Shown one piece after another: positions 1 to 64,000 of a DNA stretch of 64,000 bases. Source of the stretch: Patescibacteria group bacterium (GTDB lineage: Bacteria > Patescibacteriota > Minisyncoccia > Phycocordibacterales > UBA9973). The notes below the pieces were generated by a model. That model made no database searches, had not been told where the DNA came from, and was given only the letters and a program-made list of their open reading frames with translations. Numbering within the stretch: the stretch's first letter is position 1; every line of letters begins with the position of its first letter. The DNA lies in the NCBI GenBank assembly GCA_040390725.1, contig JAZJXT010000002.1:28450-92449 (forward strand), read 5' to 3'. The translations under genes and the position numbers were made by a program.

Positions 1-183
1 CAGTTTCATCCAGAAAGTTCTCCCGGCCCACTCGATACTGATTGGATTTTTGATTACTTTTTAGAAAAGGCGGGGATTTCGCCGAAGCTTAAAAATTTTC
101 TGGCGGACAAAACGGGGCCAGTGCCCGCAGGCGAAAACTTTCAATCTTCAGCGAAATCTAAATACAACAATTATGAAAAATAA
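1..183 (+). CDS. carA: carbamoyl-phosphate synthase small subunit, C-terminal fragment (5' end outside window)
   Basis: Frame-1 translation QFHPESSPGPLDTDWIFDYFLEKAG... matches the conserved CarA C-terminus (FHPE..PGP.D...F..F). TAA at 181-183 overlaps the carB ATG at 173 (translational coupling). Confidence 0.6.
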   Translation, partial: QFHPESSPGPLDTDWIFDYFLEKAGISPKLKNFLADKTGPVPAGENFQSSAKSKYNNYEK

Positions 184-3100
184 ATTTAAAAAAATAATAG
201 TATTAGGGTCAGGAGCTTTGAAGATAGGTGAAGCTGGGGAATTTGATTATTCTGGTAGTCAGGCAATCAAAGCGCTCAAAGAAGAAAAGATAAAAGTTAT
301 TTTGGTAAATCCAAACATCGCGACTTATCAGACTTCGAAAACTTTGGCAGATGAAGTTTACTTTTTGCCGGTCAACGCTTATTTCGTAGAAAAAATAATT
401 AAAAAAGAAAAGCCTGACGGTATAATGCTTTCCTTCGGCGGGCAGACGGCCTTGAATTGCGGGCTTGATTTAGATAAAAAAGGAATTTTGAAAAAATATA
501 ATGTGCAAGTTTTAGGCAGTCCGGTGGCGTCTATTGAACTCACTGAAGACAGGCAGATGTTCGCAGAACATTTGAAAAAAATCGGCATACCTATTCCGCC
601 TTCCGGCGCGGCGGTGAATTTGGAAGAAGCAAAAGTTATTGCGAAAAAAATCGGCTATCCACTTATGGTGCGCGCGGCATTTGCTCTCGGGGGGCAAAAA
701 TCCGGAGTGGTTTATAATGACATCGAACTAAAAGAAATAGTCGAAGGCGCTTTAGCTATTTCAAATCAAGTTCTGATAGAAAAATATTTGCATCATTTTA
801 AAGAAGTTGAATACGAAGTTGTGCGTGATAAATTCGACAATACTGTGACGGTTTGTAATATGGAAAATTTAGACCCGCTAGGCATTCACACGGGGGATTC
901 TATCGTCGTCGCGCCGAGTCAGACTTTGAATAATAATGAATACCACGGATTGCGCGAAGCAAGTATAAAAATAGTTAAAAGTTTGGGAATAGTCGGTGAA
1001 TGCAATGTGCAGTATGCTTTAAATCCGAAACCAAAAAATGGCGAACCTGATTATTTTGTTATCGAAGTAAATGCCAGACTTTCACGATCATCAGCACTTG
1101 CTTCAAAAGCGACAGGTTATCCGCTCGCATATGTCGCTGCAAAGCTCGCGCTAGGGAAAAGTTTACTTGAAATACAAAATAAAATTACAAAAGTGACGCA
1201 GAGTTTTTTTGAACCGGCGCTGGATTATGTGGTGGTGAAAATGCCTCGATGGGATTTGATAAAATTCAAAGGCGCGGAGGAAAAAATAGGGTCTGCAATG
1301 AAGTCCGTCGGTGAAGTGATGGCAATAGGGAGAAGTTTCGAAGAAGCATTGCAAAAAGCTGTGCGAATGCAGTCAGGAATTTTAGAAAGTGTGACCGACA
1401 GTGATTTTATAGATAAAGCTGAACAGAAAAAATATGTAGATACGCCGACGCCGAGGAGGCTTTTTGCTGTTGCGGGTGCGTTGCTAGATGGGCAAAGCGT
1501 TGAATCTTTGCACGACACTACCGGTATTGATAATTGGTTCCTATCCAGAATAGAAAGTATCGTAAAAGCGGAAAAAGAATTTATAAAAAATAAAAAGTTA
1601 GATAAAGAAATTTTTACAGAATTAAAACAACTTGGTTTTTCAGATAAAAAAATAGGACAGCTTTGTGGAAAAACAGAATTTGAAATTCGCAAAATACGAA
1701 AAAATTTCAAAGTTTTGCCTTCGGTATTCGCTATCGATACTTTGGCGGGGGAGGTGCCGGCCAAGACGAATTATTTATATATGACATATCACGGTGGGCA
1801 TCACGACGTAGCCCCGCTCGGTCAGAATGCCATAGCAGTCCTCGGTAGCGGGCCGTATCATATCGGTTCATCGGTGGAATTCGATTGGTCTTCAGTCTAT
1901 GCGAATTTGGCTTTGAAAAAACACGGTAAGAAATCAATAATAGTTAATTGCAATCCGGAAACTGTTTCGACTGACTATGATATGTCGGACAGATTGTATT
2001 TCGAAAATATTTCTTTTGAAACTGTTTCAGATATTTATGAATTCGAAAAGGCGGGCGGGCTGATAATCTCTGTCGGTGGGCAAAGACCGAATAATTTGGC
2101 GAAAAAACTTTCGAAAGAAGGATTTAAAATTTTAGGCACAAAAGCCGAAGACATAGACCGCGCGGAAGACAGAAATAAATTCTCAGCATTGTTAGATAAA
2201 TTAAATATTCTTCAGCCGAAATGGCAGAGTTTTGTAAATATAAAAGATGCGGAGAAATTCGTAGACGAAGAGGGTTTCCCAGTTTTGGTGCGTCCTTCAT
2301 ATGTTCTCTCTGGTAGTGCAATGCGGATTTGTTATAACAAAAATGAACTATATGATTTTGTGACCAAGGCCTCGATACTTTCTCCGGAATATCCTGTCAC
2401 TATTTCCAAATTTATGGAAAATGCTAAAGAATTGGAATTCGATGCTGTTGCGCAAAAAGGGGAAGTGATGATTTATGGGATTTCCGAACACGTAGAAAAT
2501 GCCGGAGTGCACTCTGGAGATGCTACGATAGTTTATCCGACGCAGAGAGTTTACGCTTCGACGGAATTCCAATTGCGAGAAATTTCTAAAAAAATATCTC
2601 ACGAATTAAAAATCACCGGACCATTTAATATACAATTTTTAGTCAAAGACAACAGACCATTTGTTATCGAAGTAAATGTGCGTGCATCGAGAACTTTGCC
2701 ATTTCTTTCCAAGGCAATGGATACGAATTTCCCGGAGATAGCTGTGGATGCATTTTTAGGCAAAGCGAAAAAACACGAATATGTGTATCCGAAAAGTGTC
2801 TTGGTAAAATCTTCACAGTTTTCATTCTCACGTTTACTCGGCGCTGACCCTGTGCTCCGAGTAGAAATGTCTTCGACTGGTGAAGTGGCTTGTTTTGGAA
2901 AAGATTATGATGAAGCATTATTAAAATCAATCCTCTCTGCGAATAAATTTGATTTCAATAAAAAGGCAGTTCTGTTTTCTCTAGGTGGCACGGTGAATAA
3001 AGCAAAATTTTTGGAAGCCGCGCAAACTATATCAAGCCTTGGTTATAAAATTTATGCGACTGATTCTACTGCGGAATTCTTTAAAAATAATGGCGTAGAA

Positions 3101-3382
3101 GCGCAGACTGTCAGCAAGGCATCGGAGCAATCACCCAATACGCTCGATGTGATAGACGGCAAAAAGGTGGCATTTGTGGTAAACTTGAGTGAGACGAAAA
3201 ATAGTGAGAGTAAAAAAGCAGACAATATAAATACCGACGGTTTCCGTATCCGCCGAGCGACAGTCGATAATCAAATTCCATTATTTACTGACCTTCACCT
3301 CGCGCGCGCATTTGTGAAAGCTCTCGCGCATTATAATATAGAAGATTTGGAAATAAAAAGTTATAGAGAATATATAGATTAA
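173..3382 (+). CDS. carB: carbamoyl-phosphate synthase large subunit
   Basis: 1069-aa ORF. N-terminus IIVLGSGALKIGEAGEFDYSGSQA; two ATP-grasp halves; MGS-like C-terminal domain. Confidence 0.95.
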   Translation: MKNKFKKIIVLGSGALKIGEAGEFDYSGSQAIKALKEEKIKVILVNPNIATYQTSKTLADEVYFLPVNAYFVEKIIKKEKPDGIMLSFGGQTALNCGLDLDKKGILKKYNVQVLGSPVASIELTEDRQMFAEHLKKIGIPIPPSGAAVNLEEAKVIAKKIGYPLMVRAAFALGGQKSGVVYNDIELKEIVEGALAISNQVLIEKYLHHFKEVEYEVVRDKFDNTVTVCNMENLDPLGIHTGDSIVVAPSQTLNNNEYHGLREASIKIVKSLGIVGECNVQYALNPKPKNGEPDYFVIEVNARLSRSSALASKATGYPLAYVAAKLALGKSLLEIQNKITKVTQSFFEPALDYVVVKMPRWDLIKFKGAEEKIGSAMKSVGEVMAIGRSFEEALQKAVRMQSGILESVTDSDFIDKAEQKKYVDTPTPRRLFAVAGALLDGQSVESLHDTTGIDNWFLSRIESIVKAEKEFIKNKKLDKEIFTELKQLGFSDKKIGQLCGKTEFEIRKIRKNFKVLPSVFAIDTLAGEVPAKTNYLYMTYHGGHHDVAPLGQNAIAVLGSGPYHIGSSVEFDWSSVYANLALKKHGKKSIIVNCNPETVSTDYDMSDRLYFENISFETVSDIYEFEKAGGLIISVGGQRPNNLAKKLSKEGFKILGTKAEDIDRAEDRNKFSALLDKLNILQPKWQSFVNIKDAEKFVDEEGFPVLVRPSYVLSGSAMRICYNKNELYDFVTKASILSPEYPVTISKFMENAKELEFDAVAQKGEVMIYGISEHVENAGVHSGDATIVYPTQRVYASTEFQLREISKKISHELKITGPFNIQFLVKDNRPFVIEVNVRASRTLPFLSKAMDTNFPEIAVDAFLGKAKKHEYVYPKSVLVKSSQFSFSRLLGADPVLRVEMSSTGEVACFGKDYDEALLKSILSANKFDFNKKAVLFSLGGTVNKAKFLEAAQTISSLGYKIYATDSTAEFFKNNGVEAQTVSKASEQSPNTLDVIDGKKVAFVVNLSETKNSESKKADNINTDGFRIRRATVDNQIPLFTDLHLARAFVKALAHYNIEDLEIKSYREYID

Positions 3383-3403
3383 GAAATAAAAATAAAAGAT
3401 AAC

Positions 3404-4324
3404 ATGGTTAAGCATATTTTAAACACAAAACAATTTACGAAGGATGAAGTGGAGCAGATTTTTTCTATGGTTCCTAAAATGGAAAAAATCTGCTCTGGAA
3501 GTGTGAAAGAAAAACCATTGGAAGGAAAAATAATAGCTACTATTTTTTTCGAACCATCTACTCGCACGCGACTTTCTTTTGAGACTGCGGCTCTCCGCCT
3601 CGGCGCGCAAGTTATCTCTTCGGAAAATGCATCTGCTAATTCTTCTGCGAAGAAGGGTGAAACAGCTGAAGACACCGCTCGAATTCTTTCTTGTTTTGCT
3701 GATGCGATAGTGGTGCGTCATTCTGAAGTTGGCTCAGTCGAGAAGATGGCAAGTGCAGCGACTAAGTCTATGATTAATGCGGGCGATGGTACCAATCAAC
3801 ACCCGACTCAAGGATTGCTCGACCTTTATACAATAAAAAAAGAACTCGGGAAATTGGAAGGTCTTTCCATAGCTTTTGTAGGTGATGTTTTAAATAGTCG
3901 AACTGTTCGTTCACTGTTGCCACTCCTCGCTCTTTACGGCGATAATACTATTTATCTTTTCCCTGTGGGCGGGCAAACTCTTACTGAAGAATATAAAAAT
4001 TATTTGCGTGAACACAAAGTAAAATTTGAAGAAGCAGAAAGCTTGTTAGAAATTTTACCAAAACTCGATGTGTTGTATATGACACGTTTACAAAAAGAGC
4101 GTTTCACCAATCCTGAAGATTACGAAAAAGAAAAAAATTATTTTATTTTAAAACCCGAGCATGTTCAGAAAATGAAAAAAGATTCTATCATTATGCATCC
4201 TCTTCCTCGAGTAGAGGAAATTGATCCTGCTGTCGACTCTGATCCTCGTGCCGCATATTTCCGCCAAGTTCAAAACGGGCTTCTTGTTCGTATGGCATTA
4301 TTACTTTATGTTTTTGGAATTTAA
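3404..4324 (+). CDS. pyrB: aspartate carbamoyltransferase catalytic subunit
   Basis: STRTRLSFE, HPTQGLLDL and HPLPR motifs. Immediately downstream of carB. Confidence 0.9.
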   Translation: MVKHILNTKQFTKDEVEQIFSMVPKMEKICSGSVKEKPLEGKIIATIFFEPSTRTRLSFETAALRLGAQVISSENASANSSAKKGETAEDTARILSCFADAIVVRHSEVGSVEKMASAATKSMINAGDGTNQHPTQGLLDLYTIKKELGKLEGLSIAFVGDVLNSRTVRSLLPLLALYGDNTIYLFPVGGQTLTEEYKNYLREHKVKFEEAESLLEILPKLDVLYMTRLQKERFTNPEDYEKEKNYFILKPEHVQKMKKDSIIMHPLPRVEEIDPAVDSDPRAAYFRQVQNGLLVRMALLLYVFGI

Positions 4325-4335
4325 TATAAAAAAAT

Positions 4336-4378
4336 CACCCCGCTTTGCTGTTTTGATTTAAGCAAGGCAGGGTGGTGT
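4336..4378 (-). terminator. imperfect GC-rich hairpin between convergent pyrB and a minus-strand hypothetical; U-rich only on the minus-strand side
   Basis: caccccgctttgct...agcaaggcagggtggtg arms, preceded on the + strand by an A-run (a U-run for the minus-strand transcript). Confidence 0.35.
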
Positions 4379-4381
4379 GAA

Positions 4382-4705
4382 TTAATTTCCCCTTAGAAAG
4401 GGTATGATTAGGGTATGTTCAATGCTCGGGCACGGTGTCTCATCGTTTGTTTTTAAAACTTTGTGTTTTAAGCCATCCTCAGAGGGATAATCTAAAAAAA
4501 CATGCACCTCATCGTCTATCTTAATAAGAAACATTAATGCCCCATTTCTTTTAGGGTTTTTCTCCTCAATTTCTTTAAGGTATCCTTCTATATATTGTCT
4601 ATTTAGACAATATATTTTTAGCTTTTCTTTAAAAGGCAACAACATTGTTGCTACGGTCCGTCCTTGGACGTGACATTCTTCGGTGTACAGGGGGTCGTCG
4701 TTCAT
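4382..4705 (-). CDS. hypothetical protein (107 aa)
   Basis: ORF only; no recognisable motif. Confidence 0.4.
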   Translation of the reverse strand: MNDDPLYTEECHVQGRTVATMLLPFKEKLKIYCLNRQYIEGYLKEIEEKNPKRNGALMFLIKIDDEVHVFLDYPSEDGLKHKVLKTNDETPCPSIEHTLIIPFLRGN

Positions 4706-4865
4706 ATCTTTTATTTTAAAATTTAAGTGAAAAAATCAAAATCCCCAAAGATTTAGGAACTTGAATTTTTCCACTAAATTTTTTAAATCAAAAAATTTTA
4801 CCCGAATACAATCATAAGGAGCCTTCCATTTAAGGATATTAGTCTTTTATAGCAGAAAGTCAAAT

Positions 4866-5942
4866 TTAGGATTTTTCCAACATATTGAAAACTTTTTCGT
4901 TGGTTAGAACCATCTCGGCGTGCATTTTTGCTCGTTCTGGGTCGGCATCTTTGTAGTGTTCTAGGATATGCGCAACTTCATTCGCAACTTGTTCATCGTC
5001 GGCTTTGATATTTTCTATTTTAGCTATATCGTTTAAAATAAGAGCAAGCTTGGCTTTTTTCTCACCATCTTTGCGGAATTCTTTTTTCAAATCTTCAACT
5101 GTTTTGTTTAAGTGCTTTAAATACTCATCGAATTTCAAACCCATTTGAGTGATGTCGGATTCCATTTTATATAATATTTTACCGACTTCAGATTCAATTA
5201 AAATTTCCGGTAAATCCGCCTTAGTTTCTTCGATTATTTTTTCAATAATTTTTAGACGAGTTTTTTCTTTCGCTTGATTTACTTTTTCGAGCTTTATATT
5301 CTCGCGAAGTTTTTCAGTAAAATCAGCCACGTCCTTGAAGGGTCCGAGAGCTTGCACAAAATCATTATTAAAAGGCGGAAGCTCAGGGGCAAGATTTTTC
5401 TCTTCTTCGGTGGGTGTATGCACTGTGCCGTCTTCGTGAGTGTGAGGTTCTTTCATGTGCATTTTCGGCGCGCGGGATTTGCGGATATCCATAATAGTGT
5501 TTTCCACATCTTCATCAGTCACTTCCACATTTTTTTCTGCATCTGTGGTGTCGGCAATTATTTTCTTTGAGATTTTTTTGTAATCAGGAAGTTTCATTTC
5601 CGGCAAGATTGCGGTTTTGATTTTAAAAGTCAAAGGGTTATTGCGGGCGAGTTTTGTAATCATTATTTCCGGACGGCTGATAGCATCAATTTTATTTTCT
5701 TCCAAAATTTTCGGATAATATTCTGCTAAAGCCATCTCTGCCATTTCTTCCAAAACTCTTATTTCTGGGATATTAGCAGTTAAGATATTCTCTGGGGCTT
5801 TGCCTTTCCTAAAGCCATCCATCTCGAAATTCTCGCCAAGTTTCTTTAAAGCGTTTTTATAATAAGCCTCAAAAACACCGGACTCTATTTCACCCTCCAT
5901 TTCCACCATACTTTGTGGCAATTTGTTTATTTTTATTTGCAT
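4866..5942 (-). CDS. tig: trigger factor (short form, 358 aa)
   Basis: N-terminal ribosome-binding signature GFRKGKAP. Overall TF-like N- and C-domains. Shorter than the canonical ~430 aa (reduced or absent PPIase domain). Confidence 0.8.
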   Translation of the reverse strand: MQIKINKLPQSMVEMEGEIESGVFEAYYKNALKKLGENFEMDGFRKGKAPENILTANIPEIRVLEEMAEMALAEYYPKILEENKIDAISRPEIMITKLARNNPLTFKIKTAILPEMKLPDYKKISKKIIADTTDAEKNVEVTDEDVENTIMDIRKSRAPKMHMKEPHTHEDGTVHTPTEEEKNLAPELPPFNNDFVQALGPFKDVADFTEKLRENIKLEKVNQAKEKTRLKIIEKIIEETKADLPEILIESEVGKILYKMESDITQMGLKFDEYLKHLNKTVEDLKKEFRKDGEKKAKLALILNDIAKIENIKADDEQVANEVAHILEHYKDADPERAKMHAEMVLTNEKVFNMLEKS

Positions 5943-5978
5943 AGGGCTATCCTATACTAAAATAGACTTTTTTTCAAA

Positions 5979-6063
5979 TTTCTACTATAACAAACATATG
6001 TCGACTATCGTAGAAAAGCAAATTGTCTACTATGTCTACATATGGAAGGATAGTAGACAATTT
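5979..6063. promoter_or_regulatory. cluster of GTCTAC-containing repeats including a perfect 14-bp inverted repeat aaattgtctactat / atagtagacaattt (6020-6033 / 6050-6063)
   Basis: Read directly. Additional half-sites tttctactata (5979-5989) and atgtctacata (6033-6043). Located upstream of tig (minus strand) and downstream of ppa. Confidence 0.4.
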
Positions 6064-6084
6064 TGGTGTTTTCGCATGTGGGCA

Positions 6085-6142
6085 TTAAGCAAGAACGGTT
6101 CTTGCTTAAATAGAACTGGGCAACAAACCCTTCAGCGGGTTT
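6085..6142 (-). terminator. two tandem perfect hairpins downstream of ppa (minus strand)
   Basis: ttaagcaagaac g gttcttgcttaa (6085-6109, 12-bp stem) and aaaccc ttcagc gggttt (6125-6142), followed by a G9 homopolymer at 6144-6152. Confidence 0.45.
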
Positions 6143-6175
6143 AGGGGGGGGGTTAAAATAGCAAACATTTATAAT

Positions 6176-6757
6176 TTATTTCTCCAATTTCGGCGCGTAT
6201 TCTTTTTGGTATCTTTCAGCGCATTCTTTGATCACTTTTATCGCTTCTTCTTTTTCGTGAAAAGTTTCCACGACACCGGTGCCGGGCTTTTTCATAGCTT
6301 TGTAATTCTCCCAATAGTATTTGGTTTCTTTTTCCCAATATTCACCGAGGTCTTTATAACTTTTTATGTGATCTGATCTTTTGTCGTCATTTAATACCGC
6401 GATTATTTTGTCGTCTACTTCTCCGCCGTCTATAAATTTCATTATGCCTATTATGCGCGCTTCTACTAATGAACCCGGCACGAGTGGCTCGCTGATGTTT
6501 ACTATTTCTACGTCTAGAGGGTCATTATCTTGATCCCAAGTTTGAGGGATAGCTCCGTAAGTAAAAGGATATGCGAGTGAAGAATATCCGACGCGGTCGA
6601 GTTTGAGTTGTCCGCTTTCTGTTATTATTTCATATTTATTTATTGAACCGGCTGAGACTTCGACAATTACATTTACAACATCATCTTTTGCAAAAGGCGA
6701 AATGACGTGTAAAAGGTTGAGCATGTATTTACTTGGGGGAACGTTTATGTTTGCCAT
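6176..6757 (-). CDS. ppa: inorganic pyrophosphatase (family I)
   Basis: DNDPLDV and EIV motifs. 193 aa. Confidence 0.9.
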   Translation of the reverse strand: MANINVPPSKYMLNLLHVISPFAKDDVVNVIVEVSAGSINKYEIITESGQLKLDRVGYSSLAYPFTYGAIPQTWDQDNDPLDVEIVNISEPLVPGSLVEARIIGIMKFIDGGEVDDKIIAVLNDDKRSDHIKSYKDLGEYWEKETKYYWENYKAMKKPGTGVVETFHEKEEAIKVIKECAERYQKEYAPKLEK

Positions 6758-6827
6758 AGGATTATTATACTTTAATCAAAAAAAAATGCAAAATTTTAAT
6801 TAAATGTATTTATGATACACTTAGGCT

Positions 6828-7313
6828 GTGAATAAAAATACTTTTGCATACATTGATGCTTCAAATTTAAAGTTTGGCGTAAAACAAAGTGGTTGGGATC
6901 TTGATTACAAATCATTCAGGTCTTGGCTTCGTGATAAATTCGGTGTTTCTAAGGCGATACTTTTTATGGGACTTATGCCTGACAATTTTGAATTATATAA
7001 TCATTTGCAAAGCATAGGTTATGATATTTCTTTTAAACCTACTATTACTAGCAAGGAAGGCAAGACAAAAGGAAATGTGGATGGTGAACTTATTTTAACC
7101 ATTGCAAAAGATTTTTTTGAAAATAATTTAGAGAGCGCTGTGCTCGTAGCTGGTGATGGGGATTATCATTGCATTGTGGAATTCTTAAAAGAAAAAAATA
7201 TACATATTAGTATTGTGTCTCCAAACAGAAAATATTTGTCGCTTTTATTGAAAAGAACGAATGTGCCTATAATTATTCTTGATAAATTTATTGAGAAACT
7301 AAAGATAAAATAA
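6828..7313 (+). CDS. NYN-domain (LabA/PIN-like) protein
   Basis: AYIDASNL ... GNVDGEL ... VLVAGDGDY acidic-residue pattern of NYN/LabA-like nucleases. Confidence 0.7.
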   Translation: MNKNTFAYIDASNLKFGVKQSGWDLDYKSFRSWLRDKFGVSKAILFMGLMPDNFELYNHLQSIGYDISFKPTITSKEGKTKGNVDGELILTIAKDFFENNLESAVLVAGDGDYHCIVEFLKEKNIHISIVSPNRKYLSLLLKRTNVPIIILDKFIEKLKIK

Positions 7314-7317
7314 AAAA

Positions 7318-7356
7318 GCCCCCAGATATGCCGTGACATATCAGGGGTCTTTTTCT
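7318..7356 (+). terminator. rho-independent terminator
   Basis: gcccccagatatg-ccgtgac-catatcaggggtc stem (one mismatch) followed by tttttctt. Confidence 0.6.
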
Positions 7357-7439
7357 TGTTTATGAGTATATATTATCATATGTAAAAAATGATGCAAGTT
7401 TTTGCTTTATAATTAAAATTTTGTTATTATTTTATTCAT

Positions 7440-7925
7440 ATGGATGAATCTTGGGTGCCACAACCGTTAAAAGAAGATAATAGACCTGATTATATCAAAA
7501 ATAATGAGGTCAGTACTGGCGAAATAGAATATGGCGGGAAAAAATATTTTTTTACTGTTTTAAAAAAGGAAGTGGGACCAAAAACATTACCTGGTTTTTT
7601 AGGTAAAGATGGCGAACATTTTTTTATTTCAGAAGAAGCGCCTGAAAAATTTAGAGTCTTACAATTAACTCATGAGATTATTGAGTTTACAGAGCTAGAA
7701 GGCAAAAAGGGGAGATGCCTTGAAGCATTAAAACGGGAACTTTTATTAGTACCAGATGAGATTAGAAAGGAATACATTGAATATCGAAGAAATCTTTTTA
7801 ATAATTTAATTCAATATTACAAGAAATTATTAGAAGATAAAAAATTAGAACAGAAAATAAAAGAAAGTTATGAAGATATTGAGAAGGAAATGAAGGGAAG
7901 CTATGAGTATTTGTGTACTTTATAA
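7440..7925 (+). CDS. hypothetical protein (161 aa)
   Basis: ORF only; charged C-terminal half. Confidence 0.4.
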   Translation: MDESWVPQPLKEDNRPDYIKNNEVSTGEIEYGGKKYFFTVLKKEVGPKTLPGFLGKDGEHFFISEEAPEKFRVLQLTHEIIEFTELEGKKGRCLEALKRELLLVPDEIRKEYIEYRRNLFNNLIQYYKKLLEDKKLEQKIKESYEDIEKEMKGSYEYLCTL

Positions 7926-7942
7926 TTAAGTAATTTATTCTG

Positions 7943-9112
7943 CTACTCTTCTTTTGCCACTTCTTCAGTTTCAACTTTATCTCCGTCAGTTTTTGCAACA
8001 GTTTTACCGTCACCTTTTATGTCTATTCTCCAGCCGGTTAATTTTGCGGCTAGGCGCACATTTTGTCCGCCTTTACCGATAGCGAGTGAGAGCTGATCAT
8101 CAGCGACTTCTACTACTGCTTTGTGTTCTTTTTCATCAACATCAATAGAGAGAACTTTGGCAGGGGAAAGGGAATTGGTAATAAATTCTTTTGGATCCGC
8201 AGACCAAGGAATGATATCTATTTTTTCTCCGCCGAGTTCGGCTGTGACAGTATTCACGCGAGCTCCTCTTTGGCCGACGCAAGAACCTACTGGGTCAATG
8301 TGTTCGTCATTTGAGTGAACGGTTATTTTCGAACGAGCTCCAGCTTCGCGAGCGATGGATTTTATTTCCACTACTCCGCTGGCAATTTCTGGCGCTTCAA
8401 TGGCGAAAAGTTTTTCCAAGAATTTCGGATGCGTACGAGAAAGGCGAAGGTTGATGCCTCTTGGGGTGTCTTCGACAGAATACAAATACACGCGAATTCT
8501 TTGACCACGCTGTAAATATTCTCCGGGGATTTGTTCTTCGGCTGGCAAAATACCTGTCGCTCTGGAAAAATCAATGTATGCATTGCCTCGTTCTATTTTT
8601 TGGACAACACCGGAAATTATTTCTCCTTCTTTTATGCCGTATTCATCAATGATAGATGTGCGTTCTGCTTCACGGATTCTTTGGATAATGACTTGTTTTG
8701 CAGTTTGAGCGGCGATGCGTCCATAATCTTCTTTTGCTTCGAGGGCAAAAATGATTTCATCGTTAAGCTCTGCGCCTTTTTTTATTTTCTTCGCATCTTC
8801 GAGTAAGATGTGGTGTTCGTCGTTGAAATAAGGGCGTTCGTCTTCGTCTTTTACTTCGTAATCTTTTTCATCTTCATTTTTTTCATCCATTCGGACGATA
8901 GTGTCATCAACGACGATTTTGATTTGGAAAAAATCGGTCTTACCTGTTTCCATGTCGAATTTCGCGCGGATGATTTGTCCTTTTTTGCCGTAATCTTTTT
9001 TGTACGCGGCGGCCATGGCTTGTTCGATAGCGTCCAATATTTTTTCTTTTGGAATTTTCCTTTCTTGTTCCAATTGTTCTAATGCTGATTTGAATGTTTT
9101 TATGTCTAACAT
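7943..9112 (-). CDS. nusA: transcription termination/antitermination factor NusA
   Basis: N-terminal NusA domain (MLDIKTFKSALEQLEQERKIPKE), S1 domain, and two KH domains (GQRGARVNTV..; AIGKGGQNVRLAAKLTGW). Confidence 0.9.
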   Translation of the reverse strand: MLDIKTFKSALEQLEQERKIPKEKILDAIEQAMAAAYKKDYGKKGQIIRAKFDMETGKTDFFQIKIVVDDTIVRMDEKNEDEKDYEVKDEDERPYFNDEHHILLEDAKKIKKGAELNDEIIFALEAKEDYGRIAAQTAKQVIIQRIREAERTSIIDEYGIKEGEIISGVVQKIERGNAYIDFSRATGILPAEEQIPGEYLQRGQRIRVYLYSVEDTPRGINLRLSRTHPKFLEKLFAIEAPEIASGVVEIKSIAREAGARSKITVHSNDEHIDPVGSCVGQRGARVNTVTAELGGEKIDIIPWSADPKEFITNSLSPAKVLSIDVDEKEHKAVVEVADDQLSLAIGKGGQNVRLAAKLTGWRIDIKGDGKTVAKTDGDKVETEEVAKEE

Positions 9113-9228
9113 AATTGATTTTGTTATATTTTTTAATAAAAAAAGCCCTGTTCTGCAGGACTTTACTGCACCCAGTATAGCATATTAAAATTTTTTACAC
9201 AAGTTATCCACAATGGCTCTATTATTGA

Positions 9229-9594
9229 TTGTCTTTTTGCTTGGTTTGGTTGTATAATATAAACAATATGTCTAAACGAAGTTTTATTGTGTTACTTATA
9301 TCTTTTATTGTTGTTGCTATTTTCGTGTTTTTATATTTTTATATAAATAATCAAGGTATTTTTAATCCAAATTCTTCCAATACTGCTGTAGTTCCAGCCT
9401 CAAATTCAAATGTATCATCTACACCTCAAATAGTGAAAGAGCTCACCGAGTATACACCACCGTCAAAAGACTTAAAAAGCACAAAACAAATCACTAAAGA
9501 GCTCTATTCATTTAAGGTTTCCACTGCTACTAAAACTTCTTCACGAACAGATTTATTAAAAGCATTACAAAGTGTTCAGCCTTCAAGTAATTAA
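9229..9594 (+). CDS. small membrane-anchored Ser/Thr-rich protein
   Basis: N-terminal TM (FIVLLISFIVVAIFVFLYFYI) then a low-complexity S/T-rich tail. Confidence 0.4.
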   Translation: MSFCLVWLYNINNMSKRSFIVLLISFIVVAIFVFLYFYINNQGIFNPNSSNTAVVPASNSNVSSTPQIVKELTEYTPPSKDLKSTKQITKELYSFKVSTATKTSSRTDLLKALQSVQPSSN

Positions 9595-9600
9595 AAAACC

Positions 9601-11094
9601 ATGAATAATAATTTTCAAAAACTTTTAACTTCCGGGATCATTGTTTCATTATTTTTTGTTTTTTTTGGTTTTTATAATTCCGTCAGCTCGAGCGCCATTG
9701 GACGAGGCTCGGGATATGCTTGGTCTGCCAATGATGGTGACGGCATGGGGTGGCTTTCTTTTAATTGTACTTCGGGTGGAAATTGCGGTGATACAAACTA
9801 TGAAGTTACCGCAGATAGAACCACTGGTGATATGACTGGGTATGCTTGGTCTCCTAATTACGGTTGGATTAAATTTGGAGGTTTGTCAGGCTTCCCGACG
9901 GGCGGAGGCACTACTCCTGCCAATGCAAAGCTTGATTATCATACCGGCATCATGACGGGTTGGGCTAGGTTTTGTTCGGTGGCTGCGACTCCTTCACTTT
10001 GTTCAGGATGGCCTGGAACCAATAATACTAATGGAGGATGGGATGGCTGGGTGAGTTTGAATGGTACTGGATATGGAGTCAGCAAGTCAGGTACTAATTT
10101 TACAGGTTTTGCTTGGGGTGGGGCTGATGTTGTCGGCTGGATTGATTTTTCAAATGTTTCTATACGTTATCCTCACAGTCCTGCTTCGGATCCTTTTGTT
10201 ATTTTGACTGTTAATAATCAGACGAATACTGAAGCAGACCCAGTCTTGGTTAATTCCGGAGAGCCATTTGTGTTGAGGTGGGATAGTGAAAATTCTAGTT
10301 CTTGTAATGGTGATTGGACTACTGATGCATTGACTATGCCGGCAGGGTCAGCGATATTGTCAGTAATTACAGACAAGCCTTTACCGAAAACTTACACCAT
10401 TTCTTGTGTTGGACAATCTGGAACCACTGATAGTGTTGTCAATGTCAGTATTGTGCCTTCTGACGTTGTGAATGCTGTTCCAAAACTTAATTTTTACTCT
10501 TCTCCTAATAATTACGTTCTTCTTCCAAATACTAAAACGACCTTGAAGTGGAATTCAAACGTTGCTATGGCTTGTAAGGCAGATAATGCTATTCAAAATA
10601 TTCGATCATCTTCCTCATGGTCTGGTAATGTAGGTGATTTATCTGCTTCGAATTCTTTCCAAAATTCTCTTGTAGTTGATGTTCCAGACAATACTCCATC
10701 TACCGAATATGGCATAGTTTGTACTGATGAAAGTGGTGCAGAATTTAAAAAGCAGGTTTATGTTTCTCAACAATTCCCTCCTGAAGGATTTAATATCGGA
10801 TATGATGCAGTGGATCCAACATCACATACCACCATGCTTCGCTTGAAAGATATCTTTAATCTTACTAGCAGTGATTGTACTACTACGGCATCCGTAGTAG
10901 GTACTGGATGGGATGGCACCATAAAGAGTGATGGTTCTGAGGTAAAGACTGTGACTGTTCCTGGAAGTGGCGCGACTTATACAGCTACATGTACTGGGTT
11001 GAATTCCGGGCTTCCTGTCATTAGATTTATTTCCTTGAAACAAGACAGTACCGCCGGCTCAACACAAATATCACCTTCATATATTGAACATTAA
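9601..11094 (+). CDS. secreted/membrane-anchored repeat protein (497 aa) with GYAWS...GWI.F repeats
   Basis: Signal anchor LLTSGIIVSLFFVFFGFY. Repeated GYAWSANDGDGMGWLSF / GYAWSPNYGWIKFGG / GFAWGGADVVGWIDFS units. Cys-rich C-terminal half. Confidence 0.55.
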   Translation: MNNNFQKLLTSGIIVSLFFVFFGFYNSVSSSAIGRGSGYAWSANDGDGMGWLSFNCTSGGNCGDTNYEVTADRTTGDMTGYAWSPNYGWIKFGGLSGFPTGGGTTPANAKLDYHTGIMTGWARFCSVAATPSLCSGWPGTNNTNGGWDGWVSLNGTGYGVSKSGTNFTGFAWGGADVVGWIDFSNVSIRYPHSPASDPFVILTVNNQTNTEADPVLVNSGEPFVLRWDSENSSSCNGDWTTDALTMPAGSAILSVITDKPLPKTYTISCVGQSGTTDSVVNVSIVPSDVVNAVPKLNFYSSPNNYVLLPNTKTTLKWNSNVAMACKADNAIQNIRSSSSWSGNVGDLSASNSFQNSLVVDVPDNTPSTEYGIVCTDESGAEFKKQVYVSQQFPPEGFNIGYDAVDPTSHTTMLRLKDIFNLTSSDCTTTASVVGTGWDGTIKSDGSEVKTVTVPGSGATYTATCTGLNSGLPVIRFISLKQDSTAGSTQISPSYIEH

Positions 11095-11186
11095 AAATAG
11101 CATGGTATACTTATTATTATAAAAATAAAATTATTATCAAAAAATTATTAGCCCCGACGCAAGTCGATTAAAATATTAAAAAAATT

Positions 11187-14100
11187 ATGAGTCACAAAAT
11201 AAAAACAGCTTTAAAATCAATATTCGTTCTCTCTATGGTCGTGTTGTCAGCGCATGCTTTTGCAGTATGGACACCGCCACCAGCAGGGATACCTCCAGCC
11301 AACAATACTACGGCTCCTGTGAATGTGGGTTCTGTGACTCAATATAAAACCGGTGGGCTCGTCGTCGGAGGTTTTCGTTCTACTGGGCCTGCATTTTTTG
11401 ATGATACTGTGCAATTCAAACAGGTGACGACTTTGCCTGATTGTACTGCGACTGATTCTAGCGGTAATTTTATATACAAAGGGGCACAAATATACTACAA
11501 CGGCAGTATGGAATTTTGTAATGGAGTTACTTGGTCAGTAGTAGGCACCAAAGATTGGCTGACTACAGCAATGGGCAATATTTACTATACAAATGCCGGC
11601 AATGTAGGTATCGGTACGCAAACTCCAGCTACCAAACTCGACGTAGTGGGAACCATTACATCAACTGGCTTGAATGTCGTAGGCAATACGGCGACAACTG
11701 GTTTGACTACGGGTGCAACTGGGCTCACAGTTAGCGGACCACTTTCTATTCCTGACGGTGCATCAGCAGGGAAGGTTTTGACTTCTGATGCTGCTGGTAC
11801 TGCAACATGGCAAGGCTTAATTGCATCTTGGAGTCTTTCTGGCTCTAGTCTTTTCCCTACAGATTTTGCAAATGACAATGTCGGCATCGGCACTGATAGT
11901 CCTGCTGAACGCTTGCAAGTCAGTGGAGGTAATATTTTGACAGATAATAAATGGGCATTTGAAGCTAAAAATGCTTCGGGTGTAAAAGAGGCTTGGATGT
12001 GGCCTAGATATACTGATAATGTAATGTACACTAATTATGGTGCAAATGGTTGGAATATTCGCGACAACGGTGGAGCTCCTGTTATGTTTATGGACAAGAA
12101 TGATAATGTTGGCTTAGGTAATATTCTTCCAACTAATAAACTTTCTGTGACCGGGAATGCGGACTTCTCGGGTAATGTTGGGATAGGAACAAAAACTCCA
12201 AGCGCTCAGCTTTCTGTACTTGGTAATATTGCGATAGTAAGAGATCCAGGTTTTACAAATTACTCCCCAGGATCATCTTTGTCTCTTGAGTCTTGGAGTG
12301 ATGGAACTTCCACTAGTCATGATGATGATGTAGGGGCACAAGTTAGCGCTGCTGATTGGCTGGCTGGTACTGATGGTGCTCCGGGCACAGATAAAATTGT
12401 AAAGTATGCTTGTCCTTCCGGTAGTGGTGGTAGTACTTATCATAATGATTATTACAGAATTGACCTCGGTTCAGGAGCTTATGATTATCGAAAAATCAGT
12501 GATGTTTTTTGTGTTGCCGGTACAGATAAATTCTCTTTGAGAACCGACAGAGGCAATTTGCAATTTTTAGATACTAATTCTAATCCTAAATTTATTATGA
12601 CTCAGTCAGGTAATGTCGGTATCGGCGTCACTGCTCCTGCTGTAAAGCTTGACGTAAACGGCGCAGTAAAATTCGGCGATGATACTACGATTGTTTGTGA
12701 TACCACTCATCCGCAAAACGCAGGAATACAGAGATATGACAAAGTAGATAATATAATGAAAGCTTGTAACGGCACCACATGGATAGCTGTCGGAGCAAAT
12801 GCTGCACCTTCATCTTCACTCTGGTCTGCAGGTACGGGTGATGATGTTTTCAAAACACTAAATACTGGCAATACTGGTATCGGAACCCAAACTCCAGCAG
12901 CAAAATTGCATTTGAGCGGAGGTAATTTCTTGATGGATAATAGCGCGACTTTGCAAGCTTACAATCACGCTGTGCCGGCGATGATTAATGATTGGATGTG
13001 GCCTAGATACCATGATCCTGTTTCCGGTACTGACATCATGTACACTAATTTTGATGTAAATGGATGGAGCATTCGCAACAATACTGCGCACCCTGTGATG
13101 TTTATGAAAGACAATGGCAATGTCGGTATCAACACAATAAACCCGGTAAACAAGCTTTCAGTTAACGGAGATGTTAATATCGGTGATTCTATAATTCCTG
13201 GAAAGCTCGGTATAAATACCACGACTCCTACTTCTTCTTTGGATGTAAATGGAGACATCACTGCTTCTAGGGGTGTTTCACTTGTGAATAGTTCAGCGCT
13301 TAGTTTTTATTCTGGCACAAAGGGAACAAGTGTATATGAGCTTCCATATTTGCCTGCGACGGGCAATGATACTTGTGGCACTTTAAATTCTGATACTGAT
13401 GGTGATGGCAGTGTTGTTCCAAACAACGATCGTGTCATGTGTGATGGTTTAATTTCAGGACCTAGATGTTATGATCGTGTTCATCAAAGCACTGGAGATG
13501 TGGGCGCTTATGTGACATGTGTGGCTGATGCGGGTACTTATACTATTGCAAACAATACTAATAATTTACAATTTTCAAATGGCACAGGCACTAATGCGGG
13601 TGTCAGAGTCACTTTAGATAAAGACGGCAAGATGGGCGTGGGTACGACGATTCCACAGGCAAAACTCGACGTCAACGGCGGAATTAAATTCGGTTTAGAT
13701 GGCTTGGCTACGGATACTATTTGTACTGTTGCCGGTGTGCAGAGGTACAATGGTGCTATGCAATATTGTGATGGAACAAATTGGGTTCCTGTCGGGTCTC
13801 CTATGTTTTGGAATGTTATCGGTACGGGTTCTGACCTCGCTACTATAAATACTGGTAATGTCGGCATCGGTACGGGCACGAATCCTCCATTAGCAAAGCT
13901 TGATGTAAATGGTGCAGTTAAATTCGGTGATCAAACTGTTGTAAAAGATATTACTACTCCAAATTCAAATGTGCCGGGCTTTCCAAATGTCACTTGTAAT
14001 GTAGCCGGTACCCAGAGATACAATTCTGTTTCTGCAAAGATGGAATCTTGCGATGGTCATTATTGGTCAAGCGTTGGAGATAAATCTCTTTGGAATGCTG

Positions 14101-17100
14101 ACACGACTGGTGTCATGGTTTCTTTGGCTACTCCTGGACAAAAAGTCGGTATCGGCACAGCTACTCCTCATTCTGCTCTCGAAGTTGTCGGTAATTTACA
14201 AATCACAAGCCCTATCAGTGGTCCTAGTTCCAACAGTATAATTTTAGGAAGTGGAAAGTATGACAATTATGGTGGATGGCCTCTTATTCCAATGCTGACA
14301 ACTTCTGGTGATCCATTACCAGCAGACCCTGGATCAAGTGCGGATACTTGTGACAGTAATGAAAATGCTGTATATAGTTGTCCGGATAGTGTTACAAAGA
14401 ATTGTACAGATGTTACTTCGGGTACATTTAAGTCTTCCACTAGTAGTGCTCCTAGGGACGCATGGTATAAGCGAGATGTGTCTTGTGTTTCTCCTGATGA
14501 GCCTTTATATCAAATACAAAATAATTCTGGGGATTTGAAATTCATAAATAATAATGGTCCGCAAGTTACAGTTAATCAAAATGGCAATGTCGGCATAGGC
14601 ACTACCACTGCTCCGGGTGCAAAACTCGATGTAAACGGTGGCATCAAATTCGGCCTTGATGGTTTGGCTACGGATACTACTTGTACTGTTGCCGGTGTGC
14701 AGAGATATAATCCTGCTAATTCAAATGGAATGCAATTTTGTGATGGCTCACACTGGAAAGATGTCGGTTCTCCTGCTACATGGAATGAAGTTGCTGGTGT
14801 GCTTTCTCCATTTACTCTGACAGATAAAATCAGTATTGGTAATGTTGCTCCTTTTGAAATAGATCCAGGCAATGTTTCTTCAAATTCCTCAAATGCTGGA
14901 TTCCTTCGTTTTGGTGATAATTCTGGATGGAAATTCCATTTTGGAAGAGCTAAAGAATCCACTTCTTCCGGTTTCAATACTGACACTACCGGTTCTATTA
15001 TGACGATGCAAGACAATGGCAATGTGGGTATTGGTACTACATCTCCGAAGGCAAAATTTGAAGTTGCAGGAAATAGTGGAGATGACTTAATTAACATTAG
15101 AAATCTTTCTACCAGTCAGCCAAATGCAACTTCTTGGGCATTGCGTCCGGTTACAAATAGTAAGACTGCTTATGCTACAGATTTGCAATTCTTCGAACAC
15201 GGACTAGACGGAGCTAGAGTTACCTTCCAAGGTAATGGTGGAAATGTAGGTATCGGTACGACAAATCCTACCGCTAGGCTCGATGTTGCCGGAGCAGTTA
15301 AATTCGGTGATGAGCACGTAGTTACTACTTGTGATTCTACTACGAATGGTACACAAAGGTATAATAGTTCTGGAGTAATGCAATGGTGTAATGGTGTAAA
15401 CTGGCAGAGTTATGGTAGTGGTGTGGGCTGGATAGCTAATGGCAATGATATTTATAATGGTAACAATGCTGGAAATGTAGGGATAGGCACCGGAGCAACT
15501 CCTGTAAAAAATAAACTTTTTGTTAATGGTGATGTTGGTACTTCTGCTTCTATTATTAGTGGCGGTATGATGTATTTGCAAGGCAATGATTATGAACATT
15601 TAGGTAATTTGAAATATGTCAGCCAAGGAATCTTTCTCGGAGGAGATGGATTGAGTCATGGAGATATTTCATGGCTTCCAAATTCCAATACCCTTAACCT
15701 AGGTACAGGTGATGATCCTACAAAGGCAGCTAATTATCCTGATCAATATGGCCCTGTAAATCTTTCCTTGGGTGGACAAATCAGAATCGGTGGCTCTACT
15801 GCGGTTTTTGATTACAATGGACACAGTGTTACTACTGTCCCTCATCCTCCTACGAAGGGGCAAGTTTTGACAGCGTTAGATTCTACCGGTCTTGCTTCTT
15901 GGCAAGCACCCCAAGCTGGCCCTTGGTCAGTTGTAGGTGATGATATTTCAAATTCAAATACCGGAATGGTTAAAGTGAATGGTTCAATAGCTACAATATT
16001 GGGATTAAATAATAATGCGAACATCAGCCAGTATGATTTGGGAGCAAACAAGATTGGTGCCGCTACTTCTATTTATTCTTATGGACGCATTTGTGCCGGA
16101 AATAATTGGGGAACTTGTGACAGTGCTACTCAGTCCGGTGTAGTTATAGAATCTTCCGGTCAAGGTAAATTTGGAGCCGTTGATATTTCTGGGAATGGGC
16201 CGTCATACTTTGCTGCCGGGAATCTCGGAGTAGGCACAAATTCTCCTAACGCTAAACTTGATGTGAGCGGTGATGTGCAGGTTTCAGATGGTGTTTCTGT
16301 GGTAGATAGCTCAGCGGTTAGTTTTTATTCCGGTGATAAACATATCAACTCTCATACGGATTGGACTAATAAAAGTTCAAATAGTGCGACGCGTACCCCT
16401 GATACTTGTCCTGGTGCTGATACAAAACTTAAATTTGAGTGTATAGGTTCTAATACTGTGAATTCTTGTACAGACACCGCTGATTATCAGGAATATACTT
16501 CCGGACAACTTACCTTTGATGGTTGGGCAACTCGCACAGTTTCTTGTGTGGCTACTACCGGTGTTTATTCTGTAAAGAATAATAATAGCACTTTGCAATT
16601 CTTGAATGATAAAGGCACTGCTAAGTTAACTTTGGATCAAAATGGCAATTTGGGTGTAGGTGGCAATGTTAGTCTAGGGGCTGGCGGTAGTCTTCTTCAG
16701 ACTTCACCATTATACTTACTCGGTGATGCTAATGGATATACTGCTCTTAATTTAGACCCTAGCCAGTACGCCAGCCAGGGTATTCGTTTCGGAGGAGATG
16801 GAAAATCTCACGGAGACATGGCATGGATTCCAGGCTTAAATACATTTTATCTTGGAACAGGAGATAATCCGCAAGATATGCTCACAGGTGTTCCAAATAG
16901 ATACGGTCCGGCTAATCTTACTTTGGCGGGTGCTCTATCTATCGGCGGGCAAATTACAATTGCCGGCGGTTCCCCTGGTGCCGGAAAAGTTTTGACATCA
17001 GACAGTACAGGTAAGGCGACTTGGCAACAGCTCCCTCCTTCATCTGTATCTCCTTGGCTAGTAGGAACGAATCCAAACACACATAATACTACTATTAGTA

Positions 17101-17372
17101 CTGCGGCTAATACTGAAGTTACAGTAAATGGAAATTTGACAATTGCTAATGGCGCTAATGGGGTCCTTACTACTTCGGGAGATATTAACGCTGGTCAGAA
17201 TTTAAATGTTGCAGGAAGTTTAATTTTACTAAAAAAGTGTTACACTAATGATAAAAAAACTACTTTTACTAATTTCTATGGTACTAGTACCCCGAATCTA
17301 TATGGTAGAGCACTTTTTTTAAATGGAGATGGCAGTATTTACCCACAGCATGTAGATGGTTGTGATAACTAA
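11187..17372 (+). CDS. giant secreted tail-fibre-like repeat protein (2061 aa)
   Basis: Signal peptide (LKSIFVLSMVVLSAHAFA). At least 15 'GNVGIGT.TP.AKLDVNG' units. About six copies of the C...G.QRYN...C.G..W..VG module. Large internal duplications (WMWPRY...VMFM twice; GDG.SHGD..W.P..NT..LGTGD..YGP.NL twice; G.VLTSD..G.A.WQ three times). Confidence 0.7.
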   Translation: MSHKIKTALKSIFVLSMVVLSAHAFAVWTPPPAGIPPANNTTAPVNVGSVTQYKTGGLVVGGFRSTGPAFFDDTVQFKQVTTLPDCTATDSSGNFIYKGAQIYYNGSMEFCNGVTWSVVGTKDWLTTAMGNIYYTNAGNVGIGTQTPATKLDVVGTITSTGLNVVGNTATTGLTTGATGLTVSGPLSIPDGASAGKVLTSDAAGTATWQGLIASWSLSGSSLFPTDFANDNVGIGTDSPAERLQVSGGNILTDNKWAFEAKNASGVKEAWMWPRYTDNVMYTNYGANGWNIRDNGGAPVMFMDKNDNVGLGNILPTNKLSVTGNADFSGNVGIGTKTPSAQLSVLGNIAIVRDPGFTNYSPGSSLSLESWSDGTSTSHDDDVGAQVSAADWLAGTDGAPGTDKIVKYACPSGSGGSTYHNDYYRIDLGSGAYDYRKISDVFCVAGTDKFSLRTDRGNLQFLDTNSNPKFIMTQSGNVGIGVTAPAVKLDVNGAVKFGDDTTIVCDTTHPQNAGIQRYDKVDNIMKACNGTTWIAVGANAAPSSSLWSAGTGDDVFKTLNTGNTGIGTQTPAAKLHLSGGNFLMDNSATLQAYNHAVPAMINDWMWPRYHDPVSGTDIMYTNFDVNGWSIRNNTAHPVMFMKDNGNVGINTINPVNKLSVNGDVNIGDSIIPGKLGINTTTPTSSLDVNGDITASRGVSLVNSSALSFYSGTKGTSVYELPYLPATGNDTCGTLNSDTDGDGSVVPNNDRVMCDGLISGPRCYDRVHQSTGDVGAYVTCVADAGTYTIANNTNNLQFSNGTGTNAGVRVTLDKDGKMGVGTTIPQAKLDVNGGIKFGLDGLATDTICTVAGVQRYNGAMQYCDGTNWVPVGSPMFWNVIGTGSDLATINTGNVGIGTGTNPPLAKLDVNGAVKFGDQTVVKDITTPNSNVPGFPNVTCNVAGTQRYNSVSAKMESCDGHYWSSVGDKSLWNADTTGVMVSLATPGQKVGIGTATPHSALEVVGNLQITSPISGPSSNSIILGSGKYDNYGGWPLIPMLTTSGDPLPADPGSSADTCDSNENAVYSCPDSVTKNCTDVTSGTFKSSTSSAPRDAWYKRDVSCVSPDEPLYQIQNNSGDLKFINNNGPQVTVNQNGNVGIGTTTAPGAKLDVNGGIKFGLDGLATDTTCTVAGVQRYNPANSNGMQFCDGSHWKDVGSPATWNEVAGVLSPFTLTDKISIGNVAPFEIDPGNVSSNSSNAGFLRFGDNSGWKFHFGRAKESTSSGFNTDTTGSIMTMQDNGNVGIGTTSPKAKFEVAGNSGDDLINIRNLSTSQPNATSWALRPVTNSKTAYATDLQFFEHGLDGARVTFQGNGGNVGIGTTNPTARLDVAGAVKFGDEHVVTTCDSTTNGTQRYNSSGVMQWCNGVNWQSYGSGVGWIANGNDIYNGNNAGNVGIGTGATPVKNKLFVNGDVGTSASIISGGMMYLQGNDYEHLGNLKYVSQGIFLGGDGLSHGDISWLPNSNTLNLGTGDDPTKAANYPDQYGPVNLSLGGQIRIGGSTAVFDYNGHSVTTVPHPPTKGQVLTALDSTGLASWQAPQAGPWSVVGDDISNSNTGMVKVNGSIATILGLNNNANISQYDLGANKIGAATSIYSYGRICAGNNWGTCDSATQSGVVIESSGQGKFGAVDISGNGPSYFAAGNLGVGTNSPNAKLDVSGDVQVSDGVSVVDSSAVSFYSGDKHINSHTDWTNKSSNSATRTPDTCPGADTKLKFECIGSNTVNSCTDTADYQEYTSGQLTFDGWATRTVSCVATTGVYSVKNNNSTLQFLNDKGTAKLTLDQNGNLGVGGNVSLGAGGSLLQTSPLYLLGDANGYTALNLDPSQYASQGIRFGGDGKSHGDMAWIPGLNTFYLGTGDNPQDMLTGVPNRYGPANLTLAGALSIGGQITIAGGSPGAGKVLTSDSTGKATWQQLPPSSVSPWLVGTNPNTHNTTISTAANTEVTVNGNLTIANGANGVLTTSGDINAGQNLNVAGSLILLKKCYTNDKKTTFTNFYGTSTPNLYGRALFLNGDGSIYPQHVDGCDN

Positions 17373-17420
17373 TTAGCAAGTAGCTCGTAAGGATTTTTCT
17401 TACGCTTGTGTTGTTCTTAC

Positions 17421-17449
17421 AAAAAAATCCCCATGACGGGGATTTTTTT
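17421..17449 (+). terminator. rho-independent terminator after the giant gene
   Basis: aaaaaaatcccc atgac ggggattttttt: perfect stem flanked by an A-run and a T-run (bidirectional). Confidence 0.6.
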
Positions 17450-17463
17450 GGTATAATAAGTGT
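17449..17463 (+). promoter_or_regulatory. extended -10 (TGgTATAAT) abutting the pilB start codon; a leaderless or near-leaderless pilB mRNA is possible
   Basis: tataat at 17452-17457 with TG at 17449-17450; ATG at 17464. Confidence 0.3.
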
Positions 17464-19215
17464 ATGCAAGTAAATGAAGATCAGTTAAAAAAATTTATTT
17501 TGGAAGCAGGGCTTGTGACGCGGACGGATTTGGAAGAAGTCGCAGAGAAAGAGGTAAAGACAAATCAAAAATTTGGCAATATTTTATTGTCAGAAGGAAA
17601 AATTTCTGAAACAGATTTAAAAAGAATGGAAGCTTTGGTTTTAGGAATTCCATTTGTGAATTTGGCAAATGAAAAAATAGATTTTTCTGTTATATCTTTG
17701 GTTCCCGAACCTATCGCTCGCAATCACAATATTATTGCTTATAAAAAAAGTGACAAGGGTCTCGAGGTTGCGATGTTTGATGTGGATGATTTACCTGTGA
17801 TTGATTTCGTAAAGAAACATTCCGGTTTGAAAATATTGCCTAGGCTTACTGATAGTTCTTCTATCAAAACTGCTTTGGCGCAATACGGCAAAACTTTGCA
17901 AATGGAATTTGATGATATTATTCAAAAAGAAAATTCTTCTTTCAAGAAAATAAATGAGATAGAAGATGGTGAGAAATCAGAAAAAGAATTAAAAGAAATG
18001 GCGGAAGATTTGCCTGTGGTAAAAATAGTCGATTCTTTGATTTCTCATGCCATATTGCAGAATGCTTCCGACGTGCATATCGAGCCGGGGGAAAATAATC
18101 TCGTTGTGCGATACCGAATAGACGGTATATTGCATGATGCTATGACTTTGACAAAAAGTGCGGCTAGCGGGGTCACCGCTAGAATAAAAGTTTTAGCCAA
18201 TTTGAAACTAGACGAAAAAAGATTACCTCAAGATGGCAGATTTAAAATAGAAAAAAATGGAGATAAAGTTTCCTTTCGTGTTTCCACCTTGCCGACTTTT
18301 TATGGAGAGAAAACTGTTATTAGAATTTTGAAAGAAGGCGCACATGGATTTTCTTTGGAAGGCCTCGGTTTTCACGGTGAAGGATTGGAGAGGATTCACA
18401 ATTCTTTGAAACAAAGAATAGGTATGGTATTGGCTACGGGCCCTACGGGCTCGGGTAAAACAACAACTCTCTATACGATGCTCGATATTTTAAACAGGCC
18501 GGAAGTGAATATTTCCACCGTTGAAGATCCTATCGAATATCAAATGCCGAGAGTAAATCAAACGCAAGTAAAACCGGAAATAGGAATGACTTTTGCAAAT
18601 GGCTTGCGCAGTTTATTGCGACAAGATCCTGATATAATAATGGTGGGGGAGATACGTGACGGAGAAACTGCCGGACTCGCAGTGAATGCATCTCTTACCG
18701 GGCACTTGGTTCTTTCTACAATCCACACGAATTCTGCTGCGGGTGCGATACCGAGACTTATAGACATGGGAATATTACCATTTTTGATAATTTCTACGGT
18801 AAAAACAATCATAGCTCAGAGGTTGGTGCGTCAGCTTACAGCAAATAAAGAAAAATATTTTTTATCTGCGGATGAAATAAAAAATTTGGCAAAAATTATA
18901 GATTTGGACAGGATGCTCCAAATGTTAAAAAATGAAAAAGTCGTAGGAGTGAAAGACACTTGGGAGAAAATTCCTTTTTATAAAGCAGTACCGAGCAGTG
19001 AAACACCTGACGGGTATTCAAATCGTATAGGTATTCACGAAGTTTTAAAAATGTCTCTGGCTATAAAAGAAATAATTACTCGCGGAGGAAGCCAAGACGA
19101 GATAGAGAAACAAGCAAAAGAAGAAGGCATGATGACAATATTAGAAGATGGAGTTTTCCAGTCAGTCTTGGGCAATACGACACTGGAAGAAGTATTTAGA
19201 GTTGTTTCAGAATAA
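17464..19215 (+). CDS. pilB: type IV pilus assembly ATPase PilB/GspE
   Basis: GspE_N-like N-terminus; Walker A GPTGSGKTTTLY; Asp and His boxes. Confidence 0.9.
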   Translation: MQVNEDQLKKFILEAGLVTRTDLEEVAEKEVKTNQKFGNILLSEGKISETDLKRMEALVLGIPFVNLANEKIDFSVISLVPEPIARNHNIIAYKKSDKGLEVAMFDVDDLPVIDFVKKHSGLKILPRLTDSSSIKTALAQYGKTLQMEFDDIIQKENSSFKKINEIEDGEKSEKELKEMAEDLPVVKIVDSLISHAILQNASDVHIEPGENNLVVRYRIDGILHDAMTLTKSAASGVTARIKVLANLKLDEKRLPQDGRFKIEKNGDKVSFRVSTLPTFYGEKTVIRILKEGAHGFSLEGLGFHGEGLERIHNSLKQRIGMVLATGPTGSGKTTTLYTMLDILNRPEVNISTVEDPIEYQMPRVNQTQVKPEIGMTFANGLRSLLRQDPDIIMVGEIRDGETAGLAVNASLTGHLVLSTIHTNSAAGAIPRLIDMGILPFLIISTVKTIIAQRLVRQLTANKEKYFLSADEIKNLAKIIDLDRMLQMLKNEKVVGVKDTWEKIPFYKAVPSSETPDGYSNRIGIHEVLKMSLAIKEIITRGGSQDEIEKQAKEEGMMTILEDGVFQSVLGNTTLEEVFRVVSE

Positions 19216-19216
19216 A

Positions 19217-20434
19217 ATGAAATTTTTTTACACTGCAAAATTACAAAATGGAGAAATTTTAAAAGGAGAAATGGATTCTTCAGATCGTTTTACTCTTTCA
19301 CGCGAGTTGCGAACACGCGGGTATATTCCTTTGTCTGTTTCAGCAAGGGGAGTAAATTCTTTTGATGTAATGAAAGAATTTACTCGTATTTTTGGCCGTA
19401 TTAAAGTCTCTGAGCAAGTTATTTTAACCAAGAATTTAGGCAACATGCTCAAGGCCGGGTTGGCATTGTCTCGCGCATTGTCTGTTTTGGAAAAACAAAC
19501 AACAAATGAAACATTAAGAAAAATTTTAATAGCACTTACAGGGGAAATAAATTCAGGTGGGACATTTTCTTCCGGGTTATCAAAATTTCCAAAAGTTTTT
19601 TCAAAACTTTTTGTTTCGATGGTTCGCGCCGGCGAGGAGTCGGGCAATCTCGCCGGCGCATTGGCTGAAGTCGGTGCGAATTTGGAGAAATCAAATGCTT
19701 TGACTAAAAAAATAAAGGGTGCGCTCATTTATCCGGGAGTTATTCTCTCTGCTATGGTTGTCGTCGGAGTATTGATGTTTGCGTTCGTGGTGCCGACGCT
19801 TGCAAAAACTTTCATTGAGCTCGGCGTAGCATTGCCGGCATCTACTCAGTTTATAATATTTTTAGGTAATTTCTTTTCAAATTATTTAATTTTATCTTTT
19901 GCTTTGATTATTGGTTTTGTTTTCGGCATCGTGGCTCTTTTCCGAGCGTCTTTCATGGCTAGGCCCATTGATTTTGTAGTTTTGCGTATTCCAATTATTA
20001 GTAATTTGGCCAAGGAATTAAATACTGCCCGCACAGCGAGGACCATCGCATCGCTTATTATTTCCGGAGTTCCCATTACCCGCGCAGTGCAAATAGCCGA
20101 AGATGTGGTTCAAAATGTATATTATAAAAAAGTTTTAAAGGATGCGCGCATAGCCATAGAAAAAGGTGCGCCATTTTCGGAAGTTTTTACAGAACATCCG
20201 GAACTTTATCCGGTGATGATGTCGGAGATGGTAGAAGTCGGAGAAGAGACGGGCAAGCTTTCCGATATGTTGCTCGAGATTGCTGTTTTTTATGAAAATG
20301 AAATAGAAAATAAAACAAAAAATCTATCCACTATCATAGAACCATTTTTGATGATAATAATCGGTACAGGAGTAGGATTTTTTGCAGTGTCTATGATCAC
20401 ACCTTTGTACTCTATACTTAATAATATAAATTAA
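19217..20434 (+). CDS. pilC: type IV pilus inner-membrane platform protein PilC/GspF
   Basis: Starts MKFFYTAKLQNGEIL at the ATG (19217) two nt after the pilB stop; the 19148 start in the ORF track overlaps pilB and is rejected. Two GspF repeats with TM segments. Confidence 0.9.
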   Translation: MKFFYTAKLQNGEILKGEMDSSDRFTLSRELRTRGYIPLSVSARGVNSFDVMKEFTRIFGRIKVSEQVILTKNLGNMLKAGLALSRALSVLEKQTTNETLRKILIALTGEINSGGTFSSGLSKFPKVFSKLFVSMVRAGEESGNLAGALAEVGANLEKSNALTKKIKGALIYPGVILSAMVVVGVLMFAFVVPTLAKTFIELGVALPASTQFIIFLGNFFSNYLILSFALIIGFVFGIVALFRASFMARPIDFVVLRIPIISNLAKELNTARTARTIASLIISGVPITRAVQIAEDVVQNVYYKKVLKDARIAIEKGAPFSEVFTEHPELYPVMMSEMVEVGEETGKLSDMLLEIAVFYENEIENKTKNLSTIIEPFLMIIIGTGVGFFAVSMITPLYSILNNIN

Positions 20435-20435
20435 A

Positions 20436-20903
20436 ATGAGAAATTTTTATCAAAAGGGAATAACATTAGTTGAGACTTTGGTTGCAGTGGCTATCATTGT
20501 TCTCATTCTTGCTATTGTTTTGCCTTCTTTTAATACAATAAAAAAAAATAATATTTTGAAAAGTACCACTGAAGATATTTTTTCAGCTCTGGACAATGCT
20601 CATTCACAGACTCTCTCGTCTGTGAGTTCGTCCACGTATGGGGTGCACTTTCAGTCTGATAAAGTTGTGATTTTTAAAGGCACAGTTTATTCATCGAATG
20701 ATGTAAATAATAAAACTGTAAATATAAACTTTCCGGCAAGTATTTCAAATGTAAATTTTAATAGTGTGAGTGCAATTTCCGGTGATATATACTTTGCTCA
20801 TCTGACTGGAGTGCCGAGCAAGACCGGTACGGTGACCATTGCTGTTTCTTCCAGTACAAAAATAATTACGATTTCAGCAACGGGGAATTTTAGTATAAAT
20901 TAA
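20436..20903 (+). CDS. prepilin-type N-terminal cleavage/methylation domain protein (pilin/pseudopilin)
   Basis: KG|ITLVETLVAVAIIVLILAIV: class III signal with Glu+5. Confidence 0.8.
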   Translation: MRNFYQKGITLVETLVAVAIIVLILAIVLPSFNTIKKNNILKSTTEDIFSALDNAHSQTLSSVSSSTYGVHFQSDKVVIFKGTVYSSNDVNNKTVNINFPASISNVNFNSVSAISGDIYFAHLTGVPSKTGTVTIAVSSSTKIITISATGNFSIN

Positions 20904-20905
20904 TC

Positions 20906-21343
20906 ATGATAAATTTTCTTAAAAATATAAAAGAAAAAAGAAATAAAGCCGGATTTTTAATGGTTGAAGTCATTGTGGCTATTTCTATTATTACCGCTTC
21001 TGTTTTGTCAGCGATGGCAGTCGCCCAAAAGGCAGTATCTATTTCCAGACAATCAGTTCATTCCGCACAAGCCGCATTCTTATTGGAAGAAGGTTCAGAG
21101 AATGCCCGAATATCGAGAGATAATGCATGGGCCAATGTTGCAAGCATAAACACAACAGAGACAATAGGTATTTTTACAAGGACGGTGGTGGCTTCTAGTG
21201 TATTGCGAAATGTGACGACGGGAGCTATTGGCTCCGGAGTCAGTGATGCCAATACAAAATTAATAACTGTCACGGTTTCTTGGAAGGAGGGAGCTACGAC
21301 TTTATCAAAAACTTTACCATTTTATTTGGTAAATATTTTTTAA
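20906..21343 (+). CDS. prepilin-like protein
   Basis: AG|FLMVEVIVAISIITASVL. Confidence 0.7.
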   Translation: MINFLKNIKEKRNKAGFLMVEVIVAISIITASVLSAMAVAQKAVSISRQSVHSAQAAFLLEEGSENARISRDNAWANVASINTTETIGIFTRTVVASSVLRNVTTGAIGSGVSDANTKLITVTVSWKEGATTLSKTLPFYLVNIF

Positions 21344-21350
21344 TAATTAT

Positions 21351-21866
21351 ATGCAAATATTTTTCAAAAATAAAAAATTAATAAATAGCGGCGGGTATGC
21401 TTTGGTGGAAACTATTTTTTACATTGCTATTTTAGGTATTCTTTCTACGGCTGTTATCAGTGCTTTGGTGACTATGGGAAAAACATTCAAAGAAACTGTC
21501 GCACAAACGGCATTATTGCAAAGTTCCTCTATTATGGAAAGAATGTCCAGAGAAGTACGGCAAGACTATAGCGCAACTTTAGTCAGTTCAACTGATTTAA
21601 TCTTAAAAGATTCCGCCGGAGTAAATAAAACGGAATTCAAGCTTTCTGGTACTGATTTGCAATTATTGGAAGGTTCCGGTTTAACTTTTACCGGTAACTT
21701 GAATTCTCCAAATGTTACAGTTACAGCTTTGAGTTTTACACAGATTACAACCACACAAGGAAAAGCATTTAAAGTGGTCATGTCAGTCAGATACACTTTA
21801 GGGTCAGTTGTTCGCACTGCGGATTTTTATGATACAGTTACATTGAGGGGAAGTTATGTGCATTAA
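21351..21866 (+). CDS. prepilin-like protein
   Basis: GG|YALVETIFYIAILGILSTAV. Confidence 0.7.
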   Translation: MQIFFKNKKLINSGGYALVETIFYIAILGILSTAVISALVTMGKTFKETVAQTALLQSSSIMERMSREVRQDYSATLVSSTDLILKDSAGVNKTEFKLSGTDLQLLEGSGLTFTGNLNSPNVTVTALSFTQITTTQGKAFKVVMSVRYTLGSVVRTADFYDTVTLRGSYVH

Positions 21867-21868
21867 TT

Positions 21869-23188
21869 ATGAAAATAAAAAATAAAAAAATAAAATATAA
21901 TTCCGGCGCGGCGATGCTCATATCTGTGATATTTTTTCTTTTTATTTCTTTGGCGATTATTGCCGGACTTGTTTCTCCTTCAGTGCGAGAATTTAAAATT
22001 GCCAGGGATTATTTGCAGTCCAGGCAAAGTTTCTTTTTGTCTGAATCTGCTATTGAAGATTCTTATTATCGTATAAATAATAGCTTGCCACTTGGTTCGA
22101 CAGATACTTTGACTATCGGCAGTACTACGGCGACAGCTACTATTGTGGCTGACGATGTTAATAATAAAACCATTACATCTCTTGGTGATTTATCTTCAAG
22201 ACAAAGAACAAATCAATTAAAAATAAATTCCAATTCTTCGGTAGTTTTTGCTTATGGAACACAGGCAGGTGAGGGGGGAATTATTTTTTTACAGAATACA
22301 GGATTAGTCGGTAATTTGTATTCCAATGGACCTATTGCGGGATATAGTAATGCTTATGTGACAGGTAATGCGTATGCTGCTGGCAGTTCAGGAACAATCA
22401 CTACGAGTGGCGGTTCTTTTTGCATAGGGGGTTTTACTTCAAATAATCATTGTACATTAAATTCTAGTGATGCTCATGCTCATACAATAACAGGGACGAC
22501 AGTAGCAGGTACTCTATACTGCCAAACAGGTTCTTCTAATAGTACTTCTTGCAATACAACCCAAGCAGACCCGGCAGTTATTTCTTTGCCTGTAACTGAT
22601 GCAAATATTACTACATGGAAACACGATGCTGCTACAGGAACTATTATTAATGGTGATTATACTGTCTCTGCGGATACTACTCTCGGCACAGCAAATGCCA
22701 CGGAAATTACTGGAAATCTTACAGTGAATAGCCGTACTACTCTTACAATTGCAAATACTATTTATGTTGTTGGAAATATTGTAATTAACGGTGATTTACA
22801 AATGGCATCTATTTACGGACCACACAGCGCAGTGATTATTGCAGATGGCTTGATTTCAACTGGTGGAGGTGTTCATGTTTATGATTCCGGAACTGCTGGG
22901 AGCTATGTAATGTTACTTTCAACTAGCACTTGCGATGAAAATACTTCTACTGGCCCTTGTAGCGGGCATAATGCTATGGATATAGGAAATAGCTCTGATA
23001 TTATGATTATTAATGCGCAGAATGGAACTGTTTATATGGCTAATGGCGGAAACGCAAAAGAAGTTGTTGGACAAAAAATACGCTTAAAGAATAATACTGT
23101 TGTTACTTATGGTACTGGTTCCACTACTGCTAATTTTTTGAGTGGTATTGGTAATGTTTGGCGGGTTTCGAGCTGGCTCGAGATATAA
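21869..23188 (+). CDS. large pilin-like / pilus-associated protein (439 aa)
   Basis: Pilin-like hydrophobic N-terminus SGAAMLISVIFFLFISLAIIAGLV lacking Glu+5. Thr/Gly/Asn-rich C-terminal beta-rich domain. Confidence 0.5.
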   Translation: MKIKNKKIKYNSGAAMLISVIFFLFISLAIIAGLVSPSVREFKIARDYLQSRQSFFLSESAIEDSYYRINNSLPLGSTDTLTIGSTTATATIVADDVNNKTITSLGDLSSRQRTNQLKINSNSSVVFAYGTQAGEGGIIFLQNTGLVGNLYSNGPIAGYSNAYVTGNAYAAGSSGTITTSGGSFCIGGFTSNNHCTLNSSDAHAHTITGTTVAGTLYCQTGSSNSTSCNTTQADPAVISLPVTDANITTWKHDAATGTIINGDYTVSADTTLGTANATEITGNLTVNSRTTLTIANTIYVVGNIVINGDLQMASIYGPHSAVIIADGLISTGGGVHVYDSGTAGSYVMLLSTSTCDENTSTGPCSGHNAMDIGNSSDIMIINAQNGTVYMANGGNAKEVVGQKIRLKNNTVVTYGTGSTTANFLSGIGNVWRVSSWLEI

Positions 23189-23210
23189 AAAGTTATGATA
23201 TAATAGGTGA

Positions 23211-23975
23211 ATGAAGAAGATAGTTATAGGCAATTGGAAAATGAATCCGCTTTCTAGTAAAGAAGCGGAGAAAATTTTTTCCGGTATTGTTAAAAATTTA
23301 AAAGTTAAAAAAACAGAGGTGGTTATTTGCCCGCCGTTTTTGTATTTGGAAAAGCTGGGGAAAATTTCAAAGAAAGTTTCCTTGGGAGCACAGAATGCTT
23401 TTACAGAAGATGGTGGTGCGTACACTGGGGAAGTTTCTGTAAAAATGCTCGCGAATATGGGTGTGAAGTATGTGATATTAGGACATTCAGAAAGGCGCAG
23501 TCCGCCGGCCGGCGGAGGGGAATCTAATCAAGATGTAAATAAAAAAATAAAAGCATCACTATCTGTTGGGCTTATTCCGGTAGTTTGTATTGGAGAAAAA
23601 GAACGGGATGAAAATCACGAGTATTTGAATTTTGTGCGTGAACAAGTCGAGCAAGGTTTTACAGGAATTTCCAAGAATTTAATTTCAAATATTATTATTG
23701 CTTATGAGCCTGTATGGGCTATCGGCAAGAATGCAAAGAGAGAGGCGTCTCCTGCGGAGTTTCGCGAGATGAGTATTTTTATCAGGAAAATTTTGTCTGA
23801 TAAATTTGGCGCAAAAAATATTGAAAAAATCAGAATTATTTACGGTGGTTCCGCGCATCCGGAAAATGTTGCTGGATTTTTAGCAGAAGGCGCGGATGGT
23901 TTTTTGCCAGGCAGGGATAGTTTGGATCCGAAGAAGTTTTTATCAATTGTTAATACAACAGAAAGTATCTTTTAA
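23211..23975 (+). CDS. tpiA: triosephosphate isomerase
   Basis: IGNWKMN, ILGHSERR and AYEPVWAIG motifs. Confidence 0.9.
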   Translation: MKKIVIGNWKMNPLSSKEAEKIFSGIVKNLKVKKTEVVICPPFLYLEKLGKISKKVSLGAQNAFTEDGGAYTGEVSVKMLANMGVKYVILGHSERRSPPAGGGESNQDVNKKIKASLSVGLIPVVCIGEKERDENHEYLNFVREQVEQGFTGISKNLISNIIIAYEPVWAIGKNAKREASPAEFREMSIFIRKILSDKFGAKNIEKIRIIYGGSAHPENVAGFLAEGADGFLPGRDSLDPKKFLSIVNTTESIF

Positions 23976-24069
23976 AAACCGCACATAATTTTCTGCTGAA
24001 AATTTGCTATGTTCGGCTCGTCAGCCTGCGCAATGCTTTTTAAAAAATACTTTCTGTTTTCTTAAAGTT

Positions 24070-25218
24070 ATGAATAGTATAAAAAGTTTAAAAAACATAA
24101 AAGGTAAAAAAGTTCTTGTGAGAGTTGATTTCAATGTGCCTGTTTTGAACGGTAAGGTGGAAGACGATTTCCGAATACAAAAAGCATTGCCAACAATTAA
24201 ATTTTTACAGAAAAAAGGCGCGAAAGTTATTTTAATAACGCACTTGGGTAAAGGCGGGGAAACTCTTTTGCCGGTGGAAAAAGTTTTGAATAAATATGTA
24301 AAAGCTGTTTTTGTGGCTGATATTGTGGGAGAAAAAGCAGAAAATGCTGTGGATGCTATGAAAAATGGTGATGTAATTTTGTTAGAAAATTTACGTAATA
24401 ATGACGGCGAGAAAAATTGTGATAAAACTTTTGCGAAAAGTTTGGCAAAATTCGGGGATATTTATGTGAATGAAGCCTTTCCTGTGTCACACAGAGCTGA
24501 TGCTTCTATTGTTTTGTTGCCGAAGCTTTTGCCGGCGTATGCGGGTTTGCAGTTAGAAAATGAAGTGAAAAATCTTTCGAAAGTTTCCAAGAGCGTAAAG
24601 CATCCATTTCTTTTTATTTTAGGCGGTGCGAAATTTTCTACCAAGATGCCTTTGATTAAAAAATATTTAAAAACTGCGGACAATATTTTTGTTGGCGGAG
24701 CATTAGCGAATGATTTTTTGAAAGCGAAGGGTTATGAAGTTGGCAAATCTTTGACGGACAATGGTGATTTTGGAATTAAGAAATTTATAAATAATAAAAA
24801 ACTTATTTTACCGGTGGATGCTGTAGTCACCTCACCCCAGCCCTCTCCTTATAAAGGAGAGGGGGAATTCGTAAATAAAAAAGCAAGTGAAGTAAAAAAA
24901 GATGAAATTATTTTAGATGTCGGCAGTGAATCAGTAAAAAATTTAGCACCGATTATTAAAAAAGCAAAAATGATTCTCTGGAATGGGCCTTTGGGAAAAT
25001 ATGAAGAAAAAGAATGCAGAGCGACAAAAGAAGTTTTGAAAATGGTGATGAATTCAAAAGCTCAAGTGACTATAGGTGGCGGAGACATAGTCGCTGTTTT
25101 ATCTCAAATGAAAATTAATACTGACAAAAGAAAAAATTTATTTGTATCTACTGGCGGAGGAGCAACTCTCGACTTTCTTGCTAATGGCACCTTGCCAGGA
25201 ATTAAAGCGTTAAAATAA
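24070..25218 (+). CDS. pgk: phosphoglycerate kinase
   Basis: VLVRVDFNVP and ILWNGPLG motifs. Start moved to the ATG at 24070 (MNSIKSLKNIKGKKVLVRVDFNVP). Contains the in-frame palindromic insert at 24828-24865. Confidence 0.9.
   Translation: MNSIKSLKNIKGKKVLVRVDFNVPVLNGKVEDDFRIQKALPTIKFLQKKGAKVILITHLGKGGETLLPVEKVLNKYVKAVFVADIVGEKAENAVDAMKNGDVILLENLRNNDGEKNCDKTFAKSLAKFGDIYVNEAFPVSHRADASIVLLPKLLPAYAGLQLENEVKNLSKVSKSVKHPFLFILGGAKFSTKMPLIKKYLKTADNIFVGGALANDFLKAKGYEVGKSLTDNGDFGIKKFINNKKLILPVDAVVTSPQPSPYKGEGEFVNKKASEVKKDEIILDVGSESVKNLAPIIKKAKMILWNGPLGKYEEKECRATKEVLKMVMNSKAQVTIGGGDIVAVLSQMKINTDKRKNLFVSTGGGATLDFLANGTLPGIKALK
24828..24865 (+). repeat. RPE-like palindromic element, copy 1 (in-frame within pgk; encodes TSPQPSPYKGEGE)
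   Basis: cacctcaccccagccctctccttataaaggagaggggg; core is a perfect 10-bp inverted repeat ccctctcctt/aaggagaggg. Identical reverse-complement copy at 62919-62955 and a 2-mismatch copy at 57294-57329. Confidence 0.6.
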
Positions 25219-25303
25219 ATTTTTGTCATTTTAAAAAATTGACAAATTACTAGATATATATTAATCTTCTTCTTAGAAACATTCTTTGAAAAGGAAAGTT
25301 GAA

Positions 25304-25753
25304 GTGTTAATACGTCAGCTGAAATTCGGCTTATGTTTTAACATTTTAACTATATTATTAATTATGAACACGATTTCTAAAGAAAACACCGCTATTGTCG
25401 CAAGCGTGCTCAATGAAGAAAATATTGAGACCCTTGCTGTTGCTCTAGGGCAGCAAATCTTGCCTTTTTTTAAAGCAAAATCATATTTGGAAAAATTCAA
25501 GTCCCCTGCTCTTAAGCACGTAGTATTTTTTAGAGATGGAACACAAACATCTGATATTAAATTTCATATTTACGATCAAAAAGGGAATGAAAGAGTTGAG
25601 TTTGATTATTTTATTTCTGTGAAGGATAGCTTGACTCATAATTTTTATGGTCAGGACTCTTTCAAAGATGCAGGCTCTATCTTGGAAAGAGAATTTCTTC
25701 TTTCTGTTTCTTTTTATTGGTTTGAGTTGGCTTTAAAGAAGGATAAAAAATAA
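25304..25753 (+). CDS. hypothetical protein with N-terminal hydrophobic segment
   Basis: GTG at 25304 preceded by AAGGAAAG (25291-25298); alternative start ATG 25364. No recognisable domain. Confidence 0.4.
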   Translation: MLIRQLKFGLCFNILTILLIMNTISKENTAIVASVLNEENIETLAVALGQQILPFFKAKSYLEKFKSPALKHVVFFRDGTQTSDIKFHIYDQKGNERVEFDYFISVKDSLTHNFYGQDSFKDAGSILEREFLLSVSFYWFELALKKDKK

Positions 25754-25772
25754 TTGATTACTAGTATCTCGG

Positions 25773-25803
25773 CTGATTTCTGAAAGGGAATCAGTCATTT
25801 TTT
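25773..25803. terminator. weak hairpin + T-run between convergent genes
   Basis: ctgatt ... aatcag stem then tcattttttttat. Confidence 0.35.
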
Positions 25804-26199
25804 TTATACTTTTGCAATAATTTTTTCAGCAACTTCTAATTTTACTGTTTTGTTAATGCAGTCCACAATAGCAGTATATTTAAATTTTTCCATAAAACTT
25901 ATTCCCATTAACGGTCGGTTGTTTGAAATTAAAACAGTGACAAGCAATTCTTGTCCTTCCATATATGCAATAGCAGAAGCTGTTTGGAGAACAACAATTC
26001 CTCCGTTTGCATTTTCAACTTTTTCAATGCCATCTATTTTTAATCCCAATTCCTGGGCAATCTTGGGCGTGACAACTAAATCTCCGGTAAATCCCGTATC
26101 AACTACAAAATACGGAGTTTGAACGGACTGACCCCATAATATTACTGTCGGGACATAAGGTAAGGGATGTTTTAAATCATCAAATTTTCCTGTTACCAT
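25804..26199 (-). CDS. retropepsin-like (clan AA) aspartic protease
   Basis: FVVDTGFTGDLVV active-site D-T-G motif; ~130-aa size typical of the bacterial retropepsin-like family. Confidence 0.65.
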   Translation of the reverse strand: MVTGKFDDLKHPLPYVPTVILWGQSVQTPYFVVDTGFTGDLVVTPKIAQELGLKIDGIEKVENANGGIVVLQTASAIAYMEGQELLVTVLISNNRPLMGISFMEKFKYTAIVDCINKTVKLEVAEKIIAKV

Positions 26200-26200
26200 A

Positions 26201-26473
26201 TTATTTATTTTGGAAAAGATGAGAGATAGTTTCCGCTGTATCTGAACCGATTTTTACCACATAAAATATATTATCAGGGTGTTCCATTTTTGCATTTCTT
26301 ACTGCTTCTGCTGATGTATCACCTAAATATACTTTCTTACTACCAGTATCAATAGCCAAGAATTTACCATTCTCGGCAGGCTGATAGTTATTTTTAACGG
26401 ATTCATATATTTCTACTCCGTCAGTTACTATTTTTTCTATATTGTTGGTTTTGAGTAATTCGTCTGTGCTCAT
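26201..26473 (-). CDS. small hypothetical protein (90 aa) adjacent to the aspartic protease, probably co-transcribed
   Basis: 1-nt intergenic gap with the protease gene; contains AIDTGSKKVYLGD. Confidence 0.4.
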   Translation of the reverse strand: MSTDELLKTNNIEKIVTDGVEIYESVKNNYQPAENGKFLAIDTGSKKVYLGDTSAEAVRNAKMEHPDNIFYVVKIGSDTAETISHLFQNK

Positions 26474-26530
26474 AGTCCAAGTATATTACATTACCGCTTG
26501 CCATTCAACAAGTAGGCAGTGTGGATAAGA

Positions 26531-26941
26531 TTAAAGTTTTGAAGTAATTTTTTCTGAAATAGATTTCATTTCGCCGTCTTCATAAGGGCGTTTGCCGTGC
26601 CAGGGTTCGAAACCATCGTTGGAGAAGCGGGGTATGACATGAATGTGCGAGTGAAAAACCAATTGTCCGGCGGCGTGATTGTTATTCATTGCTATATTTA
26701 TGCCGTCAGCTTTTACGGCATCTTTGATTGCAAGTGATATTTTTTTGGCGACTTTTATCATATCTGCCATTACTTCTTCGGGCGTTTCATAAATATTTGG
26801 GTAGTGTGTCTTAGGAATGACGAGCGCGTGGCCTATGTTTACCGGAGCAATGTCTAAAAAAGCGAGAGTTTTATCGTCCTCGTAAATCTTTGTGCTGGGA
26901 ATTTTACCCTCTATAATTTTGCAAAAAATGCATTCTTCCAT
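26531..26941 (-). CDS. HIT-family (histidine triad) nucleotide hydrolase
   Basis: HSHIHVIP histidine triad; N-terminal CIFCKI. Confidence 0.85.
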   Translation of the reverse strand: MEECIFCKIIEGKIPSTKIYEDDKTLAFLDIAPVNIGHALVIPKTHYPNIYETPEEVMADMIKVAKKISLAIKDAVKADGINIAMNNNHAAGQLVFHSHIHVIPRFSNDGFEPWHGKRPYEDGEMKSISEKITSKL

Positions 26942-26978
26942 AATTTAATTATACTAAATATGTGTTAGAATTGCATCT

Positions 26979-28727
26979 ATGCAACAAAGTGAGTTATTGA
27001 TGAAATTATTAGAAAAAAGAGGCATAACTATCCCTGCCGAAATTGAGAAATTTTTAAACTCCAGCTACGAGAGCGATATGCACGACCCTTTTTTAATGCG
27101 CGATATGGAAAAAGCTTGCGTGCGGATTTTTGAGGCGATGGAAGCCAAAGAAAAAATACTGGTTTATGCGGATTATGATTGCGATGGCATTCCGGGCGCG
27201 GTTATTTTAAATGATTTTTTTAATAAATTAAATTATCAAAACTTTGAGGTGTATATTCCGCAGAGGAATTCCGAGGGATATGGTTTGAATTTGGAAGCGG
27301 TAAAAAAAATGGATGAGGATAGGGTGAAACTTTTGATTACTATTGATTTAGGTATCACAGCCGTGGCGGAAATAGCTCAAGCGGAAGTGTATGGCATAGA
27401 CGTGATAATTACTGACCACCATATTCCTCATGAAGTATTGCCGAGGGCTTATGCTATTTTGAATCCAAAAGTTGATAACTATCCGGAGAAAATGTTGTGC
27501 GGGTCTGGGGTTGTTTTTAAATTAGTGCAAGGGTTTTTGAAAAAGTATGGCGATTACTATCGCGGGGGCGGAGTTTATAATTTTTTGCCTGCGGAACTCG
27601 CCTCCGCTTCGCTACAGCTCAAACAGTCCTCGTCTGCAAAATTACAAACTCCGCCCCCGCGAGACTGGGAGAAATGGCTTCTCGATATGGCAGGGCTCGC
27701 TACACTTTCTGATATGGTGCCGTTATTGGGTGAGAACAGGGCGATTGCGAGTTTTGGAATAAAAGTTTTTAGGAAATCTCCGCGTCCGGGTTTGCAAAAA
27801 CTTTTAGCGAAAATGAATATAGAGCAGAAATATATTTCGGAAGACGATATAGGTTTTATGGTAACGCCACGACTCAATGCAGCATCAAGAATGGATGATC
27901 CGCGTCGAGCTTTTGAATTACTGGCTACGCAAGATGAAACGGAAGCCGGAGTATTGGCAAACCATTTGACGAAAATAAATGATGACAGGAAAAAAATCGT
28001 TGCGGGGATAATGAAAGATGTAAATAAAAAATTCGACAAAAGAGAAATAAAAAATGTGATAGTGATAGGGCATCCGGAGTGGCGGGTCGGGGTTCTCGGT
28101 TTGGTTGCGGGGAAAATTTGTGATGAACATAAAAAGCCGGTTTTCGTGTGGGGGAAAGATGAAAATGATTGCATTAAAGGCTCGTGTCGTTCTGACGGTT
28201 CTGTATCTGTGGTGGAACTTATGACGGAAACAAAAGAATATTTCTTGGATTTCGGCGGACACGAAGGCGCAGGAGGTTTTACTGTGCACAGTGAAAAAAT
28301 ACATTTCTTGGAAGAAAATTTATCTCAATCTTTTCAAAAAATTATAGAGAAAACTATAGTTAAAGAAAAAGTATCGCTTCCAGGCTTTGATGTTAAATTA
28401 AATTTAGGTGATGTAAATATGAAAAATTGGAAAGAGATAGAAAAAATGGCGCCATTTGGTTGTGAAAATCCAAAACCAGTTTTTCTTTTTGAAAATGTAA
28501 AAATAGAAAAATTAAAAAAATTTGGAAAAAACAATTCACAAGAACATTTGGAGATTATTTTTTCTGATGCTACAGGTAAAGCTAAAGCGATTGCATTTTT
28601 CTCCGGCTTGGAATCTTTCAAAAAATCATTAGCCGAAAATTTAAATGTAAACTTATTGGCAACTTTTGATTTATCCCGTTTCCTAAGGAGAGAAGAGCTA
28701 AGATTAAGAATTGTTGATATTTTTTAA
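26979..28727 (+). CDS. recJ: single-stranded-DNA-specific exonuclease RecJ
   Basis: DHH motifs (YADYDCDGI, ITDHH) and DHHA1 region (GGHEGAGG). Contains a 102-bp in-frame palindromic insert at 27561-27662. Confidence 0.9.
   Translation: MQQSELLMKLLEKRGITIPAEIEKFLNSSYESDMHDPFLMRDMEKACVRIFEAMEAKEKILVYADYDCDGIPGAVILNDFFNKLNYQNFEVYIPQRNSEGYGLNLEAVKKMDEDRVKLLITIDLGITAVAEIAQAEVYGIDVIITDHHIPHEVLPRAYAILNPKVDNYPEKMLCGSGVVFKLVQGFLKKYGDYYRGGGVYNFLPAELASASLQLKQSSSAKLQTPPPRDWEKWLLDMAGLATLSDMVPLLGENRAIASFGIKVFRKSPRPGLQKLLAKMNIEQKYISEDDIGFMVTPRLNAASRMDDPRRAFELLATQDETEAGVLANHLTKINDDRKKIVAGIMKDVNKKFDKREIKNVIVIGHPEWRVGVLGLVAGKICDEHKKPVFVWGKDENDCIKGSCRSDGSVSVVELMTETKEYFLDFGGHEGAGGFTVHSEKIHFLEENLSQSFQKIIEKTIVKEKVSLPGFDVKLNLGDVNMKNWKEIEKMAPFGCENPKPVFLFENVKIEKLKKFGKNNSQEHLEIIFSDATGKAKAIAFFSGLESFKKSLAENLNVNLLATFDLSRFLRREELRLRIVDIF
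27561..27662 (+). repeat. 102-bp element with 20-bp terminal inverted repeats inserted in-frame in recJ
   Basis: cgcgggggcggagtttataa (27561-27580) vs ttacaaactccgcccccgcg (27643-27662): 19/20 complementary. 102 bp = 34 codons, encoding RGGGVYNFLPAELASASLQLKQSSSAKLQTPPPR. Confidence 0.55.
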
Positions 28728-28779
28728 CGAGTTTTTTTGCTTATTTTTAGGAGGTTTGATATAGTTTACTTGTAAATAT

Positions 28780-29502
28780 ATGCTTGAATTTATACCAAAT
28801 GAGTTTCCAAAAAAGAATAGAAATCTTCCACCTGAAAGTGAGATCCTTTGGAGTGGTGGAGGAAGTCCATTAGTAGATGAGAATAAAGAAGATTTTGAAC
28901 TAATGTTAGTTAATAAGACTATTGAGTTAATTGAACAAAATCCAAATTTAGCGTTTATTCTTTCCGGAAATGGTAATGTTATAGATAAAAACGACAAAAG
29001 AAGAAATGGCGGTAAGGATTATTTTTTCGACAAAAAACAACAAAAAATGGCTCCTTATCCAAAGGATAGTTTGTATCAAGGATTAGATTTTAATATTCTT
29101 GATATTCCTGGTAATAAAAATGGAGAATTAAAAACCTTTGGGATGTATTGGAATTTTTTAAAAGCATATAAAAAAAATTTTTCACATGAAAAACAACAAT
29201 TACCTTTTAATATTATTAGTTTAAGATTGCCATTTAAAGCATTAACAGATAATCCTTATTGCATAGAAAATAGACCAAGCACTCATTTATCATTTGGATT
29301 AATGTATCCTAATAATAAACCTGAAATCTTTGATTCTTTTGGAGAAGAAAAAATAAAAGAATATTTAAAAAATCCAGATACAGATGAAGCAAAAAAATTT
29401 CTTTTAAAATTATTTGATACCTGTGCTAAAAAATGGATTCCAGAATATTGGAATTTTTATATTGGGCAACTGAATTTATATAAAAAGAATATACAAAAAT
29501 AA
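28780..29502 (+). CDS. hypothetical protein (240 aa), very AT-rich
   Basis: ORF only; Lys/Asn-rich; no recognisable domain. Confidence 0.4.
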   Translation: MLEFIPNEFPKKNRNLPPESEILWSGGGSPLVDENKEDFELMLVNKTIELIEQNPNLAFILSGNGNVIDKNDKRRNGGKDYFFDKKQQKMAPYPKDSLYQGLDFNILDIPGNKNGELKTFGMYWNFLKAYKKNFSHEKQQLPFNIISLRLPFKALTDNPYCIENRPSTHLSFGLMYPNNKPEIFDSFGEEKIKEYLKNPDTDEAKKFLLKLFDTCAKKWIPEYWNFYIGQLNLYKKNIQK

Positions 29503-29505
29503 TTT

Positions 29506-29973
29506 ATGCAAAATGAAAAGATAATTATTTATACAGATGGCGCAGCGAGGGGGAATCCGGGTCCGGCTGGATGGGGGGTTGTTATTATTTCTGGTGATAA
29601 ACTTTTTGAAGTTGGTGGAAGAGCTGATAATGCCACTAATAATCAAATGGAACTTTCTGCGCCTATTGGTGCTTTGAAATATTTGAAAAATAAAAATTTT
29701 ACAGGCGAAGTGGAGATTTTTTGTGATTCGAAATATGTGATATTGGGCATTACAGAATGGATTTTTAATTGGCAGAAAAATAATTGGCGAAATTCTGCGA
29801 AAAAGCCGGTTCTAAATAAAGAGCTTTGGCAGGAACTTTATGATCTCGTAAAAGACTTTAAAATAAAATGGACTTATGTGGAAGGGCACGCGGGCATAAA
29901 ATACAATGAACGGGCGGATGTGATAGCTACGAGTTTTGCTGACGGGGAACCGGTAGAGCTTGCCGGCAATTAA
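29506..29973 (+). CDS. rnhA: ribonuclease HI
   Basis: IIIYTDGAARGNPGPAGWGVVI ... CDSKYV ... ERADVIA. Confidence 0.9.
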   Translation: MQNEKIIIYTDGAARGNPGPAGWGVVIISGDKLFEVGGRADNATNNQMELSAPIGALKYLKNKNFTGEVEIFCDSKYVILGITEWIFNWQKNNWRNSAKKPVLNKELWQELYDLVKDFKIKWTYVEGHAGIKYNERADVIATSFADGEPVELAGN

Positions 29974-32139
29974 ATGCGAGATAAAATATTTTATTTTACT
30001 TGTTTTGGTTTCGCCCTAGGAGTGCTTTTGCGCTCTTTTGTTTTTGTGAATTTTTATACGGCTATTTTTGCCGGAGTGATTGCTGTTTTTCTTTTATTAT
30101 TTTTCACTTTGATTTCTAAAAATAATCAGGGCATAGTCGCCAGTATTTTTATCATAACTTTTTCACTGGGAATTATACGTTTTCATATTGCCGACGAGCC
30201 TGCACCGTATATTTATGAGTCTCAAGTCGGCAGTAGTGTAGAATTCTCCGGTGAAATAATCGACGAGCCGAGCATTAAAGAAAAAAATATCAGTTTAACT
30301 GTACTTTTGGCTCCTCAAGGTTCTGCCTCGGGCTTACTAGAGGCAAAACCTTTTCCCGCCAAAACAGAAATTTTAATCACTACTGATTTTGCAGGGGATT
30401 ATAAATATGGTGATGAAATAAATTTCAAGGGTAAGCTAGAAAAACCGGAGAACTTTATGACGGATCAAGGGAAGGAATTTGATTATGTAAATTATCTGCG
30501 TAAAGATGGGATTTTTTATGTGATGAAATATCCAAAAATTGAAGTTATTTCACGCGGGCATGGGAACTTTTTAAAAAATATTTTATTTTCTGCGAAAGAA
30601 AAGTTTTTAGAAAAAATGAATATGGCAATATCTGAGCCGGAGTCATTGTTAATGGGCGGGCTTATCTTGGGAGAGAAATCTTCATTTAGTCAGGCATTGC
30701 GACAATCTTTCGTAAATACCGGCACGATACATATAGTAGCTCTTTCTGGATATAACGTGACCATTGTCGCTGAATGGATTATGAAACTCTTCTCATTCTT
30801 GCCGAAAAATTTAGGCATAGGAATGGGTATTTTGTCTGTGATTCTTTTTATAATAATGTCAGGCGGGAGTTCTACGGCTATTCGCGCCGGAGTGATGGCA
30901 GTTTTGGCACTCTTCGCTCGTGCGACAGGGAGGAATTATGATGTAGGGCGAGCATTAGTACTCGCCGGGATAATAATGATTTTATTTAATCCTTTTGTTT
31001 TGGCTTTTGATGTGTCTTTTCAACTTTCTTTTATCGCTACCATTGCTGTGATTTTCTTGTCGCCGAGAATTGAAAAATATTTTCTTTGGGTGCCCAAGCG
31101 TTTTGAGTTGCGGGATATTATTTCTGTCACCTGCGCGGCGTATATTTTTGTTCTTCCTTTTATTTTATACAAAATGGGTAATTTGTCGCTCGTAGCGTTG
31201 CCGGCGAATATTATGATTTTGCCTTTTATTCCTATTACGATGATATTTGGTTTTCTCACAGGTTTTGCCGGAATTATTTGGCATTTCTTGGCTTTGCCTT
31301 TCGGCTATGTTTCGTATTTTTTATTGCATTACGAACTCAGCACTATTAGTTTCTTTTCAAATTTACCTTTTGCGTCATTTTCTATCCCTAATTTTCCATT
31401 AATTTTAACTTTAGTAATTTATGCATTTATGCTCTGGAAAATTTTTAGGTATCCTTTGCCGGAAAAAAAAGAAGAAATTAAAAAAGAGAAAAAATTCAGA
31501 ATAAACGATATTTTAAAATCTAAATTTAAGTTTTTAATTTTGTTATTTATTTGTTCGGTAATTATTTTAAGTAGTTTTTATTTTTATTATTCAAACAGAG
31601 AACAAAATAATATTGCTGAGCAAAAACTGCAAGCACTTTTATTAAAAACTCCGACGCATCTTCTTGTTCTTGAATCAAGGGATAAAGACAACGATTGTCG
31701 GGTTAGGGGGCCTTTGCCTGATCCTGATTGCAGTCCGGGGGCAGTATTTACCGATAAAACATTGGAACAAATATGCGTGCGTGGGTATACAAAAACTGTC
31801 CGTAATGTTTCTACGAATTTAAAAAAGAAAATTTATGCCGAATATAGTATAGCGTATCCGGCACCAAAAGGTTCTTACGAAGTAGACCACATTATTCCTC
31901 TTGAACTCGGAGGTAGTAATGACATATCAAATTTATTTCCAGAATCAGCCGAGCCTATGCCAGGCTTTCGTGAGAAAGATTTAGTAGAAAATTATTTGCA
32001 CCAAGAATCTTGCGCCGGCAACGTCGCCTTGTCTGTCGCGCAATATCAAATAGCCACTGACTGGCTAGCTGTTTATAATAGCTTGAGTCCTGATCAAATC
32101 ACCGCATTAAAAAATCAATATCACAATTGGTCGTATTAA
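29974..32139 (+). CDS. comEC: ComEC/Rec2 DNA-uptake channel protein with a C-terminal HNH-nuclease-like domain
   Basis: DUF4131/OB region, then the competence domain (LMGGLILGEKS...VNTGTIHIVALSGYNVTIV, multiple TMs). The C-terminal ~150 aa has YEVDHIIPLELGGSNDISNLFP (HNH-like) in place of the beta-lactamase-like domain. Confidence 0.8.
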   Translation: MRDKIFYFTCFGFALGVLLRSFVFVNFYTAIFAGVIAVFLLLFFTLISKNNQGIVASIFIITFSLGIIRFHIADEPAPYIYESQVGSSVEFSGEIIDEPSIKEKNISLTVLLAPQGSASGLLEAKPFPAKTEILITTDFAGDYKYGDEINFKGKLEKPENFMTDQGKEFDYVNYLRKDGIFYVMKYPKIEVISRGHGNFLKNILFSAKEKFLEKMNMAISEPESLLMGGLILGEKSSFSQALRQSFVNTGTIHIVALSGYNVTIVAEWIMKLFSFLPKNLGIGMGILSVILFIIMSGGSSTAIRAGVMAVLALFARATGRNYDVGRALVLAGIIMILFNPFVLAFDVSFQLSFIATIAVIFLSPRIEKYFLWVPKRFELRDIISVTCAAYIFVLPFILYKMGNLSLVALPANIMILPFIPITMIFGFLTGFAGIIWHFLALPFGYVSYFLLHYELSTISFFSNLPFASFSIPNFPLILTLVIYAFMLWKIFRYPLPEKKEEIKKEKKFRINDILKSKFKFLILLFICSVIILSSFYFYYSNREQNNIAEQKLQALLLKTPTHLLVLESRDKDNDCRVRGPLPDPDCSPGAVFTDKTLEQICVRGYTKTVRNVSTNLKKKIYAEYSIAYPAPKGSYEVDHIIPLELGGSNDISNLFPESAEPMPGFREKDLVENYLHQESCAGNVALSVAQYQIATDWLAVYNSLSPDQITALKNQYHNWSY

Positions 32140-32147
32140 ATAAAATT

Positions 32148-32744
32148 TTATTTTGCTGCTAAAAAGTTATTTTCAATAACTTCCCAGTTTAGATTTTCAA
32201 AAAATGCTTCGATGTATTTTTTCTTTTCGCTTGTTGCATAGTCGTAGACATAAGCATGTTCCCACATATCAATTCCTAAAACCCAAGACAGTCCGTTTAG
32301 TTGGCCCAAGTGTTGCTCGTCTATCCATGCTGGCACGAGTTGCTCTGTTTGTTTATCCCAGTAAATTACCGCCCAGCCTATTCCTCTGGTCATCGCAAGA
32401 GTTTTAAATCCACCGAGCCATGCTTCCATTGTGCCTGCTTGTTTTTCCATTTCTTTTTTGAGTTCCGAATTTTCTGGCAATGATTTTGCTCCACCTTCTA
32501 GCGAGGAGAAATAATATTCATGATTACGCATACCATTAAATTCAAATCCGACTCGGCGCATAAGTTCTCCGACAACATATGTATTTTTTTCTGGATCACT
32601 TGTCATAAGTTCACCGACTTTTTCATAAATTAAATTTATATTTTTTACATAGCCTGCGTAGAGCTTTAAATGCTCCTCGATATTTTTTTTAGAGATGCCT
32701 TTTAATTCCGCAATATTAAACTTTCGTTCGTCAAATTTTTCCAT
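32148..32744 (-). CDS. Fe/Mn superoxide dismutase
   Basis: HEYYFSSL, DMWEHAYVYDY and WIDEQH motifs. Confidence 0.9.
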   Translation of the reverse strand: MEKFDERKFNIAELKGISKKNIEEHLKLYAGYVKNINLIYEKVGELMTSDPEKNTYVVGELMRRVGFEFNGMRNHEYYFSSLEGGAKSLPENSELKKEMEKQAGTMEAWLGGFKTLAMTRGIGWAVIYWDKQTEQLVPAWIDEQHLGQLNGLSWVLGIDMWEHAYVYDYATSEKKKYIEAFFENLNWEVIENNFLAAK

Positions 32745-32820
32745 ATATTTTATATTTGCTTATTTTTTTACAGTTACTTATAATACACTAATTATACATT
32801 AATTATTTAAGAATTAAAAT

Positions 32821-34065
32821 ATGAAAGACAAAAAAATCGAGCAAGCTATAAAAGGCGAAGCCAAGAGGCAATCAGAAGGTTTGGAACTTATTCCATCGGA
32901 AAACTATGTTTCCGCTGATGTTTTGACTGCAAATGGGTCTATTTTTACCAATAAATACTCTGAAGGGTACCCAGGCAGGCGCTATTATGGAGGGCAAGAT
33001 TTTACTGATACTGTGGAACGTCTCGCTATCGAGCGTGTTTGTAAACTTTTTAAATGTAAATTTGCTAATGTTCAGCCTCACTCCGGTGCACCGGCGAACC
33101 TCGCTGTATATGCGGCGCTTCTCGAGCCGGGGGATACAGTTCTCGGAATGGATCTTTCGCACGGAGGGCATTTGACGCATGGGCACCCTATGACTTTGCC
33201 AGCAAAGATTTATAAATTCGTCACTTATAAAATGAAGAATCCTGACACGGGTGAGATTGATTATGAAGATATGCTAAGAGTAGCAAAAGAAACTAAACCA
33301 AAATTAATCATTGCCGGATTTTCTGCATACTCTCGTACTCTTGATTATAAAAAATTCGTGGATATCGGGCGTGAAGTCGGAGCTATAACTATGGCAGACA
33401 TGGCGCACATCGCGGGGCTCATAGCGGCGGGAGCACTTAGGAATCCTTTTGATGATGGTTTTGATATTATTACTTCGACAACGCACAAGACCTTGCGTGG
33501 ACCTCGCGGAGGAATTATTTTGACTCGTGAGAGTGAAGAGATTGCTAAAAAAATAGATAAAGCTATTTTCCCCGGCATCCAAGGCGGTCCGCATATGCAT
33601 ACTATCGCTGCGAAGGCTGTGGCTTTCGGAGAAGCTCTTACTCCTGCATTTAAAAAATATGCAAAACAAATTTTGAAAAATGCGAAAGCGATGGAGAAAG
33701 TGATGAAGAAAAATAATGTGCGAATGATCGGTGGAGGTACTGATAACCATTTGATACTTGCTGATGTTTTTGGATCCCTCGGCGTCACAGGAAAAGAAGC
33801 GCAGACTGTTCTCGATGAAGTCGGTATCACACTTAATATGAACTCTATCGCAGGAGATACTAGAAAACCGCTCGATCCTTCTGGTATTCGTTTTGGTACG
33901 CCGGCTATCACTACTCGAGGATTTAAAGAAAAAGAATGTACGCTAGTAGCAGAGCTTCTGCTTGAAACTTTGAGAAACAAAGACAATAAAAAGAAAAAAG
34001 AAGAAATCTCCAAAAAAATAAAACAACTCGCAAAGAAATTCCCAATACCTAAAAAGTTTGTATAA
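32821..34065 (+). CDS. glyA: serine hydroxymethyltransferase
   Basis: LELIPSENYVS, TTTHKTLRGPRGG (PLP lysine region). Confidence 0.95.
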   Translation: MKDKKIEQAIKGEAKRQSEGLELIPSENYVSADVLTANGSIFTNKYSEGYPGRRYYGGQDFTDTVERLAIERVCKLFKCKFANVQPHSGAPANLAVYAALLEPGDTVLGMDLSHGGHLTHGHPMTLPAKIYKFVTYKMKNPDTGEIDYEDMLRVAKETKPKLIIAGFSAYSRTLDYKKFVDIGREVGAITMADMAHIAGLIAAGALRNPFDDGFDIITSTTHKTLRGPRGGIILTRESEEIAKKIDKAIFPGIQGGPHMHTIAAKAVAFGEALTPAFKKYAKQILKNAKAMEKVMKKNNVRMIGGGTDNHLILADVFGSLGVTGKEAQTVLDEVGITLNMNSIAGDTRKPLDPSGIRFGTPAITTRGFKEKECTLVAELLLETLRNKDNKKKKEEISKKIKQLAKKFPIPKKFV

Positions 34066-34129
34066 TTTAACACAATTTCTCTGTTTTATAAAATTAGTTT
34101 TTTAGCATTTTTTTTGCTATATTTTCTAT

Positions 34130-34834
34130 ATGGTAAAAAAGGGCAAACTCATAGTAATAGATGGTACGGATGGTAGTGGAAAGGCTACACAGACTGATTT
34201 ATTGATTAAACAGCTAAAAAAAGAGGGAAAAAAGGTGAAAGTTGTGGATTTCCCGGAATATTATGATAATTTTTTTGGTGATTTTATCGGACACTGTCTC
34301 TCCGAGCAGTATTTTAATTTTGTGAAAGTGCATCCCAAGATAGCTTCGGTGCTTTACGCTGCGGATCGTTTTGAGTCAAAAGAAAAAGTGGAGAGTTGGC
34401 TGAAAGAAGGCAATATAGTTATTGCAAACAGATACGCGAGCGCAAACCAAATACATCAAGGCGGGAAAATTTCAAATACAAAAAAGCGTGAAGCATTTAT
34501 CAAATGGCTGGATGAGATGGAATATAAAGTTTTTAAAATTCCTCGTCCCGATGCGGTATTTTATTTGAGTGTGCCTATATCTATAGTTTTGAAATTAATA
34601 AAAGAAAGAAATAATGGAAAAAGGCGAAAATATTTAGGCAAGAAAAAAACAAACAAAACTGATGTGCACGAAAAAGATGTGCACTTTTTGGAGAATTCTA
34701 GAAAGAGCGCATTATGGCTCGCCAAGACGCAAAAAAATTGGATAAAAATCGAGTGTGTGAAAAATGGAGATTTACTGTCTAGAGAAATTATCCATCAAGA
34801 AATTTACGAAAAAATTAAAAAAGTTTTGAAATAA
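34130..34834 (+). CDS. tmk: thymidylate (dTMP) kinase
   Basis: P-loop IVIDGTDGSGKATQ, DRY-like ADRF, extended LID region. Confidence 0.75.
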   Translation: MVKKGKLIVIDGTDGSGKATQTDLLIKQLKKEGKKVKVVDFPEYYDNFFGDFIGHCLSEQYFNFVKVHPKIASVLYAADRFESKEKVESWLKEGNIVIANRYASANQIHQGGKISNTKKREAFIKWLDEMEYKVFKIPRPDAVFYLSVPISIVLKLIKERNNGKRRKYLGKKKTNKTDVHEKDVHFLENSRKSALWLAKTQKNWIKIECVKNGDLLSREIIHQEIYEKIKKVLK

Positions 34835-34838
34835 ATTT

Positions 34839-35261
34839 ATGAAAATAAAAGTTAAAAAATTAAAAGATGGGGCGAAGTTACCGACTTATCATCATCCGGG
34901 TGATGTCGGTATGGATATGTATGCCATGGAGGAAATTATTGTTGGCCCTGGTGAGCACGCGCGTATATGGCACGGTTTTGCTTTGGAATTCCCGATAGGA
35001 TATGGCGCATTGGTCATGGATAAGGGCAGTATTTCAAAGGCAGGATTGCATACTATGGGGGGAGTTTTTGATGCCGGGTATAGGGGTGAATACAATACGC
35101 ATTTGGTAAATTTATCTGACAAGCCTTATACTATAGAAGTGGGGGATAAAGTTTCGCAACTTGTGATCACACCTATTGTTGTTGCTGACTTAGAAGAAGT
35201 TGATTCACTTAGCGAGTCGGCTCGCGGTGAGGGAAGGTTTGGGAGTACGGGTAAAAAATAA
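34839..35261 (+). CDS. dut: dUTP diphosphatase
   Basis: Five dUTPase motifs including C-terminal RGEGRFGSTG. Confidence 0.9.
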   Translation: MKIKVKKLKDGAKLPTYHHPGDVGMDMYAMEEIIVGPGEHARIWHGFALEFPIGYGALVMDKGSISKAGLHTMGGVFDAGYRGEYNTHLVNLSDKPYTIEVGDKVSQLVITPIVVADLEEVDSLSESARGEGRFGSTGKK

Positions 35262-35262
35262 A

Positions 35263-37050
35263 ATGAGTATAAAAAATAAGCTAGAAAATTTAATAAAAGA
35301 TGCGTTAAAAAAGTTAGAAATGAATTCGCCAGACGGCGAAGTTAATTTTGTCGTAGAACATCCGGAAGATTTTAAGAATGGGGATTACTCTACGAATGTG
35401 GCATTGGTTTATGCTAAGAAATTAAAAATGAAACCTGTTGATTTGGCGGAGAAAATTTTAGCAGAACTTTATGAAGATACAGATGAAAAGGGCATTAAGG
35501 GTGTGGAAAATATAGAGATAGCCGGCGCGGGGTTTATAAATTTTTATTTAACACGTGAATTTTTCAGTGATTCTATAAAAGATATTTTACACAAGAATGA
35601 AGACTGGGGCAGGAATAATTTATTGGAAGGAAAAAAAGTAATGGTGGAATACACTCAGCCGAATCCTTTCAAGCCTTTTCACATAGGGCATTTGATGAGC
35701 AATGCCATCGGAGAGTCAGTTTCGAGAATTGTAGAATTCTCCGGCGCGAAAACTATCCGTGCGAATTATCAGGGTGATGTTGGTCCGCATATTGCGAAAG
35801 CGATTTATGGGATTATGAAAGACCCTGAGTACTTAGAGGCAAGACCTCTCAGTAGAGGTCTTGCCTCTAAGTCGGCATCTTGGATTGGGGAGTGTTATTC
35901 AAAAGGCAGTGATTTGTATGACAATGATCCGGAAGCAAAAAAAGAAATTGATGTAATAAATAAAAAAGTTTACGACAAGAGCGATGAAGAAATAAATAAA
36001 GTTTATGATTGGGGGAGGAAAGTCACCCTCGAAGCATTTGAAGAACTTTATAAAATTCTCGGCACGAAATTCGACTATTATTTTTTTGAAAGCGAGATGG
36101 CACCGATAGGTGAAAAAATTGTCCGCGCAAATGTGCCGAATGTTTTTGAAGAATCCGACCCCACACCAGAGCAAGCTCAGTACGGGGCAAGAGGCGCTAT
36201 TATTTTTCGTGCTGAGAAGTATAACCCTAAATTGCATACGCGAGTGTTCTTAACTTCACAAGGCATACCGCTTTATGAGACGAAGGAAATAGGTTTGACG
36301 ATGACGAAATTTGAAAAAGAAAATCCTGATATTTCTATTGTTGATACAGCTATTGAGCAAGGCGAATATATGAAAGTTGTTCAGCAGGCTATCGCACTCA
36401 TGCATCCGGAATTGGAAAAGAAAATGTTGCATATCACGCACGGTATGATGCGCCTCGCATCGGGCAAAATGTCTTCCCGAAAAGGTAACGTAGTCACAGG
36501 TGAGTCATTGTTGCGAGATTCTATGGATGTCGTATTGGAAAAAATCCAAGATAGAGATTTTACCGAAGAAGAAAAGAAAAAAGTCTCAGAAGTCGTCGGC
36601 GTGTCGGCGCTCAAATATTCTATTTTGCGTTCTTCTGTCGGCTCGGATATTGTTTATGATTTTGATAAATCAATTTCGTTTGAAGGGGATTCCGGCCCAT
36701 ATTTACAATATTCCGCTATCCGCGCGAAATCAATCCTCGCAAAAGCCAAAAGTGAAAATTTGGAGGCTAAACCTCCAAAAGAAGTTCCAGAACAAATTTC
36801 AGATTTAGAAAAAATTCTTTATCGTTTCCCCGAAGTTGTCGCGCGCTCATATGAAGACCTCGAACCGCACAATATCGCCACATATTTGACCGAGCTTTCA
36901 TCATCCTTCAATTCTTTTTACGCCAATACACAAATCTTAAACAATGAAGATAAATTTTCTTCATATTATTTAGCACTCACCAAAGCATTTTTCATCACAA
37001 TGCAAAACGGCCTTTGGCTTTTGGGAATTAAATTGCCGGAGAGGATGTAA
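35263..37050 (+). CDS. argS: arginyl-tRNA synthetase
   Basis: Start at the ATG at 35263 (MSIKNKLENL), 1 nt after the dut stop. PNPFKPFHIGHLMSNAIG (HIGH), DALR-type C-terminus. Confidence 0.9.
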   Translation: MSIKNKLENLIKDALKKLEMNSPDGEVNFVVEHPEDFKNGDYSTNVALVYAKKLKMKPVDLAEKILAELYEDTDEKGIKGVENIEIAGAGFINFYLTREFFSDSIKDILHKNEDWGRNNLLEGKKVMVEYTQPNPFKPFHIGHLMSNAIGESVSRIVEFSGAKTIRANYQGDVGPHIAKAIYGIMKDPEYLEARPLSRGLASKSASWIGECYSKGSDLYDNDPEAKKEIDVINKKVYDKSDEEINKVYDWGRKVTLEAFEELYKILGTKFDYYFFESEMAPIGEKIVRANVPNVFEESDPTPEQAQYGARGAIIFRAEKYNPKLHTRVFLTSQGIPLYETKEIGLTMTKFEKENPDISIVDTAIEQGEYMKVVQQAIALMHPELEKKMLHITHGMMRLASGKMSSRKGNVVTGESLLRDSMDVVLEKIQDRDFTEEEKKKVSEVVGVSALKYSILRSSVGSDIVYDFDKSISFEGDSGPYLQYSAIRAKSILAKAKSENLEAKPPKEVPEQISDLEKILYRFPEVVARSYEDLEPHNIATYLTELSSSFNSFYANTQILNNEDKFSSYYLALTKAFFITMQNGLWLLGIKLPERM

Positions 37051-37054
37051 ATAT

Positions 37055-37558
37055 ATGGAATTTAAAATAATAAAATTACCAAAAGAAAGATGGGAGGAAT
37101 ATAAAAAACTTCGTATTTTTGCAGTCACTGTCGATACTTTGGCTTTTTGGACAACACCTGAGGAGGATAAAAAAAGAACAGATGAGGATTGGATGAAAAA
37201 CCTCGGTGATAATTCACCACAGCCAATGTTCTTTATTGAGAGTAATGGTGAGCTTGTTGGGATGATTAGAGTTGCAATAAATTCAGGAGAAAAAGTAAAA
37301 CATAATGCTTTTATTTATTCTTTTTTTGTAAAACCGGAAATGCGTGGTATGGGTGCAGGTAAAGCTTTGCTCGAACAAGCGATTTCTTTTTTGAAAGAAC
37401 ACAATGTAAAGAATGTTTATTTAAACGTGACAGTTACTCAAGAAAATGCAATAAGATTATATAAAAAATGGGGATTTAAAGTTATTGGTAAGTATAAAAA
37501 TATTTTAAATTATGAGGGTAAATATTACGATGAGGATATTATGTGTTTGAGTTTGTAA
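37055..37558 (+). CDS. GNAT-family N-acetyltransferase
   Basis: VKPEMRGMGAGKALLEQAI acetyl-CoA-binding motif. Confidence 0.75.
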   Translation: MEFKIIKLPKERWEEYKKLRIFAVTVDTLAFWTTPEEDKKRTDEDWMKNLGDNSPQPMFFIESNGELVGMIRVAINSGEKVKHNAFIYSFFVKPEMRGMGAGKALLEQAISFLKEHNVKNVYLNVTVTQENAIRLYKKWGFKVIGKYKNILNYEGKYYDEDIMCLSL

Positions 37559-37604
37559 AAGTAAATCTTTTACAAAAAGATTTAAAATGTAGTATCATAG
37601 ACGA

Positions 37605-39230
37605 ATGACTCAAGCAGAAGCACTGAATATTTTGAAGACGGGGGCGAATGTTTTTTTGACTGGGGAACCTGGTGCGGGGAAAAGTTATACGATAAATTCT
37701 TTTGTGGAATATTTGCGCGAGAGGGATATAGAGCCGGCGATAACAGCGAGCACGGGAATAGCCGCGACGCATATAGGCGGGATGACTATACATTCTTGGA
37801 GCGGTATAGGCATCAGGAAAAAACTCGATCAATATGATTTGGATAAAATAGCGAGCAGTGAATATATTGCGCGCAGGGTGCGGAGGACGCGCGTTTTGAT
37901 AATTGATGAAATTTCAATGCTGACGGCGGACATGCTCGATATGATAGACGCGGTGTGTAGGGAAGTGAAACAAAGCTCCGAGCCTTTCGGCGGAATGCAG
38001 ATAGTTTTGGTGGGAGATTTTTTCCAACTTCCGCCGATTGTGAAAAATGATACGGACGAAAAACAAAAAACTCTTTTAGTGGAAAAGAAGAAGAGCGTTT
38101 TTGCTTATGATTCAAATGCTTGGGCTCGGGCGGGACTGGTAATGTGCTATCTGACGGAACAACACAGGCAGGATGACAAAGATTTCTTGGATTTTCTTTC
38201 CGCTATTCGCGCGGATAAAATAAATGACGAGCATATGGAATACGTGACGGCGCGACAGACTATTTTAGACGATGTGCCGGATAATGTGACGAAATTATTC
38301 ACGCATAATTTTAATGTGGACACGGTGAATAATATGGAATTGGAAAAAATTACGGAAGAGAAAAGAAAATTCGAAATGATTTCCGAAGGACGCGACGCAT
38401 TGGTGATGGCATTGAAAAAAGGATGCCTCTCGCCGGAGAATTTGGAACTCAAAATAGGCGCGGTGGTGATGTGCACGAAAAATAATCAAAAAGAAGGATA
38501 TGTGAACGGCACATTGGGCATAGTGGAAGATTTTGACGAATTCACCGGCTATCCGATAATTAAAAAAAGAAATGGCAAAAGTATAAATGTTTCTCCGCTT
38601 GACTGGGTGGTGGAAGAAAATGGAAAAATTTTGGCGATGATTTCGCAAGTGCCTTTGCGCCTGGCATGGGCGATGACGGTGCATAAAAGCCAAGGGATGT
38701 CGCTCGATGCGGCTATTATGGATTTGTCGCAAGTCTTTGAATACGGGCAGGGGTATGTGGCGCTCTCTCGCGTGCGCAGGCTTTCCGGACTTTATCTTCT
38801 CGGCATAAATGAGCGTGCATTCAAAGTGCATCCGGAAATTTTAGAAAAAGATATTTTCTTTAAAGAGCAATCAGCCGAAGCGGTAAAAGTCTTCGGCAAA
38901 CTTTCCGAAAGTGAACTTCAAAAAATGCATGATAATTTTGTGTTGGCTAGTGGAGGGGAAGTAAAGATAGAGTATAAAAGAGAAGAGCAGATGCGCGCGC
39001 CGAGTACGGCGCGCGCCCTGGATAATTCTGAAAGTTCTCCAGTTAAACCTTTTGAAAAAATAAGAGAACAACACCCCAATGCTTATCGTCCTTGGGATAA
39101 AATACAAGACGAAGAATTAGAAAAATTATTCAGCGAAGGAGTACCAACAGCTGACCTTATGAAAAAATTTGGCAGGAAAAAAGGAGGAATAACTGCCAGA
39201 CTTGAAAAACTTGGTTTAGTTAAATCATGA
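37605..39230 (+). CDS. PIF1/RecD-family ATP-dependent DNA helicase with C-terminal HTH-like tail
   Basis: Walker A GEPGAGKSY, ASTGIAA, DEISML, and the PIF1 signature region. Confidence 0.8.
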   Translation: MTQAEALNILKTGANVFLTGEPGAGKSYTINSFVEYLRERDIEPAITASTGIAATHIGGMTIHSWSGIGIRKKLDQYDLDKIASSEYIARRVRRTRVLIIDEISMLTADMLDMIDAVCREVKQSSEPFGGMQIVLVGDFFQLPPIVKNDTDEKQKTLLVEKKKSVFAYDSNAWARAGLVMCYLTEQHRQDDKDFLDFLSAIRADKINDEHMEYVTARQTILDDVPDNVTKLFTHNFNVDTVNNMELEKITEEKRKFEMISEGRDALVMALKKGCLSPENLELKIGAVVMCTKNNQKEGYVNGTLGIVEDFDEFTGYPIIKKRNGKSINVSPLDWVVEENGKILAMISQVPLRLAWAMTVHKSQGMSLDAAIMDLSQVFEYGQGYVALSRVRRLSGLYLLGINERAFKVHPEILEKDIFFKEQSAEAVKVFGKLSESELQKMHDNFVLASGGEVKIEYKREEQMRAPSTARALDNSESSPVKPFEKIREQHPNAYRPWDKIQDEELEKLFSEGVPTADLMKKFGRKKGGITARLEKLGLVKS

Positions 39231-39243
39231 TTCGTGATATCAT

Positions 39244-39274
39244 TACAACATTATCAATAATGTCATAATGTACA
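39244..39274. promoter_or_regulatory. ACATTAT/ATAATGT palindrome and direct repeats immediately upstream of the ArsR-like regulator (candidate autoregulatory operator)
   Basis: acattat ca ataatgt (39248-39263), then a second ataatgt (39266-39272); 12 nt before the ATG. Confidence 0.35.
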
Positions 39275-39284
39275 AAGTAAAAAT

Positions 39285-39560
39285 ATGAAAAAGGGAATTA
39301 ATTATAAATATTTGGAAAGAATAATAAAAGGCGGAGCTAATCATCGCCGACTCCAAATACTTTTTCTCTTGGAAAAGAATCCGGGCCTGTCTGTGGAGTT
39401 GGTGTCTGAAATGTTGAATGTAAACTTCGTTACCATAGCTAGTCATTTACAGAAATTGCATCACTCCGGTCTTATTACTAAAAAATACATCGGGCGAACA
39501 GTTATTCACGATATCACGCCGAGAGGAAAGAACATTATGACATTATGTAGAATGTTGTAA
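39285..39560 (+). CDS. ArsR/SmtB-family winged-helix transcriptional regulator
   Basis: HRRLQILFLLEKNPGLSVELVSEMLNVNFVTIASHLQKLHHSGLI. Confidence 0.65.
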   Translation: MKKGINYKYLERIIKGGANHRRLQILFLLEKNPGLSVELVSEMLNVNFVTIASHLQKLHHSGLITKKYIGRTVIHDITPRGKNIMTLCRML

Positions 39561-39628
39561 TGTGGATTTTGAAATAGTTATCCCCATATTTCTTTCCCTA
39601 ATTTTCGAGTAAGTTATATAATTTAGCA

Positions 39629-42600
39629 ATGTTCAAAATTAAATACTCGAAGTTTTTGTTTCTATTTTTTACTTTCTCTGTCGCCGTTGGCATTTTTTCT
39701 TTTTCACATCAGGCTTTCGCTTCGACTGTTGTGACTGACGATATTATTGATGATACGACTTGGACTCTGGATGGCAGTCCGTATTTGGTGGATGGTTATG
39801 TGCCTGTTTATTCTACGCTTACCATAGAGCCGGGCGTAGTAGTGCAAAATGGCAGTTTAGATATTTTTGGAACTTTAAAGGCCGAAGGCACGAGCGACCA
39901 GCATATTTCTTTTACTTCATCTATAATTTATTTTGACGGATCTACAGGATCTTCCTTAAAATATATTGATATTTCTCACGAGCATGTCGGGATGTCTTTT
40001 TGGGCTAGTGATGCATCTATTTCAAATATTAATGCGCAGTATAATGATACGGATTTATATATAGAAGGAGGTAGTAGTATTTCTATTTCTGATTCTAGTT
40101 TTTCCAATGCGAAATACGATTCTATTTATATAGAGGACGGTTCTTTGAGTGCAAATAATTTAACAATTGAGGGAGGGTCGCAATATTATGAAGCAGTCCG
40201 GGTGCGGTTTGGTCAGGTTTCTATGGTTGATTCAGTTATTCAAAATATACCTGACGGCGAAGCTTTGGCTGTCGGTAGACTTAGCAATGTAGACCTGGAG
40301 AGAACAAATATTAAAAATGTGGGCAGAGGATTCTGGGTTGATGAGAGTAGTACTACGAATATAAATGATTCTACTTTGGACAACACTTACGTTTACGCTT
40401 TTGCTTGCGCATCTTTTAATGCTGATAATAGTATATTTAAAAATAGTATTTGGGGCGCGATTATTGATTTTGGACAAGGATGTGAATTTAACATTGTAAA
40501 TAGTAAATTTATAAATAATCAAGACGGATTTTATATTTTTAACAATGGAAGTTATCCGGAATCTGTCTACAATATTTCCAATTCTGAAATTTCCGGCAAC
40601 ACACAATACGGAGTTTATTCTCAAGCTTCGTATCCTGTAGATTTTACAAAAACTTGGTGGGGCGATGCATCCGGTCCGCAACATCCGGACTTAAACTCCA
40701 CCGGCCTTGGCAACGCAGTTTCTGATGGCGTCCTTTTTGACCAGTGGTGCAAAAATGAAACTTGTAAAACAAAAACCCCGGTGATAATTATTCCGGGAAT
40801 CTTAGGGTCAATTCTTTCTAAGAATTATGGGGATAGTAGCGAGATGTGGCCGAATATAAATACATTACTCACTTCTTTCTTTGATGGATTTATGGATGAT
40901 TTGGCTTTGCAGGCGGACGGCACCGAAGACCCGGCCATGCCTGTGAGCGTCGGCGATATTTTGCGCAAGGTTGATGTATTGGGTAATACTGTCACAGATA
41001 CTTGGTCAGGACTTATAGATAAATTAACTACATCTGTGATCGGCGGATATGTCGAAGGCACCGACCTTTTTGTTTTTCCTTATGATTGGCGCAAGAGTGA
41101 TGCAGATACAGCAGTGCTTTTGAAAGATAAAATTGACGCAGTGCTGGCACAAACAGGCGCGGAAAAGGTGGATATTATTTCACATTCAATGGGTGGGCTT
41201 ATTGCCGAGAAATATATTGCGGATAACGGTAAAGATAAAATAAATAAATTATTTTTCATAGGCACGCCTCACCTCGGCGCGCCAAAGGCATTCAAGGCTT
41301 TGATGTATGGGGATGATATGAATATAAAATTTGGAAGTTATAGTGTTCTTTATCCAGCTGAAATGAAAAAGATTTCTCAAAATATGCCGTCTGCTTTTGA
41401 TTTATTACCGAGTCGTATTTATGTGGATGGTAATCCGAATGCGAGTATAGTTTTGCCGAATCAATATGTCTATGACGCAGTCGCAGGTAAATGGCTCAAT
41501 TATGATGAGACGAAAAATTTTATGATTACGGATGGCAGGAATGCGGATATTTTTCCACAAGCGGATGACTTGCATCAAGTAGTGGATAAAGTAGACCTGA
41601 GCGGAGTGGATGTTTATAATTTTGCCGGTTGTGGGATGACGAAAACTCTTTCTACCATTACTGCTAAAAAAGAAAAATCCTGGACTTCGCTTTGGCAAAA
41701 AGTCGTGGATGATTATGATTTAGGTTTTACCAATGGTGATGAGACTGTGCCACTGATTTCCGCTTCCGGTCAGTATCAAAATCAATATTTTATAAAAGGC
41801 GCGACTCATTCAGAGTTGCCATCTACTGCTGGAGTGCCAGAAACTATTTTAGCTTTGCTTTCGGGGGATGCTGTTCCTATGGAAACAAATATTTCTACTG
41901 ATAGTAATAATTTCTGTGATGTGACAGGGCGTGTAGTTTCTACACATAGTCCTGTGACTATGCATATTTATGATGACAATGGACACCACACAGGACCGAC
42001 AGATAATGGCGACATAGAATACGGCATTCCTGGTGTGTCGTATGATGTGATAGGGGGTGATGCTTTTGCGTTCTTGCCTGAAGGTGGTAATTATAAAGTA
42101 GTAAATAAAGCGACGGACACGGGAGCGTATGATTTTTATATAAAAGATATAGGGGCGAATGATGCAATAACAAATGAAACATATTTTAATGAAATTCCTC
42201 TCACGAATTTGGCATCAAGTTCAGAAATAGATTTTACACCTTCAGGTAATGATTATAAAATTAAAATGGATCAAGATGGCGATAATACTTTTGAAAAAGA
42301 ATTTGCGCCATCGTCCAGCCTGGGTGCAACGCAAGCAAATGATTTAACTGCGCCGGAAACTACAGCGAGTGTCGCAGGCAGGAATCTTTCTTTTTCTTCG
42401 ACTGATGAAAATTCCGGAGTATTAAAAACAGAGTATTCTATTGATGATGGTGTTAGTTGGGTTTTATATAATTCTGCATTCAATGCATCAGGAAAAACTG
42501 TGAAATATTTTTCTACTGATAAGGCTGGCAATATTGAGAGTATAAAAGAAATAATAGTGCCGAAACGTCATACTGCGTATGTTGAAGATGTAGTGGAAGA

Positions 42601-42958
42601 CCCTAAGCCGGTTGAAAATCAAGAAGTCGCTCATTCTTCAGAATGCAGTGGGTGTAATGTTTTATCTCAAAATCCTGTTGAAATAACTCCTATTGCAAAG
42701 GAAATTGTTGCCGTGGCTACAGTAACATCGGATAAAATAATTATTCCCGAGCAGAAAAAAGTTTTATCTAAAAATCAAAAAACTATTGTCAAATCTGAGC
42801 AAGTTTTTAAAGCTAGCAAGGAGGTGGCAAAAAATGCTAAAATAGAAGTATTGCCGGAAATGATTACGGCGTCAGCCATAAATGCCGACAATAGCGCAGG
42901 ATTTTGGAGCAGAGTCGGGAATTTTATTAAAAGCATATTTTACAGAAAGAAAAAATAA
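39629..42958 (+). CDS. large secreted protein (1109 aa): parallel beta-helix repeats + lipase/esterase (alpha/beta-hydrolase) domain + Ig-like 'DKAGN' module
   Basis: Signal peptide ending HQAFA|ST. Beta-helix-type repeats (residues ~60-330). Lipase motifs PVIIIPGILGS, IISHSMGGLIAEKY (GxSxG), GTPHLGAP. C-terminal YSIDDGVSWVLY...STDKAGNIE. Confidence 0.7.
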   Translation: MFKIKYSKFLFLFFTFSVAVGIFSFSHQAFASTVVTDDIIDDTTWTLDGSPYLVDGYVPVYSTLTIEPGVVVQNGSLDIFGTLKAEGTSDQHISFTSSIIYFDGSTGSSLKYIDISHEHVGMSFWASDASISNINAQYNDTDLYIEGGSSISISDSSFSNAKYDSIYIEDGSLSANNLTIEGGSQYYEAVRVRFGQVSMVDSVIQNIPDGEALAVGRLSNVDLERTNIKNVGRGFWVDESSTTNINDSTLDNTYVYAFACASFNADNSIFKNSIWGAIIDFGQGCEFNIVNSKFINNQDGFYIFNNGSYPESVYNISNSEISGNTQYGVYSQASYPVDFTKTWWGDASGPQHPDLNSTGLGNAVSDGVLFDQWCKNETCKTKTPVIIIPGILGSILSKNYGDSSEMWPNINTLLTSFFDGFMDDLALQADGTEDPAMPVSVGDILRKVDVLGNTVTDTWSGLIDKLTTSVIGGYVEGTDLFVFPYDWRKSDADTAVLLKDKIDAVLAQTGAEKVDIISHSMGGLIAEKYIADNGKDKINKLFFIGTPHLGAPKAFKALMYGDDMNIKFGSYSVLYPAEMKKISQNMPSAFDLLPSRIYVDGNPNASIVLPNQYVYDAVAGKWLNYDETKNFMITDGRNADIFPQADDLHQVVDKVDLSGVDVYNFAGCGMTKTLSTITAKKEKSWTSLWQKVVDDYDLGFTNGDETVPLISASGQYQNQYFIKGATHSELPSTAGVPETILALLSGDAVPMETNISTDSNNFCDVTGRVVSTHSPVTMHIYDDNGHHTGPTDNGDIEYGIPGVSYDVIGGDAFAFLPEGGNYKVVNKATDTGAYDFYIKDIGANDAITNETYFNEIPLTNLASSSEIDFTPSGNDYKIKMDQDGDNTFEKEFAPSSSLGATQANDLTAPETTASVAGRNLSFSSTDENSGVLKTEYSIDDGVSWVLYNSAFNASGKTVKYFSTDKAGNIESIKEIIVPKRHTAYVEDVVEDPKPVENQEVAHSSECSGCNVLSQNPVEITPIAKEIVAVATVTSDKIIIPEQKKVLSKNQKTIVKSEQVFKASKEVAKNAKIEVLPEMITASAINADNSAGFWSRVGNFIKSIFYRKKK

Positions 42959-42962
42959 AAAC

Positions 42963-43310
42963 ATGAAAGACCAAATAAATAATTTTTTTCATACGGACAA
43001 ATGGTGGGGGAAGACCATTTTTATAATTTTGATTTATGCAGTTTATTGGTGCGTGTTTTATGGAGTTTGGTTTTTAATTCCACCTGATAATTTTGATAAA
43101 AATACTGATATAAGTGGAATTTTGTTTTTAATACTTAATTTAGCAGTTGTGCCTATTATTAGTTTTTTCATTCCGTATTTTATAAAAAAACTTTTTACGA
43201 TAAATAAAGTAGTATTGTATGTCTTACATAGTTTTCTTTTATTAATATCTGTTGCATTATTTATATTTTTAGCTATTATCTCAGCTTTATCTCATATTCA
43301 AATTGGTTAA
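42963..43310 (+). CDS. small polytopic membrane protein
   Basis: Start at the ATG at 42963 (MKDQINNFFHTDKWW); three hydrophobic segments. Confidence 0.45.
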   Translation: MKDQINNFFHTDKWWGKTIFIILIYAVYWCVFYGVWFLIPPDNFDKNTDISGILFLILNLAVVPIISFFIPYFIKKLFTINKVVLYVLHSFLLLISVALFIFLAIISALSHIQIG

Positions 43311-43393
43311 TTCGTAAGAACAGTCTCTGTGCGGTTAATAAAATGCTTATTTACCAAAATACCCAGTAAATACTGGATATTTTGTATTTTTAC

Positions 43394-43422
43394 TTGACTT
43401 TTAGGTTGTAAGGTGCTATACT
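43394..43422 (+). promoter_or_regulatory. sigma70-type promoter TTGACT-N17-TATACT
   Basis: ttgact (43394-43399), 17-nt spacer, tatact (43417-43422); ~145-nt leader before the lipoprotein ATG at 43569. Confidence 0.5.
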
Positions 43423-43568
43423 TTGCATAGTATTTTGCTCGTTGAAAAACATATTGATATTTTCCCTATATTAACTAAGTTCACTATTAAATTAGCGATT
43501 TCAGTTAATACAGGGAAATGCCGAACACCCTTTTCCAAAGTAGGCACTTATGTCAATTTCATACACCA

Positions 43569-44168
43569 ATGAAAAAATTCATTTTAATTTCAACCGTGGC
43601 TTTCTTTATGGTTCTGGCTTTAACAAGTTGTTCAGATAATAAAGAAGAAAAATCAGTAAAACAGGAGGCACTTGCTGTGGGGGTAGTAAAAACAGAAACC
43701 CCTAAGGTTTCTGTTTCAGAAATATCCTCAAGCGAATTACTTTCAAAAATTGATACTTCAAAAATTAAAACCTTCGATGACTATTACGCTTTGAAGCAAA
43801 AACTTTTTGACGAGTATTATGCATTAAAGCAAGAGTCATTCGATGATTATTACAGCAATAAACATCGTGCTTTTGATCAGTATTGGACTAAAAAACAAAA
43901 TGCTTTGATGGTTGTTCGTGAAAAACATAATTCAAAGTATCTTGAATGGTTGGATACTGAAAAGATGAGTAGGTATGATAAGCAGATGGTAATTGAAAAA
44001 TCACCTGAGTTTGCTGATTATATTTTGGTTGAAAAAACTGAATATAAAAAGTATGAAGAAATTGAAAAATCTTTATACGTCGCATATGAGCAAATCGAGC
44101 AGGGTAGTTATAAAGAATATACCCAAAAAGAACAGTTAGCTTATAAGGCATATCAGATTAATCATTGA
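43569..44168 (+). CDS. lipoprotein with FDDYYALKQ repeats
   Basis: Lipobox LALTS|C; repeated FDDYYALKQKLFDEYYALKQESFDDYYSNK; Tyr/Glu/Lys-rich. Confidence 0.55.
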   Translation: MKKFILISTVAFFMVLALTSCSDNKEEKSVKQEALAVGVVKTETPKVSVSEISSSELLSKIDTSKIKTFDDYYALKQKLFDEYYALKQESFDDYYSNKHRAFDQYWTKKQNALMVVREKHNSKYLEWLDTEKMSRYDKQMVIEKSPEFADYILVEKTEYKKYEEIEKSLYVAYEQIEQGSYKEYTQKEQLAYKAYQINH

Positions 44169-44184
44169 GGAAATTCTCAAGAAG

Positions 44185-44217
44185 TAGCCTACCATTTATT
44201 GGTAGGCTCTTTTTTTT
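44185..44217 (+). terminator. rho-independent terminator
   Basis: agcctacc atttatt ggtaggct followed by cttttttttt. Confidence 0.65.
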
Positions 44218-44315
44218 GCTATTGCAGTTATGGTATTAGCTCGGTTTTTGTTCTTTTAATAATGATTTGTGGGAAGAAATGAGCCGTTGGCGGGGGAATT
44301 TGTTATAATAAAAAT

Positions 44316-44903
44316 ATGGAAATTTTAAAAATTATTTTTGCCGTTTTAGGAACAGTCGTTTTTATTTTTGGCTATGTTCCGTATTTTCGTGATATATTTA
44401 AAAAGCGTACAAAGCCTCACGCGTACACTTGGTTGATTTGGTCTATCACTCAAGGCACGGCTGCCGCAGGAATTTTATATGGAGGCGGAGGTGTCGGCGC
44501 TACCCAATTAATCGTCGGCTTGATTCTTGTTTTTTTGGTTTTTGTTTTATCTCTTAAATATGGAACAAAAAATATCACTTGGCATGACACGGTCCTATTG
44601 ATTTTAGCCTTGATTGCAGTATTTGTCTGGTGGCAATTACACGATGCCGCGCTCTCTATGTTAATGGTTACAGGCATAGACGCGCTCGGATATATTCCAA
44701 GCTATAGAAAATCTTGGCAAAATCCCTGGGATGAAACTTTATCTTCTTGGCTTATTTTTTCTGTCGGAAATGTGTTTGCGATAATGGCTCTTGAAAAATA
44801 TAATCTTTTAACCTTTTCCTATCTTTTAATGAGCATAACTTTGAATATAATTATGATTTTTTTGTGCGCATGGCGAAGACGGAGGATACCAAAGCCGGCG
44901 TAG
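44316..44903 (+). CDS. polytopic membrane protein (195 aa), unknown function
   Basis: 5-6 predicted TM segments; Gly-rich loop GILYGGGGVGA. Confidence 0.45.
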   Translation: MEILKIIFAVLGTVVFIFGYVPYFRDIFKKRTKPHAYTWLIWSITQGTAAAGILYGGGGVGATQLIVGLILVFLVFVLSLKYGTKNITWHDTVLLILALIAVFVWWQLHDAALSMLMVTGIDALGYIPSYRKSWQNPWDETLSSWLIFSVGNVFAIMALEKYNLLTFSYLLMSITLNIIMIFLCAWRRRRIPKPA

Positions 44904-44977
44904 ATTTAAAAAACTCGCATCTTTTTAATGTAAATAATCATTTGTAATTCAGCCCTATTTTGTGCTATATTTCAGTA

Positions 44978-47900
44978 ATGTCTGAAGAAAAAAATAATAA
45001 AAATACAAAATCAATAAATGCAGAGAGGGAGGAGAAAATTCTGAAATTCTGGGCGGAAAATAAAATTTTTGAAAAATCTATTGAAAAAGAAGCGCCGAAG
45101 GGGAATTATGTTTTTTATGATGGTCCGCCTTTTGCAACGGGGTTGCCACACTACGGGCATATCTTGGGAAGCACTGTGAAAGATGTCATCGGGCGGTATC
45201 AGACGATGCGTGGATTCCGTGTGCCTAGGCGTTGGGGTTGGGATTGTCACGGTTTGCCTATTGAAAATATCGTGGAAAAAGATTTGGGAATTTCCGGACG
45301 GAAAGCCATTGAAGAATTTGGTATTGATAAATTTACCGAGCACGCGCGGAGTAAAGTGCTGACTTATGTGGAAGAATGGCGAAAGACTGTGAACCGCATG
45401 GGGCGATGGGTGGATTTTGATAATTCTTATAAGACAATGGACAATACTTTTATTGAAAGTGTGTGGTGGGCGCTCGGCGAATTGCATAAAAAAGAATTGT
45501 TGTATGAGGGTGTGCGAGTACTCGCGTATTGTCCGAGGTGTGAGACGCCTATCGCAAATTCTGAAATTGCGATGGATAATAGTTATAAAGATATTACTGA
45601 TATTTCTGTGTACGTGAAGTTTAAGATAATCACCGACCAAGAAATTTCTAGGTCCTCGGGTCGCGTCGCTTCTGAGGTTTTTCCTGCGGAAAAACAAACG
45701 AAGCTAGCTCAACCAGACGCTAAAAATTCCTTGGTCGGCTCGTATCTTTTAGCTTGGACGACGACGCCGTGGTCTTTGCCGGGGGATACTGCTCTAGCGA
45801 TAAATAAAAATATAAAATATGTGAAAGTTGAACACAATGGCGAATTTTATATTTTGGCGGAAGATAGAATAAAATTCGTGCCGACATTGAAAGATATAGA
45901 ATTTAAAAAAGGAGAAAATATGTGGGATGTAAATGCGGAGGAACTTATTGGTAAAAGTTACGAACCGCCTTTTGATTATTATAAAAATGCAGACTTGCCG
46001 CACAAAGAAAATATTTGGAAAATTTGGCATGCAGATTTTGTGACTATTGATGCGGGTACGGGTATAGCGCACGAGGCGCCGGCTTTTGGTGAGGAAGATA
46101 TGAACTTGGCAAAGGAAAATAATATTCCTTTTATTCGACATGTCGAGCCGAACGGAGTTTTCTCAAAAGAAGTGACGGATTTCGCTGGAACAAAAGTAAA
46201 ACCAAAAGAAGACCATCAGTCGGGAGATGTTTTGATAATAAAATATTTAGCAGGGAAAGGTTTGCTTTTTGCGAAAGAAAAAATAATCCACTCGTATCCG
46301 CATTGTTATAGATGTGATACGCCTTTGCTTTATTACGCTTTGCCGTCGTGGTTTGTAAATATTCAAAAAGTAAAAAATGATTTGCTTGAAAAAGCGCAAG
46401 AGATGAACTGGATTCCGGCGCATTTAAAAGACGGACGTTTTAAAAACATAATGGAAAACGCGCCGGATTGGACTATTTCTAGGAATAGATATTGGGCAAG
46501 TCCTTTGCCTATTTGGAAATCAGAAAGTGGAAAAATAATGATGGTGAGTTCACTCGAAGATTTGAGAAATAAAACAAAAAAATCAGGAAATAAATTTTTC
46601 GTAATGCGTCACGGGGAAGCAGATCATAACGTGAAACAGCTTTGCAGTAGTGGACCAAATGACCCGCATCATTTGACGGAAAATGGAAAAGCAAAGGCAA
46701 AAGAATCCGCCCAGAAATTAAAAAATGAAAAAATAGACTATATATATGTATCGCCATTTGTGCGCACAAAAGAAACAGCAGAAATTGTCGCAAAAGAAAT
46801 AGGTTTATCCTCGGATAAAATAATTATAGATAATCGTTTACATGAAGTAAATTGGGGGGATTTTGATGGTAAAACTTTTGCAGAAGGCATGGCTTTTGTT
46901 AAAGAAAAAATGATGACCGCAGATGTACCATTGCCAAATGGCGAGTGTTGGCAGGATGTGAAAAATAGAGTGGGGGATTGTATTTACGACGTTGATTCAA
47001 AACATAAAAATTCTAATATTTTATTTGTCGGGCATGGAGGCACATTGGAAATCTTGCCAACTATTGCAAAAGGTTTTAACCAAACAGAAACTATGCAAGA
47101 AGTAATGCGGACAGTAGGAGGGAAAGTTTATGTCCCTGGAGAATTTTATGAATTAAATTTTGTTTCCATACCGCATAATGCAAAATATGAACTCGACCTG
47201 CACCGACCTTATATAGATGCAATAATTTTGGCAGACGAAAAAGGAGAAGAGTATAAAAGAATTCCTGAAGTTATCGATTGTTGGTTTGAGTCCGGCTCGA
47301 TGCCTTTTGCGCAGGACCATTTTCCATTTGAGAATCCAAATTGGCAGAAAGAAAATTTCCCCGCAGGTTTCGTGGCGGAATACATAGCGCAGACGAGGAC
47401 ATGGTTTTACTATACGCATGCAATTTCTACGATGCTCTTTGAGCATGCGCCATTTAAAAATGTCGTGACCACTGGCACAGTGCTCGCGGAAGACGGCAGT
47501 AAAATGTCTAAATCAAAAAATAATTTCCCTGACCCTTGGATATTGTTTGAAAAATACGGCGTGGATGCTTTGCGTTTTTATTTGATGTCTAGTCCTTTGA
47601 TGAAAGGGGAAGATGTGAACTTCTCTGAAAAATCTGTGCAGGAAATCTCCAGTAAAATAATAGGCCGACTCGATAATGTTTTTGCTTTTTATGAATTATA
47701 CAGAGACAGAAATTTAGAAAGTGAAAATGCAAAACCTGAAAGTAAAAATGTTTTGGATATTTGGATTCTATCTCGATTGGAACAATTGATTTCTGAAGCA
47801 ACAAAAAATATGGAAGCTTATGATTTGGCTTTGGCGACGCGACCTTTTGAATTATTTATGGAAGACCTTTCGACTTGGTATTTGCGTCGTTCACGCGAGA

Positions 47901-48568
47901 GATTAAAAGATGGTGACAAAGATGCCAGACAAACTTTATATTTTGTTTTGAAAAATACTGTAAAATTACTCGCTCCTTTTACACCGTTTATTTCGGAAGA
48001 TATTTGGGCAAAATTAAGAAACGAAAACGATGTAGAGAGTGTGCATTTAGCTGAATGGCCAGAAGTATCAGTGGTTAATATTTCTACGGATGAAATGCAA
48101 ATTGCAAAGATGCAGATTGTAAGAAATTTTGTTTCTCTTGGCTTAAAAGAAAGACAAAAAGCGGGAATCCCTGTCAGGCAACCGCTTAAATCAATCAGTG
48201 TTTCAAATATGGTTTTAGAAAGTTATTACAAAGATCTTATTAAAGATGAGTTGAATGTAAAAGAAGTTTTGGAAATATCTTTAAATGAAGGTGAAGTAAA
48301 ACTTGATACAGAAATAACTCCAGAATTAAAAATGGAAGGGGATTATCGCGAGCTAGTGCGAGCTGTGCAAGACATGCGAAAAGCAAAAGGTTTAATGCCG
48401 AGCGATATTATTACGTTGACTATTGATACTGATACAAAAGGTCAAGAAATAATAAATAAATTTAAAGAAGAATTCTTGAAAGTTGTCGGCGCGAAAGAAA
48501 TAATGTTTGGCGAAAATGATGGAATGGAAGTAAAAATTGATTCTCTAATTTTTAAGATTAAAATATAA
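44978..48568 (+). CDS. ileS: isoleucyl-tRNA synthetase carrying an internal histidine-phosphatase-like domain
   Basis: PPFATGLPHYGHILG (HIGH), KMSKSKNN, WTISRNRYWASPLPIW, zinc knuckles CPRCETP/CYRCDTP. ATG at 44978. Residues ~520-740 form an RHGE...HGG phosphatase-like insertion. Confidence 0.9.
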   Translation: MSEEKNNKNTKSINAEREEKILKFWAENKIFEKSIEKEAPKGNYVFYDGPPFATGLPHYGHILGSTVKDVIGRYQTMRGFRVPRRWGWDCHGLPIENIVEKDLGISGRKAIEEFGIDKFTEHARSKVLTYVEEWRKTVNRMGRWVDFDNSYKTMDNTFIESVWWALGELHKKELLYEGVRVLAYCPRCETPIANSEIAMDNSYKDITDISVYVKFKIITDQEISRSSGRVASEVFPAEKQTKLAQPDAKNSLVGSYLLAWTTTPWSLPGDTALAINKNIKYVKVEHNGEFYILAEDRIKFVPTLKDIEFKKGENMWDVNAEELIGKSYEPPFDYYKNADLPHKENIWKIWHADFVTIDAGTGIAHEAPAFGEEDMNLAKENNIPFIRHVEPNGVFSKEVTDFAGTKVKPKEDHQSGDVLIIKYLAGKGLLFAKEKIIHSYPHCYRCDTPLLYYALPSWFVNIQKVKNDLLEKAQEMNWIPAHLKDGRFKNIMENAPDWTISRNRYWASPLPIWKSESGKIMMVSSLEDLRNKTKKSGNKFFVMRHGEADHNVKQLCSSGPNDPHHLTENGKAKAKESAQKLKNEKIDYIYVSPFVRTKETAEIVAKEIGLSSDKIIIDNRLHEVNWGDFDGKTFAEGMAFVKEKMMTADVPLPNGECWQDVKNRVGDCIYDVDSKHKNSNILFVGHGGTLEILPTIAKGFNQTETMQEVMRTVGGKVYVPGEFYELNFVSIPHNAKYELDLHRPYIDAIILADEKGEEYKRIPEVIDCWFESGSMPFAQDHFPFENPNWQKENFPAGFVAEYIAQTRTWFYYTHAISTMLFEHAPFKNVVTTGTVLAEDGSKMSKSKNNFPDPWILFEKYGVDALRFYLMSSPLMKGEDVNFSEKSVQEISSKIIGRLDNVFAFYELYRDRNLESENAKPESKNVLDIWILSRLEQLISEATKNMEAYDLALATRPFELFMEDLSTWYLRRSRERLKDGDKDARQTLYFVLKNTVKLLAPFTPFISEDIWAKLRNENDVESVHLAEWPEVSVVNISTDEMQIAKMQIVRNFVSLGLKERQKAGIPVRQPLKSISVSNMVLESYYKDLIKDELNVKEVLEISLNEGEVKLDTEITPELKMEGDYRELVRAVQDMRKAKGLMPSDIITLTIDTDTKGQEIINKFKEEFLKVVGAKEIMFGENDGMEVKIDSLIFKIKI

Positions 48569-48570
48569 TT

Positions 48571-49179
48571 ATGAAAAAATTAGTACTTTTTGATTTTGAT
48601 GGGGTGTTGGTGGACACTTTGAATATTTGCTACACCATTAGTAGTGAAGTAAATGAGTGTATGGATATAGAAGAATATAAAAAGTTTTTTGAAGTTAATA
48701 TAAATGATGCACTAAGAAAAGATGGAAGCAAGAGGATACTTAATCCTAATTTTCATGAAAGATTTTTAGATAATATACGGAAAGTAAAAATCCCGGAAAT
48801 TTTGAAAGTGACATTAAGAGATTTATCTAAAAAATATAAAATTTTTATTGTGTCTTCAACTTCTACGGAAACTTTAAAACATGTATTAGCTATTGAAGAG
48901 GTGTCTCAATATTTTACAGAGCTATTGGGTAGAGATGTTCACGCAAGTAAAGTTGTAAAAACAAAAATGCTTTTGGAAAAATATAATGTTAAGCCCACAG
49001 ATGCGGTATTTATTACCGATACTACTGGGGACATAAAGGAGGCAAGAGAGTGCGAGGTAGAATCCATCGCGGTGACTTGGGGTTTTCATGAAGAGGAAAC
49101 ATTAAAAAAAGCCAATCCGGCAAAAATAATAAACAATCCGGAATACTTACTCGGTGCGATAGAAGATATGTTAAAATAA
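48571..49179 (+). CDS. HAD-superfamily hydrolase (phosphatase)
   Basis: LVLFDFDGVLVDT motif I; motif II/III pattern (VSST...TDTTGD). Confidence 0.8.
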   Translation: MKKLVLFDFDGVLVDTLNICYTISSEVNECMDIEEYKKFFEVNINDALRKDGSKRILNPNFHERFLDNIRKVKIPEILKVTLRDLSKKYKIFIVSSTSTETLKHVLAIEEVSQYFTELLGRDVHASKVVKTKMLLEKYNVKPTDAVFITDTTGDIKEARECEVESIAVTWGFHEEETLKKANPAKIINNPEYLLGAIEDMLK

Positions 49180-49180
49180 G

Positions 49181-49765
49181 TTGATGCATCACATTTATCA
49201 CACAGAAGGAATAATTTTAGGTAGTAAGGCTTATGGCGAAGCGGGGAAATGTTATTACATTTTTACAAAAGATTTAGGGATGATTTTTGCTTCGGCGCAG
49301 GGGGTGCGGAAAATTTCTTCGAAACTTCGCTATGTTCTGCAAGATTTTTCTTATATAAAATTAGATTTGGTAAGGGGGAAAGATTTTTGGCGATTAACGA
49401 GTGCTTCGAAAACAAATGCTTTGGAAAATATTTCTAAAAATCCGGAAACTTTTGCCGTCGTTTTCAATGTGTCGCGACTTTTAAAACGTCTGCTCGCCGG
49501 TGAGGAAAAAAATGAGATATTATTTACTGACTTAATAAATGGATTTTCTGTTTTGGAAAAAGCAGAAAACAAAGAAGATTTGCAAAATATCGAAGCGATA
49601 ATAGTTTTGCGTGTATTACACAACTTGGGTTACATAGGTGGAAGTGAAAAACTCAGCGCCCTAATACAATCGCCATTTGAAGAAAATCTTATTTTTGAAG
49701 CCGGAAAAAGCCGAACAAAAATGCTTTCTGAAATCAATAAGGCTCTCAAGGAAACACATTTGTAA
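49181..49765 (+). CDS. recO: DNA repair protein RecO
   Basis: N-terminal OB-fold signature TEGIILGSKAYGEAGKCYYIFTKDLGMIFASAQGVRK. Confidence 0.7.
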   Translation: MMHHIYHTEGIILGSKAYGEAGKCYYIFTKDLGMIFASAQGVRKISSKLRYVLQDFSYIKLDLVRGKDFWRLTSASKTNALENISKNPETFAVVFNVSRLLKRLLAGEEKNEILFTDLINGFSVLEKAENKEDLQNIEAIIVLRVLHNLGYIGGSEKLSALIQSPFEENLIFEAGKSRTKMLSEINKALKETHL

Positions 49766-49820
49766 GTCTTTGTTCTCCGGGAGATTTTTATAATCTTGTT
49801 TAGGGTGTTATACTTAAGAA

Positions 49821-51746
49821 ATGCTAGAGAATGATAATGAAAAGCTTAATAGATTGGAAGACCTAAAGATGAGGCTTGTCAGCAAGGGTTATAGGCCAGA
49901 AGGTCCTCGTCGTGAAATATTTATTCCTCACCGAAAACAAGAAGTGCCGGATTCTTGGAAAAAAGAAGAAGATGATGATGAAAGCATGGAGGATAAATTT
50001 TTTACTAAAACATCAATGTTCAAGAAATTTTTTATTTTTTCAATTATTTTTTTTGTTTTGGCTTGCGGGCTCGCTTCTTACTTTTTCTTTTTTGGAGGAA
50101 ACACAGTTTCAAATGACAATATAGACATAGCTGTTTTGGGTAATACTTTTACTGCCGGCGGGGAAGAGCTCCCTTTGCAGATTGAGATTACAAATAAAAA
50201 TAATACTGATCTTCAACTAGTGGATATGGTTCTAGAATACCCAAAGGGCACTGCTGACCAGTCTGGCAATACGGAACATTTTCGTCAATCACTGGGCACT
50301 ATTCCTGCCGGTTCTATTCATACGGAAAATGTTAAAATAATTTTGTTTGGTGAACAAAACAGTATTCAGCCGGTAAAAATTTCTCTCGAGTATCGAGTCG
50401 AAGGTTCTAATGCAATTTTTGTTAAGGAAAAAGATTATGAAGTTTCTATCAGCTCAGCGCCCATCAACCTTTCCGTCGATGCGCCTGCTGAAGTCAGCCC
50501 AAATCAAGATGTCACTTTAAATATTAAAGCGACTTTAAATGCTACAAAAACTGCTTCAAAAATGTTGCTCAAAATAGATTATCCGATAGGTTTTCAATTT
50601 GAAAATGCGACTCCTAGTCCTTTTTCAGGGAATAATGTTTGGAATCTAGGAGACCTTGCCCCAGGGTCAGAGACCAGTATTTCAGTGACTGGCAAGATGG
50701 TAGATGTATCAGAAGGGGAAGATAAAACTTTTCATATTTGGAGCGGTTCACAGAGTGAGACAGATAAATCTGTGATCGGGGTTGTATTTAGTTCTTTGGG
50801 GCAAACAATAAATATCAAGAAACCATTTATCGCGGCGCAACTTTTTGTAAATGGTGTGTACCAGAGAGAGTACGCAGCAGATTCCAAAACCCCTATTCGG
50901 GGTGAGATACGTTGGGTAAATAATTTACCCGTAAAGATGAACGATCTTGTTATCAAAGCTAAAATTTCCGGCAATGCGATGGATAGAAAAACAATTACTT
51001 CCAGTCAAGGATTTTATGATTCCACTCAAGACACGATAGTCTGGGATAAAAATTCTGACAATAATTTTTCTGAAGTTTCCCCGGGTGACAGAGGCACGGT
51101 TTCATTTTCTGTTTTACCTTTGCCTCTTTTTTCTGGAGGTGGGATGTTGGTTGATCCTAGTATCAAAATCGATGTTTCTATCGCAGGCAAGCAAGCTCTA
51201 TCAGGTAATGCTTTGCAAGAATTAAATAATTCAGAATCTAAAATCGTGAGAATAATTTCTGACGTAGGGTTTGCAAATAAAGCATTGTATTATTCAGGAC
51301 CTTTTACCAATACCGGACCTATTCCGCCAAAGGTGGAAAAAGAAACGACATATACTATAGTATGGTCTCTTTCTAACACTGCGAATAATATTTCCAAAGC
51401 GCAAGTGAGGGCTACTTTGCCAGAGTGGATAAATTTTGTCGGACACATTTCTCCTGACACCGAAGATTTAACTTTTAATTCTGGAACAAAGGAAATTGTT
51501 TGGAATGTCGGTGGTATTCCAAAGGGTACAGGTATTACCGAGGCTGATAGGGAAGTTGCTTTTCAAGTTTCGCTTACGCCATCACTTTCACAAGTGGGCA
51601 CTGCTCCGGTTATTATCAACGATGCCACTTTGACCGGACACGATGATTTTGCTAATGTGGATGTGCGGGTAAACAAAACGTCCCTCAATACAAAGCTATC
51701 GAGTGATTCAGCGGCAGGGATCGGTTCGGAGAGAGTGTCTGAGTAG
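49821..51746 (+). CDS. membrane-anchored extracytoplasmic protein (641 aa), unknown function
   Basis: Charged N-terminus, single TM (FFIFSIIFFVLACGLASYFFFF), then a long beta-rich ectodomain. Confidence 0.5.
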   Translation: MLENDNEKLNRLEDLKMRLVSKGYRPEGPRREIFIPHRKQEVPDSWKKEEDDDESMEDKFFTKTSMFKKFFIFSIIFFVLACGLASYFFFFGGNTVSNDNIDIAVLGNTFTAGGEELPLQIEITNKNNTDLQLVDMVLEYPKGTADQSGNTEHFRQSLGTIPAGSIHTENVKIILFGEQNSIQPVKISLEYRVEGSNAIFVKEKDYEVSISSAPINLSVDAPAEVSPNQDVTLNIKATLNATKTASKMLLKIDYPIGFQFENATPSPFSGNNVWNLGDLAPGSETSISVTGKMVDVSEGEDKTFHIWSGSQSETDKSVIGVVFSSLGQTINIKKPFIAAQLFVNGVYQREYAADSKTPIRGEIRWVNNLPVKMNDLVIKAKISGNAMDRKTITSSQGFYDSTQDTIVWDKNSDNNFSEVSPGDRGTVSFSVLPLPLFSGGGMLVDPSIKIDVSIAGKQALSGNALQELNNSESKIVRIISDVGFANKALYYSGPFTNTGPIPPKVEKETTYTIVWSLSNTANNISKAQVRATLPEWINFVGHISPDTEDLTFNSGTKEIVWNVGGIPKGTGITEADREVAFQVSLTPSLSQVGTAPVIINDATLTGHDDFANVDVRVNKTSLNTKLSSDSAAGIGSERVSE

Positions 51747-51784
51747 TTGGTTAAGAATTATAAATTAAAAATTAAGATTTACTA

Positions 51785-53008
51785 ATGATAAATAAAAATG
51801 ATGATAATTTAATGGAGAAAATAGTTTCGCTTTGTAAAAGGCGCGGTTTTGTTTTTCCCGGTTCAGAAATATACGGAGGGTTTGCTGGTTTTTATGATTA
51901 TGGGCATCTCGGCCTAGCATTACAGAATAATATAAAGAATTCTTGGTGGAAAAAATTTGTGGATAATAGGCGCGATATGTACGGTATAAATTCCGCGATA
52001 ATTTTGAATCCAAAAGTTTGGGAGGCGACGGGGCACGTGGCGAATTTTGCGGATCCGCTCGACGGCAAAGCTTTTAATACTATGTTAACAACTAACGTAG
52101 GTGCCGGAGAAGAATCAACCTTATCATATCTGCGCCCGGAGACTGCTCAGGGAATATTTGTTAATTTTAAAAATACTGTAGATGCGTATCATCCGAAGCT
52201 TCCTTTTGGCATGGCGCAAATCGGCAAGGCATTCAGGAATGAAATTGCTCCGCGGGATTTTACTTTTAGGCAGAGAGAATTTGAACAGATGGAAATAGAA
52301 TATTTTGTACGCGCTGAAGATTGGGAAAAATATTTTACTTATTGGCAAGATGAAGTGAATGAATGGATAGAAGAAATAGGGCTCGATATGAGCAAAATGC
52401 ACGAGCTCGAAGTAGAAGAAGCTGACCGTGCACATTATTCAAAAAGAACGATAGATTTTGAGTTTGATTTTCCTTTTGGCAGGAAAGAACTTTTTGGTTT
52501 GGCGTATCGTTCTGATTTTGATTTAAAAACTCACAAGATTGAATATGTGGATGAAGATGCAGGAGGAAAGATTATCCCGCATGTCATAGAGCCGTCTTTT
52601 GGGTTGGACCGCGCATTTTTGGCTTTGCTTATTTCCGCTTACACGGAAGATAATTCCAAAGACGAAATGCGTCCGTATTTGAAATTCAAGCCAAGCATCG
52701 CACCGATTATTTGTGCAGTTTCACCTTTACTAAAAAATAAACCTGAGCTAGTAGAGTATGCGAATGTAAAAGTTTTTGCTATGCTCAAAGCTGAATTTGG
52801 CAGAGTGGCTTGGGATGACAATGGTAATATCGGCAAACGCTATCGCCGACAAGATGAAATCGGCACGCCATTTTGCATAGTTATAGATTTTGAGACACTG
52901 GAAGGCGACACAAAAGATACCGTAACAATCCGCGACCGCGATACTGGCGAGCAGGAGAGAGTGAAAGTTTCCGAACTTGTGGGGTATATAAAAAGTAAAT
53001 TGGAATAA
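51785..53008 (+). CDS. glyQS: glycyl-tRNA synthetase (alpha2 dimeric type)
   Basis: RRGFVFPGSEIYGGFAGFYDYGHLG class II motif 1; FRNEIAPR motif 2. Confidence 0.85.
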   Translation: MINKNDDNLMEKIVSLCKRRGFVFPGSEIYGGFAGFYDYGHLGLALQNNIKNSWWKKFVDNRRDMYGINSAIILNPKVWEATGHVANFADPLDGKAFNTMLTTNVGAGEESTLSYLRPETAQGIFVNFKNTVDAYHPKLPFGMAQIGKAFRNEIAPRDFTFRQREFEQMEIEYFVRAEDWEKYFTYWQDEVNEWIEEIGLDMSKMHELEVEEADRAHYSKRTIDFEFDFPFGRKELFGLAYRSDFDLKTHKIEYVDEDAGGKIIPHVIEPSFGLDRAFLALLISAYTEDNSKDEMRPYLKFKPSIAPIICAVSPLLKNKPELVEYANVKVFAMLKAEFGRVAWDDNGNIGKRYRRQDEIGTPFCIVIDFETLEGDTKDTVTIRDRDTGEQERVKVSELVGYIKSKLE

Positions 53009-53009
53009 A

Positions 53010-53447
53010 ATGATAGAAAATTACAAAAATGTAATAATTGCACCTTCTTTTGAACACTTAAGTGCGTTGCAGAAAGAAGAGGATTTTAAAAAAATAAATA
53101 AAAATAGGCTTATTAAAATTGAAGAAAATCTTGTTGCTGTTGAGATGATAATGATAGAAATAGAAGAGGATATAAGTGATCAAGAACATAAGATTAAAAA
53201 TTTAAAATTTATTACAAAGGATAATGACGAAAGTAGTAAAATTAAATTGCGGAGTGCAAAAAGTGTTTTAAGAAATTTTAAAAATGAATTGGCGAAAAGT
53301 ATTTCTCTCAGAAATGACCTTCTTAATTCTATTGATGAAATTAAGTTACAAAATGATATTGCCTCGTTAAATTTAGAGGAGGTTGAAAAACAAATAAAAA
53401 CATTTAAAGAAAATTTATTAAATATATCAAAAGGTTCACAGAATTGA
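53010..53447 (+). CDS. hypothetical coiled-coil protein
   Basis: ORF with heptad-like charged repeats. Confidence 0.4.
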   Translation: MIENYKNVIIAPSFEHLSALQKEEDFKKINKNRLIKIEENLVAVEMIMIEIEEDISDQEHKIKNLKFITKDNDESSKIKLRSAKSVLRNFKNELAKSISLRNDLLNSIDEIKLQNDIASLNLEEVEKQIKTFKENLLNISKGSQN

Positions 53448-53450
53448 AAT

Positions 53451-54719
53451 ATGAAATTCAAAAAAATAATTTTAAAGAATGGGCTCAGGGTGGTGATGGT
53501 GCCGATGAAGGATAACCCGACGGCGACTGTTTTGGTGTTGGTGGAAACGGGTTCTAAATACGAAAATAAAAAGAATAATGGCATATCACATTTCTTGGAG
53601 CATATGTGTTTTAAGGGTACGGAGAAAAGGCCGAAGGCTATAGATATTTCAAAAGAATTGGATGCACTCGGCTCGCAATATAATGCATTTACGGCGCAGG
53701 AATACACAGGCTATTATGCTAAAAGTGATGCTCGACATTTCAAACAGATTTTCGATATTGTTTCTGACATTTATTTGAATTCCACTTTCCCCGATGCAGA
53801 AATTGAAAAAGAAAAAGGCGTGATAATCGAGGAAATAAATATGTACGAAGATATGCCTAGCAGGCATGTGCAGGATTTGTTTATGGAATTACTTTATGGT
53901 GACCAACCGGCAGGATGGAATATTGCAGGGGAGAAAGAAAATATTTTAAAAATGAAACGCAGTGATTTTGTCGATTATAAAAAAGCACATTACGTACCGG
54001 AAGCGACGGTGATGATAGTCGCAGGGAAAGTGACGGAGAAAGAAATAATGCAAGAAGTTAAAAAAGTTTTCGGAAAAATTCCAAGAAGCAAGAAACATGG
54101 AAAATTAAAAGTAAAAGAAAAACAAACAAAGCCGGAAGTTTTGGTGAAATTTAAAAAGACGGATCAGACGCATTTTGTGCTAGGTGTGCGAACTTATGAT
54201 TTATTTAATAAAAAAAATGTGGCGCTGGCTGTGCTCGGGGGGATACTAGGTGGGGGAATGAGCTCCAGGCTTTTCCAAAAACTGCGCGAGGAAATGGGTG
54301 TGGGGTATTATGTGCGCGCTTATAATGATGCGTATACTGACCACGGAGTTTTTCAAATTTCCGCCGGAGTGGACAATAAAAGAATCGATGAAGTTATCCA
54401 AGCGGTTCTTTTGGAATGTATAAAACTTAAAATAGAAAAAGTTTCCGAAGAAGAAATGAATAAAGTAAAAGAATGCTTGATAGGTAATATGAAGCTTTCT
54501 TTGGAATCGAGTGATGATATTGCCAATTTTTATGGCGGTCAGGAACTCTTGAAAAAAGAAATAAAATTAGCAGAAGACAAAGCGCAGGAAATCCGCAAAG
54601 TCACAGCAGAACAAATAAAAGACTTGGCTAATAAAATTTTCACAACCAAAATGCTTAACTTGGCAGTCATAGGACCATTTAAAGAAAAAGCTAAGTTTGT
54701 AAAAATTCTAAAATTTTAG
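53451..54719 (+). CDS. M16-family (insulinase/pitrilysin-like) zinc peptidase
   Basis: Inverted zinc motif HFLEHM; distal E...E; two-domain M16 layout. Confidence 0.85.
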   Translation: MKFKKIILKNGLRVVMVPMKDNPTATVLVLVETGSKYENKKNNGISHFLEHMCFKGTEKRPKAIDISKELDALGSQYNAFTAQEYTGYYAKSDARHFKQIFDIVSDIYLNSTFPDAEIEKEKGVIIEEINMYEDMPSRHVQDLFMELLYGDQPAGWNIAGEKENILKMKRSDFVDYKKAHYVPEATVMIVAGKVTEKEIMQEVKKVFGKIPRSKKHGKLKVKEKQTKPEVLVKFKKTDQTHFVLGVRTYDLFNKKNVALAVLGGILGGGMSSRLFQKLREEMGVGYYVRAYNDAYTDHGVFQISAGVDNKRIDEVIQAVLLECIKLKIEKVSEEEMNKVKECLIGNMKLSLESSDDIANFYGGQELLKKEIKLAEDKAQEIRKVTAEQIKDLANKIFTTKMLNLAVIGPFKEKAKFVKILKF

Positions 54720-54757
54720 ATTTTCCTAATTTATTATGTTTGTGTTATAATGCTCTC

Positions 54758-55834
54758 ATGCATGAGAATGGAAAAATGACTACTGTTTCTGTCAGCACCA
54801 ACACCATGATCCGGGCTGTTTTGGTCGGATTGGGATTTTTTCTCATATACTTATTGAGAGATTTGGTTTTGGTTATTTTGACTTCTATCGTCATAGCTTC
54901 ATTTGTGGAGTCTGCTGTTCCAAAGTTTAAAAAAATAGGATTAGGGCGCGTATCCGGAGTTTTTCTTTTGTATCTTATTTCTCTTTTGATTTTGGCTGCC
55001 CTGTTTTATCTTTTTGCCCCGCTTCTCATCACTGAGTTATATAATTTCTCAACATTGCTTTCGTCTTATCTTCCAGATTCCAATTTGCTGAATTTTTTCC
55101 AAAATGACGCTTTTTCCGGGGCTAAAAATATAGTGACGAGTCTTTCACATAATTTTTCTTTAGAGACATTATTGGCGACTTCAAAAGCCTTTGTCGCAAA
55201 CTTGGCCGGTGGATTTTTCCAAACTCTTTCTTCTGCCTTTGGAAGTATTTTTAATGTGACGATGATTATTGTTATTTCTTTTTATCTTTCGATTCAAGAA
55301 AAGGGTATAGAAAACTTTTTGCATATTGTTGTGCCACCAAAACATGAAAATTATGCCGTGGATTTATGGGAACGTTCTCGAAGAAAAATCGCGCTCTGGA
55401 TAAAAGGACAAATGTTATTGGGTCTTCTTATCGCTATTTTAATATATTTATTGCTTTCACTTTTAGGCATATCATACGCGCTTTTGTTGGCTTTACTTAC
55501 CGGCATGATGGAGCTCGTGCCTTATGGGATGCTGATAGCCATGGTCCCGGCGGTCGGCCTCGGATATTTATCAGGAGGATTTACGGGTTCATTTATGGTT
55601 TTAGGCGCATACCTTATTATTCATCAATTTGAAGTTTATTTATTATCTCCTTTGATTGTCAGAAAGGTGACAGGGCTTTCTCCGCTCGTGGTTATACTTG
55701 CGGTGCTCATTGGTTTTGACTTGGCGGGGTTTTGGGGGCTTATTCTTGCTATTCCTTCCGCTGTAGTTATTATGGAATTTTTAAATGATGTTGAAAAAGA
55801 CAAACTTTTTGCCCGTATTAGCCATGAAAAATAG
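54758..55834 (+). CDS. AI-2E family transporter (PerM/UPF0118)
   Basis: Eight predicted TMs with an AI-2E-like pattern. Start uncertain (ATG 54758 or 54776; the ORF track uses TTG 54740). Confidence 0.7.
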   Translation: MHENGKMTTVSVSTNTMIRAVLVGLGFFLIYLLRDLVLVILTSIVIASFVESAVPKFKKIGLGRVSGVFLLYLISLLILAALFYLFAPLLITELYNFSTLLSSYLPDSNLLNFFQNDAFSGAKNIVTSLSHNFSLETLLATSKAFVANLAGGFFQTLSSAFGSIFNVTMIIVISFYLSIQEKGIENFLHIVVPPKHENYAVDLWERSRRKIALWIKGQMLLGLLIAILIYLLLSLLGISYALLLALLTGMMELVPYGMLIAMVPAVGLGYLSGGFTGSFMVLGAYLIIHQFEVYLLSPLIVRKVTGLSPLVVILAVLIGFDLAGFWGLILAIPSAVVIMEFLNDVEKDKLFARISHEK

Positions 55835-57290
55835 TTTTTACCTTACAACCACATTGCCTTATGTAAATGCAGATCTGCATTTAGGGCATGCGCTTGAATT
55901 TGTGCGTGCAGATGTCATCGTGAGATATAAAAAACTCGCAGGCTTTGATGTGTATTTTAATACCGGCACGGATGAACACGGTATGAAGATATTTGAAAAG
56001 GCTAAAGAGAAAAATATTTCTGCACAAGAATTTGTAGATCAAAGTTTTTTAAATTTTAAAGAATCGGTTAAAATTTTCGGCATGGTTGATGATTTGCATT
56101 ATATACGCACTACTGATAAAAAACATGAAAACATTGCGAAAGATTTTTGGATGAAATGTTTTAACAATGGGTATATTTACAAGAAAAATTATGAGACGAA
56201 ATATTGCGTGGGCTGTGAATCAGAAAAGACTGATTCTGACCTCGTAAATGGCGAATGCCCTGATCATCCAGGTAAAAAGCTCGAAATAATCCAAGAAGAA
56301 AATTACTTTTTTAAGTATAGTGAATTTACTGATAAGTTAAATAAATTTTATGCTGAGCGTCCTGATTTTGTCGTGCCGGATTTTCGTTTTAATGAAATAA
56401 AAGCTTTTGTCGAAAGAGGATTGCAGGATTTTTCTATTTCAAGATTGAAAACAAAAATGCCTTGGGGGATAGAAGTGCCGAACGATAGTGACCATGTGAT
56501 GTATGTGTGGTTCGATGCTTTGACGAATTATATCTCGACTTTGGCAGATGATGGAGTAGATACTCTCGATGCACTGGTTGCTAGTGAAAAATTCCAAAAA
56601 TATTGGGTTAATGGAAATCCGACGCAATATTGCGGGAAAGATAATTTACGTTTTCAGTCTGCGATGTGGCAAGCGATGCTCATGTCTGTAAATATTCCTA
56701 ATTCGCATCAGATAGTTATCAATGGATTTATTACCGGTGACGGGGGAGTAAAAATGTCTAAAAGCTTGGGTAATGTTGTAGACCCCAAAGATATTGTAGC
56801 CGAATATGGCATTGATGCTTTGCGATACTTTTTACTCTCAGAAGTTTCTTCTTTTGAAGATTCGCCTTTTACTATCGAGCGTTTTAAAGAATGTTATAAT
56901 GCCAAACTCGCGAATGGTTTGGGTAATTTAACGAGCAGAATTATGAAAATGGCAGAGACTAATTTAATTTCACCAGTTTCCATAGATGATAATTTTTATC
57001 CGAAGTTAGACGTAGGAGTTGATTTAGAAATGTTTGACTTATCCAATGCTATGAAAAAAATTTGGGCGTACATGAGTACTATGGATGGTCACATACAAGA
57101 CAAACAACCTTTTAAATTAATTAAAACAGATAAAGAAAACGGAGTTAAAGAGATTACAATACTTACACAAATGCTTTTTTGTGTTGCCAAAGAGCTTGCT
57201 TCTTTTATGCCTGAAGCTTCGGAAAAAATATTAAAATTGATTAAAGAAAATAAGAAGCCTGAGCAGCCTTTATTTCAGAGGAAAGATTAA
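55824..57290 (+). CDS. metG: methionyl-tRNA synthetase (short form)
   Basis: ATG at 55824 (MKNSFYLTTTLPYVNADLHLGHA; HLGH); zinc knuckle CVGCE; KMSKSLGN. Confidence 0.9.
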   Translation: MKNSFYLTTTLPYVNADLHLGHALEFVRADVIVRYKKLAGFDVYFNTGTDEHGMKIFEKAKEKNISAQEFVDQSFLNFKESVKIFGMVDDLHYIRTTDKKHENIAKDFWMKCFNNGYIYKKNYETKYCVGCESEKTDSDLVNGECPDHPGKKLEIIQEENYFFKYSEFTDKLNKFYAERPDFVVPDFRFNEIKAFVERGLQDFSISRLKTKMPWGIEVPNDSDHVMYVWFDALTNYISTLADDGVDTLDALVASEKFQKYWVNGNPTQYCGKDNLRFQSAMWQAMLMSVNIPNSHQIVINGFITGDGGVKMSKSLGNVVDPKDIVAEYGIDALRYFLLSEVSSFEDSPFTIERFKECYNAKLANGLGNLTSRIMKMAETNLISPVSIDDNFYPKLDVGVDLEMFDLSNAMKKIWAYMSTMDGHIQDKQPFKLIKTDKENGVKEITILTQMLFCVAKELASFMPEASEKILKLIKENKKPEQPLFQRKD

Positions 57291-57293
57291 GAA

Positions 57294-57329
57294 CCTCACC
57301 CCAACCCTCTCCTTATTAAGGAGAGGGGG
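57294..57329 (+). repeat. RPE-like palindromic element, copy 2 (intergenic, metG-tatD)
   Basis: cctcaccccaaccctctccttattaaggagaggggg; 2 mismatches to copies 1 and 3; perfect 10-bp stem. Confidence 0.55.
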
Positions 57330-57343
57330 AGGAAGAAAAGATT

Positions 57344-58222
57344 ATGACACCAAAATACATCGACATACATTCACATACGAATTTCAAAGCCTTTGATGAA
57401 GATAGGGAGGCAGTACTTCAGCGTGCTTTGGACACTGAGACTTGGGTTATAAATGTCGGCACGCAGATAGACACTTCTAGGTTTGCAGTAGAAATGGCAA
57501 ACAAATATAGTGAAGGCATTTATGCAATTATTGGGCTTCACCCTATACATACCGGCGCATCGTATCACGATACAAAAGAGCTCGGTGAAGAAGGGAAAGC
57601 ATTTACTTCGCGCGGGGAAGTTTTTGAAAAAGAAAAATATCGGGAACTTTTACGCGACCCGAAAGTCGTCGGCATCGGCGAATGCGGACTTGATTATTAC
57701 AGATGCACTACGGAAACAATCTCAAAACAAAAACAAGCATTCATAGAGCAGATAGAACTTGCGAATGAATTTAATAAACCTTTGATGTTGCATATTCGAA
57801 ATAATCCAAACGTCCACCCCGCCATAAATGGCACCCCTCAAGAGGGGAATTTAAATGCAAGTGCTTATTTTGATGCATTGGAAATTTTAAAAGCTCATGC
57901 GAAAGTAAAAGGGGACGTGCATTTCTTTGCTGGAAGCTGGGAAGAGGCAAAAGGTTTTATTGAACTTGGTTTTACATTGTCTTTTACCGGAGTGATAACA
58001 TTTACTCATGATTATGACGAAGTCGTCCGCAATACTCCACTCGATATGATAATGTCCGAGACTGATTCACCGTACATTACCCCTGTGCCGTATCGAGGCA
58101 AGCGCAATGAACCTGTGTATGTTTCAGAAGTTGTAAAAAAAATTGCGGAAATAAAAGGTTTACCTGAAAATGAAGTATCTAAGGCTATCATTGCAAACGC
58201 CAAAAGGGTATTCGGGATTTAA
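57344..58222 (+). CDS. tatD: TatD-family metal-dependent hydrolase/DNase
   Basis: IDIHSHT, GECGLDY and MSETDSPY motifs. Confidence 0.85.
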   Translation: MTPKYIDIHSHTNFKAFDEDREAVLQRALDTETWVINVGTQIDTSRFAVEMANKYSEGIYAIIGLHPIHTGASYHDTKELGEEGKAFTSRGEVFEKEKYRELLRDPKVVGIGECGLDYYRCTTETISKQKQAFIEQIELANEFNKPLMLHIRNNPNVHPAINGTPQEGNLNASAYFDALEILKAHAKVKGDVHFFAGSWEEAKGFIELGFTLSFTGVITFTHDYDEVVRNTPLDMIMSETDSPYITPVPYRGKRNEPVYVSEVVKKIAEIKGLPENEVSKAIIANAKRVFGI

Positions 58223-58266
58223 GGCAATAATTTGCATTTTAAAAGTTTTCTGCTATTATAGGATTC

Positions 58267-58767
58267 ATGCAAGAAATGGAAAATAAAGATGAAAATATGG
58301 ATGGAGATGCTCGAGTTTATGAAGTCGGGTATCTTTTAGCGCCTACTATTCCAAGCGAAGAAGTCGCTAGTGTTTATGGTAATCTAAAAGAACTCATTAA
58401 CTCTTTGGGTGGTCAGGTAATAGCAGACGAGATGCCTAGGCAGATAAATTTGGCTTACCAAATGCTCCATGTTTTTCAGAATAAGAGACAAAAATTCGAC
58501 ACAGCGTATTTTGGCTGGATGAAGTTTTCTGTGGTTCCTGCAAAAGTCGCCGAGCTCAAGAAGAGTTTAGATTTAGACCCAAACTTTATCAGATTTTTAA
58601 CTATGAAGACTGTTAAAGAAAATACTTTAGCTACAAAGAAATTTGTACGTCCTGATATGGCAAAACGAAAACCTTTTACTGCAAAGAAAGAGGGTGAGAC
58701 AGAAGAAGTTGTAGAAATCAATAAAGAAGAGTTGGATAAAGAAATCGAAGCGATGGTGTCAGCTTAA
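58267..58767 (+). CDS. rpsF: 30S ribosomal protein S6 (with N- and C-terminal extensions)
   Basis: RVYEVGYLLAPT...LGGQV...RQINLAYQM core; operon context rpsF-ssb-rpsR. Exact start uncertain. Confidence 0.7.
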   Translation: MQEMENKDENMDGDARVYEVGYLLAPTIPSEEVASVYGNLKELINSLGGQVIADEMPRQINLAYQMLHVFQNKRQKFDTAYFGWMKFSVVPAKVAELKKSLDLDPNFIRFLTMKTVKENTLATKKFVRPDMAKRKPFTAKKEGETEEVVEINKEELDKEIEAMVSA

Positions 58768-58782
58768 AAATTTTAAAATATT

Positions 58783-59244
58783 ATGTATTTAAACAAAGCA
58801 ATTGTAATAGGAAATCTAACCCGCGACCCGGAACTTCGTTCTTTGCCGTCTGGGATCAAGGTCTGTACATTTTCTCTTGCTACAAATCGTGTTTGGAAAG
58901 ATAAAAATGGCGCGAAACAAGAATCTGCGGATTATCACAATGTTGTAGTATTCGGACGCCAAGCAGAAACAGTTGCTCAATACATGAAAAAAGGGAATTC
59001 AATTTTAGTAGAAGGCAGAATGCAGACACGCAGTTGGGATGACAAAACTTCTGGCGAGAAAAAATATCGTACAGAAATAGTCGCCGACAGAACACAATTC
59101 GGACCGAAAGGGGGAGCAGCGCCAAGCGGAGGTACTAGTATGGGTTCTGGTCAGACACACACACCGACAGGAGCGAGCGCAGAGGAAACAGACAGCATCG
59201 AGTATCCAGAAGAAGATATTAACCCAGAAGATATACCATTTTAA
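58783..59244 (+). CDS. ssb: single-stranded DNA-binding protein
   Basis: OB-fold (NKAIVIGNLTRDPELR); Gly/Ser-rich linker; acidic C-terminal tip EDIPF. Confidence 0.9.
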   Translation: MYLNKAIVIGNLTRDPELRSLPSGIKVCTFSLATNRVWKDKNGAKQESADYHNVVVFGRQAETVAQYMKKGNSILVEGRMQTRSWDDKTSGEKKYRTEIVADRTQFGPKGGAAPSGGTSMGSGQTHTPTGASAEETDSIEYPEEDINPEDIPF

Positions 59245-59257
59245 TTAATTAATAAGT

Positions 59258-59298
59258 CCCGATGTCGGACATATGGGAACCATATGTCCGACATCGGG
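59258..59298 (+). promoter_or_regulatory. perfect 19-bp inverted repeat (3-nt loop) between ssb and rpsR
   Basis: cccgatgtcggacatatgg gaa ccatatgtccgacatcggg; 13 nt upstream of the rpsR ATG. Confidence 0.5.
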
Positions 59299-59311
59299 GC
59301 AAAAAATACTT

Positions 59312-59512
59312 ATGAAACAAGATTACTTTTCAGCAAACAATATAAAATTTATAGACTATAAGGATATTGAAATCCTAAAGAAATTTTTGAACCCAAACGG
59401 CAAAATAATGAGCCACAAGCGTACTGGTGTAACAGCTAAAAACCAGCGCGCTCTAGCTACTGCTGTTAAGCGTGCTCGCTTTTTCGGACTCTTACCTTTT
59501 GTCGCTAAATAA
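59312..59512 (+). CDS. rpsR: 30S ribosomal protein S18
   Basis: [28 protein letters not shown]. Start at the ATG at 59312 (the ORF-track start lies inside the hairpin). Confidence 0.85.
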
Positions 59513-59604
59513 GATTTCTATATAAAGTTACTTTCTGGCTAGCATTAAATTTATTTTAATGATATTATGCAGTTATTATAATTTAAATAATTAACAAAAA
59601 TTAC

Positions 59605-60279
59605 ATGAAAAATACATCATTTTTTGAACAAGTTTCAGCGATTATTAAAGAAAAGTCTATATTAAACCACCCTTTTTATAAGTGTTGGCAAATGGGCAAG
59701 CTGACAAAGGAAGAAATGCAGGATTATACAAAGCAATATTATCACTTAGAAAATGCTTTTCCTCGTTTTATGTCCGGTATTCACACCAATTGCGAAAATG
59801 CAGATATGCGTCAAAATATGTTGAAAGATTTAATCGGCGAAGAAGGCGAAGCCACAAATCATGTCAATCAATTATTTGCTTTTGGAAAAGCATTCGGTTT
59901 ATCAAAAGAAGAACTTATGAACTCTAGGGCGAATCAAAATACAACTGATGCTATTAATACAATTTTGTCTTTGACTCAAGATAAAGATATCAATAAAGGT
60001 TTGGCTGCGCTTGCGACCTATAAAGAACAAATTGCGAAAGTCGCCGTGACAAAAGAATTCGGCTTGAAAGAATTTTATGGAGTAGAGGGCGACGAAGCTT
60101 TGCAATTCTTCCGAACTCACGCAAAGAAAAATGTCATTTGGCACGAAATGCTCGATGAGATGATAAATGATAAAGAACAACCTATTGCATTAAATTCTGT
60201 TGGGACTCTTTGTGATGCATGGTGGCACTATTTGGATGGCGTTACTACTCCTGCGATGAGAGAAATGGTTTGTGCTTAA
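59605..60279 (+). CDS. heme-oxygenase-like fold protein of the PqqC/TenA/CADD family
   Basis: HPFYKCWQMGKLTKEEMQDYTKQYYH... helical pattern with conserved E/H positions typical of the family. Confidence 0.55.
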   Translation: MKNTSFFEQVSAIIKEKSILNHPFYKCWQMGKLTKEEMQDYTKQYYHLENAFPRFMSGIHTNCENADMRQNMLKDLIGEEGEATNHVNQLFAFGKAFGLSKEELMNSRANQNTTDAINTILSLTQDKDINKGLAALATYKEQIAKVAVTKEFGLKEFYGVEGDEALQFFRTHAKKNVIWHEMLDEMINDKEQPIALNSVGTLCDAWWHYLDGVTTPAMREMVCA

Positions 60280-60291
60280 TTAGATTTTCTA

Positions 60292-60996
60292 ATGCAAATC
60301 AAAGCGATAAAAACAAAAGTTTTCAAAGAAAACGAAGACTTGTTTTTATTTGTGCTCAAATATATAAAAAAAATTCCGGAGAATTCTGTGCTAGTAGTTA
60401 CTTCAAAAATTGTTTCTTTGGCTGAAGGCAGGGCAGTGCCATTGAAAGATGAAAAACAAAAAATAAAAATAATAAAACAAGAAAGTTCTTTCGCGCTAAA
60501 AACAAAAATAACTTGGCTCACTATTAAGGATGGGATGGTGATGGCCGCCGCTGGTGTGGATGAATCAAATGCTGACGGGAAATTAATTTTACTGCCAAAA
60601 GATAGTTTCAAATCTGCGGAAATTTTGCGTAAAAAATTGATGCAGAAATTTAAAGTAAAAAATATTGGTGTATTAATTACTGATTCTAGGCTGATGCCCC
60701 TGCGCGCAGGAGTCGTCGGTGTCGCGCTCGGTTATGCAGGATTTAAAGGCATTAAAAATTATATCGGGAAACGCGACATTTTCGGTAGGAAATTCAAAAT
60801 GGAGCAGACGGACGTGGCAGATAGTTTAGCGACTGCAGCGGTATTGTGTATGGGGGAAGGGGCTGAATGCCAACCGTTGGCTTTGATGACGGACGTGCCG
60901 GCCGTTTTTACAAATAAAATAAACAAGAAAGAATTAATAATAGATCCGAAAAAGGACTTGTATCTGCCTTTGTTTGGGAGTATATTAAAGAAATGA
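60292..60996 (+). CDS. CofE-like gamma-glutamyl ligase family protein
   Basis: VVTSKIVSLAEGR...AAAGVDESNADGK...LITDSRLMPLRAGVVGVALGYAGF pattern of F420-0:gamma-glutamyl ligase (CofE) homologues. Confidence 0.55.
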   Translation: MQIKAIKTKVFKENEDLFLFVLKYIKKIPENSVLVVTSKIVSLAEGRAVPLKDEKQKIKIIKQESSFALKTKITWLTIKDGMVMAAAGVDESNADGKLILLPKDSFKSAEILRKKLMQKFKVKNIGVLITDSRLMPLRAGVVGVALGYAGFKGIKNYIGKRDIFGRKFKMEQTDVADSLATAAVLCMGEGAECQPLALMTDVPAVFTNKINKKELIIDPKKDLYLPLFGSILKK

Positions 60997-61499
60997 AAAA
61001 GGTTGTCAAAAAAATGGTGAAAAGTAAAAGACCGTCTTGGGATGAGTATTTTTTGCAAATGGCAGAGCTGGTGGGTACTAGAGGCACGTGCGACAGGGGG
61101 CACGCCGGTATTGTGATTGTGAAAGATAAAAGAATGCTCGCGACTGGGTATGCAGGTTCACCTGTGGGCTTAGCGCATTGCGATGATGTCGGGCACGAGA
61201 TGCATATGGTGACAAATGAAGATGGTTCGTGTTCACAACATTGCGTGCGCACTACGCATTCGGAAACCAATGCCATTGCGAACGCCGCGCGTTTCGGTGT
61301 TTCCGTAGATGGAGCGACTATGTATTCTACGATGGTGGCTTGTTATGCTTGCGCGAAAGTCGTCGTAAATGCGGGGATAAAAAGATTTGTAGCATTGAAG
61401 GACTATCACAAAAGCGCCAATACAAAAAAGATTTTCAGAGAAGCAGGAATAAAATTGGAAATAATAAATAAAGAAATTACTAAATACCCAAATCAATAA
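60993..61499 (+). CDS. dCMP deaminase (cytidine/deoxycytidylate deaminase family)
   Basis: HSETNAI and ...CYACAKV zinc-binding motifs. Start overlaps the upstream stop (ATGA). Confidence 0.85.
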   Translation: MKKVVKKMVKSKRPSWDEYFLQMAELVGTRGTCDRGHAGIVIVKDKRMLATGYAGSPVGLAHCDDVGHEMHMVTNEDGSCSQHCVRTTHSETNAIANAARFGVSVDGATMYSTMVACYACAKVVVNAGIKRFVALKDYHKSANTKKIFREAGIKLEIINKEITKYPNQ

Positions 61500-61509
61500 T
61501 CTAAATAAA

Positions 61510-61836
61510 ATGATAGATCTCAAACAATTACAAAAAGAAATAATGCAAAATAAGTTAGAGAAGGGTTTTAATACTGATGTGACCCATGAATTTTGTCGAG
61601 CCTACGAAGAACTCTCGGAGGCATTTTCAAAATATAATAAAGGTCAAGACGGGATAGCCGAAGAATTTGCAGATGTCGCCATATTTTTACTAGGTATGTG
61701 CGAAACACTAGGTTTTGATTTGGAGAAAGAAATAAAAAATAAAGTTCAAAAAAATAAAAATAGAAAATATAGAAAAGAAAAATCACCAGACGGCAAAGAT
61801 ATTTTTATACGTATAAAGACCGACGAAGATCCTTAG
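61510..61836 (+). CDS. MazG-like nucleoside triphosphate pyrophosphohydrolase (small)
   Basis: EELSEA...EEFADVAIFLLGMCETLGFDLE...K...KNRKY EExxE/ExxD pattern. Confidence 0.6.
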   Translation: MIDLKQLQKEIMQNKLEKGFNTDVTHEFCRAYEELSEAFSKYNKGQDGIAEEFADVAIFLLGMCETLGFDLEKEIKNKVQKNKNRKYRKEKSPDGKDIFIRIKTDEDP

Positions 61837-61884
61837 AAAATTGTCTACTCTCACTATCATATGAGTTTCATAGTAGACAAAATT
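61837..61884. promoter_or_regulatory. inverted repeat aaaattgtctact-N20-agtagacaaaatt (same motif as at 6020-6063)
   Basis: Read directly; upstream of the 62064 gene, immediately after the MazG-like stop. Confidence 0.4.
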
Positions 61885-61911
61885 AATTACAGTTTTTTGT
61901 TAAGTGCACCA

Positions 61912-61940
61912 TTGACATTAAAAGTTTTATATGCTACATT
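61912..61940 (+). promoter_or_regulatory. candidate promoter TTGACA-N17-TACATT
   Basis: ttgaca (61912-61917), 17-nt spacer, tacatt (61935-61940). Confidence 0.35.
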
Positions 61941-61985
61941 TTTTGTGATGCTAGTTCGTTGAAAAGATCTTGTTTTTGATGAAAA

Positions 61986-62039
61986 TTTTGAAAACTATCA
62001 TAACAACTATTTACTTGGTTTGTATGATAGTTTTCAAAA
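61986..62039 (+). promoter_or_regulatory. perfect 17-bp inverted repeat in the 5' leader of the 62064 gene
   Basis: ttttgaaaactatcata -N20- tatgatagttttcaaaa. Confidence 0.4.
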
Positions 62040-62063
62040 TTAATTTCACAAATTCAAATCAAA

Positions 62064-62630
62064 ATGAAAAGAATAGTTATCATGGCTGTAATCAGCTTGA
62101 GTATTTGTTTATCCGTTTTTTCTCAGGAAAATAAAAATGGATGGTTTGCAAATCTTCAAACGCAAACAGGTGACAGTATTAGGTTATACTTAATTTCTAA
62201 TATAAGTGTAGCTTATACAAAACAGTTCAATAATGTTGCAAAAGCAGCTGGACCTTTAACAAAAAGTGATGACGAAATTTTTAAGGTTGCTGAGCTCTAC
62301 AAGGCACCAGAGAAAGATTCGATTGAAACAGTTGTTTTAGTTAACTTTCCTAATGGTGATGGAAGTTGGTCTAAAGCTCTCAGCTGGGGAGTTAAGAATA
62401 ATCTTCGTATAACAGACCCACACCTTGTTTTTGCAATCGCAGAGAAGTTCCCAAAGCTTAACTGGAAACCTCCTTTTGGTAGTTGGACATACCTTATTGA
62501 GACAACAGGTTGCACTTTTAATGAAAGTAGACAAATGTGCTGTGTTTTGTTTAATGGTTTGGATAGAGCATCTTTATTGCTTTACCAAAAAGCCGGGCAA
62601 AAAAATACCTGGTTTGCTTTTCGAAAATAA
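62064..62630 (+). CDS. secreted hypothetical protein (188 aa)
   Basis: Signal peptide MKRIVIMAVISLSICLSVFS|QE; no recognisable domain. Confidence 0.45.
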   Translation: MKRIVIMAVISLSICLSVFSQENKNGWFANLQTQTGDSIRLYLISNISVAYTKQFNNVAKAAGPLTKSDDEIFKVAELYKAPEKDSIETVVLVNFPNGDGSWSKALSWGVKNNLRITDPHLVFAIAEKFPKLNWKPPFGSWTYLIETTGCTFNESRQMCCVLFNGLDRASLLLYQKAGQKNTWFAFRK

Positions 62631-62657
62631 AAAGTAATTTAAAAAAGAGAAATCTTC

Positions 62658-62688
62658 CCTGTAATAAAATACAGGGTTTTTTATTTTT
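62658..62688. terminator. bidirectional rho-independent terminator between convergent genes
   Basis: ccctgta ataaaa tacaggg followed by ttttttatttttt; A-run upstream. Confidence 0.6.
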
Positions 62689-62694
62689 TAAAAA

Positions 62695-63243
62695 TTACTT
62701 TTTTTCATAAACCACAAAAGAATACGGCAAGGGGTTTTTGTCGTCGGGTTGGTGATTTTCGCGCCAGGTTTCTTTCCAGATGTTTTTATCTATTGCAGGG
62801 AAAAACACATCGGCAGTTTTGTCTTCGGCACTTATTTCTGTGATGTCTAGGTGCGTCGCCACTGTATTTATGGCTTGTCGGTAAATATCCGCTCCGCCTA
62901 TTATGTAAACTTTTTCTTCCCCCTCTCCTTTATAAGGAGAGGGCTGGGGTGAGGTGCTTACTTTTTTAACTGCCTCCTCTAAAGAATGCACTACGTCTAT
63001 GCCGAGGCGTAGATAGCTTTTATCTCGTGTGATTATTATATTTCTGCGGGATGGCAAAGGTCGTCCAAGTTCGCCAGAAGGGCTTTTGCCCAATGATTCA
63101 AAAGTTTTCCTGCCCATTATTACCGGATGCCCCAAAGTTTTATCTCGAAAATATTTTTGATCTGCCGGCATTTTCCAAACTAAATCATTACCCTTGCCGA
63201 GCTCATTATTTTTTCCTATGGCTGCTATTAGTGAAATTATCAT
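62695..63243 (-). CDS. folA: dihydrofolate reductase
   Basis: MIISLIAAIGKNNELGKGNDLVWKMPADQKYFRDKTLGHPVIMGRKTF. Contains the in-frame palindromic insert (STSPQPSPYKGEGEE). Confidence 0.9.
   Translation of the reverse strand: MIISLIAAIGKNNELGKGNDLVWKMPADQKYFRDKTLGHPVIMGRKTFESLGKSPSGELGRPLPSRRNIIITRDKSYLRLGIDVVHSLEEAVKKVSTSPQPSPYKGEGEEKVYIIGGADIYRQAINTVATHLDITEISAEDKTADVFFPAIDKNIWKETWRENHQPDDKNPLPYSFVVYEKK
62919..62955 (-). repeat. RPE-like palindromic element, copy 3 (in-frame within folA)
   Basis: Reverse complement is cctcaccccagccctctccttataaaggagagggg, identical to the pgk copy; same orientation relative to its host gene. Confidence 0.6.
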
Positions 63244-63264
63244 AAGTTTAAAATGCTTAATTTT

Positions 63265-64000
63265 TTAAACCGCAATCGGGGCTTTGATGCCTTCGTGCGG
63301 ATTGTAATCAATTAATTCAAAATCTTCTATAGTAAAATCTTCTATATTTTTTTTATTTGGATTTATTTTCATTTTCGGTAATGGGCGTATGTCACCACGG
63401 CGGGAGAGTTGCAGTTTGGCTTGTTCTAAATGATTGGAATACAAATGCACATCACCTCCGGTCCAGACAAATTCTCCGGCTTCGAGTCCGCAGATTTGCG
63501 CCATCATCATGGTGAATACGGAATACGATGCGATATTGAAAGGCAAACCTAAAAAAGTATCGCAGCTTCTTTGGTAAAGCTGGCAAGATAATTTTCCATC
63601 AGCTACATAAAATTGAAAAAAACAATGACACGGAGGCAGGCCGGCTTTTGACATCTCTTCAATGTCGGCTACATTCCAAGCGGATACAATCAGTCGGCGA
63701 GAGTCGGGAGTATTTTTAATTTGTTCAATGACATTTTTTAATTGGTCAATGTGTTTTCCATTTGGCGCTGGCCAATTCCTCCATTGGTATCCGTAAATAG
63801 GTCCGAGGTTGCCATATTCTTTTGCAAAATTTTCATCAGTTTTTACTTTTTCCACAAATTCCGCCATACCTTTTTTCCATTCTTCACCATTGATTTTCGG
63901 AATTGGTAAATTATTTCTTTTCAAATACGCTTTGTAAGGCCATTCATCCCAAATGTGCACATTGTTGTCCGCAAGATATTTTAAATTCGTATCGCCTCGC
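63265..64000 (-). CDS. thyA: thymidylate synthase (ThyA), N-terminus beyond window end
   Basis: [23 protein letters not shown] (catalytic Cys), DVHLYSNH. The ORF continues upstream past 64000 (IWDEW region is internal in ThyA). Confidence 0.9.

Follow-up and report, generated by a model that had tools for sequence, protein, structure and literature searches.

Why does an operon for ribosomal proteins in an ultra-small bacterium carry a perfect, GC-rich hairpin in the spacer between ssb and rpsR, and is this hairpin a conserved r-protein switch or an element that reached the spacer by another route? The question arises from 64 kb of DNA of low G+C content (37.5%), which we refer to throughout as the window and which belongs to a Paceibacteria/Nomurabacteria (CPR) genome; homologues of its SSB, S18 and ArgRS all come from metagenome-assembled genomes of this kind. 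The features that matter at this locus are as follows:

58231-58259, plus strand: candidate promoter TTTGCA-17-TATTAT, with a TG, whose end is 7 nt upstream of the rpsF ATG (from a promoter scan and from the pattern seen across genes)
58267-58767, plus strand: rpsF (S6, PF01250), first gene of the operon (Pfam)
58783-59244, plus strand: ssb (PF00436), the upstream cistron (Pfam)
59251-59304, plus strand: cassette with flanks AATAAGT (59251-59257) and GCAAAA (59299-59304), which are those of both copies of the related hairpin in genome L062
59256-59300, plus strand: full predicted RNA stem-loop of 21 pairs, to which the base adds G59256-C59300 and U59257.G59299
59258-59298, plus strand: perfect palindrome with arms 59258-59276, CCCGATGTCGGACATATGG, and 59280-59298, CCATATGTCCGACATCGGG, and loop GAA at 59277-59279 (sequence, inverted-repeat search)
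59299-59311, plus strand: A-rich unpaired 13-nt linker GCAAAAAAUACUU, without a Shine-Dalgarno (SD) sequence (sequence, fold, SD count)
59312-59512, plus strand: rpsR (S18, PF01084), the downstream cistron (Pfam)

The hairpin and its translational context

The two arms are complementary at 19/19 positions and, together with the loop, span 41 nt. The initial annotation of this DNA had reported just such a repeat with its GAA loop at 59258-59298, and the sequence and a repeat search agree on it. Its other descriptive statements are also borne out: the arm is GC-rich relative to its surroundings (58% G+C vs. 37.5% for the window), two CATATG sites lie inside the hairpin (59270-59275 and 59281-59286), and 13 nt lie on each side of it within the 67-nt spacer, that is, between the ssb stop codon TAA (59242-59244) and 59258 and between the hairpin end and the rpsR ATG at 59312. 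In 64 kb at the composition of the window, ~6e-6 perfect inverted repeats of at least 19 bp with a loop of 3-10 nt would be expected by chance. The predicted minimum free energy of the hairpin RNA is -41 kcal/mol compared to -15.5 +/- 2.6 for shuffled sequences (z = -9.8), with 0/200 shuffles matching its stability, and the hairpin tops all 50-nt folds on both strands of the 64-kb window. In the predicted fold, both the 13-nt linker and the rpsR AUG are unpaired.

We found no second copy of the hairpin arm in the window when up to three mismatches were allowed. Rfam, used at gathering and at permissive thresholds, returned only sub-threshold, miRNA-like hairpin matches for the window, and neither a viral contig scan nor a phage BLAST search with the spacer gave a match. 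When the 16-mer GATGTCGGACATATGG was compared with metagenomes, the matches listed (at least 120) were all single-arm chance matches in unrelated, mostly high-GC DNA. An origin by template switching from nearby sequence was rejected, as the matches were just 8-10 nt long and consistent with chance; they recur in relatives because they lie inside the conserved tatD coding region. An in-frame ATG within the hairpin (59273) has already misled one gene call, since public annotation carries a spurious 79-aa S18 (P0242, 59273-59512) beside the correct 66-aa product (P0241).

The initial annotation had also taken the 'cgggg' stretch as an SD-like sequence for rpsR that the hairpin sequesters. This stretch does sit in or beside the right arm of the hairpin, but it is not a ribosome-binding site, because the SD count is at background and TAnnnT boxes of leaderless type are common. 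GGAG, GAGG or AGGA is present at -20 to -4 in 5/59 window genes, compared to 7.5% of random windows, i.e. at background, and the genome is essentially without SD usage. Given this background level of SD use, and because the spacers before rpsR in relatives that lack the hairpin are pure A/T, there is no rpsR SD to sequester. In ~14 genes, a TAnnnT box ends ~7 nt before the ATG (e.g. 6757 and 26941 on the minus strand, and 17464, 20906, 23211, 44316, 49821 and 58267), a pattern which suggests that leaderless mRNAs may be widespread. The promoter-like site upstream of rpsF suggests in the same way that the rpsF mRNA may be leaderless or near-leaderless, which would leave no room for an operator in a 5'UTR. 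A promoter for rpsR within the linker was considered and rejected, the best -10-like hexamer, AATACT, ending 2 nt before the ATG.

Spacers and hairpin families in Nomurabacteria

For comparison, we used 80 orthologous loci from GTDB species representatives and two closer relatives (82 loci), as well as further strain sets. The median length of the ssb-rpsR spacer is 29 nt, and it is no longer than 45 nt in 57/82. The initial annotation had asked for conservation of the hairpin in related genomes, naming its absence there, together with a lack of effect on rpsR translation or termination, as grounds against the proposal. In a tree of S6+SSB+S18, the nearest neighbours of the window are L081 (whose SSB is 95% identical), L019, L082 and L040, and all four have spacers of 10-39 nt without the hairpin. 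Because these nearest neighbours lack it, the proposal fails its own check on conservation. About a quarter of the ssb-rpsR spacers (22/82) fold at -10 kcal/mol or below, while fewer of the rpsF-ssb spacers (10/82) do so. Perfect GC-rich hairpins of other sequence are present in the ssb-rpsR spacers of L062 (21 bp), L024 (20 bp), L039 (~10 bp) and L003, and an Rfam search of 10 related loci yielded nothing relevant.

Some relatives carry larger inserts at these positions. Elements of 100-116 nt have terminal inverted repeats, with termini (AT)CCCGTTAGAAGC...GCTTCTAACGGG(AT), and are flanked by 6-bp direct duplications, ATGAAA at the rpsR start and ATGTAT at the ssb start, which we take to be true insertion footprints. 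These elements look like MITEs, and Rfam gave no match to them. They are inserted exactly at the ssb or rpsR start codon, where the terminal AT and the next G restore the ATG of the gene. Copies are present at 1960-2074 in L004/L005, 1385-1500 in L042, L055 and L056, 1978-2090 in L031, and 1971-2070 in L046, as well as in the ssb-rpsR spacer of L216-L225 and at 9417-9538 in L226. The ssb-rpsR spacer of L016 contains a 424-nt insert (1951-2374) with flanking inverted repeats GGAATAGGTTATAGGGGGTAGGG ... CCCTATAACCTACCC; it encodes a 119-aa 23S rRNA-intervening-sequence (IVS) protein (PF05635, E = 5e-37, with a weaker bAvd-like match). Tandem short motifs found in other spacers (attacgaatt, ctaggc/agcctaa, ataaagtt) may be remnants of such IVS-type stems.

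The window hairpin itself fits a family that we define here as the Nomurabacteria CCC...GGG family, with which it shares the flanks, the CCC...GGG base, the ATA(G/T)GGGAA apex and the position. The general form is (A)AGT-CCC...A/C-ATA-G/T-GGGG-AA(TT)-...GGG-GC-AAAA, and members are placed in short, A/T-rich intercistronic spacers, 5-13 nt past a stop codon and 10-14 nt ahead of the next ATG. L062 carries a perfect 21-bp hairpin twice, in the ssb-rpsR and the rpsR-efp spacers, and both copies are flanked by AATAAGT and GCAAAA as in the window. The left arm of the window hairpin is identical to the L062 arm at 13/19 positions (ungapped), with each difference compensated on the other arm, and its apex is identical to that of L063 at 11/13 positions. 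The hairpin in the recA-efp spacer of L008 matches that of L062 at 19/22 positions despite the different clade. Within one clade, related hairpins occupy three sites: recA-efp in L008, ssb-rpsR in L024, and rpsR-efp in L063 and L203. A hairpin upstream of rpsF in L026 has the stem base of the family, GTCCCGAT...ATCGGGAC, and a 7-nt loop.

When six members were aligned, 12/22 pairs were found to change on both sides, a level reached by 0/500 shuffles, and across ~146 bp of family stems there is no G.U pair or mismatch inside the arms. A covariance model (R1) scores the window at 74 bits, a circular value, given that the model was trained on a set that included the window. Over the window and the 82 loci, the same model identified no further strong members.

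Both L062 (1962-2006 vs. 2230-2274) and L039 (1967-1987 vs. 2208-2228) have two copies that bracket rpsR. In each genome the paired copies are identical save for the loop, which is reverse-complemented (ATT/AAT in L062, CAG/CTG in L039), and thus the paired copies are exact inverted repeats of each other. Between these sister genomes, however, the stems differ. This copy pattern indicates concerted evolution or re-insertion. The efp gene is co-directional with rpsR in both genomes; in most relatives the two genes are convergent. Strains with identical S18 (P0338) have an rpsR-efp spacer of either 51 nt without a hairpin or 68 nt with one, and the 68-nt allele contains a perfect 16-bp hairpin, ACAGGCAAGACCTGTA-ata-TACAGGTCTTGCCTGT, with a GGCAAGACC core (L217, 1575-1609). 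Hairpin turnover reaches the strain level. The window hairpin is lineage-specific and belongs to a family of perfect palindromes that is loosely conserved and low in copy number. Perfect Watson-Crick arms are as compatible with a DNA-level process, or with a recent origin, as they are with selection on RNA; taken together with the loop flips, perfect pairing points to a DNA-level process that creates or homogenises palindromes, or to youth, and not to long-term selection for RNA structure.

Probable origin of the hairpin, its likely consequences and competing explanations

We think it rather probable that the hairpin represents a REP-like palindromic element, specific to its lineage, which the spacer acquired through insertion or recombination, and not a conserved r-protein switch. 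REP elements are palindromes of 20-40 bp located downstream of coding regions, between unidirectional or convergent genes, and carry an unpaired GTAG or CGTC tag at one end (Di Nocera et al. 2013; PMC3733652). Like the REP/BIME elements of Proteobacteria, the hairpin is a short, GC-rich palindrome that is placed after a coding region between co-directional genes and is transcribed. In both cases, the sequence families are specific to a species or clade, some members or sister families lie inside genes, and the expected effect is that of an mRNA 3' stabiliser, with differential expression within operons. However, the hairpin has no GTAG/CGTC tag (AAGT and GCAA border it as read on the plus strand, and TTGC and ACTT as read on the minus), its arms are perfect, and its conserved flanks, AATAAGT/GCAAAA, are asymmetric. 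Furthermore, none of the 59 ORFs of the 64-kb window encodes a RAYT (Y1 transposase), another transposase, a homing endonuclease, a recombinase or a regulator. A counterpoint also comes from the copy number: there is a single copy across the 64 kb of the window and another across 20 kb of an L063-type genome, and at this density, one per 20-64 kb, the family would be far below the hundreds per genome of classical REPs. No target-site duplication was found around the window hairpin, in which it differs from MITEs and from the 100-116-nt elements of its relatives with their ATGTAT/ATGAAA duplications.

A possible second parallel is offered by Rickettsia palindromic elements (RPEs) and by organelle GC clusters, such as the hairpin elements of sponge, Volvox and fungal mtDNA (PMC2800124, PMC2670323). 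They too are GC-rich hairpins, scattered in AT-rich reduced genomes and variable among close relatives, and the in-frame insertions of RPEs are resembled by the sister elements that lie in frame within pgk, folA and argS in the window. In contrast, their sequences are unrelated to the window hairpin, and RPEs are 100-150 bp long.

A REP-like copy would have entered the spacer between ssb and rpsR either by insertion or through recombination that exchanged spacer alleles, for which the highly conserved ssb 3' end and rpsR 5' end could have supplied the homology, and it would not have been retained as a conserved operator. Co-transcribed with rpsF-ssb-rpsR, it would form a 21-bp, -41 kcal/mol stem-loop with no U-tract and with the rpsR start left single-stranded. 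In a REP-like manner, this structure could act as a barrier to 3'-exonucleases and/or as an RNase III-type substrate, thereby parting the fates of the rpsF-ssb and rpsR mRNA, and in a genome lacking SD-led initiation the stem might keep ribosomes at the ssb stop codon from coupling or scanning onward to where rpsR begins. As the leading consequence, a role at the RNA level within the rpsF-ssb-rpsR transcript is the most plausible. The intercistronic stem-loop probably influences how the mRNA is processed or how stable it is, and probably makes rpsR independent of ssb translation.

Intercistronic hairpins processed by RNase III are known from phage T7 early mRNA and from rRNA/IVS stems. The window hairpin resembles them in presenting about two helical turns of unbroken dsRNA between cistrons, its 21 predicted pairs falling within the range of an RNase III substrate (~20 bp or more), and the IVS-protein element occupies the same spacer in L016. 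The T7 sites, unlike the window hairpin, carry internal loops. A gene for RNase III (rnc) was not found within the window.

A rival explanation is that stable hairpins have been selected at rpsR itself, where they would form a processing or insulation cassette, either for excision of this SD-less cistron by RNase III in the way of rRNA and IVS stems or for independence from ssb and efp. Three unrelated hairpin families directly flank rpsR (CCC...GGG, GGCAAGACC in L217, and CAGACG in L003), and the bracketing copies of L062 and L039, identical within each genome and different between them, would suit a cassette, as would the steady distance of 10-14 nt to the next ATG, the IVS-protein element in the L016 spacer, and a genome that is SD-less with leaderless-type promoters. 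In addition, ~150 kb of broader contexts, all of them centred on rpsR, contain six perfect hairpins that reach 13 bp or more and lack a T-tract, of which 3/6 flank rpsR. This enrichment (Fisher p = 0.007; 0.06 if the window, from which the search started, is set aside) hints at selection acting on the site, as opposed to neutral insertion. Nevertheless, with sampling centred on rpsR and the window chosen for its hairpin, the enrichment is marginal once the window is removed. Moreover, 57/82 genomes show no structure between ssb and rpsR, the nearest relatives do without one, the rpsF-ssb spacer also takes insertions (10/82 fold at -10 kcal/mol or below), and the same hairpin families are found elsewhere, even within a coding region. 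Because of the 3/6 enrichment, with p = 0.007 or 0.06, we retain selection at rpsR as an explanation, although an unlikely one. We see an equally small chance that interchangeable perfect hairpin cassettes have been recruited repeatedly to both sides of rpsR as RNase III/IVS-type signals, making an independently stable, translatable mRNA, with the copies homogenised by inverted-repeat gene conversion.

The regulatory readings of the initial annotation fare less well. It had suggested autoregulation by S6:S18 through the hairpin, and a translational operator would either hide the rpsR ribosome-binding site and/or bind S6:S18 for autogenous control. The hairpin lies 13 nt upstream of the rpsR AUG, CCG triplets are present in its stem, and S6:S18 autoregulates rpsF operons in many phyla by means of the S6S18CBM, an irregular hairpin in the rpsF 5'UTR, directly before the start codon, with a bulge that presents an unpaired CCR 2-3 nt upstream of an SD that is itself part of the stem (PMC3854524). 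Although the window hairpin belongs to the same operon and contains the triplets, it is located between ssb and rpsR and not in the rpsF 5'UTR (the rpsF ATG is 7 nt past a -10-like box); its stem is perfect, with no bulge, every CCG triplet is paired and there is no SD; and it is not conserved among relatives. No relevant Rfam match was obtained, rpsF is apparently leaderless, and in a genome without SD usage the fold leaves both the rpsR start codon and the 13-nt linker before it free of pairing. An operator is thus very unlikely, and the lack of conservation in the nearest relatives largely refutes it. It is also quite improbable that the hairpin works as a partial intrinsic terminator, or as an attenuator, and so keeps transcription of rpsR below that of ssb, as a GC-rich, strong stem with a short loop right past a stop codon might suggest. 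Termination is the role usually assigned to perfect inverted repeats that follow stop codons (PMC13155455), and a scan flags the hairpin as terminator-like, but on the minus strand only, where no gene enters the site. On the coding strand, the 3' flank (GCAAAAAAUACUU / GCAAAAAATACTT) has no U-run, the next gene of the operon starts 13 nt later, and the linker offers no promoter from which rpsR could be transcribed. The real terminators of this clade have an A-tract/stem/T-tract arrangement, as at 17420-17450 in the window and at sites after rpsR in many relatives.

Perfect Watson-Crick arms, with no G.T pairs in ~146 bp of family stems, would suit a DNA-level site, be it an operator palindrome bound by a dimeric protein, an option close to one that the initial annotation had raised, or a cruciform or hairpin recognized by a recombinase or transposase, and the loop inversion between the paired copies of L062 and L039 suggests a DNA-level flip-flop or inverted-repeat gene conversion. 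The hairpin sequence differs between genomes, however, and the window encodes no regulator, recombinase or Y1 transposase, making such a site improbable as well. Finally, chimeric reads can yield perfect palindromes and the source is a metagenome-assembled genome (MAG), yet an assembly or amplification artefact in the form of a chimeric inverted duplication is extremely unlikely, given that the genes on either side keep intact reading frames, that like sites carry related hairpins in many MAGs obtained independently by different studies with different assemblers, and that one strain set is identical across three independent assemblies. Overall, the initial annotation is partly supported: its descriptive part is right, and its specific regulatory readings fail where tested.

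For annotation, this means that neither an r-protein operator nor a terminator should be assigned to the ssb-rpsR hairpin. Streamlined CPR genomes are usually portrayed as nearly repeat-free, and in the full-text literature searched, the coverage of which was partial, we came across no REP- or MITE-like elements described for Patescibacteria. Our comparison points to several small GC-rich palindrome families in Nomurabacteria, which vary between strains, lie in the spacers of core operons and are able to enter housekeeping genes in frame. If such hairpins shape the fate of mRNA without SD-led initiation, they would provide a convenient point of access to operon expression in uncultivated bacteria.

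Other palindromes and genes in the window

A second perfect 19-bp palindrome, ACTTAGAGGCAAGACCTCT-cagt-AGAGGTCTTGCCTCTAAGT, is present at 35831-35872 with a predicted stability of -34.9 kcal/mol. It lies in frame inside argS, where it encodes ...YLEARPLSRGLASKS..., and its core is again GGCAAGACC, which recurs in an intergenic hairpin of L082 (12765-12796) as well as in the L217 hairpin at 1575-1609. The same core is also seen as 'LEARP..GLA.K' in the ArgRS of a lineage that is 69% identical (P0141). We considered the argS palindrome as a clean insertion of 14 codons and rejected this; its boundaries are blurred because the region is a hypervariable loop in homologues.

In addition, a palindromic element of ~38 nt, ACCTCACCCCA(G/A)CCCTCTCCTTAT(A/T)AAGGAGAGGGGGA, is present in three copies:

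24829-24866, plus strand: copy in pgk, in frame
57293-57330, plus strand: copy in the metG-tatD spacer
62918-62955, minus strand: copy in folA (the DHFR gene), in frame

The pgk and folA copies encode an identical 13-aa peptide, TSPQPSPYKGEGE, which in DHFR aligns to a gap relative to solved structures. Kindred elements of the form CCCCTCTCC...GGAGAGGGG plus GGGGTGAGG are present in L004/5, L062, L070, L079, L082 and L226.

Two further observations concern the genes of the window. An isoleucyl-tRNA-synthetase-like ORF of 1202 aa (44960-48568) has a histidine-phosphatase domain (PF00300, aa 547-707, E = 1e-34) between segments of its catalytic core. Several large ORFs at 9601-17372 and 20906-23188, including one for a 2061-aa protein (11187-17372), are without a Pfam match and adjoin type IV pilus / T2SS genes, namely PilB-like (17464-19215), PilC-like (19148-20434) and pilin-like (at 20436).

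What the first reader, a model, noticed from the sequence alone, without database searches (positions are those of the whole stretch)
59605..60996. CADD/PqqC-like oxygenase and CofE-like gamma-glutamyl ligase adjacent to dCMP deaminase, MazG, folA and thyA: possible non-canonical route to a pABA-glutamate/folate moiety
Established: Chlamydia CADD (same heme-oxygenase-like fold family) is a self-sacrificing pABA synthase, and CofE-type enzymes ligate L-glutamate to a carboxylate. Seen: homologues of both sit next to the dTMP-cycle genes (dCMP deaminase 60993-61499, MazG-like, folA, thyA), while glyA, tmk and dut lie elsewhere in the window. Inference: the pair may supply or tailor the pABA-Glu part of folate, or salvage folate fragments, in an organism otherwise lacking folate biosynthesis.
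Basis: inference. Interest (0 to 1): 0.6.

Follow-up and report, generated by a model that had tools for sequence, protein, structure and literature searches.

The report
Chlamydia-type folate genes in a Patescibacterium
The two genes are the tiny-genome bacterium's versions of the unusual Chlamydia enzymes that make the pABA and glutamate parts of folate; this is a known system in a new host, but the pABA enzyme has an unexpectedly rebuilt metal site.

Summary
A 224-aa CADD-like protein and a 234-aa CofE-like ligase form a tight operon with dCMP deaminase and a MazG-like gene, facing folA and thyA. glyA, tmk and dut lie about 25 kb upstream.

The pair matches the already known chlamydial folate module: CT610/CADD, a self-sacrificing pABA synthase, and CT611/FolC2, a CofE-family enzyme that replaces FolC. 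NCBIfam already has models for both.

The organism does not lack folate synthesis. What is very likely the same MAG carries folP-folB-folK on another contig. In six sister loci folP sits directly upstream of the CADD gene, once as folP-folB-folK-CADD.

The ligase is a core Patescibacteria gene (>4,200 relatives). It is probably misnamed "F420 ligase" in public annotation. The CADD gene is a rare accessory (55 relatives).

One feature appears new. The Patescibacteria CADD clade keeps the sacrificial Tyr and Lys. However, three of the six canonical metal-ligand positions are changed (E142K, D178N, H181W/Y with a new adjacent His), and a near-invariant Trp is lost.

Verdict: a new variant of a known kind, of moderate interest.

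The parts
59605..60279 (+). CADD-family heme-oxygenase-like protein (224 aa). Putative self-sacrificing pABA synthase of the ligand-variant Patescibacteria clade (K140, N176, W179-H180 in place of CADD E142, D178, H181).
   Evidence: Pfam and NCBIfam hits. PDB sequence hits to pABA synthases. Residue map. AF2 model pLDDT 96 and Foldseek best match CtCADD.
60292..60996 (+). CofE-family gamma-glutamyl ligase (234 aa). Putative FolC2-type dihydrofolate synthase / folylpolyglutamate synthase.
   Evidence: PF01996 at 3e-39. TIGR04132 scores 208 bits against 144 for CofE TIGR01916. CofE structures match at 5e-25. More than 4,200 relatives, always in thyA/folA clusters in the loci examined.
60993..61499 (+). 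dCMP deaminase, which supplies dUMP. Its start overlaps the ligase stop by 4 bp.
   Evidence: PF00383 at 2.5e-19. ComEB-like TIGR02571 at 3e-36, below cut-off.
61510..61836 (+). MazG-like nucleotide pyrophosphohydrolase (108 aa). Last conserved gene of the + strand operon.
   Evidence: PF12643 at 1.7e-7. Found in the same position in all related clusters.
62657..62676 (+). Terminator-like hairpin followed by a T-run, between the convergent + strand genes and folA.
   Evidence: This is a consensus match only.
62695..63243 (-). Dihydrofolate reductase FolA.
   Evidence: PF00186 at 5e-49.
63265..64000 (-). Thymidylate synthase ThyA. The N-terminus lies beyond the window end.
   Evidence: PF00303 at 4e-84, TIGR03284 at 4e-97. 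The frame stays open to base 63999.
32821..34065 (+). Serine hydroxymethyltransferase GlyA. A distal member of the folate/thymidylate cycle.
   Evidence: PF00464 at 8e-153.
34130..34834 (+). Thymidylate kinase Tmk.
   Evidence: PF02223 at 2e-21.
34839..35261 (+). Trimeric dUTPase Dut (140 aa).
   Evidence: ORF and diagnostic motifs. Not scanned against Pfam.

Best explanation
The pair is the Patescibacteria counterpart of the chlamydial ct610-folC2 module. The steps below are marked as shown or inferred.

1. The CADD-like protein makes p-aminobenzoate from its own Tyr25 (ring) and Lys150 (amine) in an O2-dependent, single-turnover reaction. In doing so it replaces PabA/B/C. This is inferred from homology, conserved residues and gene context.
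2. FolP joins that pABA to hydroxymethyl-dihydropterin diphosphate, which FolB and FolK produce. FolP/FolB/FolK are encoded with folB-folK on another contig of what is very likely the same genome, and folP sits directly upstream of the CADD gene in sister genomes. The presence of these genes is shown. That they belong to the same genome is inferred.
3. The CofE-like ligase adds L-glutamate to dihydropteroate and then to tetrahydrofolate. It therefore acts as dihydrofolate synthase / folylpolyglutamate synthase in place of FolC. This is inferred from the best HMM match and from context, and was shown only for Chlamydia CT611.
4. FolA reduces dihydrofolate. GlyA loads the one-carbon unit. ThyA uses it to make dTMP from the dUMP supplied by dCMP deaminase, Dut and MazG.

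The operon therefore co-expresses cofactor supply and substrate supply for thymidylate synthesis. The ligase is the ancestral, near-universal part of this cluster in Patescibacteria. folP-CADD is an occasional add-on that replaces a Vut_1-family transporter gene at the same position. This suggests a switch from uptake to synthesis.
For: Family assignment:
- TIGR04305 at 2e-55 and TIGR04132 at 1e-61 are the best NCBIfam models for the two proteins.
- The best solved relatives are the pABA synthases 9pj4, 1rcw and 8va9. The best fold match is CtCADD at TM 0.88-0.93.

Catalytic residues:
- Y27, Y43, Y47, K152, E81, H88 and H174 equivalents are invariant in all 21 clade members.
- Tyr27 and Lys152 are the sacrificial residues in CADD, and Tyr25/Tyr41/Lys159 are essential in NePabS (PMC9522330, 10.1101/2022.08.01.502304, PMC11965152, PMC13108848).

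Gene context of the clade:
- folP lies immediately upstream of the CADD gene in L002, L003, L082/L083, L093 and L094. L085 has folP-folB-folK-CADD.
- By contrast, FolP lies within the fetched flank at only 2 of about 76 canonical CADD loci from other phyla.

Same-genome folP-folB-folK:
- MES2023833.1 compared with MES2023421.1/422.1, the same run SRR26324628, and GC 0.383 against 0.375.
- All three proteins exceed the NCBIfam equivalog cut-offs.
- FolP, CADD and ligase are each 70-72% identical to their L003 counterparts.

Ligase:
- It is conserved at 65-83% identity in every thyA/folA cluster examined.
- No F420 biosynthesis gene was found among the roughly 50 window proteins scanned.
- CT611 complements an E. 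coli folC mutant (PMC1971073, PMC4161248).
Against: - Both proteins score below the curated cut-offs of their best models: 187.7 against 200, and 208 against 350.
- The CADD-like protein lacks three of the six canonical 3His/3carboxylate ligand positions. It also lacks a Trp that is invariant in canonical homologues. Its chemistry may therefore differ from CADD's.
- Assigning folP-folB-folK to the same genome rests on accession proximity, a shared sequencing run and composition. It does not rest on an assembly record.
- The first pterin steps (folE, folQ) and the absence of pabABC and folC could not be checked.
- Two clade members from Peribacteria-like genomes (L004, L005) have no folate gene within the fetched flanks.
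- No biochemical data exist for any Patescibacteria member.
Confidence: 0.68

Rival explanations
1. The pair works alone in an organism without folate biosynthesis. CADD makes pABA and the ligase joins it directly to glutamate, or the pair repairs or salvages pABA-Glu fragments. The product is then completed by a partner organism or by an unknown enzyme.
For: No folP, folB, folK or folE lies in the 64-kb window, and probably none lies on its 98.9-kb contig. CPR genomes are generally reported to lack cofactor biosynthesis while keeping folA/glyA/folD (PMC11974145).
Against: folP-folB-folK comes from the same run, with accession numbers that fit the same MAG. folP is adjacent to the CADD gene in six sister loci. 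CT611 replaces FolC on the normal substrates (PMC1971073). The ligase occurs in thousands of genomes without any CADD, so its substrate cannot depend on CADD.
Confidence: 0.06
2. The ligase is only a folylpolyglutamate synthase that traps salvaged folate. The ligand-variant CADD-like protein no longer makes pABA. It is then either a cofactor-less or mononuclear oxidase with another substrate, or a non-catalytic relic.
For: The ligase is near-universal, and in most relatives it sits next to a Vut_1-family transporter instead of folP-CADD. Three of the six metal ligands and the conserved Trp92 are replaced. The fold also supports metal-free enzymes such as PqqC and TenA. In the window the CADD gene is separated from folP.
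Against: The sacrificial Tyr and Lys, and Tyr43/Tyr47, are invariant across a clade that has diverged to 45% identity. The substitutions themselves are invariant (K140 and H180 in 21/21), which indicates selection and not decay. It is precisely this variant clade that is tightly linked to folP or folP-folB-folK. No pabABC-like gene was seen in any of these folate clusters.
Confidence: 0.14
3. The ligase is a genuine CofE that glutamylates coenzyme F420, as NCBI and JGI name it, and its position next to folate genes is coincidental.
For: The PF01996 hit. TIGR01916 CofE at 4e-42. CofE crystal structures are its only solved relatives. Public names include 'coenzyme F420-0:L-glutamate ligase'.
Against: The CofE score (144) is below its cut-off (180) and below the FolC2-type model (208). 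Synteny with dcd-mazG-folA-thyA is invariant in every locus examined. No other F420 gene was found in the window or in the Pfam-annotated flanks of the related loci.
Confidence: 0.02

Closest known systems
[quoted passage not shown]
   Same: The fold is the same (TM about 0.9). Identity is 29-31%. The sacrificial Tyr27 and Lys152, plus Tyr43, Tyr47, Glu81, His88 and His174, are conserved. The gene is embedded in folate gene clusters and stands in for pabABC.
   Different: Glu142 becomes Lys. Asp178 becomes Asn (Asp in some members). His181 becomes Trp or Tyr, with a new invariant His one residue later and a 4-residue deletion. Trp92 becomes Leu and Leu91 becomes Gln. The score is just below the TIGR04305 cut-off. 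The host is a Patescibacterium and not a chlamydia or a nitrifier.
Chlamydia CT611 / FolC2 (COG1478, NCBIfam TIGR04132), the CofE-family replacement for FolC
   Same: The domain is the same (PF01996), and TIGR04132 is the best-scoring NCBIfam model, aligned end to end. The gene sits next to a CADD gene and to folA inside a folate cluster. No canonical FolC was seen in the clusters.
   Different: The score is 208 bits against a cut-off of 350, so this is a separate clade. Here the gene belongs to a thymidylate operon (dcd, mazG, thyA). In most relatives it is paired with a transporter and an ATP-grasp ligase, not with folKP/folB. Gene order is CADD then ligase, whereas Chlamydia has folC2 then ct610.
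Archaeal/actinobacterial CofE (F420-0:gamma-glutamyl ligase; PDB 2G9I, 7ULD)
   Same: The fold family is the same, with the GTP/Mn-dependent gamma-glutamyl ligase core conserved (5e-25).
   Different: The score is below the CofE equivalog cut-off. There is no F420 gene context, and the folate/thymidylate context is conserved.
Class Ie ribonucleotide reductase R2e (metal-free, DOPA radical)
   Same: This is an analogy only. R2e is a radical-generating protein derived from a dimetal ancestor. Three metal-binding residues are substituted, one of them Glu to Lys, and it occurs in reduced-genome bacteria (PMC11846895).
   Different: The fold is unrelated (ferritin-like). There is no evidence here for a modified tyrosine or for an activating flavoprotein.

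Membership tests
CADD-type self-sacrificing pABA synthase (TIGR04305, HDO superfamily) | Seven-helix heme-oxygenase-like fold closest to CtCADD | tested here: met
   AF2 model pLDDT 96.2. Foldseek top hits are 8va9/1rcw at TM 0.88-0.93 and rmsd 1.4-1.7 A, ahead of PqqC and TenA.
CADD-type self-sacrificing pABA synthase (TIGR04305, HDO superfamily) | Sacrificial Tyr27 and amine-donor Lys152, plus essential Tyr43 | tested here: met
   Y25, K150 and Y41 are invariant in all clade members. Their roles are taken from PMC9522330, PMC11965152 and 10.1101/2022.08.01.502304.
CADD-type self-sacrificing pABA synthase (TIGR04305, HDO superfamily) | 3-His/3-carboxylate dimetal ligand set (CT610 E81, H88, E142, H174, D178, H181) | tested here: not met
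   Only E79, H86 and H172 are kept. The other positions are K140, N176 and W179, with H180 adjacent. The alignment has no gaps between the flanking invariant anchors. The 3H/3C rule comes from PMC13108848 and PMC11965152. The residue numbers are from my knowledge of 1RCW and fit the conservation pattern (93 of 126 representatives).
CADD-type self-sacrificing pABA synthase (TIGR04305, HDO superfamily) | Score above the curated NCBIfam cut-off | tested here: not met
   187.7 bits against a cut-off of 200. NCBI does give the 71%-identical P0012 this family name.
CADD-type self-sacrificing pABA synthase (TIGR04305, HDO superfamily) | Location in a folate biosynthesis gene cluster | tested here: met
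   In the window it lies next to the FolC2-like gene, folA and thyA. In sister loci it lies next to folP or folP-folB-folK.
CADD-type self-sacrificing pABA synthase (TIGR04305, HDO superfamily) | pABA formation / complementation of pabABC mutants | not testable with these tools
   This needs an experiment.
FolC2 (CofE-family folate glutamyl ligase, TIGR04132 / COG1478) | PF01996 domain, with the FolC2-type model scoring best | tested here: met
   PF01996 at 3e-39. TIGR04132 at 208 bits (full length) against CofE TIGR01916 at 144.
FolC2 (CofE-family folate glutamyl ligase, TIGR04132 / COG1478) | Score above the curated cut-off | tested here: not met
   208 against 350. The protein belongs to a distinct Patescibacteria clade.
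FolC2 (CofE-family folate glutamyl ligase, TIGR04132 / COG1478) | Clustered with folate genes in a genome without F420 genes and without FolC | tested here: inconclusive
   Folate clustering is met in every locus. No F420 gene or FolC was found in the window or flanks. The whole genome was not available.
FolC2 (CofE-family folate glutamyl ligase, TIGR04132 / COG1478) | DHFS/FPGS activity (folC complementation) | not testable with these tools
   Shown only for CT611 (PMC1971073).
CofE (coenzyme F420-0:L-glutamate ligase, TIGR01916) | Equivalog score and F420 pathway context | tested here: not met
   144 bits against a cut-off of 180.65. No cof/fbi genes were seen.
PqqC / TenA (other PF03070 members) | Equivalog-level similarity to PqqC, or closest fold being TenA | tested here: not met
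   PqqC TIGR02111 scores 36 bits against a cut-off of 240. PqqC shows 17% identity and TenA 13-18%, both ranked below CADD.

The most novel reading that the evidence does not exclude
The Patescibacteria CADD clade may be a pABA synthase whose oxidant is no longer a classical 3His/3carboxylate Fe/Mn pair. One option is a dimetal site bridged by a carbamylated Lys140. Another is a mononuclear or metal-free radical site in which Lys replaces the bridging Glu, as happened in the metal-free class Ie ribonucleotide reductase. Either way it would still perform self-sacrificial Tyr/Lys chemistry. In parallel, folP-CADD and a Vut_1-family transporter would be interchangeable cassettes at one locus. These would switch ultra-small bacteria between making and importing the folate precursor that the universal FolC2-like ligase then glutamylates.
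Probability: 0.2. Interest if true: 0.75.

Novelty: new variant of a known kind. Interest (0 to 1): 0.45.

Why it matters
1. Patescibacteria are usually described as unable to make cofactors. A recent survey of 4,581 genomes discusses only folA/glyA/folD (PMC11974145). The folP(-folB-folK)-CADD-FolC2 clusters found here indicate that a subset can assemble dihydrofolate itself, using the two non-orthologous replacements first found in Chlamydia.

2. Thousands of Patescibacteria proteins are publicly named 'coenzyme F420-0:L-glutamate ligase'. They are most likely folate glutamyl ligases. That changes metabolic reconstructions for this group, which would otherwise show no FolC and a spurious F420 gene.

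3. The ligand-variant CADD clade is a natural experiment on the poorly understood self-sacrificing pABA synthase mechanism. It could show which metal-site features are dispensable.

Tried and rejected
- **TenA/PqqC identity for the 224-aa protein.** Rejected by sequence and by fold.
- **Genuine CofE.** Rejected on score and context.
- **FolC near the CADD gene in L082.** The Mur-ligase there is MurE (TIGR01085, 349 bits), not FolC.
- **FolP/FolB/FolK, Vut_1, ATP-grasp ligase or a second DHFR-like gene in the window.** tblastn found nothing. The only weak ATP-grasp hits fall in CarB.
- **Tetranucleotide composition as a test of same-genome origin for L092.** It does not discriminate. L092 gives r = 0.96, but unrelated Parcubacteria loci reach 0.98.
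- **Extending the window contig with the look-up of encoding contigs.** Only a 3.6-kb Logan contig was retrievable.
- **Context of the distant Lys-variant P0311.** The contig is only 2 kb and tells nothing.
- **Primary paper on the CADD Fe/Mn structure (PMC12186997).** Not held, so the ligand residue numbers rest on my knowledge plus the conservation pattern.
- **The helix break at residues 173-177 in the AF2 model.** I do not treat it as proof of a lost metal site, because apo HDOs unwind core helix alpha3 (PMC7848743).
- **Literature searches for CPR/Parcubacteria CADD or FolC2.** Nothing found.
Full report
**The observation**

The window is a low-GC stretch (about 37%) of a small-genome bacterium. 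Public records name the two proteins MES2023421.1 and MES2023422.1, from a 'Patescibacteria group bacterium' MAG, on a 98,911-bp contig.

- The 224-aa protein (59605-60279) hits PF03070/PF14518.
- The 234-aa protein (60292-60996) hits PF01996.
- They are followed by dCMP deaminase (4-bp overlap) and a MazG-like gene (10-bp gap).
- These face folA and a thyA that runs off the window end.
- glyA, tmk and dut sit together at 32.8-35.3 kb.

**What the two proteins are**

NCBIfam already holds dedicated models, and they are the best hits.
- TIGR04305, 'CADD family putative folate metabolism protein': 2e-55, 187.7 bits, cut-off 200.
- TIGR04132, 'putative folate metabolism gamma-glutamate ligase': 1e-61, 208 bits, cut-off 350. 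The true CofE model scores only 144 bits, with a cut-off of 180.

For the first protein, the closest solved sequences are the pABA synthases 9pj4, 1rcw (CT610) and 8va9 (4e-33 to 1e-29). PqqC is 25 orders of magnitude weaker. An AlphaFold model (pLDDT 96.2) superposes best on CtCADD (TM 0.88-0.93, rmsd 1.4-1.7 A). PqqC, FlcD, UndA, BesC and TenA all rank lower.

**What is already known**

The literature shows this is the chlamydial module.
- De Crecy-Lagard et al. [quoted passage not shown] They showed that CT611, a COG1478/CofE homologue, complements an E. coli folC mutant (PMC1971073).
- Adams et al. (2014) showed that folB-folKP-folA-folC2-ct610 is one transcript. They also showed that CT610 replaces PabA, PabB and PabC (PMC4161248).
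- Later work showed that CADD is a single-turnover Fe/Mn oxygenase. It excises its own Tyr27 and uses Lys152 as the amine donor (PMC9522330, 10.1101/2022.08.01.502304, PMC11965152, PMC13108848).

**The organism is not folate-deficient**

The 64-kb window has no folP, folB, folK or folE. Relatives tell a different story.
- In L003, L093 and L094 the order is secE-nusG-rplK-folP-CADD-ligase-(ATP-grasp)-dcd-mazG-(folA, thyA).
- L002 and L082/L083 have folP-CADD.
- L085 has folP-folB-folK-CADD.

I then searched with the L003 FolP. The hit list held about 15 FolPs whose contig lengths equal those of CADD homologues. It also held one cluster member, P0296 = MES2023833.1, 'MAG: dihydropteroate synthase [Patescibacteria group bacterium]'.
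- That accession is 412 numbers from the window's CADD.
- The protein is found in the same sequencing run (SRR26324628) as the window's genes.
- It heads a folP-folB-folK operon (L092), and all three products exceed the NCBIfam equivalog cut-offs.
- GC content matches (0.383 against 0.375).
- FolP, CADD and ligase are each 70-72% identical to their L003 counterparts.

I conclude that the same genome very probably (I estimate about 80-85%) encodes the pterin-coupling steps. The window's CADD-ligase block is then a rearranged version of the folP-CADD-ligase cluster.

**The two genes have different histories**

The ligase has more than 4,200 relatives, and the top 120 are all 72-78% identical. 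In every locus examined it lies in the same dcd-mazG-folA-thyA cluster. The CADD-like protein has only 55 relatives in the same database. In an exhaustive scan of 1.84 billion cluster representatives it has only two close clusters.

Where folP-CADD is absent, the slot between rplK and the ligase holds other genes. There is a Vut_1-family transporter (TIGR00697, 119 bits) and often a DHFR/RibD_C-like gene. An ATP-grasp ligase related to cyanophycin synthetase, RimK and MptN often follows the ligase. Ligases from both cluster types are 65-83% identical, so they form one orthologue group.

I infer that the ligase glutamylates a pteroate or folate compound, whether that compound is made in the cell (folP + CADD) or imported.

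**The new feature: a rebuilt metal site**

CADD homologues in other phyla number at least 569 species genomes, mostly as solo genes. They almost always keep the pattern Y27-Y43-E81-H88-E142-K152-H174-D178-H181: 78 of 87 in the fetched loci and 93 of 126 full-length representatives.

All 21 members of the Patescibacteria clade, which spans 45-100% identity, differ in the same way.
- They keep Y27, Y43, Y47, E81, H88, K152 and H174.
- Lys stands at E142, where canonical sequences have Glu in 95 of 95.
- Asn or Asp stands at D178.
- Trp or Tyr stands at H181, followed by an invariant His and a 4-residue deletion.
- Leu stands at W92, where canonical sequences have Trp in 93 of 95.
- Gln stands at L91.

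The alignment between the flanking invariant residues has no gaps, so the E142K assignment is robust. A distant representative, P0311 (35% identity), shows the same YKxQ / Hx3Dx2WH signature.

The AF2 model breaks the helix at residues 173-177. In metal-bound CADD core helix alpha3 is continuous, but apo HDOs unwind it (PMC7848743). This observation is therefore only suggestive.

It is this variant clade that is linked to folP: six of nine sequence-verified loci, against about 2 of 76 for canonical homologues. Loss of function is therefore unlikely. How the site works is open. It could be a carbamyl-lysine bridge, a mononuclear site, or a metal-independent site as in class Ie ribonucleotide reductase, where three metal-binding Glu residues are replaced, one by Lys (PMC11846895). 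These options are speculation.

**Mechanism, with what is shown and what is inferred**

Shown:
- gene content, order and conservation;
- family and fold assignment;
- the residue patterns;
- folP/folB/folK in sister clusters and in the same sequencing run.

Inferred:
- pABA synthesis by self-sacrifice of Tyr25 and Lys150;
- condensation by FolP;
- glutamylation of dihydropteroate and tetrahydrofolate by the ligase;
- reduction by FolA;
- use of the cofactor by GlyA and ThyA, with dUMP supplied by dCMP deaminase, Dut and MazG.

Not assessable: the source of the pterin (folE/folQ), and the absence of pabABC and folC from the whole genome.

**Verdict**

Searches of the paper library found no description of CADD or FolC2 in CPR bacteria. 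The finding is best filed as a new variant of a known system. It has two useful by-products: a probable systematic misannotation of the ligase as an F420 enzyme, and a ligand-substituted clade of self-sacrificing pABA synthases.

Noticed in passing
window 44960-48568 (+): The 1,202-aa isoleucyl/class-I tRNA synthetase carries a complete histidine-phosphatase domain (PF00300, 1.4e-34) at residues 547-707. The domain sits inside the catalytic tRNA-synt_1 domain, which is split into two stretches.
   Followed up: no
L086, L088, L090 (about 6850-9760 in each); compare L003, L093, L094: In most Patescibacteria relatives the slot between rplK and the ligase holds a Vut_1/queuosine-precursor-transporter-family gene, often followed by a 175-aa DHFR/RibD_C-like gene. 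An ATP-grasp ligase (cyanophycin synthetase/RimK/MptN-like) often follows the ligase. folP-CADD replaces the transporter at exactly this position in three loci. This suggests interchangeable uptake and synthesis cassettes, plus a second glutamylation step.
   Followed up: partly
window 60292-60996, and P0056-P0175: NCBI and JGI name this protein and many of its Patescibacteria relatives 'coenzyme F420-0:L-glutamate ligase'. Score and context point instead to a FolC2-type folate ligase, so this is probably a systematic misannotation.
   Followed up: partly
window 59258-59298: A perfect 19-bp inverted repeat with a 3-nt loop (CCCGATGTCGGACATATGG-TTC-CCATATGTCCGACATCGGG) lies between ssb and rpsR. 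It overlaps the first in-frame ATG of the rpsR ORF. It is far longer than a typical terminator stem.
   Followed up: no
window 62064-62630 (+): A 188-aa ORF with an N-terminal hydrophobic, signal-like segment sits between mazG and folA. It has no Pfam or NCBIfam hit. It is absent from the equivalent position in related clusters, where L090 has a DUF2207 gene.
   Followed up: partly
window 11187-17372 (+) and 39629-42958 (+): Two very large ORFs (2,061 aa and 1,109 aa) have signal-like N-termini. The first follows two unannotated membrane or secreted proteins and precedes a type IV pilus ATPase and pseudopilin genes. I did not scan either against family libraries.
   Followed up: no
L004 and L005 (CADD at 1200-1877 and 10001-10678): The Peribacteria-like subclade of the Lys-variant CADD (pattern ...K..N-Y-H) has no folate gene within the fetched flanks. 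It is instead followed by a conserved DprA-like gene and a large secreted protein. Its link to folate is therefore unverified.
   Followed up: no
window 35200-37050 (+) against 34839-35261: The longest ORF for arginyl-tRNA synthetase starts at a TTG that overlaps the end of dut by 62 bp. The real start is probably the ATG near 35263 (MSIKNK...).
   Followed up: no

Follow-up and report, generated by a model that had tools for sequence, protein, structure and literature searches.

The window, which is the whole 64,000-nucleotide stretch of DNA that we analysed, comes, as identified by the genes around the region studied, from a Candidatus Nomurabacteria/Paceibacterota (Patescibacteria, CPR) genome and carries a lineage-specific insert of 858 bp (61837–62694, plus strand) between two convergent housekeeping genes, a MazG-like gene with its stop codon at 61834–61836 and a DHFR gene on the minus strand with its stop codon at 62695–62697. 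The insert contains a short inverted repeat (IR1), a candidate promoter, a long inverted repeat (IR2), an open reading frame of 188 amino acids and a bidirectional terminator. We compared this junction with that of fetched relatives, whose loci are designated here by L and a number. The MazG-like and DHFR genes are neighbours in 23 related loci from Nomurabacteria/Paceibacterota. In 19 of these, the ends of the tblastn matches to the two genes were 6–31 bp apart, and such a short gap often consisted of nothing but a bidirectional terminator; the gap was 50–121 bp in L007, L008, L010, L019, L020 and L066. The insert was absent from all fetched relatives, and the only other copy lies in an identical 3.6-kb Logan contig (L001, from SRR26324628). 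In the sequences compared, the MazG-like/DHFR junction is a recurrent insertion point. The layout recalls the 'morons' of phages, autonomous cassettes in which a promoter, a gene and a terminator are inserted between two genes. Like a moron, the insert is a compact unit that would have its own promoter and terminator between conserved neighbours, and other inserts are found at the same junction, namely an unrelated 817-bp insert in L032 and, between the dCMP deaminase and DHFR genes of L024, a complete diversity-generating retroelement (DGR) that comprises its target gene, a VR/TR pair of 110 nt and genes for a bAvd-like protein and a reverse transcriptase (RT). Unlike morons, however, the insert has no link to phage, with no match in viral contigs or viral structure libraries.

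We next consider the inserted gene (62064–62630, plus strand). A word-indexed protein search returned no relatives, whereas an exhaustive HMMER search returned 208 cluster representatives at E ≤ 0.001, indicating that the gene is not an orphan; family representatives were at most 40% identical among the 150 matches listed. Searches with the family against Pfam, PHROGs and PDB sequences gave no match, and family peptide patterns were not found in viral contigs. AlphaFold modelling with an eight-sequence alignment gave a confident model, with a pLDDT of 83.9 and a pTM of 0.80 (pLDDT of 32 from the single sequence) and residues 1–23 unstructured. The protein has a C-type-lectin-like fold; Foldseek comparisons with PDB and BFVD gave no match. 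The C-type lectin fold is a known scaffold of DGR variable proteins (PMC5006420, PMC5758913). The earlier note had described the product as a secreted protein. By inspection, its N-terminal 21 residues, MKR-IVIMAVISLSICLSVF-SQ, do resemble a Sec signal (MKR / IVIMAVISLSICLSVF / S-QE), and homology to the family begins near residue 22 (NKNGWFANLQ), so that secretion of the window copy is plausible. By contrast, most of the homologues that we read lack a hydrophobic N-terminus and have either a polar N-terminal domain of ~45 residues or none (P0164 starts hydrophobic), and secretion does not appear to be a general trait of the family.

The family is a set of DGR variable proteins, because in four homologous loci (L105, L108, L110 and L112) a VR of ~117 nt at the 3' end of the gene is repeated 350–560 nt downstream at 85–91% identity, 57 of the 58 VR/TR mismatches in these four loci fall on TR adenines, and bAvd-like and reverse transcriptase (RVT_1) genes follow. 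Using the RT and bAvd-like proteins of L108 as tblastn queries, we found both genes in L107/L108, L110, L112 and L061, bAvd only in L105/L106 and RT only in L024; Pfam matches to RVT_1 and bAvd were confirmed in L108 and L024. In its fold, and in the C-terminal VR, downstream TR, bAvd-like gene and RT of these four homologues, the family thus resembles DGRs such as mtd-avd-TR-brt of Bordetella phage BPP-1. The window copy differs in that these companions are missing: the same tblastn queries found neither gene in the window (best E = 1.2), and the 3' end of the gene is not repeated within the 64 kb. Since there is no TR, RT or Avd anywhere in the 64 kb, the window copy is solitary over that distance, although a DGR in another part of the genome could still have it as a remote target. 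A TR matching the window gene would end ...CTGGTTTGCTTTTCG.

The 227 bp upstream of the gene would form the transcription and translation control region of the insert, viewed as a cassette of promoter, structured leader, gene and terminator. A candidate sigma-70-type promoter (61912–61940, plus strand) consists of TTGACA (61912–61917), a 17-nt spacer and TACATT (61935–61940), and matches the consensus at 10 of 12 positions, with a TG one base 5' of the –10 hexamer (TGnTACATT). Taken by itself the consensus match is weak evidence for a promoter, because there are 37 matches at 10 or more of 12 positions on the two strands of the window; only two of these combine the TG with a 17-nt spacer, both upstream of ORF starts. 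The same TTGACA-N17-TACATT arrangement occurs in L117, and equivalent sites lie at equivalent distances from the hairpins of homologous genes described below. Transcription would most likely start near 61947, ~7 nt after TACATT, which would give a leader of ~117 nt.

Within this predicted leader, the sequence AGTTCGTT (61953–61960, plus strand; family form AGTTC[T/G]T[T/C]) was the only conserved block in a MAFFT alignment of the leaders of the window, L104, L110, L113 and L116, and it lies 111–125 nt before the start codon in all five. In a test for 8-mers enriched in the leaders the count was not above that in shuffled sequences, and AGTTCTT is notable for its consistent position only. In the minimum-energy fold of the window leader, UUCGU of the box pairs with AUGAA of the start codon; a shifted form of this pairing was seen in L113 and L104, and none in L105, L110 or L116. 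In the window copy, the lower stem of the hairpin and the box may therefore sequester the start codon.

Downstream of the box lies IR2, whose left arm, AATTTTGAAAACTATCATA (61984–62002), is complementary to 62023–62041 over 19 perfect base pairs, with a loop of 20 nt; the earlier note had recorded this leader palindrome as 17 bp, and it is both real and longer. The repeat extends imperfectly to arms of 35 nt (61973–62007 and 62018–62052), giving on the plus strand a stem of 32 pairs (31 Watson-Crick and one G·U) that ends 12 nt 5' of the ATG. Twenty dinucleotide-shuffled versions of the window gave perfect arms of 12 bp at most, and by arm length IR2 is far beyond chance. Its sense RNA folds at –30 kcal/mol (z = –7.3). 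We found no further copy of IR2, either in the window or among the fetched loci (1.1 Mb), and a scan of viral contigs with the IR2 pattern gave no match. No Rfam 15 family matched anywhere in the window at gathering thresholds, and relaxed thresholds added nothing but generic hairpin matches, all to precursors of eukaryotic miRNAs, at no more than 22 bits against cut-offs of 79–195.

We then examined the upstream regions of 11 distinct loci of the gene family; a narrow pattern search had yielded 10 metagenome loci. These loci are not independent, since L104, L105 and L116 share hairpin arms, as do L103 and L117. Eight of the 11 (the window, L103, L104, L105, L110, L113, L116 and L117) have a long hairpin no more than 150 nt from the start codon, and L107, L111 and L112 lack one; with at most one defect allowed, the best hairpin in each of the eight had 15–28 pairs. 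Hairpins of at least 16 pairs occurred in seven of the 11 family loci, as compared with 12 of 156 (7.7%) other CPR genes that have at least 100 nt of upstream spacer, a background that includes terminators of upstream genes. The family hairpins are 49–62 nt long and end 22–68 nt before the start codon. Of the seven hairpin loci for which a promoter was called, six have the hairpin beginning 30–43 nt past the –10 hexamer and the seventh, L117, 64 nt past it; L104 had no promoter call. The order of a candidate promoter followed by a long leader hairpin, as described by the earlier note, is a real architecture, and homologues of the gene in other genomes are preceded by the same layout.

The arms of the window hairpin could not be aligned to those of the homologues, and its homology is argued from position and structure because its arms differ from all others. 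Alignment of six leaders by MAFFT followed by RNAalifold misaligned the arms and gave no consensus structure, and the loops are not conserved. By contrast, L105 and L116 have the same arms, GTAGTCATAGCC / GGCTATGACTAC, and those of L104 depart from them at no more than the outermost base (ATAGTCATAGCC), although the flanking leader cannot be aligned and the proteins are only ~34% (L105 and L116) and ~46% (L105 and L104) identical. The protein of L110 is 59% identical to that of L105 yet its hairpin has different arms, whereas L116, at 34% protein identity, has the same arms; hence arm sequence does not track protein relatedness. Because the arms are essentially invariant at 34–46% protein identity, in leaders that otherwise cannot be aligned, there is probably some sequence-specific reader. 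We also noted an apparent likeness between the window left arm (TTTTGAAAACTATCAT) and the right arm of L104 (TTTTTGGCTATGAC), whose topologies with respect to the loop are opposite.

Three measures speak for a sense-strand RNA structure rather than a site in double-stranded DNA. The sense fold was more stable than the antisense fold at all eight hairpin loci. The helices contain 19 G·U pairs and three A·C 1x1 mismatches, an excess of G·U that favours RNA, since a DNA site symmetric between the strands would yield as many of one as of the other. Changes on both sides of the stem that retain pairing were found at six of 20 stem positions between L103 and L117 and at nine of 17 between L105 and L110 (counted by manual anchoring), and these changes surround an invariant core, CAGC/GCTG or TAGC/GCTA.

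The best supported alternative, which we nonetheless regard as unlikely, is that IR2 is an operator (or a cruciform) in double-stranded DNA, recognised downstream of the promoter by a transcription factor that reads palindromes. The factor could be the helix-turn-helix-like N-terminal domain carried by many family members, in which case the gene would repress itself by a transcriptional roadblock. Many homologues do have an N-terminal segment of ~45 residues (e.g. NRQGVQLAKGAREFGISRTEF), whose likeness to a helix-turn-helix was read by eye, and the near-invariant arms of L104, L105 and L116 amid unalignable flanks are what such a site would show. However, a strand-symmetric site predicts neither the ratio of G·U to A·C nor the consistently more stable sense folds; arms of 13–20 bp that lie 10–28 bp apart are unlike dimeric operators; the arms of L110 and L116, each compared with L105, do not follow the relatedness of the proteins that would bind them; and the window protein lacks the N-terminal domain while its gene has kept the hairpin.

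We instead favour, with a probability of roughly 55%, the explanation that the insert as a whole is a self-contained cassette with a conserved RNA leader hairpin that acts post-transcriptionally. IR2 would be the local version of a family hairpin that begins ~25–37 nt into the transcript, downstream of the AGUUCUU box. A trans-acting factor would recognise the duplex and thereby set the stability or the translation of the mRNA; we infer both this factor and the direction of regulation. One candidate reader is RNase III, which would fit a duplex of ~20 bp or more, and an alternative candidate is a sequence-specific RNA-binding protein, which would fit the invariant arms of one subgroup. The leaders of E. 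coli rnc and pnp and of phage lambda N contain long 5'-UTR stem-loops that are determinants of RNase III processing or of stability. These share with the hairpin described here a near-perfect duplex of ~20 bp or more in the leader of the regulated gene, a variable loop and the lack of a following U-tract. They differ in that their stem sequence is not known to be invariant across distant homologues, whereas here it is essentially invariant in one subgroup. The likeness to RNase III leaders is one of form.

We rate IR2 as a candidate cis-acting regulatory RNA of the leader that is specific to a single family of DGR variable proteins. Such proteins are regarded as the rapidly evolving, ligand-binding proteins of CPR bacteria, and we know of little on how their expression is controlled. 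A leader hairpin that is conserved in position and partly invariant in sequence would be a new candidate cis-regulatory RNA, and together with the AGUUCUU box it would provide a concrete handle on the regulation of variable proteins in CPR bacteria. The locus also represents a DGR-type target gene that survives without its retroelement, at a junction where a related genome has a complete DGR, and such a solitary target bears on the gain and decay of DGR cassettes. Should the hairpin serve mRNA stability and nothing else, the finding would be an ordinary one.

A more specific proposal is that the leader stem-loop serves specifically for recognition within the DGR system, where bAvd, the RT or the N-terminal domain of the variable protein would bind it and so couple expression to diversification; the window copy would then be a remnant whose hairpin outlasted the loss or relocation of the retroelement. 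The near-invariance of the arms, in genomes whose variable proteins share only 34–46% identity, would be accounted for by this proposal, but we consider it distinctly improbable. The cis-elements known from DGRs, the IMH and a hairpin or cruciform, lie 3' of the VR, whereas the hairpin described here is in the 5' leader. We know of no description of an upstream leader hairpin as a feature of DGRs, and the titles and abstracts of the literature that we searched describe none as a DGR element.

The second palindrome of the control region, IR1 (61841–61880), consists of TTGTCTACT (61841–61849) and AGTAGACAA (61872–61880), perfect 9-bp arms with 22 nt between them. Taken alone it is at chance level: the window contains 15 perfect 9-bp inverted repeats with loops of at most 30 nt, compared with 9.5 per dinucleotide shuffle. 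IR1 is notable because every TTGTCTA on the plus strand of the window is palindromically paired; there are three, each followed within 40 nt by TAGACAA (4595/4604, 6023/6054 and 61841/61874), and none of the 34 occurrences of TTGTCTA in ~0.7 Mb of other loci, mostly from related Patescibacteria, is paired in this way. The second such palindrome, at 6020–6063 in the ppa-tig spacer, has perfect arms of 14 bp with 16 nt between them. IR1 resembles it to a degree that none of 2000 shuffles reached, the two being versions of one ~45-nt element that are two indels apart and share the sequence TTGTCTAC. The third (4590–4615) has perfect arms of 12 bp with 2 nt between them and lies inside an ORF on the minus strand (4382–4705), for which we found no Pfam match and no tblastn match in any fetched locus. 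All three are at synteny breaks with respect to relatives. Related genomes have no palindrome at the ppa-tig position and carry two extra genes there; the ORF at 4382–4705 adjoins tig, and in two of three relatives clpP is directly downstream at that place.

IR1 and IR2 share the words ACTATCATA and CAAAATTAATT in the same order (one of 2000 shuffles), and IR2 and the copy at 6020–6063 show no similarity to each other; IR1 looks like an IR2-type module with the TTGTCTAC sequence in its central stem. As RNA on the plus strand, IR1 folds weakly (–11.9 kcal/mol, z = –1.8), and no U-tract directly follows the stem. IR1 begins 5 nt past the MazG-like stop codon, where relatives have a terminator hairpin. 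A scan of viral contigs with the IR1 pattern returned 30 matches, about the number estimated by chance, and these are unrelated hairpins. IR1 is a copy of the genome-specific TTGTCTAC palindrome on the upstream border of the insert. Judged from three copies in 64 kb, it is most likely a boundary hairpin or the scar of a repeat element, and not a dedicated operator. IR1 and its relatives resemble REP/BIME palindromes, being short imperfect palindromes of shared sequence, with a GTAG motif, of which several copies exist, most of them at the ends of genes; they differ in that only three copies are visible in 64 kb and one of these is inside an ORF.

It is improbable that all of these palindromes were left behind by small mobile palindromic elements of the MITE or REP type and lack any regulatory role, IR2 having come to lie in the leader by chance. 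The relationship of IR1 to the copy at 6020–6063, as one element with indels, and the position of the three TTGTCTA palindromes at synteny breaks do speak for mobility, as does another palindromic family that is visibly mobile in the clade (window 62911–62945, L019 and L066). This reading fails for IR2, which has no second copy in the window or the fetched loci and none in the viral contigs, and whose leader position, shared with homologues, requires inheritance with the gene. We therefore reject it for IR2; for IR1 it may hold, and it falls partly within the explanation that we favour, in which IR1 marks the edge of the cassette.

The earlier note read the GTCTAC repeat within IR1 as an operator for the downstream gene, and a two-factor scheme of this kind, in which IR1 is an operator or activator site and the same factor also acts on tig via 6020–6063, is comparably doubtful. 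The pairing of three of three TTGTCTA in the window fits such a scheme, and two of the sites lie upstream of genes, ~86 nt before the predicted transcription start here and 78–121 nt before the start codon of tig. Against it, half-sites that are conserved but spaced by 2, 16 and 22 nt do not fit one dimeric binding mode; one copy is inside an ORF; no such site is found in the control regions of the homologous genes or at the tig loci of relatives; and IR1 lies on the left border of the insert, 5 nt past the stop codon of the preceding gene, at the place of the relatives' terminator hairpin.

Other hairpin types that we considered for IR2 and dropped are an integron attC site, a hairpin of IS200/IS605 elements or other HUH proteins and a rolling-circle origin: we saw no GTTRRRY/RYYYAAC boxes by eye, there is no HUH motif in the family alignment, Pfam searches gave no transposase or Rep match, and the loops are not conserved. 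Least probable of the regulatory alternatives, to the point that we give it very little weight, is that IR2 is a transcription attenuator or an intrinsic terminator, as its great stability and its place between promoter and start codon might suggest and as the earlier note had proposed, since its AU-rich stem is followed by AAUUUCACAAAUUC without a U-tract, none of the seven homologous hairpins has a U-tract either, we saw no alternative anti-terminator pairing on folding the leader, and neither IR2 nor IR1 on the plus strand combines a G+C-rich stem with an immediate U-tract. The terminator scan did not call IR2. It called instead the stem CCCTGTA...TACAGGG (62657–62676), which has A-rich and T-rich flanks and belongs to the bidirectional intrinsic terminator (62629–62703) predicted to serve both the inserted gene and DHFR; relatives also have a bidirectional terminator at the MazG-like/DHFR junction.

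The DHFR gene of the window (62695–63243, minus strand) contains, in frame, a GC-rich palindromic element at 62911–62945, arranged as CCCCTCTCC-TTTATAA-GGAGAGGG-CTGGGGTGAGG. The element adds ~12 residues (SPQPSPYKGEGE) to DHFR, accounting for part of the difference in length between the protein of the window (182 aa) and that of L024, a locus from a related Nomurabacteria genome (162 aa). We observed that the intergenic spacer between the MazG-like and DHFR genes of two other compared loci, L019 and L066, is occupied by the same element family. Hence, the palindrome within DHFR looks like a mobile palindromic element that is tolerated by the coding sequence.

The junction between the MazG-like and DHFR genes also carries other inserts. 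L024 has a complete diversity-generating retroelement (DGR) at this junction, upstream of DHFR (6507–9023), with a target gene (6637–7347) from a different family to that of the gene inserted in the window. The 110-nt variable region (VR; 7220–7329) of this DGR is 84% identical to its template repeat (7585–7694), and the cassette also includes a bAvd-like gene and a reverse transcriptase gene. This junction upstream of DHFR looks like a hotspot of DGR-type cassettes. In another locus (L032:4131–4948), the same junction holds an 817-bp insert that is unrelated and carries a terminator and a promoter-like sequence of its own.

Among loci with homologues of the window's inserted C-type-lectin-fold gene, the start-codon context ACGTTATGCA, which gives an N-terminus of MQ..., is kept at the nucleotide level in L104, L105, L107, L110, L111 and L112. 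Several family loci have in common a TTTTGTTC-like motif downstream of the VR.

The window contains two further perfect 19-bp inverted repeats. One of these, ACTTAGAGGCAAGACCTCT / AGAGGTCTTGCCTCTAAGT (35831–35872; 4-nt loop), lies within a listed ORF (35200–37050, plus strand). The other, CCCGATGTCGGACATATGG / CCATATGTCCGACATCGGG (59258–59298; 3-nt loop), separates two ORFs that were identified solely by translation, one SSB-like and the other S18-like, and overlaps the S18-like ORF at its listed start. This repeat may form a hairpin that serves as a regulatory element or a terminator in an S6-SSB-S18-like gene run.

Gene order around tig (4382–7925) is rearranged in the window relative to related genomes. 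L100 and L101 have NusA and pyrophosphatase followed by two small genes and then by tig, clpP and RNase Y, whereas tig and clpP of L098 are separated by a 148-aa gene. The tig region of the window lacks clpP and the two small genes seen in L100 and L101. Tig is followed in the window by an ORF (4382–4705) with no match among all fetched loci, and nusA is separated from ppa by two plus-strand genes, of which one has an NYN domain and the other is unknown. Lastly, nine consecutive G nucleotides (6144–6152), adjoined by two terminator-like hairpins, are found ~25 nt downstream of the stop codon of the pyrophosphatase gene, on the coding (minus) strand of that gene; this run may be prone to slippage or may have arisen as an artefact of assembly.

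What the first reader, a model, noticed from the sequence alone, without database searches (positions are those of the whole stretch)
62919..62955. Second in-frame copy of the same palindromic element inside dihydrofolate reductase
The folA reading frame (minus strand) passes through the element and yields ...VKKVSTSPQPSPYKGEGEEKVYIIGGADIY. The element's DNA is 100% identical to the pgk copy over 35 nt although the host genes are unrelated. So the peptide comes from the element, not from convergent protein evolution. An essential enzyme tolerating the insertion argues for a surface-loop position.
Basis: seen in the sequence. Interest (0 to 1): 0.7.

Follow-up and report, generated by a model that had tools for sequence, protein, structure and literature searches.

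The report
Triplex-motif DNA repeat inside DHFR gene
A 37-base GC-rich repeat of a known, widespread bacterial family (BoxC / triplex motif) sits in frame in a surface loop of dihydrofolate reductase of a tiny-genome Patescibacterium, and in this group such copies turn out to lie mostly inside essential genes, not between genes as reported for E. coli.

Summary
folA (62695-63243, minus strand) contains at 62919-62955 a 37-nt element identical to a copy inside pgk. Identity runs 40 nt. A third copy lies between metG and tatD.

The element is more than a palindrome. It is a hairpin (CCCTCTCC/GGAGAGGG) plus a mirror purine block (GGGGTGAGG). That is the known BoxC / PIT / TM_ECO intrastrand-triplex motif, reported in E. 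coli as strictly intergenic.

In folA it encodes TSPQPSPYKGEGE (residues 97-109) in the loop between helix alphaE and strand betaE. The modelled DHFR fold is intact.

Wider findings:
- Nineteen of 120 Nomurabacteria-type DHFRs carry the same motif at the same loop. The three blocks are identical at synonymous sites.
- The pgk copy is private to this genome.
- In 123 metagenome copies of this AT-loop subfamily, 78 lie deep inside long reading frames, at 51 distinct sites in more than 30 host protein clusters. Confirmed hosts include UvrB, UvrC, ValRS, MetRS, AlaRS, PNPase, MurB, MnmA, KsgA and RluA.
- There are no target-site duplications and no transposase in the window.

Best reading: a short structured repeat that persists in tolerant protein loops, filtered by which reading frame gives a harmless peptide. 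How it is copied is unknown. It is a new variant of a known kind.

The parts
62919..62955 (+). Triplex-motif repeat inside folA, with the G-rich strand on +. Layout: CC, block 1 CCCTCTCC (62921-62928), loop TTTATAA (62929-62935), block 2 GGAGAGGG (62936-62943), CT, block 3 GGGGTGAGG (62946-62954), T. On the minus (sense) strand it encodes TSPQPSPYKGEGE, DHFR residues 97-109.
   Evidence: The hairpin folds at about -10 kcal/mol, z -2.7 to -3.1. The element boundaries (C at -2 in 96%, T at +1 in 99%) come from 113 unique copies.
62695..63243 (-). folA, dihydrofolate reductase, 182 aa. It is the host gene, and thyA lies next to it at 63265-63960 (-).
   Evidence: Pfam DHFR_1 E=5e-49. PDB hits down to E=2.8e-35. 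AF2 model pLDDT 86.5. Foldseek versus PDB gives target-normalised TM 0.88-0.92.
24829..24865 (-). Identical copy of the repeat, in frame inside pgk (ORF 24004-25218 +). It is read as TSPQPSPYKGEGE in a surface beta-hairpin of the C-terminal domain.
   Evidence: The insert is absent from all 120 best PGK homologues at 63-71% identity. Position mapped by alignment to 1VPE.
57293..57329 (-). Third copy, 2 mismatches, with loop TTAATAA and spacer TT. It is intergenic: it starts 3 nt after the metG stop codon (57288-57290) and ends 14 nt before the tatD ATG (57344).

Best explanation
The sequence is a copy of a low-GC subfamily of the BoxC / PIT / TM_ECO repeat. This is a 37-nt G/C-rich module made of a hairpin plus a mirror-image purine block, which as single-stranded DNA can fold into a purine-motif intrastrand triplex. 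It occupies the length-variable alphaE-betaE surface loop of DHFR. There it is translated as a Pro/Ser/Gly-rich linker, TSPQPSPYKGEGE. It persists because in this orientation and frame it has no stop codon and encodes a flexible, harmless peptide, so the enzyme keeps working. The identical peptide in pgk is simply the same DNA read in the same frame. Shown: family identity; the in-frame position in a loop; the generality of in-frame copies in Patescibacteria-like contigs; the frame and orientation filter; the lack of target-site duplications; and exchange of the folA loop patch between near-identical strains. Inferred: the copies are neutral or selfish passengers, not functional protein parts. 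Also inferred: spread occurs by a transposase-independent route, such as hairpin or triplex-promoted template switching, or short-patch recombination or gene conversion. The copying mechanism itself is not known.
For: Family identity:
- The architecture and block sequences match Table 1 of Holder et al. 2015 (PMC4666352). An example there is CCCTCTCCCTGTGGGAGAGGGCCGGGGTGAGGGC.
Nearly every hit is preceded by CCCTCTCC plus a 3-10 nt loop, in contigs of 38-74% G+C.

Loop position:
- PDB alignments place the insert between alphaE and betaE.
- The AF2 model has helix 88-97, a low-confidence loop, then strand 111-115. The fold is intact.

DNA origin of the peptide:
- Eight folA genes share ACCTCACCCC-NN-CCCTCTCC-loop-GGAGAGGG in the same frame. 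Only the two motif loops vary.

Generality:
- The metagenome scan returned 123 copies, of which 78 lie deep inside reading frames of at least 360 nt.
- These occupy 51 distinct sites in more than 30 host clusters.
- Pfam-confirmed hosts are UvrC, RluA, KsgA, ValRS, PNPase, MnmA, MurB, AlaRS, MetRS and UvrB.

Frame filter:
- The 78 genic copies split 56 TSPxPSPYKGEG, 16 PHPxPLLIKERG, 3 LTPxLSLLRRG and 3 forward frame.
- By a separate ORF call, genic copies have the C-rich strand as sense 74:3, while intergenic copies show no orientation bias, 7:8.

Permissive loops:
- The same loops in orthologues carry other repeat families or nothing.

Age and exchange:
- The pgk copy is private to this genome and identical to the folA copy.
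- L123 and L126 are 99.66% identical over 15 kb, but a patch of about 110-130 nt holding the element and about 50 nt upstream is replaced.

No classical transposition signs:
- No target-site duplications.
- No transposase among the window ORFs scanned.
Against: - No empty-versus-filled site pair between close relatives was found, so insertion as an event is inferred, not seen.
- The nearest relatives of this genome are only about 64-71% identical.
- Net length gains are not a clean element length: +8 aa in PGK and RluA, about +10-11 in DHFR. Insertion must therefore have replaced loop residues, or loops differed beforehand.
- Strong nucleotide conservation of the blocks across DHFRs of about 60% identity could mean the DNA or RNA has a function, which a pure passenger model does not need.
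- The metagenome sample was selected by an exact DNA pattern and capped at 120 stretches. Many copies are orthologous, so the proportions are rough.
- Translation of the insert has not been shown by proteomics.
Confidence: 0.72

Rival explanations
1. The motif is kept in folA and other genes because the nucleic acid itself does something. Candidate roles are a recombination or gene-conversion hotspot, a replication or transcription pause site, or an mRNA hairpin that paces translation between two folding units.
For: The three blocks are invariant at synonymous sites in folA orthologues of about 60% protein identity, while the motif loops vary. The variable patch between strains that are 99.66% identical ends exactly at the element. 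This fits the local variability reported for TM loci in E. coli. In this subfamily the ninth triad is T-A*T instead of C-G*G, changed in all three blocks together. The 5' base of block 2 and the 3' base of block 3 co-vary in the viral set.
Against: Many orthologues lack the motif or carry unrelated repeats at the same loop. Host genes and sites are highly diverse. Published tests found no promoter, terminator or in vivo triplex signal. The co-variation is confounded by G+C content. Recent spread or homogenisation would give the same synonymous identity.
Confidence: 0.17
2. The inserted peptide is an adaptive protein feature. It could be a hinge extension or a docking motif, selected at the protein level in DHFR and other enzymes.
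For: The same peptide recurs at one DHFR loop in 19 of 120 homologues. One frame dominates among genic copies, 56 of 78. From general knowledge of E. coli DHFR, the site lies at the junction of the adenosine-binding and major subdomains.
Against: Codon identity shows the nucleotide sequence, not the residues, is what is shared. The same DNA is also tolerated in other frames that give unrelated peptides. Unrelated enzymes carry it in unrelated loops. Model confidence is low in the insert. Many close homologues do without it.
Confidence: 0.07
3. It is an assembly or sequencing artefact, with chimeric joins at a repeat.
For: The genome is a metagenome-assembled one. The two genic copies are identical over 40 nt.
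Against: 40 nt is far shorter than reads or assembly k-mer paths need to cause a chimera. Both host genes stay in frame and collinear with homologues on both sides. The same motif at the same folA codon occurs in at least seven independent assemblies.
Confidence: 0.02

Closest known systems
BoxC / PIT element / TM_ECO G/C-rich class II intrastrand triplex motif (Bergler 1992; Hoyne & Maher 2000, 2002; Holder et al. 2015, PMC4666352; Kaplan et al. 2016, PMC5100583)
   Same: Both have the same three-block design and nearly the same block sequences: CCCTCTCC / GGAGAGGG / GGGGTGAGG, with a 3-nt second loop. Both are short (34-37 nt), dispersed and multi-copy. Neither has an associated mobility gene. 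Both show raised local variability between close strains.
   Different: The E. coli copies are reported as always intergenic. Here 2 of 3 copies, and about 63% of a metagenome sample, are in frame inside genes. The first loop is A/T-rich (TTWATAA). The ninth triad is T-A*T instead of C-G*G, so the published strict pattern is not matched. The hosts are low-GC Patescibacteria, whereas the TM_ECO pattern was reported in proteobacterial genomes (other G/C-rich triplex motifs also in cyanobacteria).
Rickettsia palindromic elements (RPE; Ogata et al. 2000, cited from memory)
   Same: Both are short structured repeats inserted in frame into housekeeping genes of a reduced genome. Both are translated into extra surface segments that the proteins tolerate.
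   Different: RPEs are about 100-150 bp and confined to Rickettsia. They are not known to share sequence with this element, though I ran no alignment. This element is 37 nt and has relatives across bacterial phyla and in phage contigs.
REP/BIME repeats mobilised by RAYT tyrosine transposases, and GTAG/CGTC-tagged palindromes
   Same: Both are short hairpin repeats dispersed without target-site duplications.
   Different: This element has no GTAG or CGTC head, has an extra third block, and shows no RAYT gene in the window. REPs are extragenic by definition. A GTAG-headed palindrome does occupy one UvrC loop in a related contig where another contig has the triplex motif.

Membership tests
BoxC / PIT / TM_ECO triplex motif | Pyrimidine block, loop, complementary purine block, short loop, then a second purine block that mirrors the first (C-G*G, T-A*A and T-A*T triads) | tested here: met
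   The sequence is CCCTCTCC-TTTATAA-GGAGAGGG-CT-GGGGTGAGG. Block 3 read backwards is GGAGTGGG(G), against block 2 GGAGAGGG. That gives eight allowed triads including one T*A-T (rule).
BoxC / PIT / TM_ECO triplex motif | Strict published pattern CCCTCNCCC N3-6 GGGNGAGGG N3 GGGNGAGGG | tested here: not met
   This copy parses as CCCTCTCCT TTATA AGGAGAGGG CTG GGGTGAGGT. The ninth position differs in all three blocks (T, A, T instead of C, G, G). That is an isomorphic triad, not a match.
BoxC / PIT / TM_ECO triplex motif | Dispersed, multi-copy and highly conserved within a genome | tested here: met
   There are three copies in 64 kb, two of them identical, with 0 expected by chance.
BoxC / PIT / TM_ECO triplex motif | Intergenic location (all 23 copies in E. 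coli K-12) | tested here: not met
   Two of the three window copies are inside folA and pgk. In the metagenome sample 78 of 123 copies are inside long reading frames.
BoxC / PIT / TM_ECO triplex motif | Folds into an intrastrand triplex as single-stranded DNA in vitro | not testable with these tools
   Only the hairpin part can be predicted here, at about -10 kcal/mol. CD or NMR of the oligonucleotide is needed.
BoxC / PIT / TM_ECO triplex motif | Raised sequence variability around the motif between close strains | tested here: met
   This was seen in relatives, not in this genome. L123 and L126 are 99.66% identical over 15 kb. Most of the 27 mismatches and a 24-nt length difference sit in the folA patch that ends at the motif.
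Rickettsia palindromic elements | In-frame insertion in protein-coding genes, translated as a tolerated surface segment | tested here: met
   Translation is inferred from frame preservation, not shown directly.
Rickettsia palindromic elements | Element of about 100-150 bp belonging to the RPE sequence families of Rickettsia | tested here: not met
   The element is 37 nt and the host is a Patescibacterium. RPE length is from memory, and no RPE sequence alignment was run.
REP / RAYT system | GTAG or CGTC head next to the palindrome, with a RAYT (Y1 transposase) gene in the genome | tested here: inconclusive
   The element has no such head. No transposase-like Pfam hit appeared among the window ORFs scanned. 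Only 64 kb of the genome was available.
MITE | Terminal inverted repeats flanked by target-site duplications | tested here: not met
   The best flank repeat averages 2.66 nt against 2.56 nt in shuffled pairs over 113 unique copies. The ends of the element are not inverted repeats of each other.

The most novel reading that the evidence does not exclude
The BoxC/triplex-motif repeat, whose origin and spread have been unexplained since the 1990s, may be an actively copying element that needs no transposase. In Patescibacteria it would colonise tolerant loops of essential proteins. Its block sequences would stay constant across phyla because the hairpin or triplex fold is itself what gets it copied, for example by template switching at stalled forks or by short-patch conversion. 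That would be a new kind of coding-sequence-invading mobile DNA and a source of protein loop variation in reduced genomes.
Probability: 0.25. Interest if true: 0.8.

Novelty: new variant of a known kind. Interest (0 to 1): 0.6.

Why it matters
The motif family is known but has no known function or spreading mechanism, and it has been described as intergenic. Here a subfamily lives mainly inside essential genes of ultra-small bacteria and is read as protein.

This provides three things:
- a natural data set of tolerated insertion sites;
- a clear frame filter that separates DNA-level from protein-level selection;
- strain pairs in which the element marks the edge of a recombination patch.

It also warns annotators and protein modellers that recurrent 'TSPQPSPYKGEG' or 'PHPxPLLIKERG' segments in Patescibacteria proteins are repeat-derived loops, not conserved motifs.

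Tried and rejected
- Rfam scans of the whole window at gathering thresholds, and of the element region at E up to 10, gave only chance microRNA-like hits.
- An exact look-up of the DHFR protein in the contig index found nothing, so the rest of this genome could not be read.
In 1.36 Mb of those loci only four loose motif matches appeared. The repeat is therefore not high-copy everywhere in the group.
- I asked whether the common 'ARTPLAQ' DHFR loop is a decayed motif. Its DNA (AGG ACT ACC CTT GCT CAA) does not show this clearly, so the question stays open.
- A neighbour-joining tree of 120 DHFRs scatters motif-bearing sequences into about ten groups. A 160-residue tree is too weak to separate many gains from many losses or patch transfer.
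- Literature searches for the peptides, and for in-frame palindromic elements in this phylum, found no report. Only open-access papers and preprints are covered.
- A transcription-linked cause of the orientation bias was rejected, because intergenic copies show none.

Full report
**1. The observation**

The minus-strand ORF 62695-63243 encodes a 182-aa dihydrofolate reductase (Pfam DHFR_1, E=5e-49). It contains the stated peptide VSTSPQPSPYKGEGEEKV.

The 36-mer CCCCTCTCCTTTATAAGGAGAGGGCTGGGGTGAGGT has three occurrences:
- 62920-62955 (+), in folA;
- 24829-24864 (-), identical, inside pgk (ORF 24004-25218, Pfam PGK E=8e-109);
- 57293-57328 (-), with two mismatches.

Shuffled sequence gave no matches. 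Reading the flanks extends the folA/pgk identity to 40 nt. The third copy is intergenic. It starts 3 nt after the metG stop codon and ends 14 nt before the tatD start. The window is 34-42% G+C, and the element is 59% by direct count.

**2. The organism**

The DHFR is identical to a protein from a 'Patescibacteria group bacterium' MAG. Its best relatives are annotated Candidatus Nomurabacteria and are at most 64% identical.

**3. What the element is**

It is not a plain palindrome. It has three parts:
- a hairpin, CCCTCTCC / GGAGAGGG, closed by TT..AA around a 3-nt loop (about -10 kcal/mol, z -2.4 to -3.1);
- a two-base spacer;
- a second purine block, GGGGTGAGG, which mirrors the first.

A literature search on the two purine blocks led to Holder et al. 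2015 (PMC4666352). This is the BoxC repeat of E. coli. It was rediscovered as the potential intrastrand triplex (PIT) element and later named TM_ECO, for example CCCTCTCCCTGTGGGAGAGGGCCGGGGTGAGGGC.

According to that paper:
- the oligonucleotide forms a purine-motif triplex in vitro;
- no triplex was seen in vivo;
- no promoter or terminator activity was found;
- no mobility genes are linked to it;
- all 23 copies in E. coli K-12 are intergenic;
- loci holding it vary more between strains.

Kaplan et al. 2016 (PMC5100583) describe the same sequences as a G-quadruplex/hairpin switch and also report them only between genes.

Almost every match was preceded by CCCTCTCC and a 3-10 nt loop, in contigs of 38-74% G+C. 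The motif is therefore widespread across very different genomes. Rfam has no family for it.

**4. How this copy differs from the published pattern**

It parses as CCCTCTCCT-TTATA-AGGAGAGGG-CTG-GGGTGAGGT. That departs from CCCTCNCCC N3-6 GGGNGAGGG N3 GGGNGAGGG at one triad only. The triad changes in all three blocks together, T-A*T for C-G*G.

In 113 unique copies of this subfamily the base after block 3 is T in 99%. In the viral set, G before block 2 goes with G after block 3 in 121 of 127 copies. Where the first base is not G, the second is G in only 4 of 15. This is suggestive of selection on three-strand pairing, but base composition confounds it.

**5. Position in the protein**

Alignments to solved DHFRs put the extra residues between helix alphaE and strand betaE. 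An AlphaFold2 model built from 30 sequences has mean pLDDT 86.5. It shows helix 88-97, a loop with block pLDDT 66, and strand 111-115. It superposes on bacterial DHFR crystal structures with target-normalised TM-scores of 0.88-0.92 and rmsd of about 2 Å. Catalytic motifs such as PAD, LVW, GRKTFES and IIGGA are present (read).

In pgk the insert replaces the turn of a surface beta-hairpin in the C-terminal domain.

**6. The folA loop in relatives**

Among the 120 best DHFR homologues, 19 carry a motif-type loop. Examples are TSPQPSPEKGEGE, TSPLPSPYKGEG and TSPQPSPYQGEG. About 35 carry an 'ARTPLAQ'-type loop, some carry another hairpin peptide (LPAGKAG), and the rest have a short loop.

I fetched DNA for seven motif-type orthologues. 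In five of the seven orthologues the canonical motif ACCTCACCCC-NN-CCCTCTCC-loop-GGAGAGGG is intact, and all seven carry a motif-type sequence in the same orientation, frame and position. The other two, L125 and L126, carry altered block sequences, and L124 a decayed third block. The blocks are identical at synonymous sites, although flanking codons differ freely. Only the two motif loops vary.

In a neighbour-joining tree the motif-bearing proteins fall into about ten scattered groups. The flanks of these loci hold no further copies. Copies are also rare in 1.36 Mb around other folA genes.

By contrast, the pgk insert is absent from all 120 best PGK homologues. The pgk copy is therefore young and lineage-specific. 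The folA site is either old or repeatedly refilled.

**7. Exchange between strains**

Two contigs from neighbouring Hainich groundwater wells (L123, L126) are 99.66% identical over 15 kb. A patch of about 110-130 nt in folA has been replaced. It comprises the motif plus about 50 nt upstream. The replacement has many mismatches, a different motif variant and 24 extra bases. Identity resumes immediately after the element.

This shows short-patch exchange of the loop in nature. It can explain the scattered distribution, and it echoes the instability reported for E. coli.

**8. Generality**

Contig G+C is mostly 0.30-0.50.

Of 123 copies, 78 lie at least 45 nt from either end inside reading frames of 360 nt or more. 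They occupy 51 distinct sites in more than 30 host clusters.

| Frame (peptide) | Copies | Distinct sites |
|---|---|---|
| TSPxPSPYKGEG | 56 | 32 |
| PHPxPLLIKERG | 16 | 13 |
| LTPxLSLLRRG | 3 | 3 |
| Forward strand, PLLxKERxGVR | 3 | 3 |

Pfam confirms hosts on both sides of the insert: UvrC, an RluA-type pseudouridine synthase, KsgA, ValRS, PNPase, MnmA, MurB, AlaRS, MetRS and UvrB. Some genes hold two to four copies.

A homologue search with the RluA host returned proteins named Nomurabacteria, Paceibacterota, Parcubacteria, Berkelbacteria and Minisyncoccia. One hairpin loop of that enzyme carries the motif in about 35 of 120 proteins. In others it carries the motif in a second frame, carries unrelated repeat-derived peptides, or carries nothing.

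In UvrC, one contig has a GTAG-headed palindrome where another has the triplex motif. Certain loops are therefore landing places for several repeat families.

**9. What shapes the pattern**

Genic copies almost always have the C-rich strand as the sense strand, 74:3. Intergenic copies between co-oriented genes show no bias, 7:8. The bias is therefore a filter on the encoded peptide and on stop codons, not an effect of transcription.

That stop-containing frames do not appear inside genes also argues that the segment is translated, not skipped.

There are no target-site duplications. There is no conserved flank beyond C at -2 and T at +1. No transposase was found among the window ORFs scanned, although a PIF1-like helicase is present.

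**10. Conclusion**

The element is a member of a known repeat family in an unreported setting: in frame, in essential enzymes, in Patescibacteria.

The most likely account is a structured repeat that survives where protein loops tolerate it. It works like the Rickettsia palindromic elements without being related to them. How copies arise is open. Template switching or short-patch conversion fits the lack of duplications and the patch seen, but this is inference.

A nucleic-acid-level function remains a serious rival, because of the synonymous-site identity of the blocks.

Noticed in passing
window 35831-35872: A perfect palindrome with 19-nt arms (ACTTAGAGGCAAGACCTCT cagt AGAGGTCTTGCCTCTAAGT) lies in frame inside argS (ORF 35200-37050). 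It is read as YLEARPLSRGLASKS. This is a different in-frame palindrome family in the same genome.
   Followed up: partly
window 59258-59298: A perfect inverted repeat with 19-nt arms (CCCGATGTCGGACATATGG / CCATATGTCCGACATCGGG) lies just downstream of ssb (58783-59244). It is intergenic and could be a terminator or another repeat.
   Followed up: no
window 37605-39230: A PIF1-like helicase gene (Pfam PF05970, E=3.5e-37). Helicases of this family are known to unwind G-rich non-B DNA, which may matter for a genome carrying triplex or G4-prone repeats in genes.
   Followed up: no
window 63068-63094 (DHFR residues 52-60): DHFR has a second extra loop, GKSPSGELG, shared with a few orthologues (P0003, P0009, P0011). 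It has low model confidence (pLDDT 59) and its origin is unknown.
   Followed up: partly
L123 10001-10516 versus L126 10001-10540: Two groundwater contigs are 99.66% identical over 15 kb. They differ almost only in a folA patch of about 110-130 nt that ends at the repeat. This looks like a short recombination tract.
   Followed up: yes
Homologue sets P0121-P0240 (PGK) and P0241-P0360 (RluA); L213 and L279 (uvrC): Other short repeat-derived peptides sit in the same tolerant loops. Examples are LPAQAG, LPAGKAG, PARRRGG, PLLKKEGRNSSRPAKGE and NFSSCALPRVRGGTLGxKNF. L213 uvrC also has a GTAG-headed palindrome and a (TTTTCAA)n run.
   Followed up: partly
window 11187-17372: A 2061-aa ORF with many internal direct repeats (families D1, D3-D9). 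It is probably a repetitive surface protein next to a type IV pilus-like gene cluster.
   Followed up: no
L124 19087-20449; L125 9077-9925: A reverse transcriptase plus bAvd gene pair, which looks like a diversity-generating retroelement, lies near folA in one Nomurabacteria contig. In another contig thyA is split into two ORFs.
   Followed up: no
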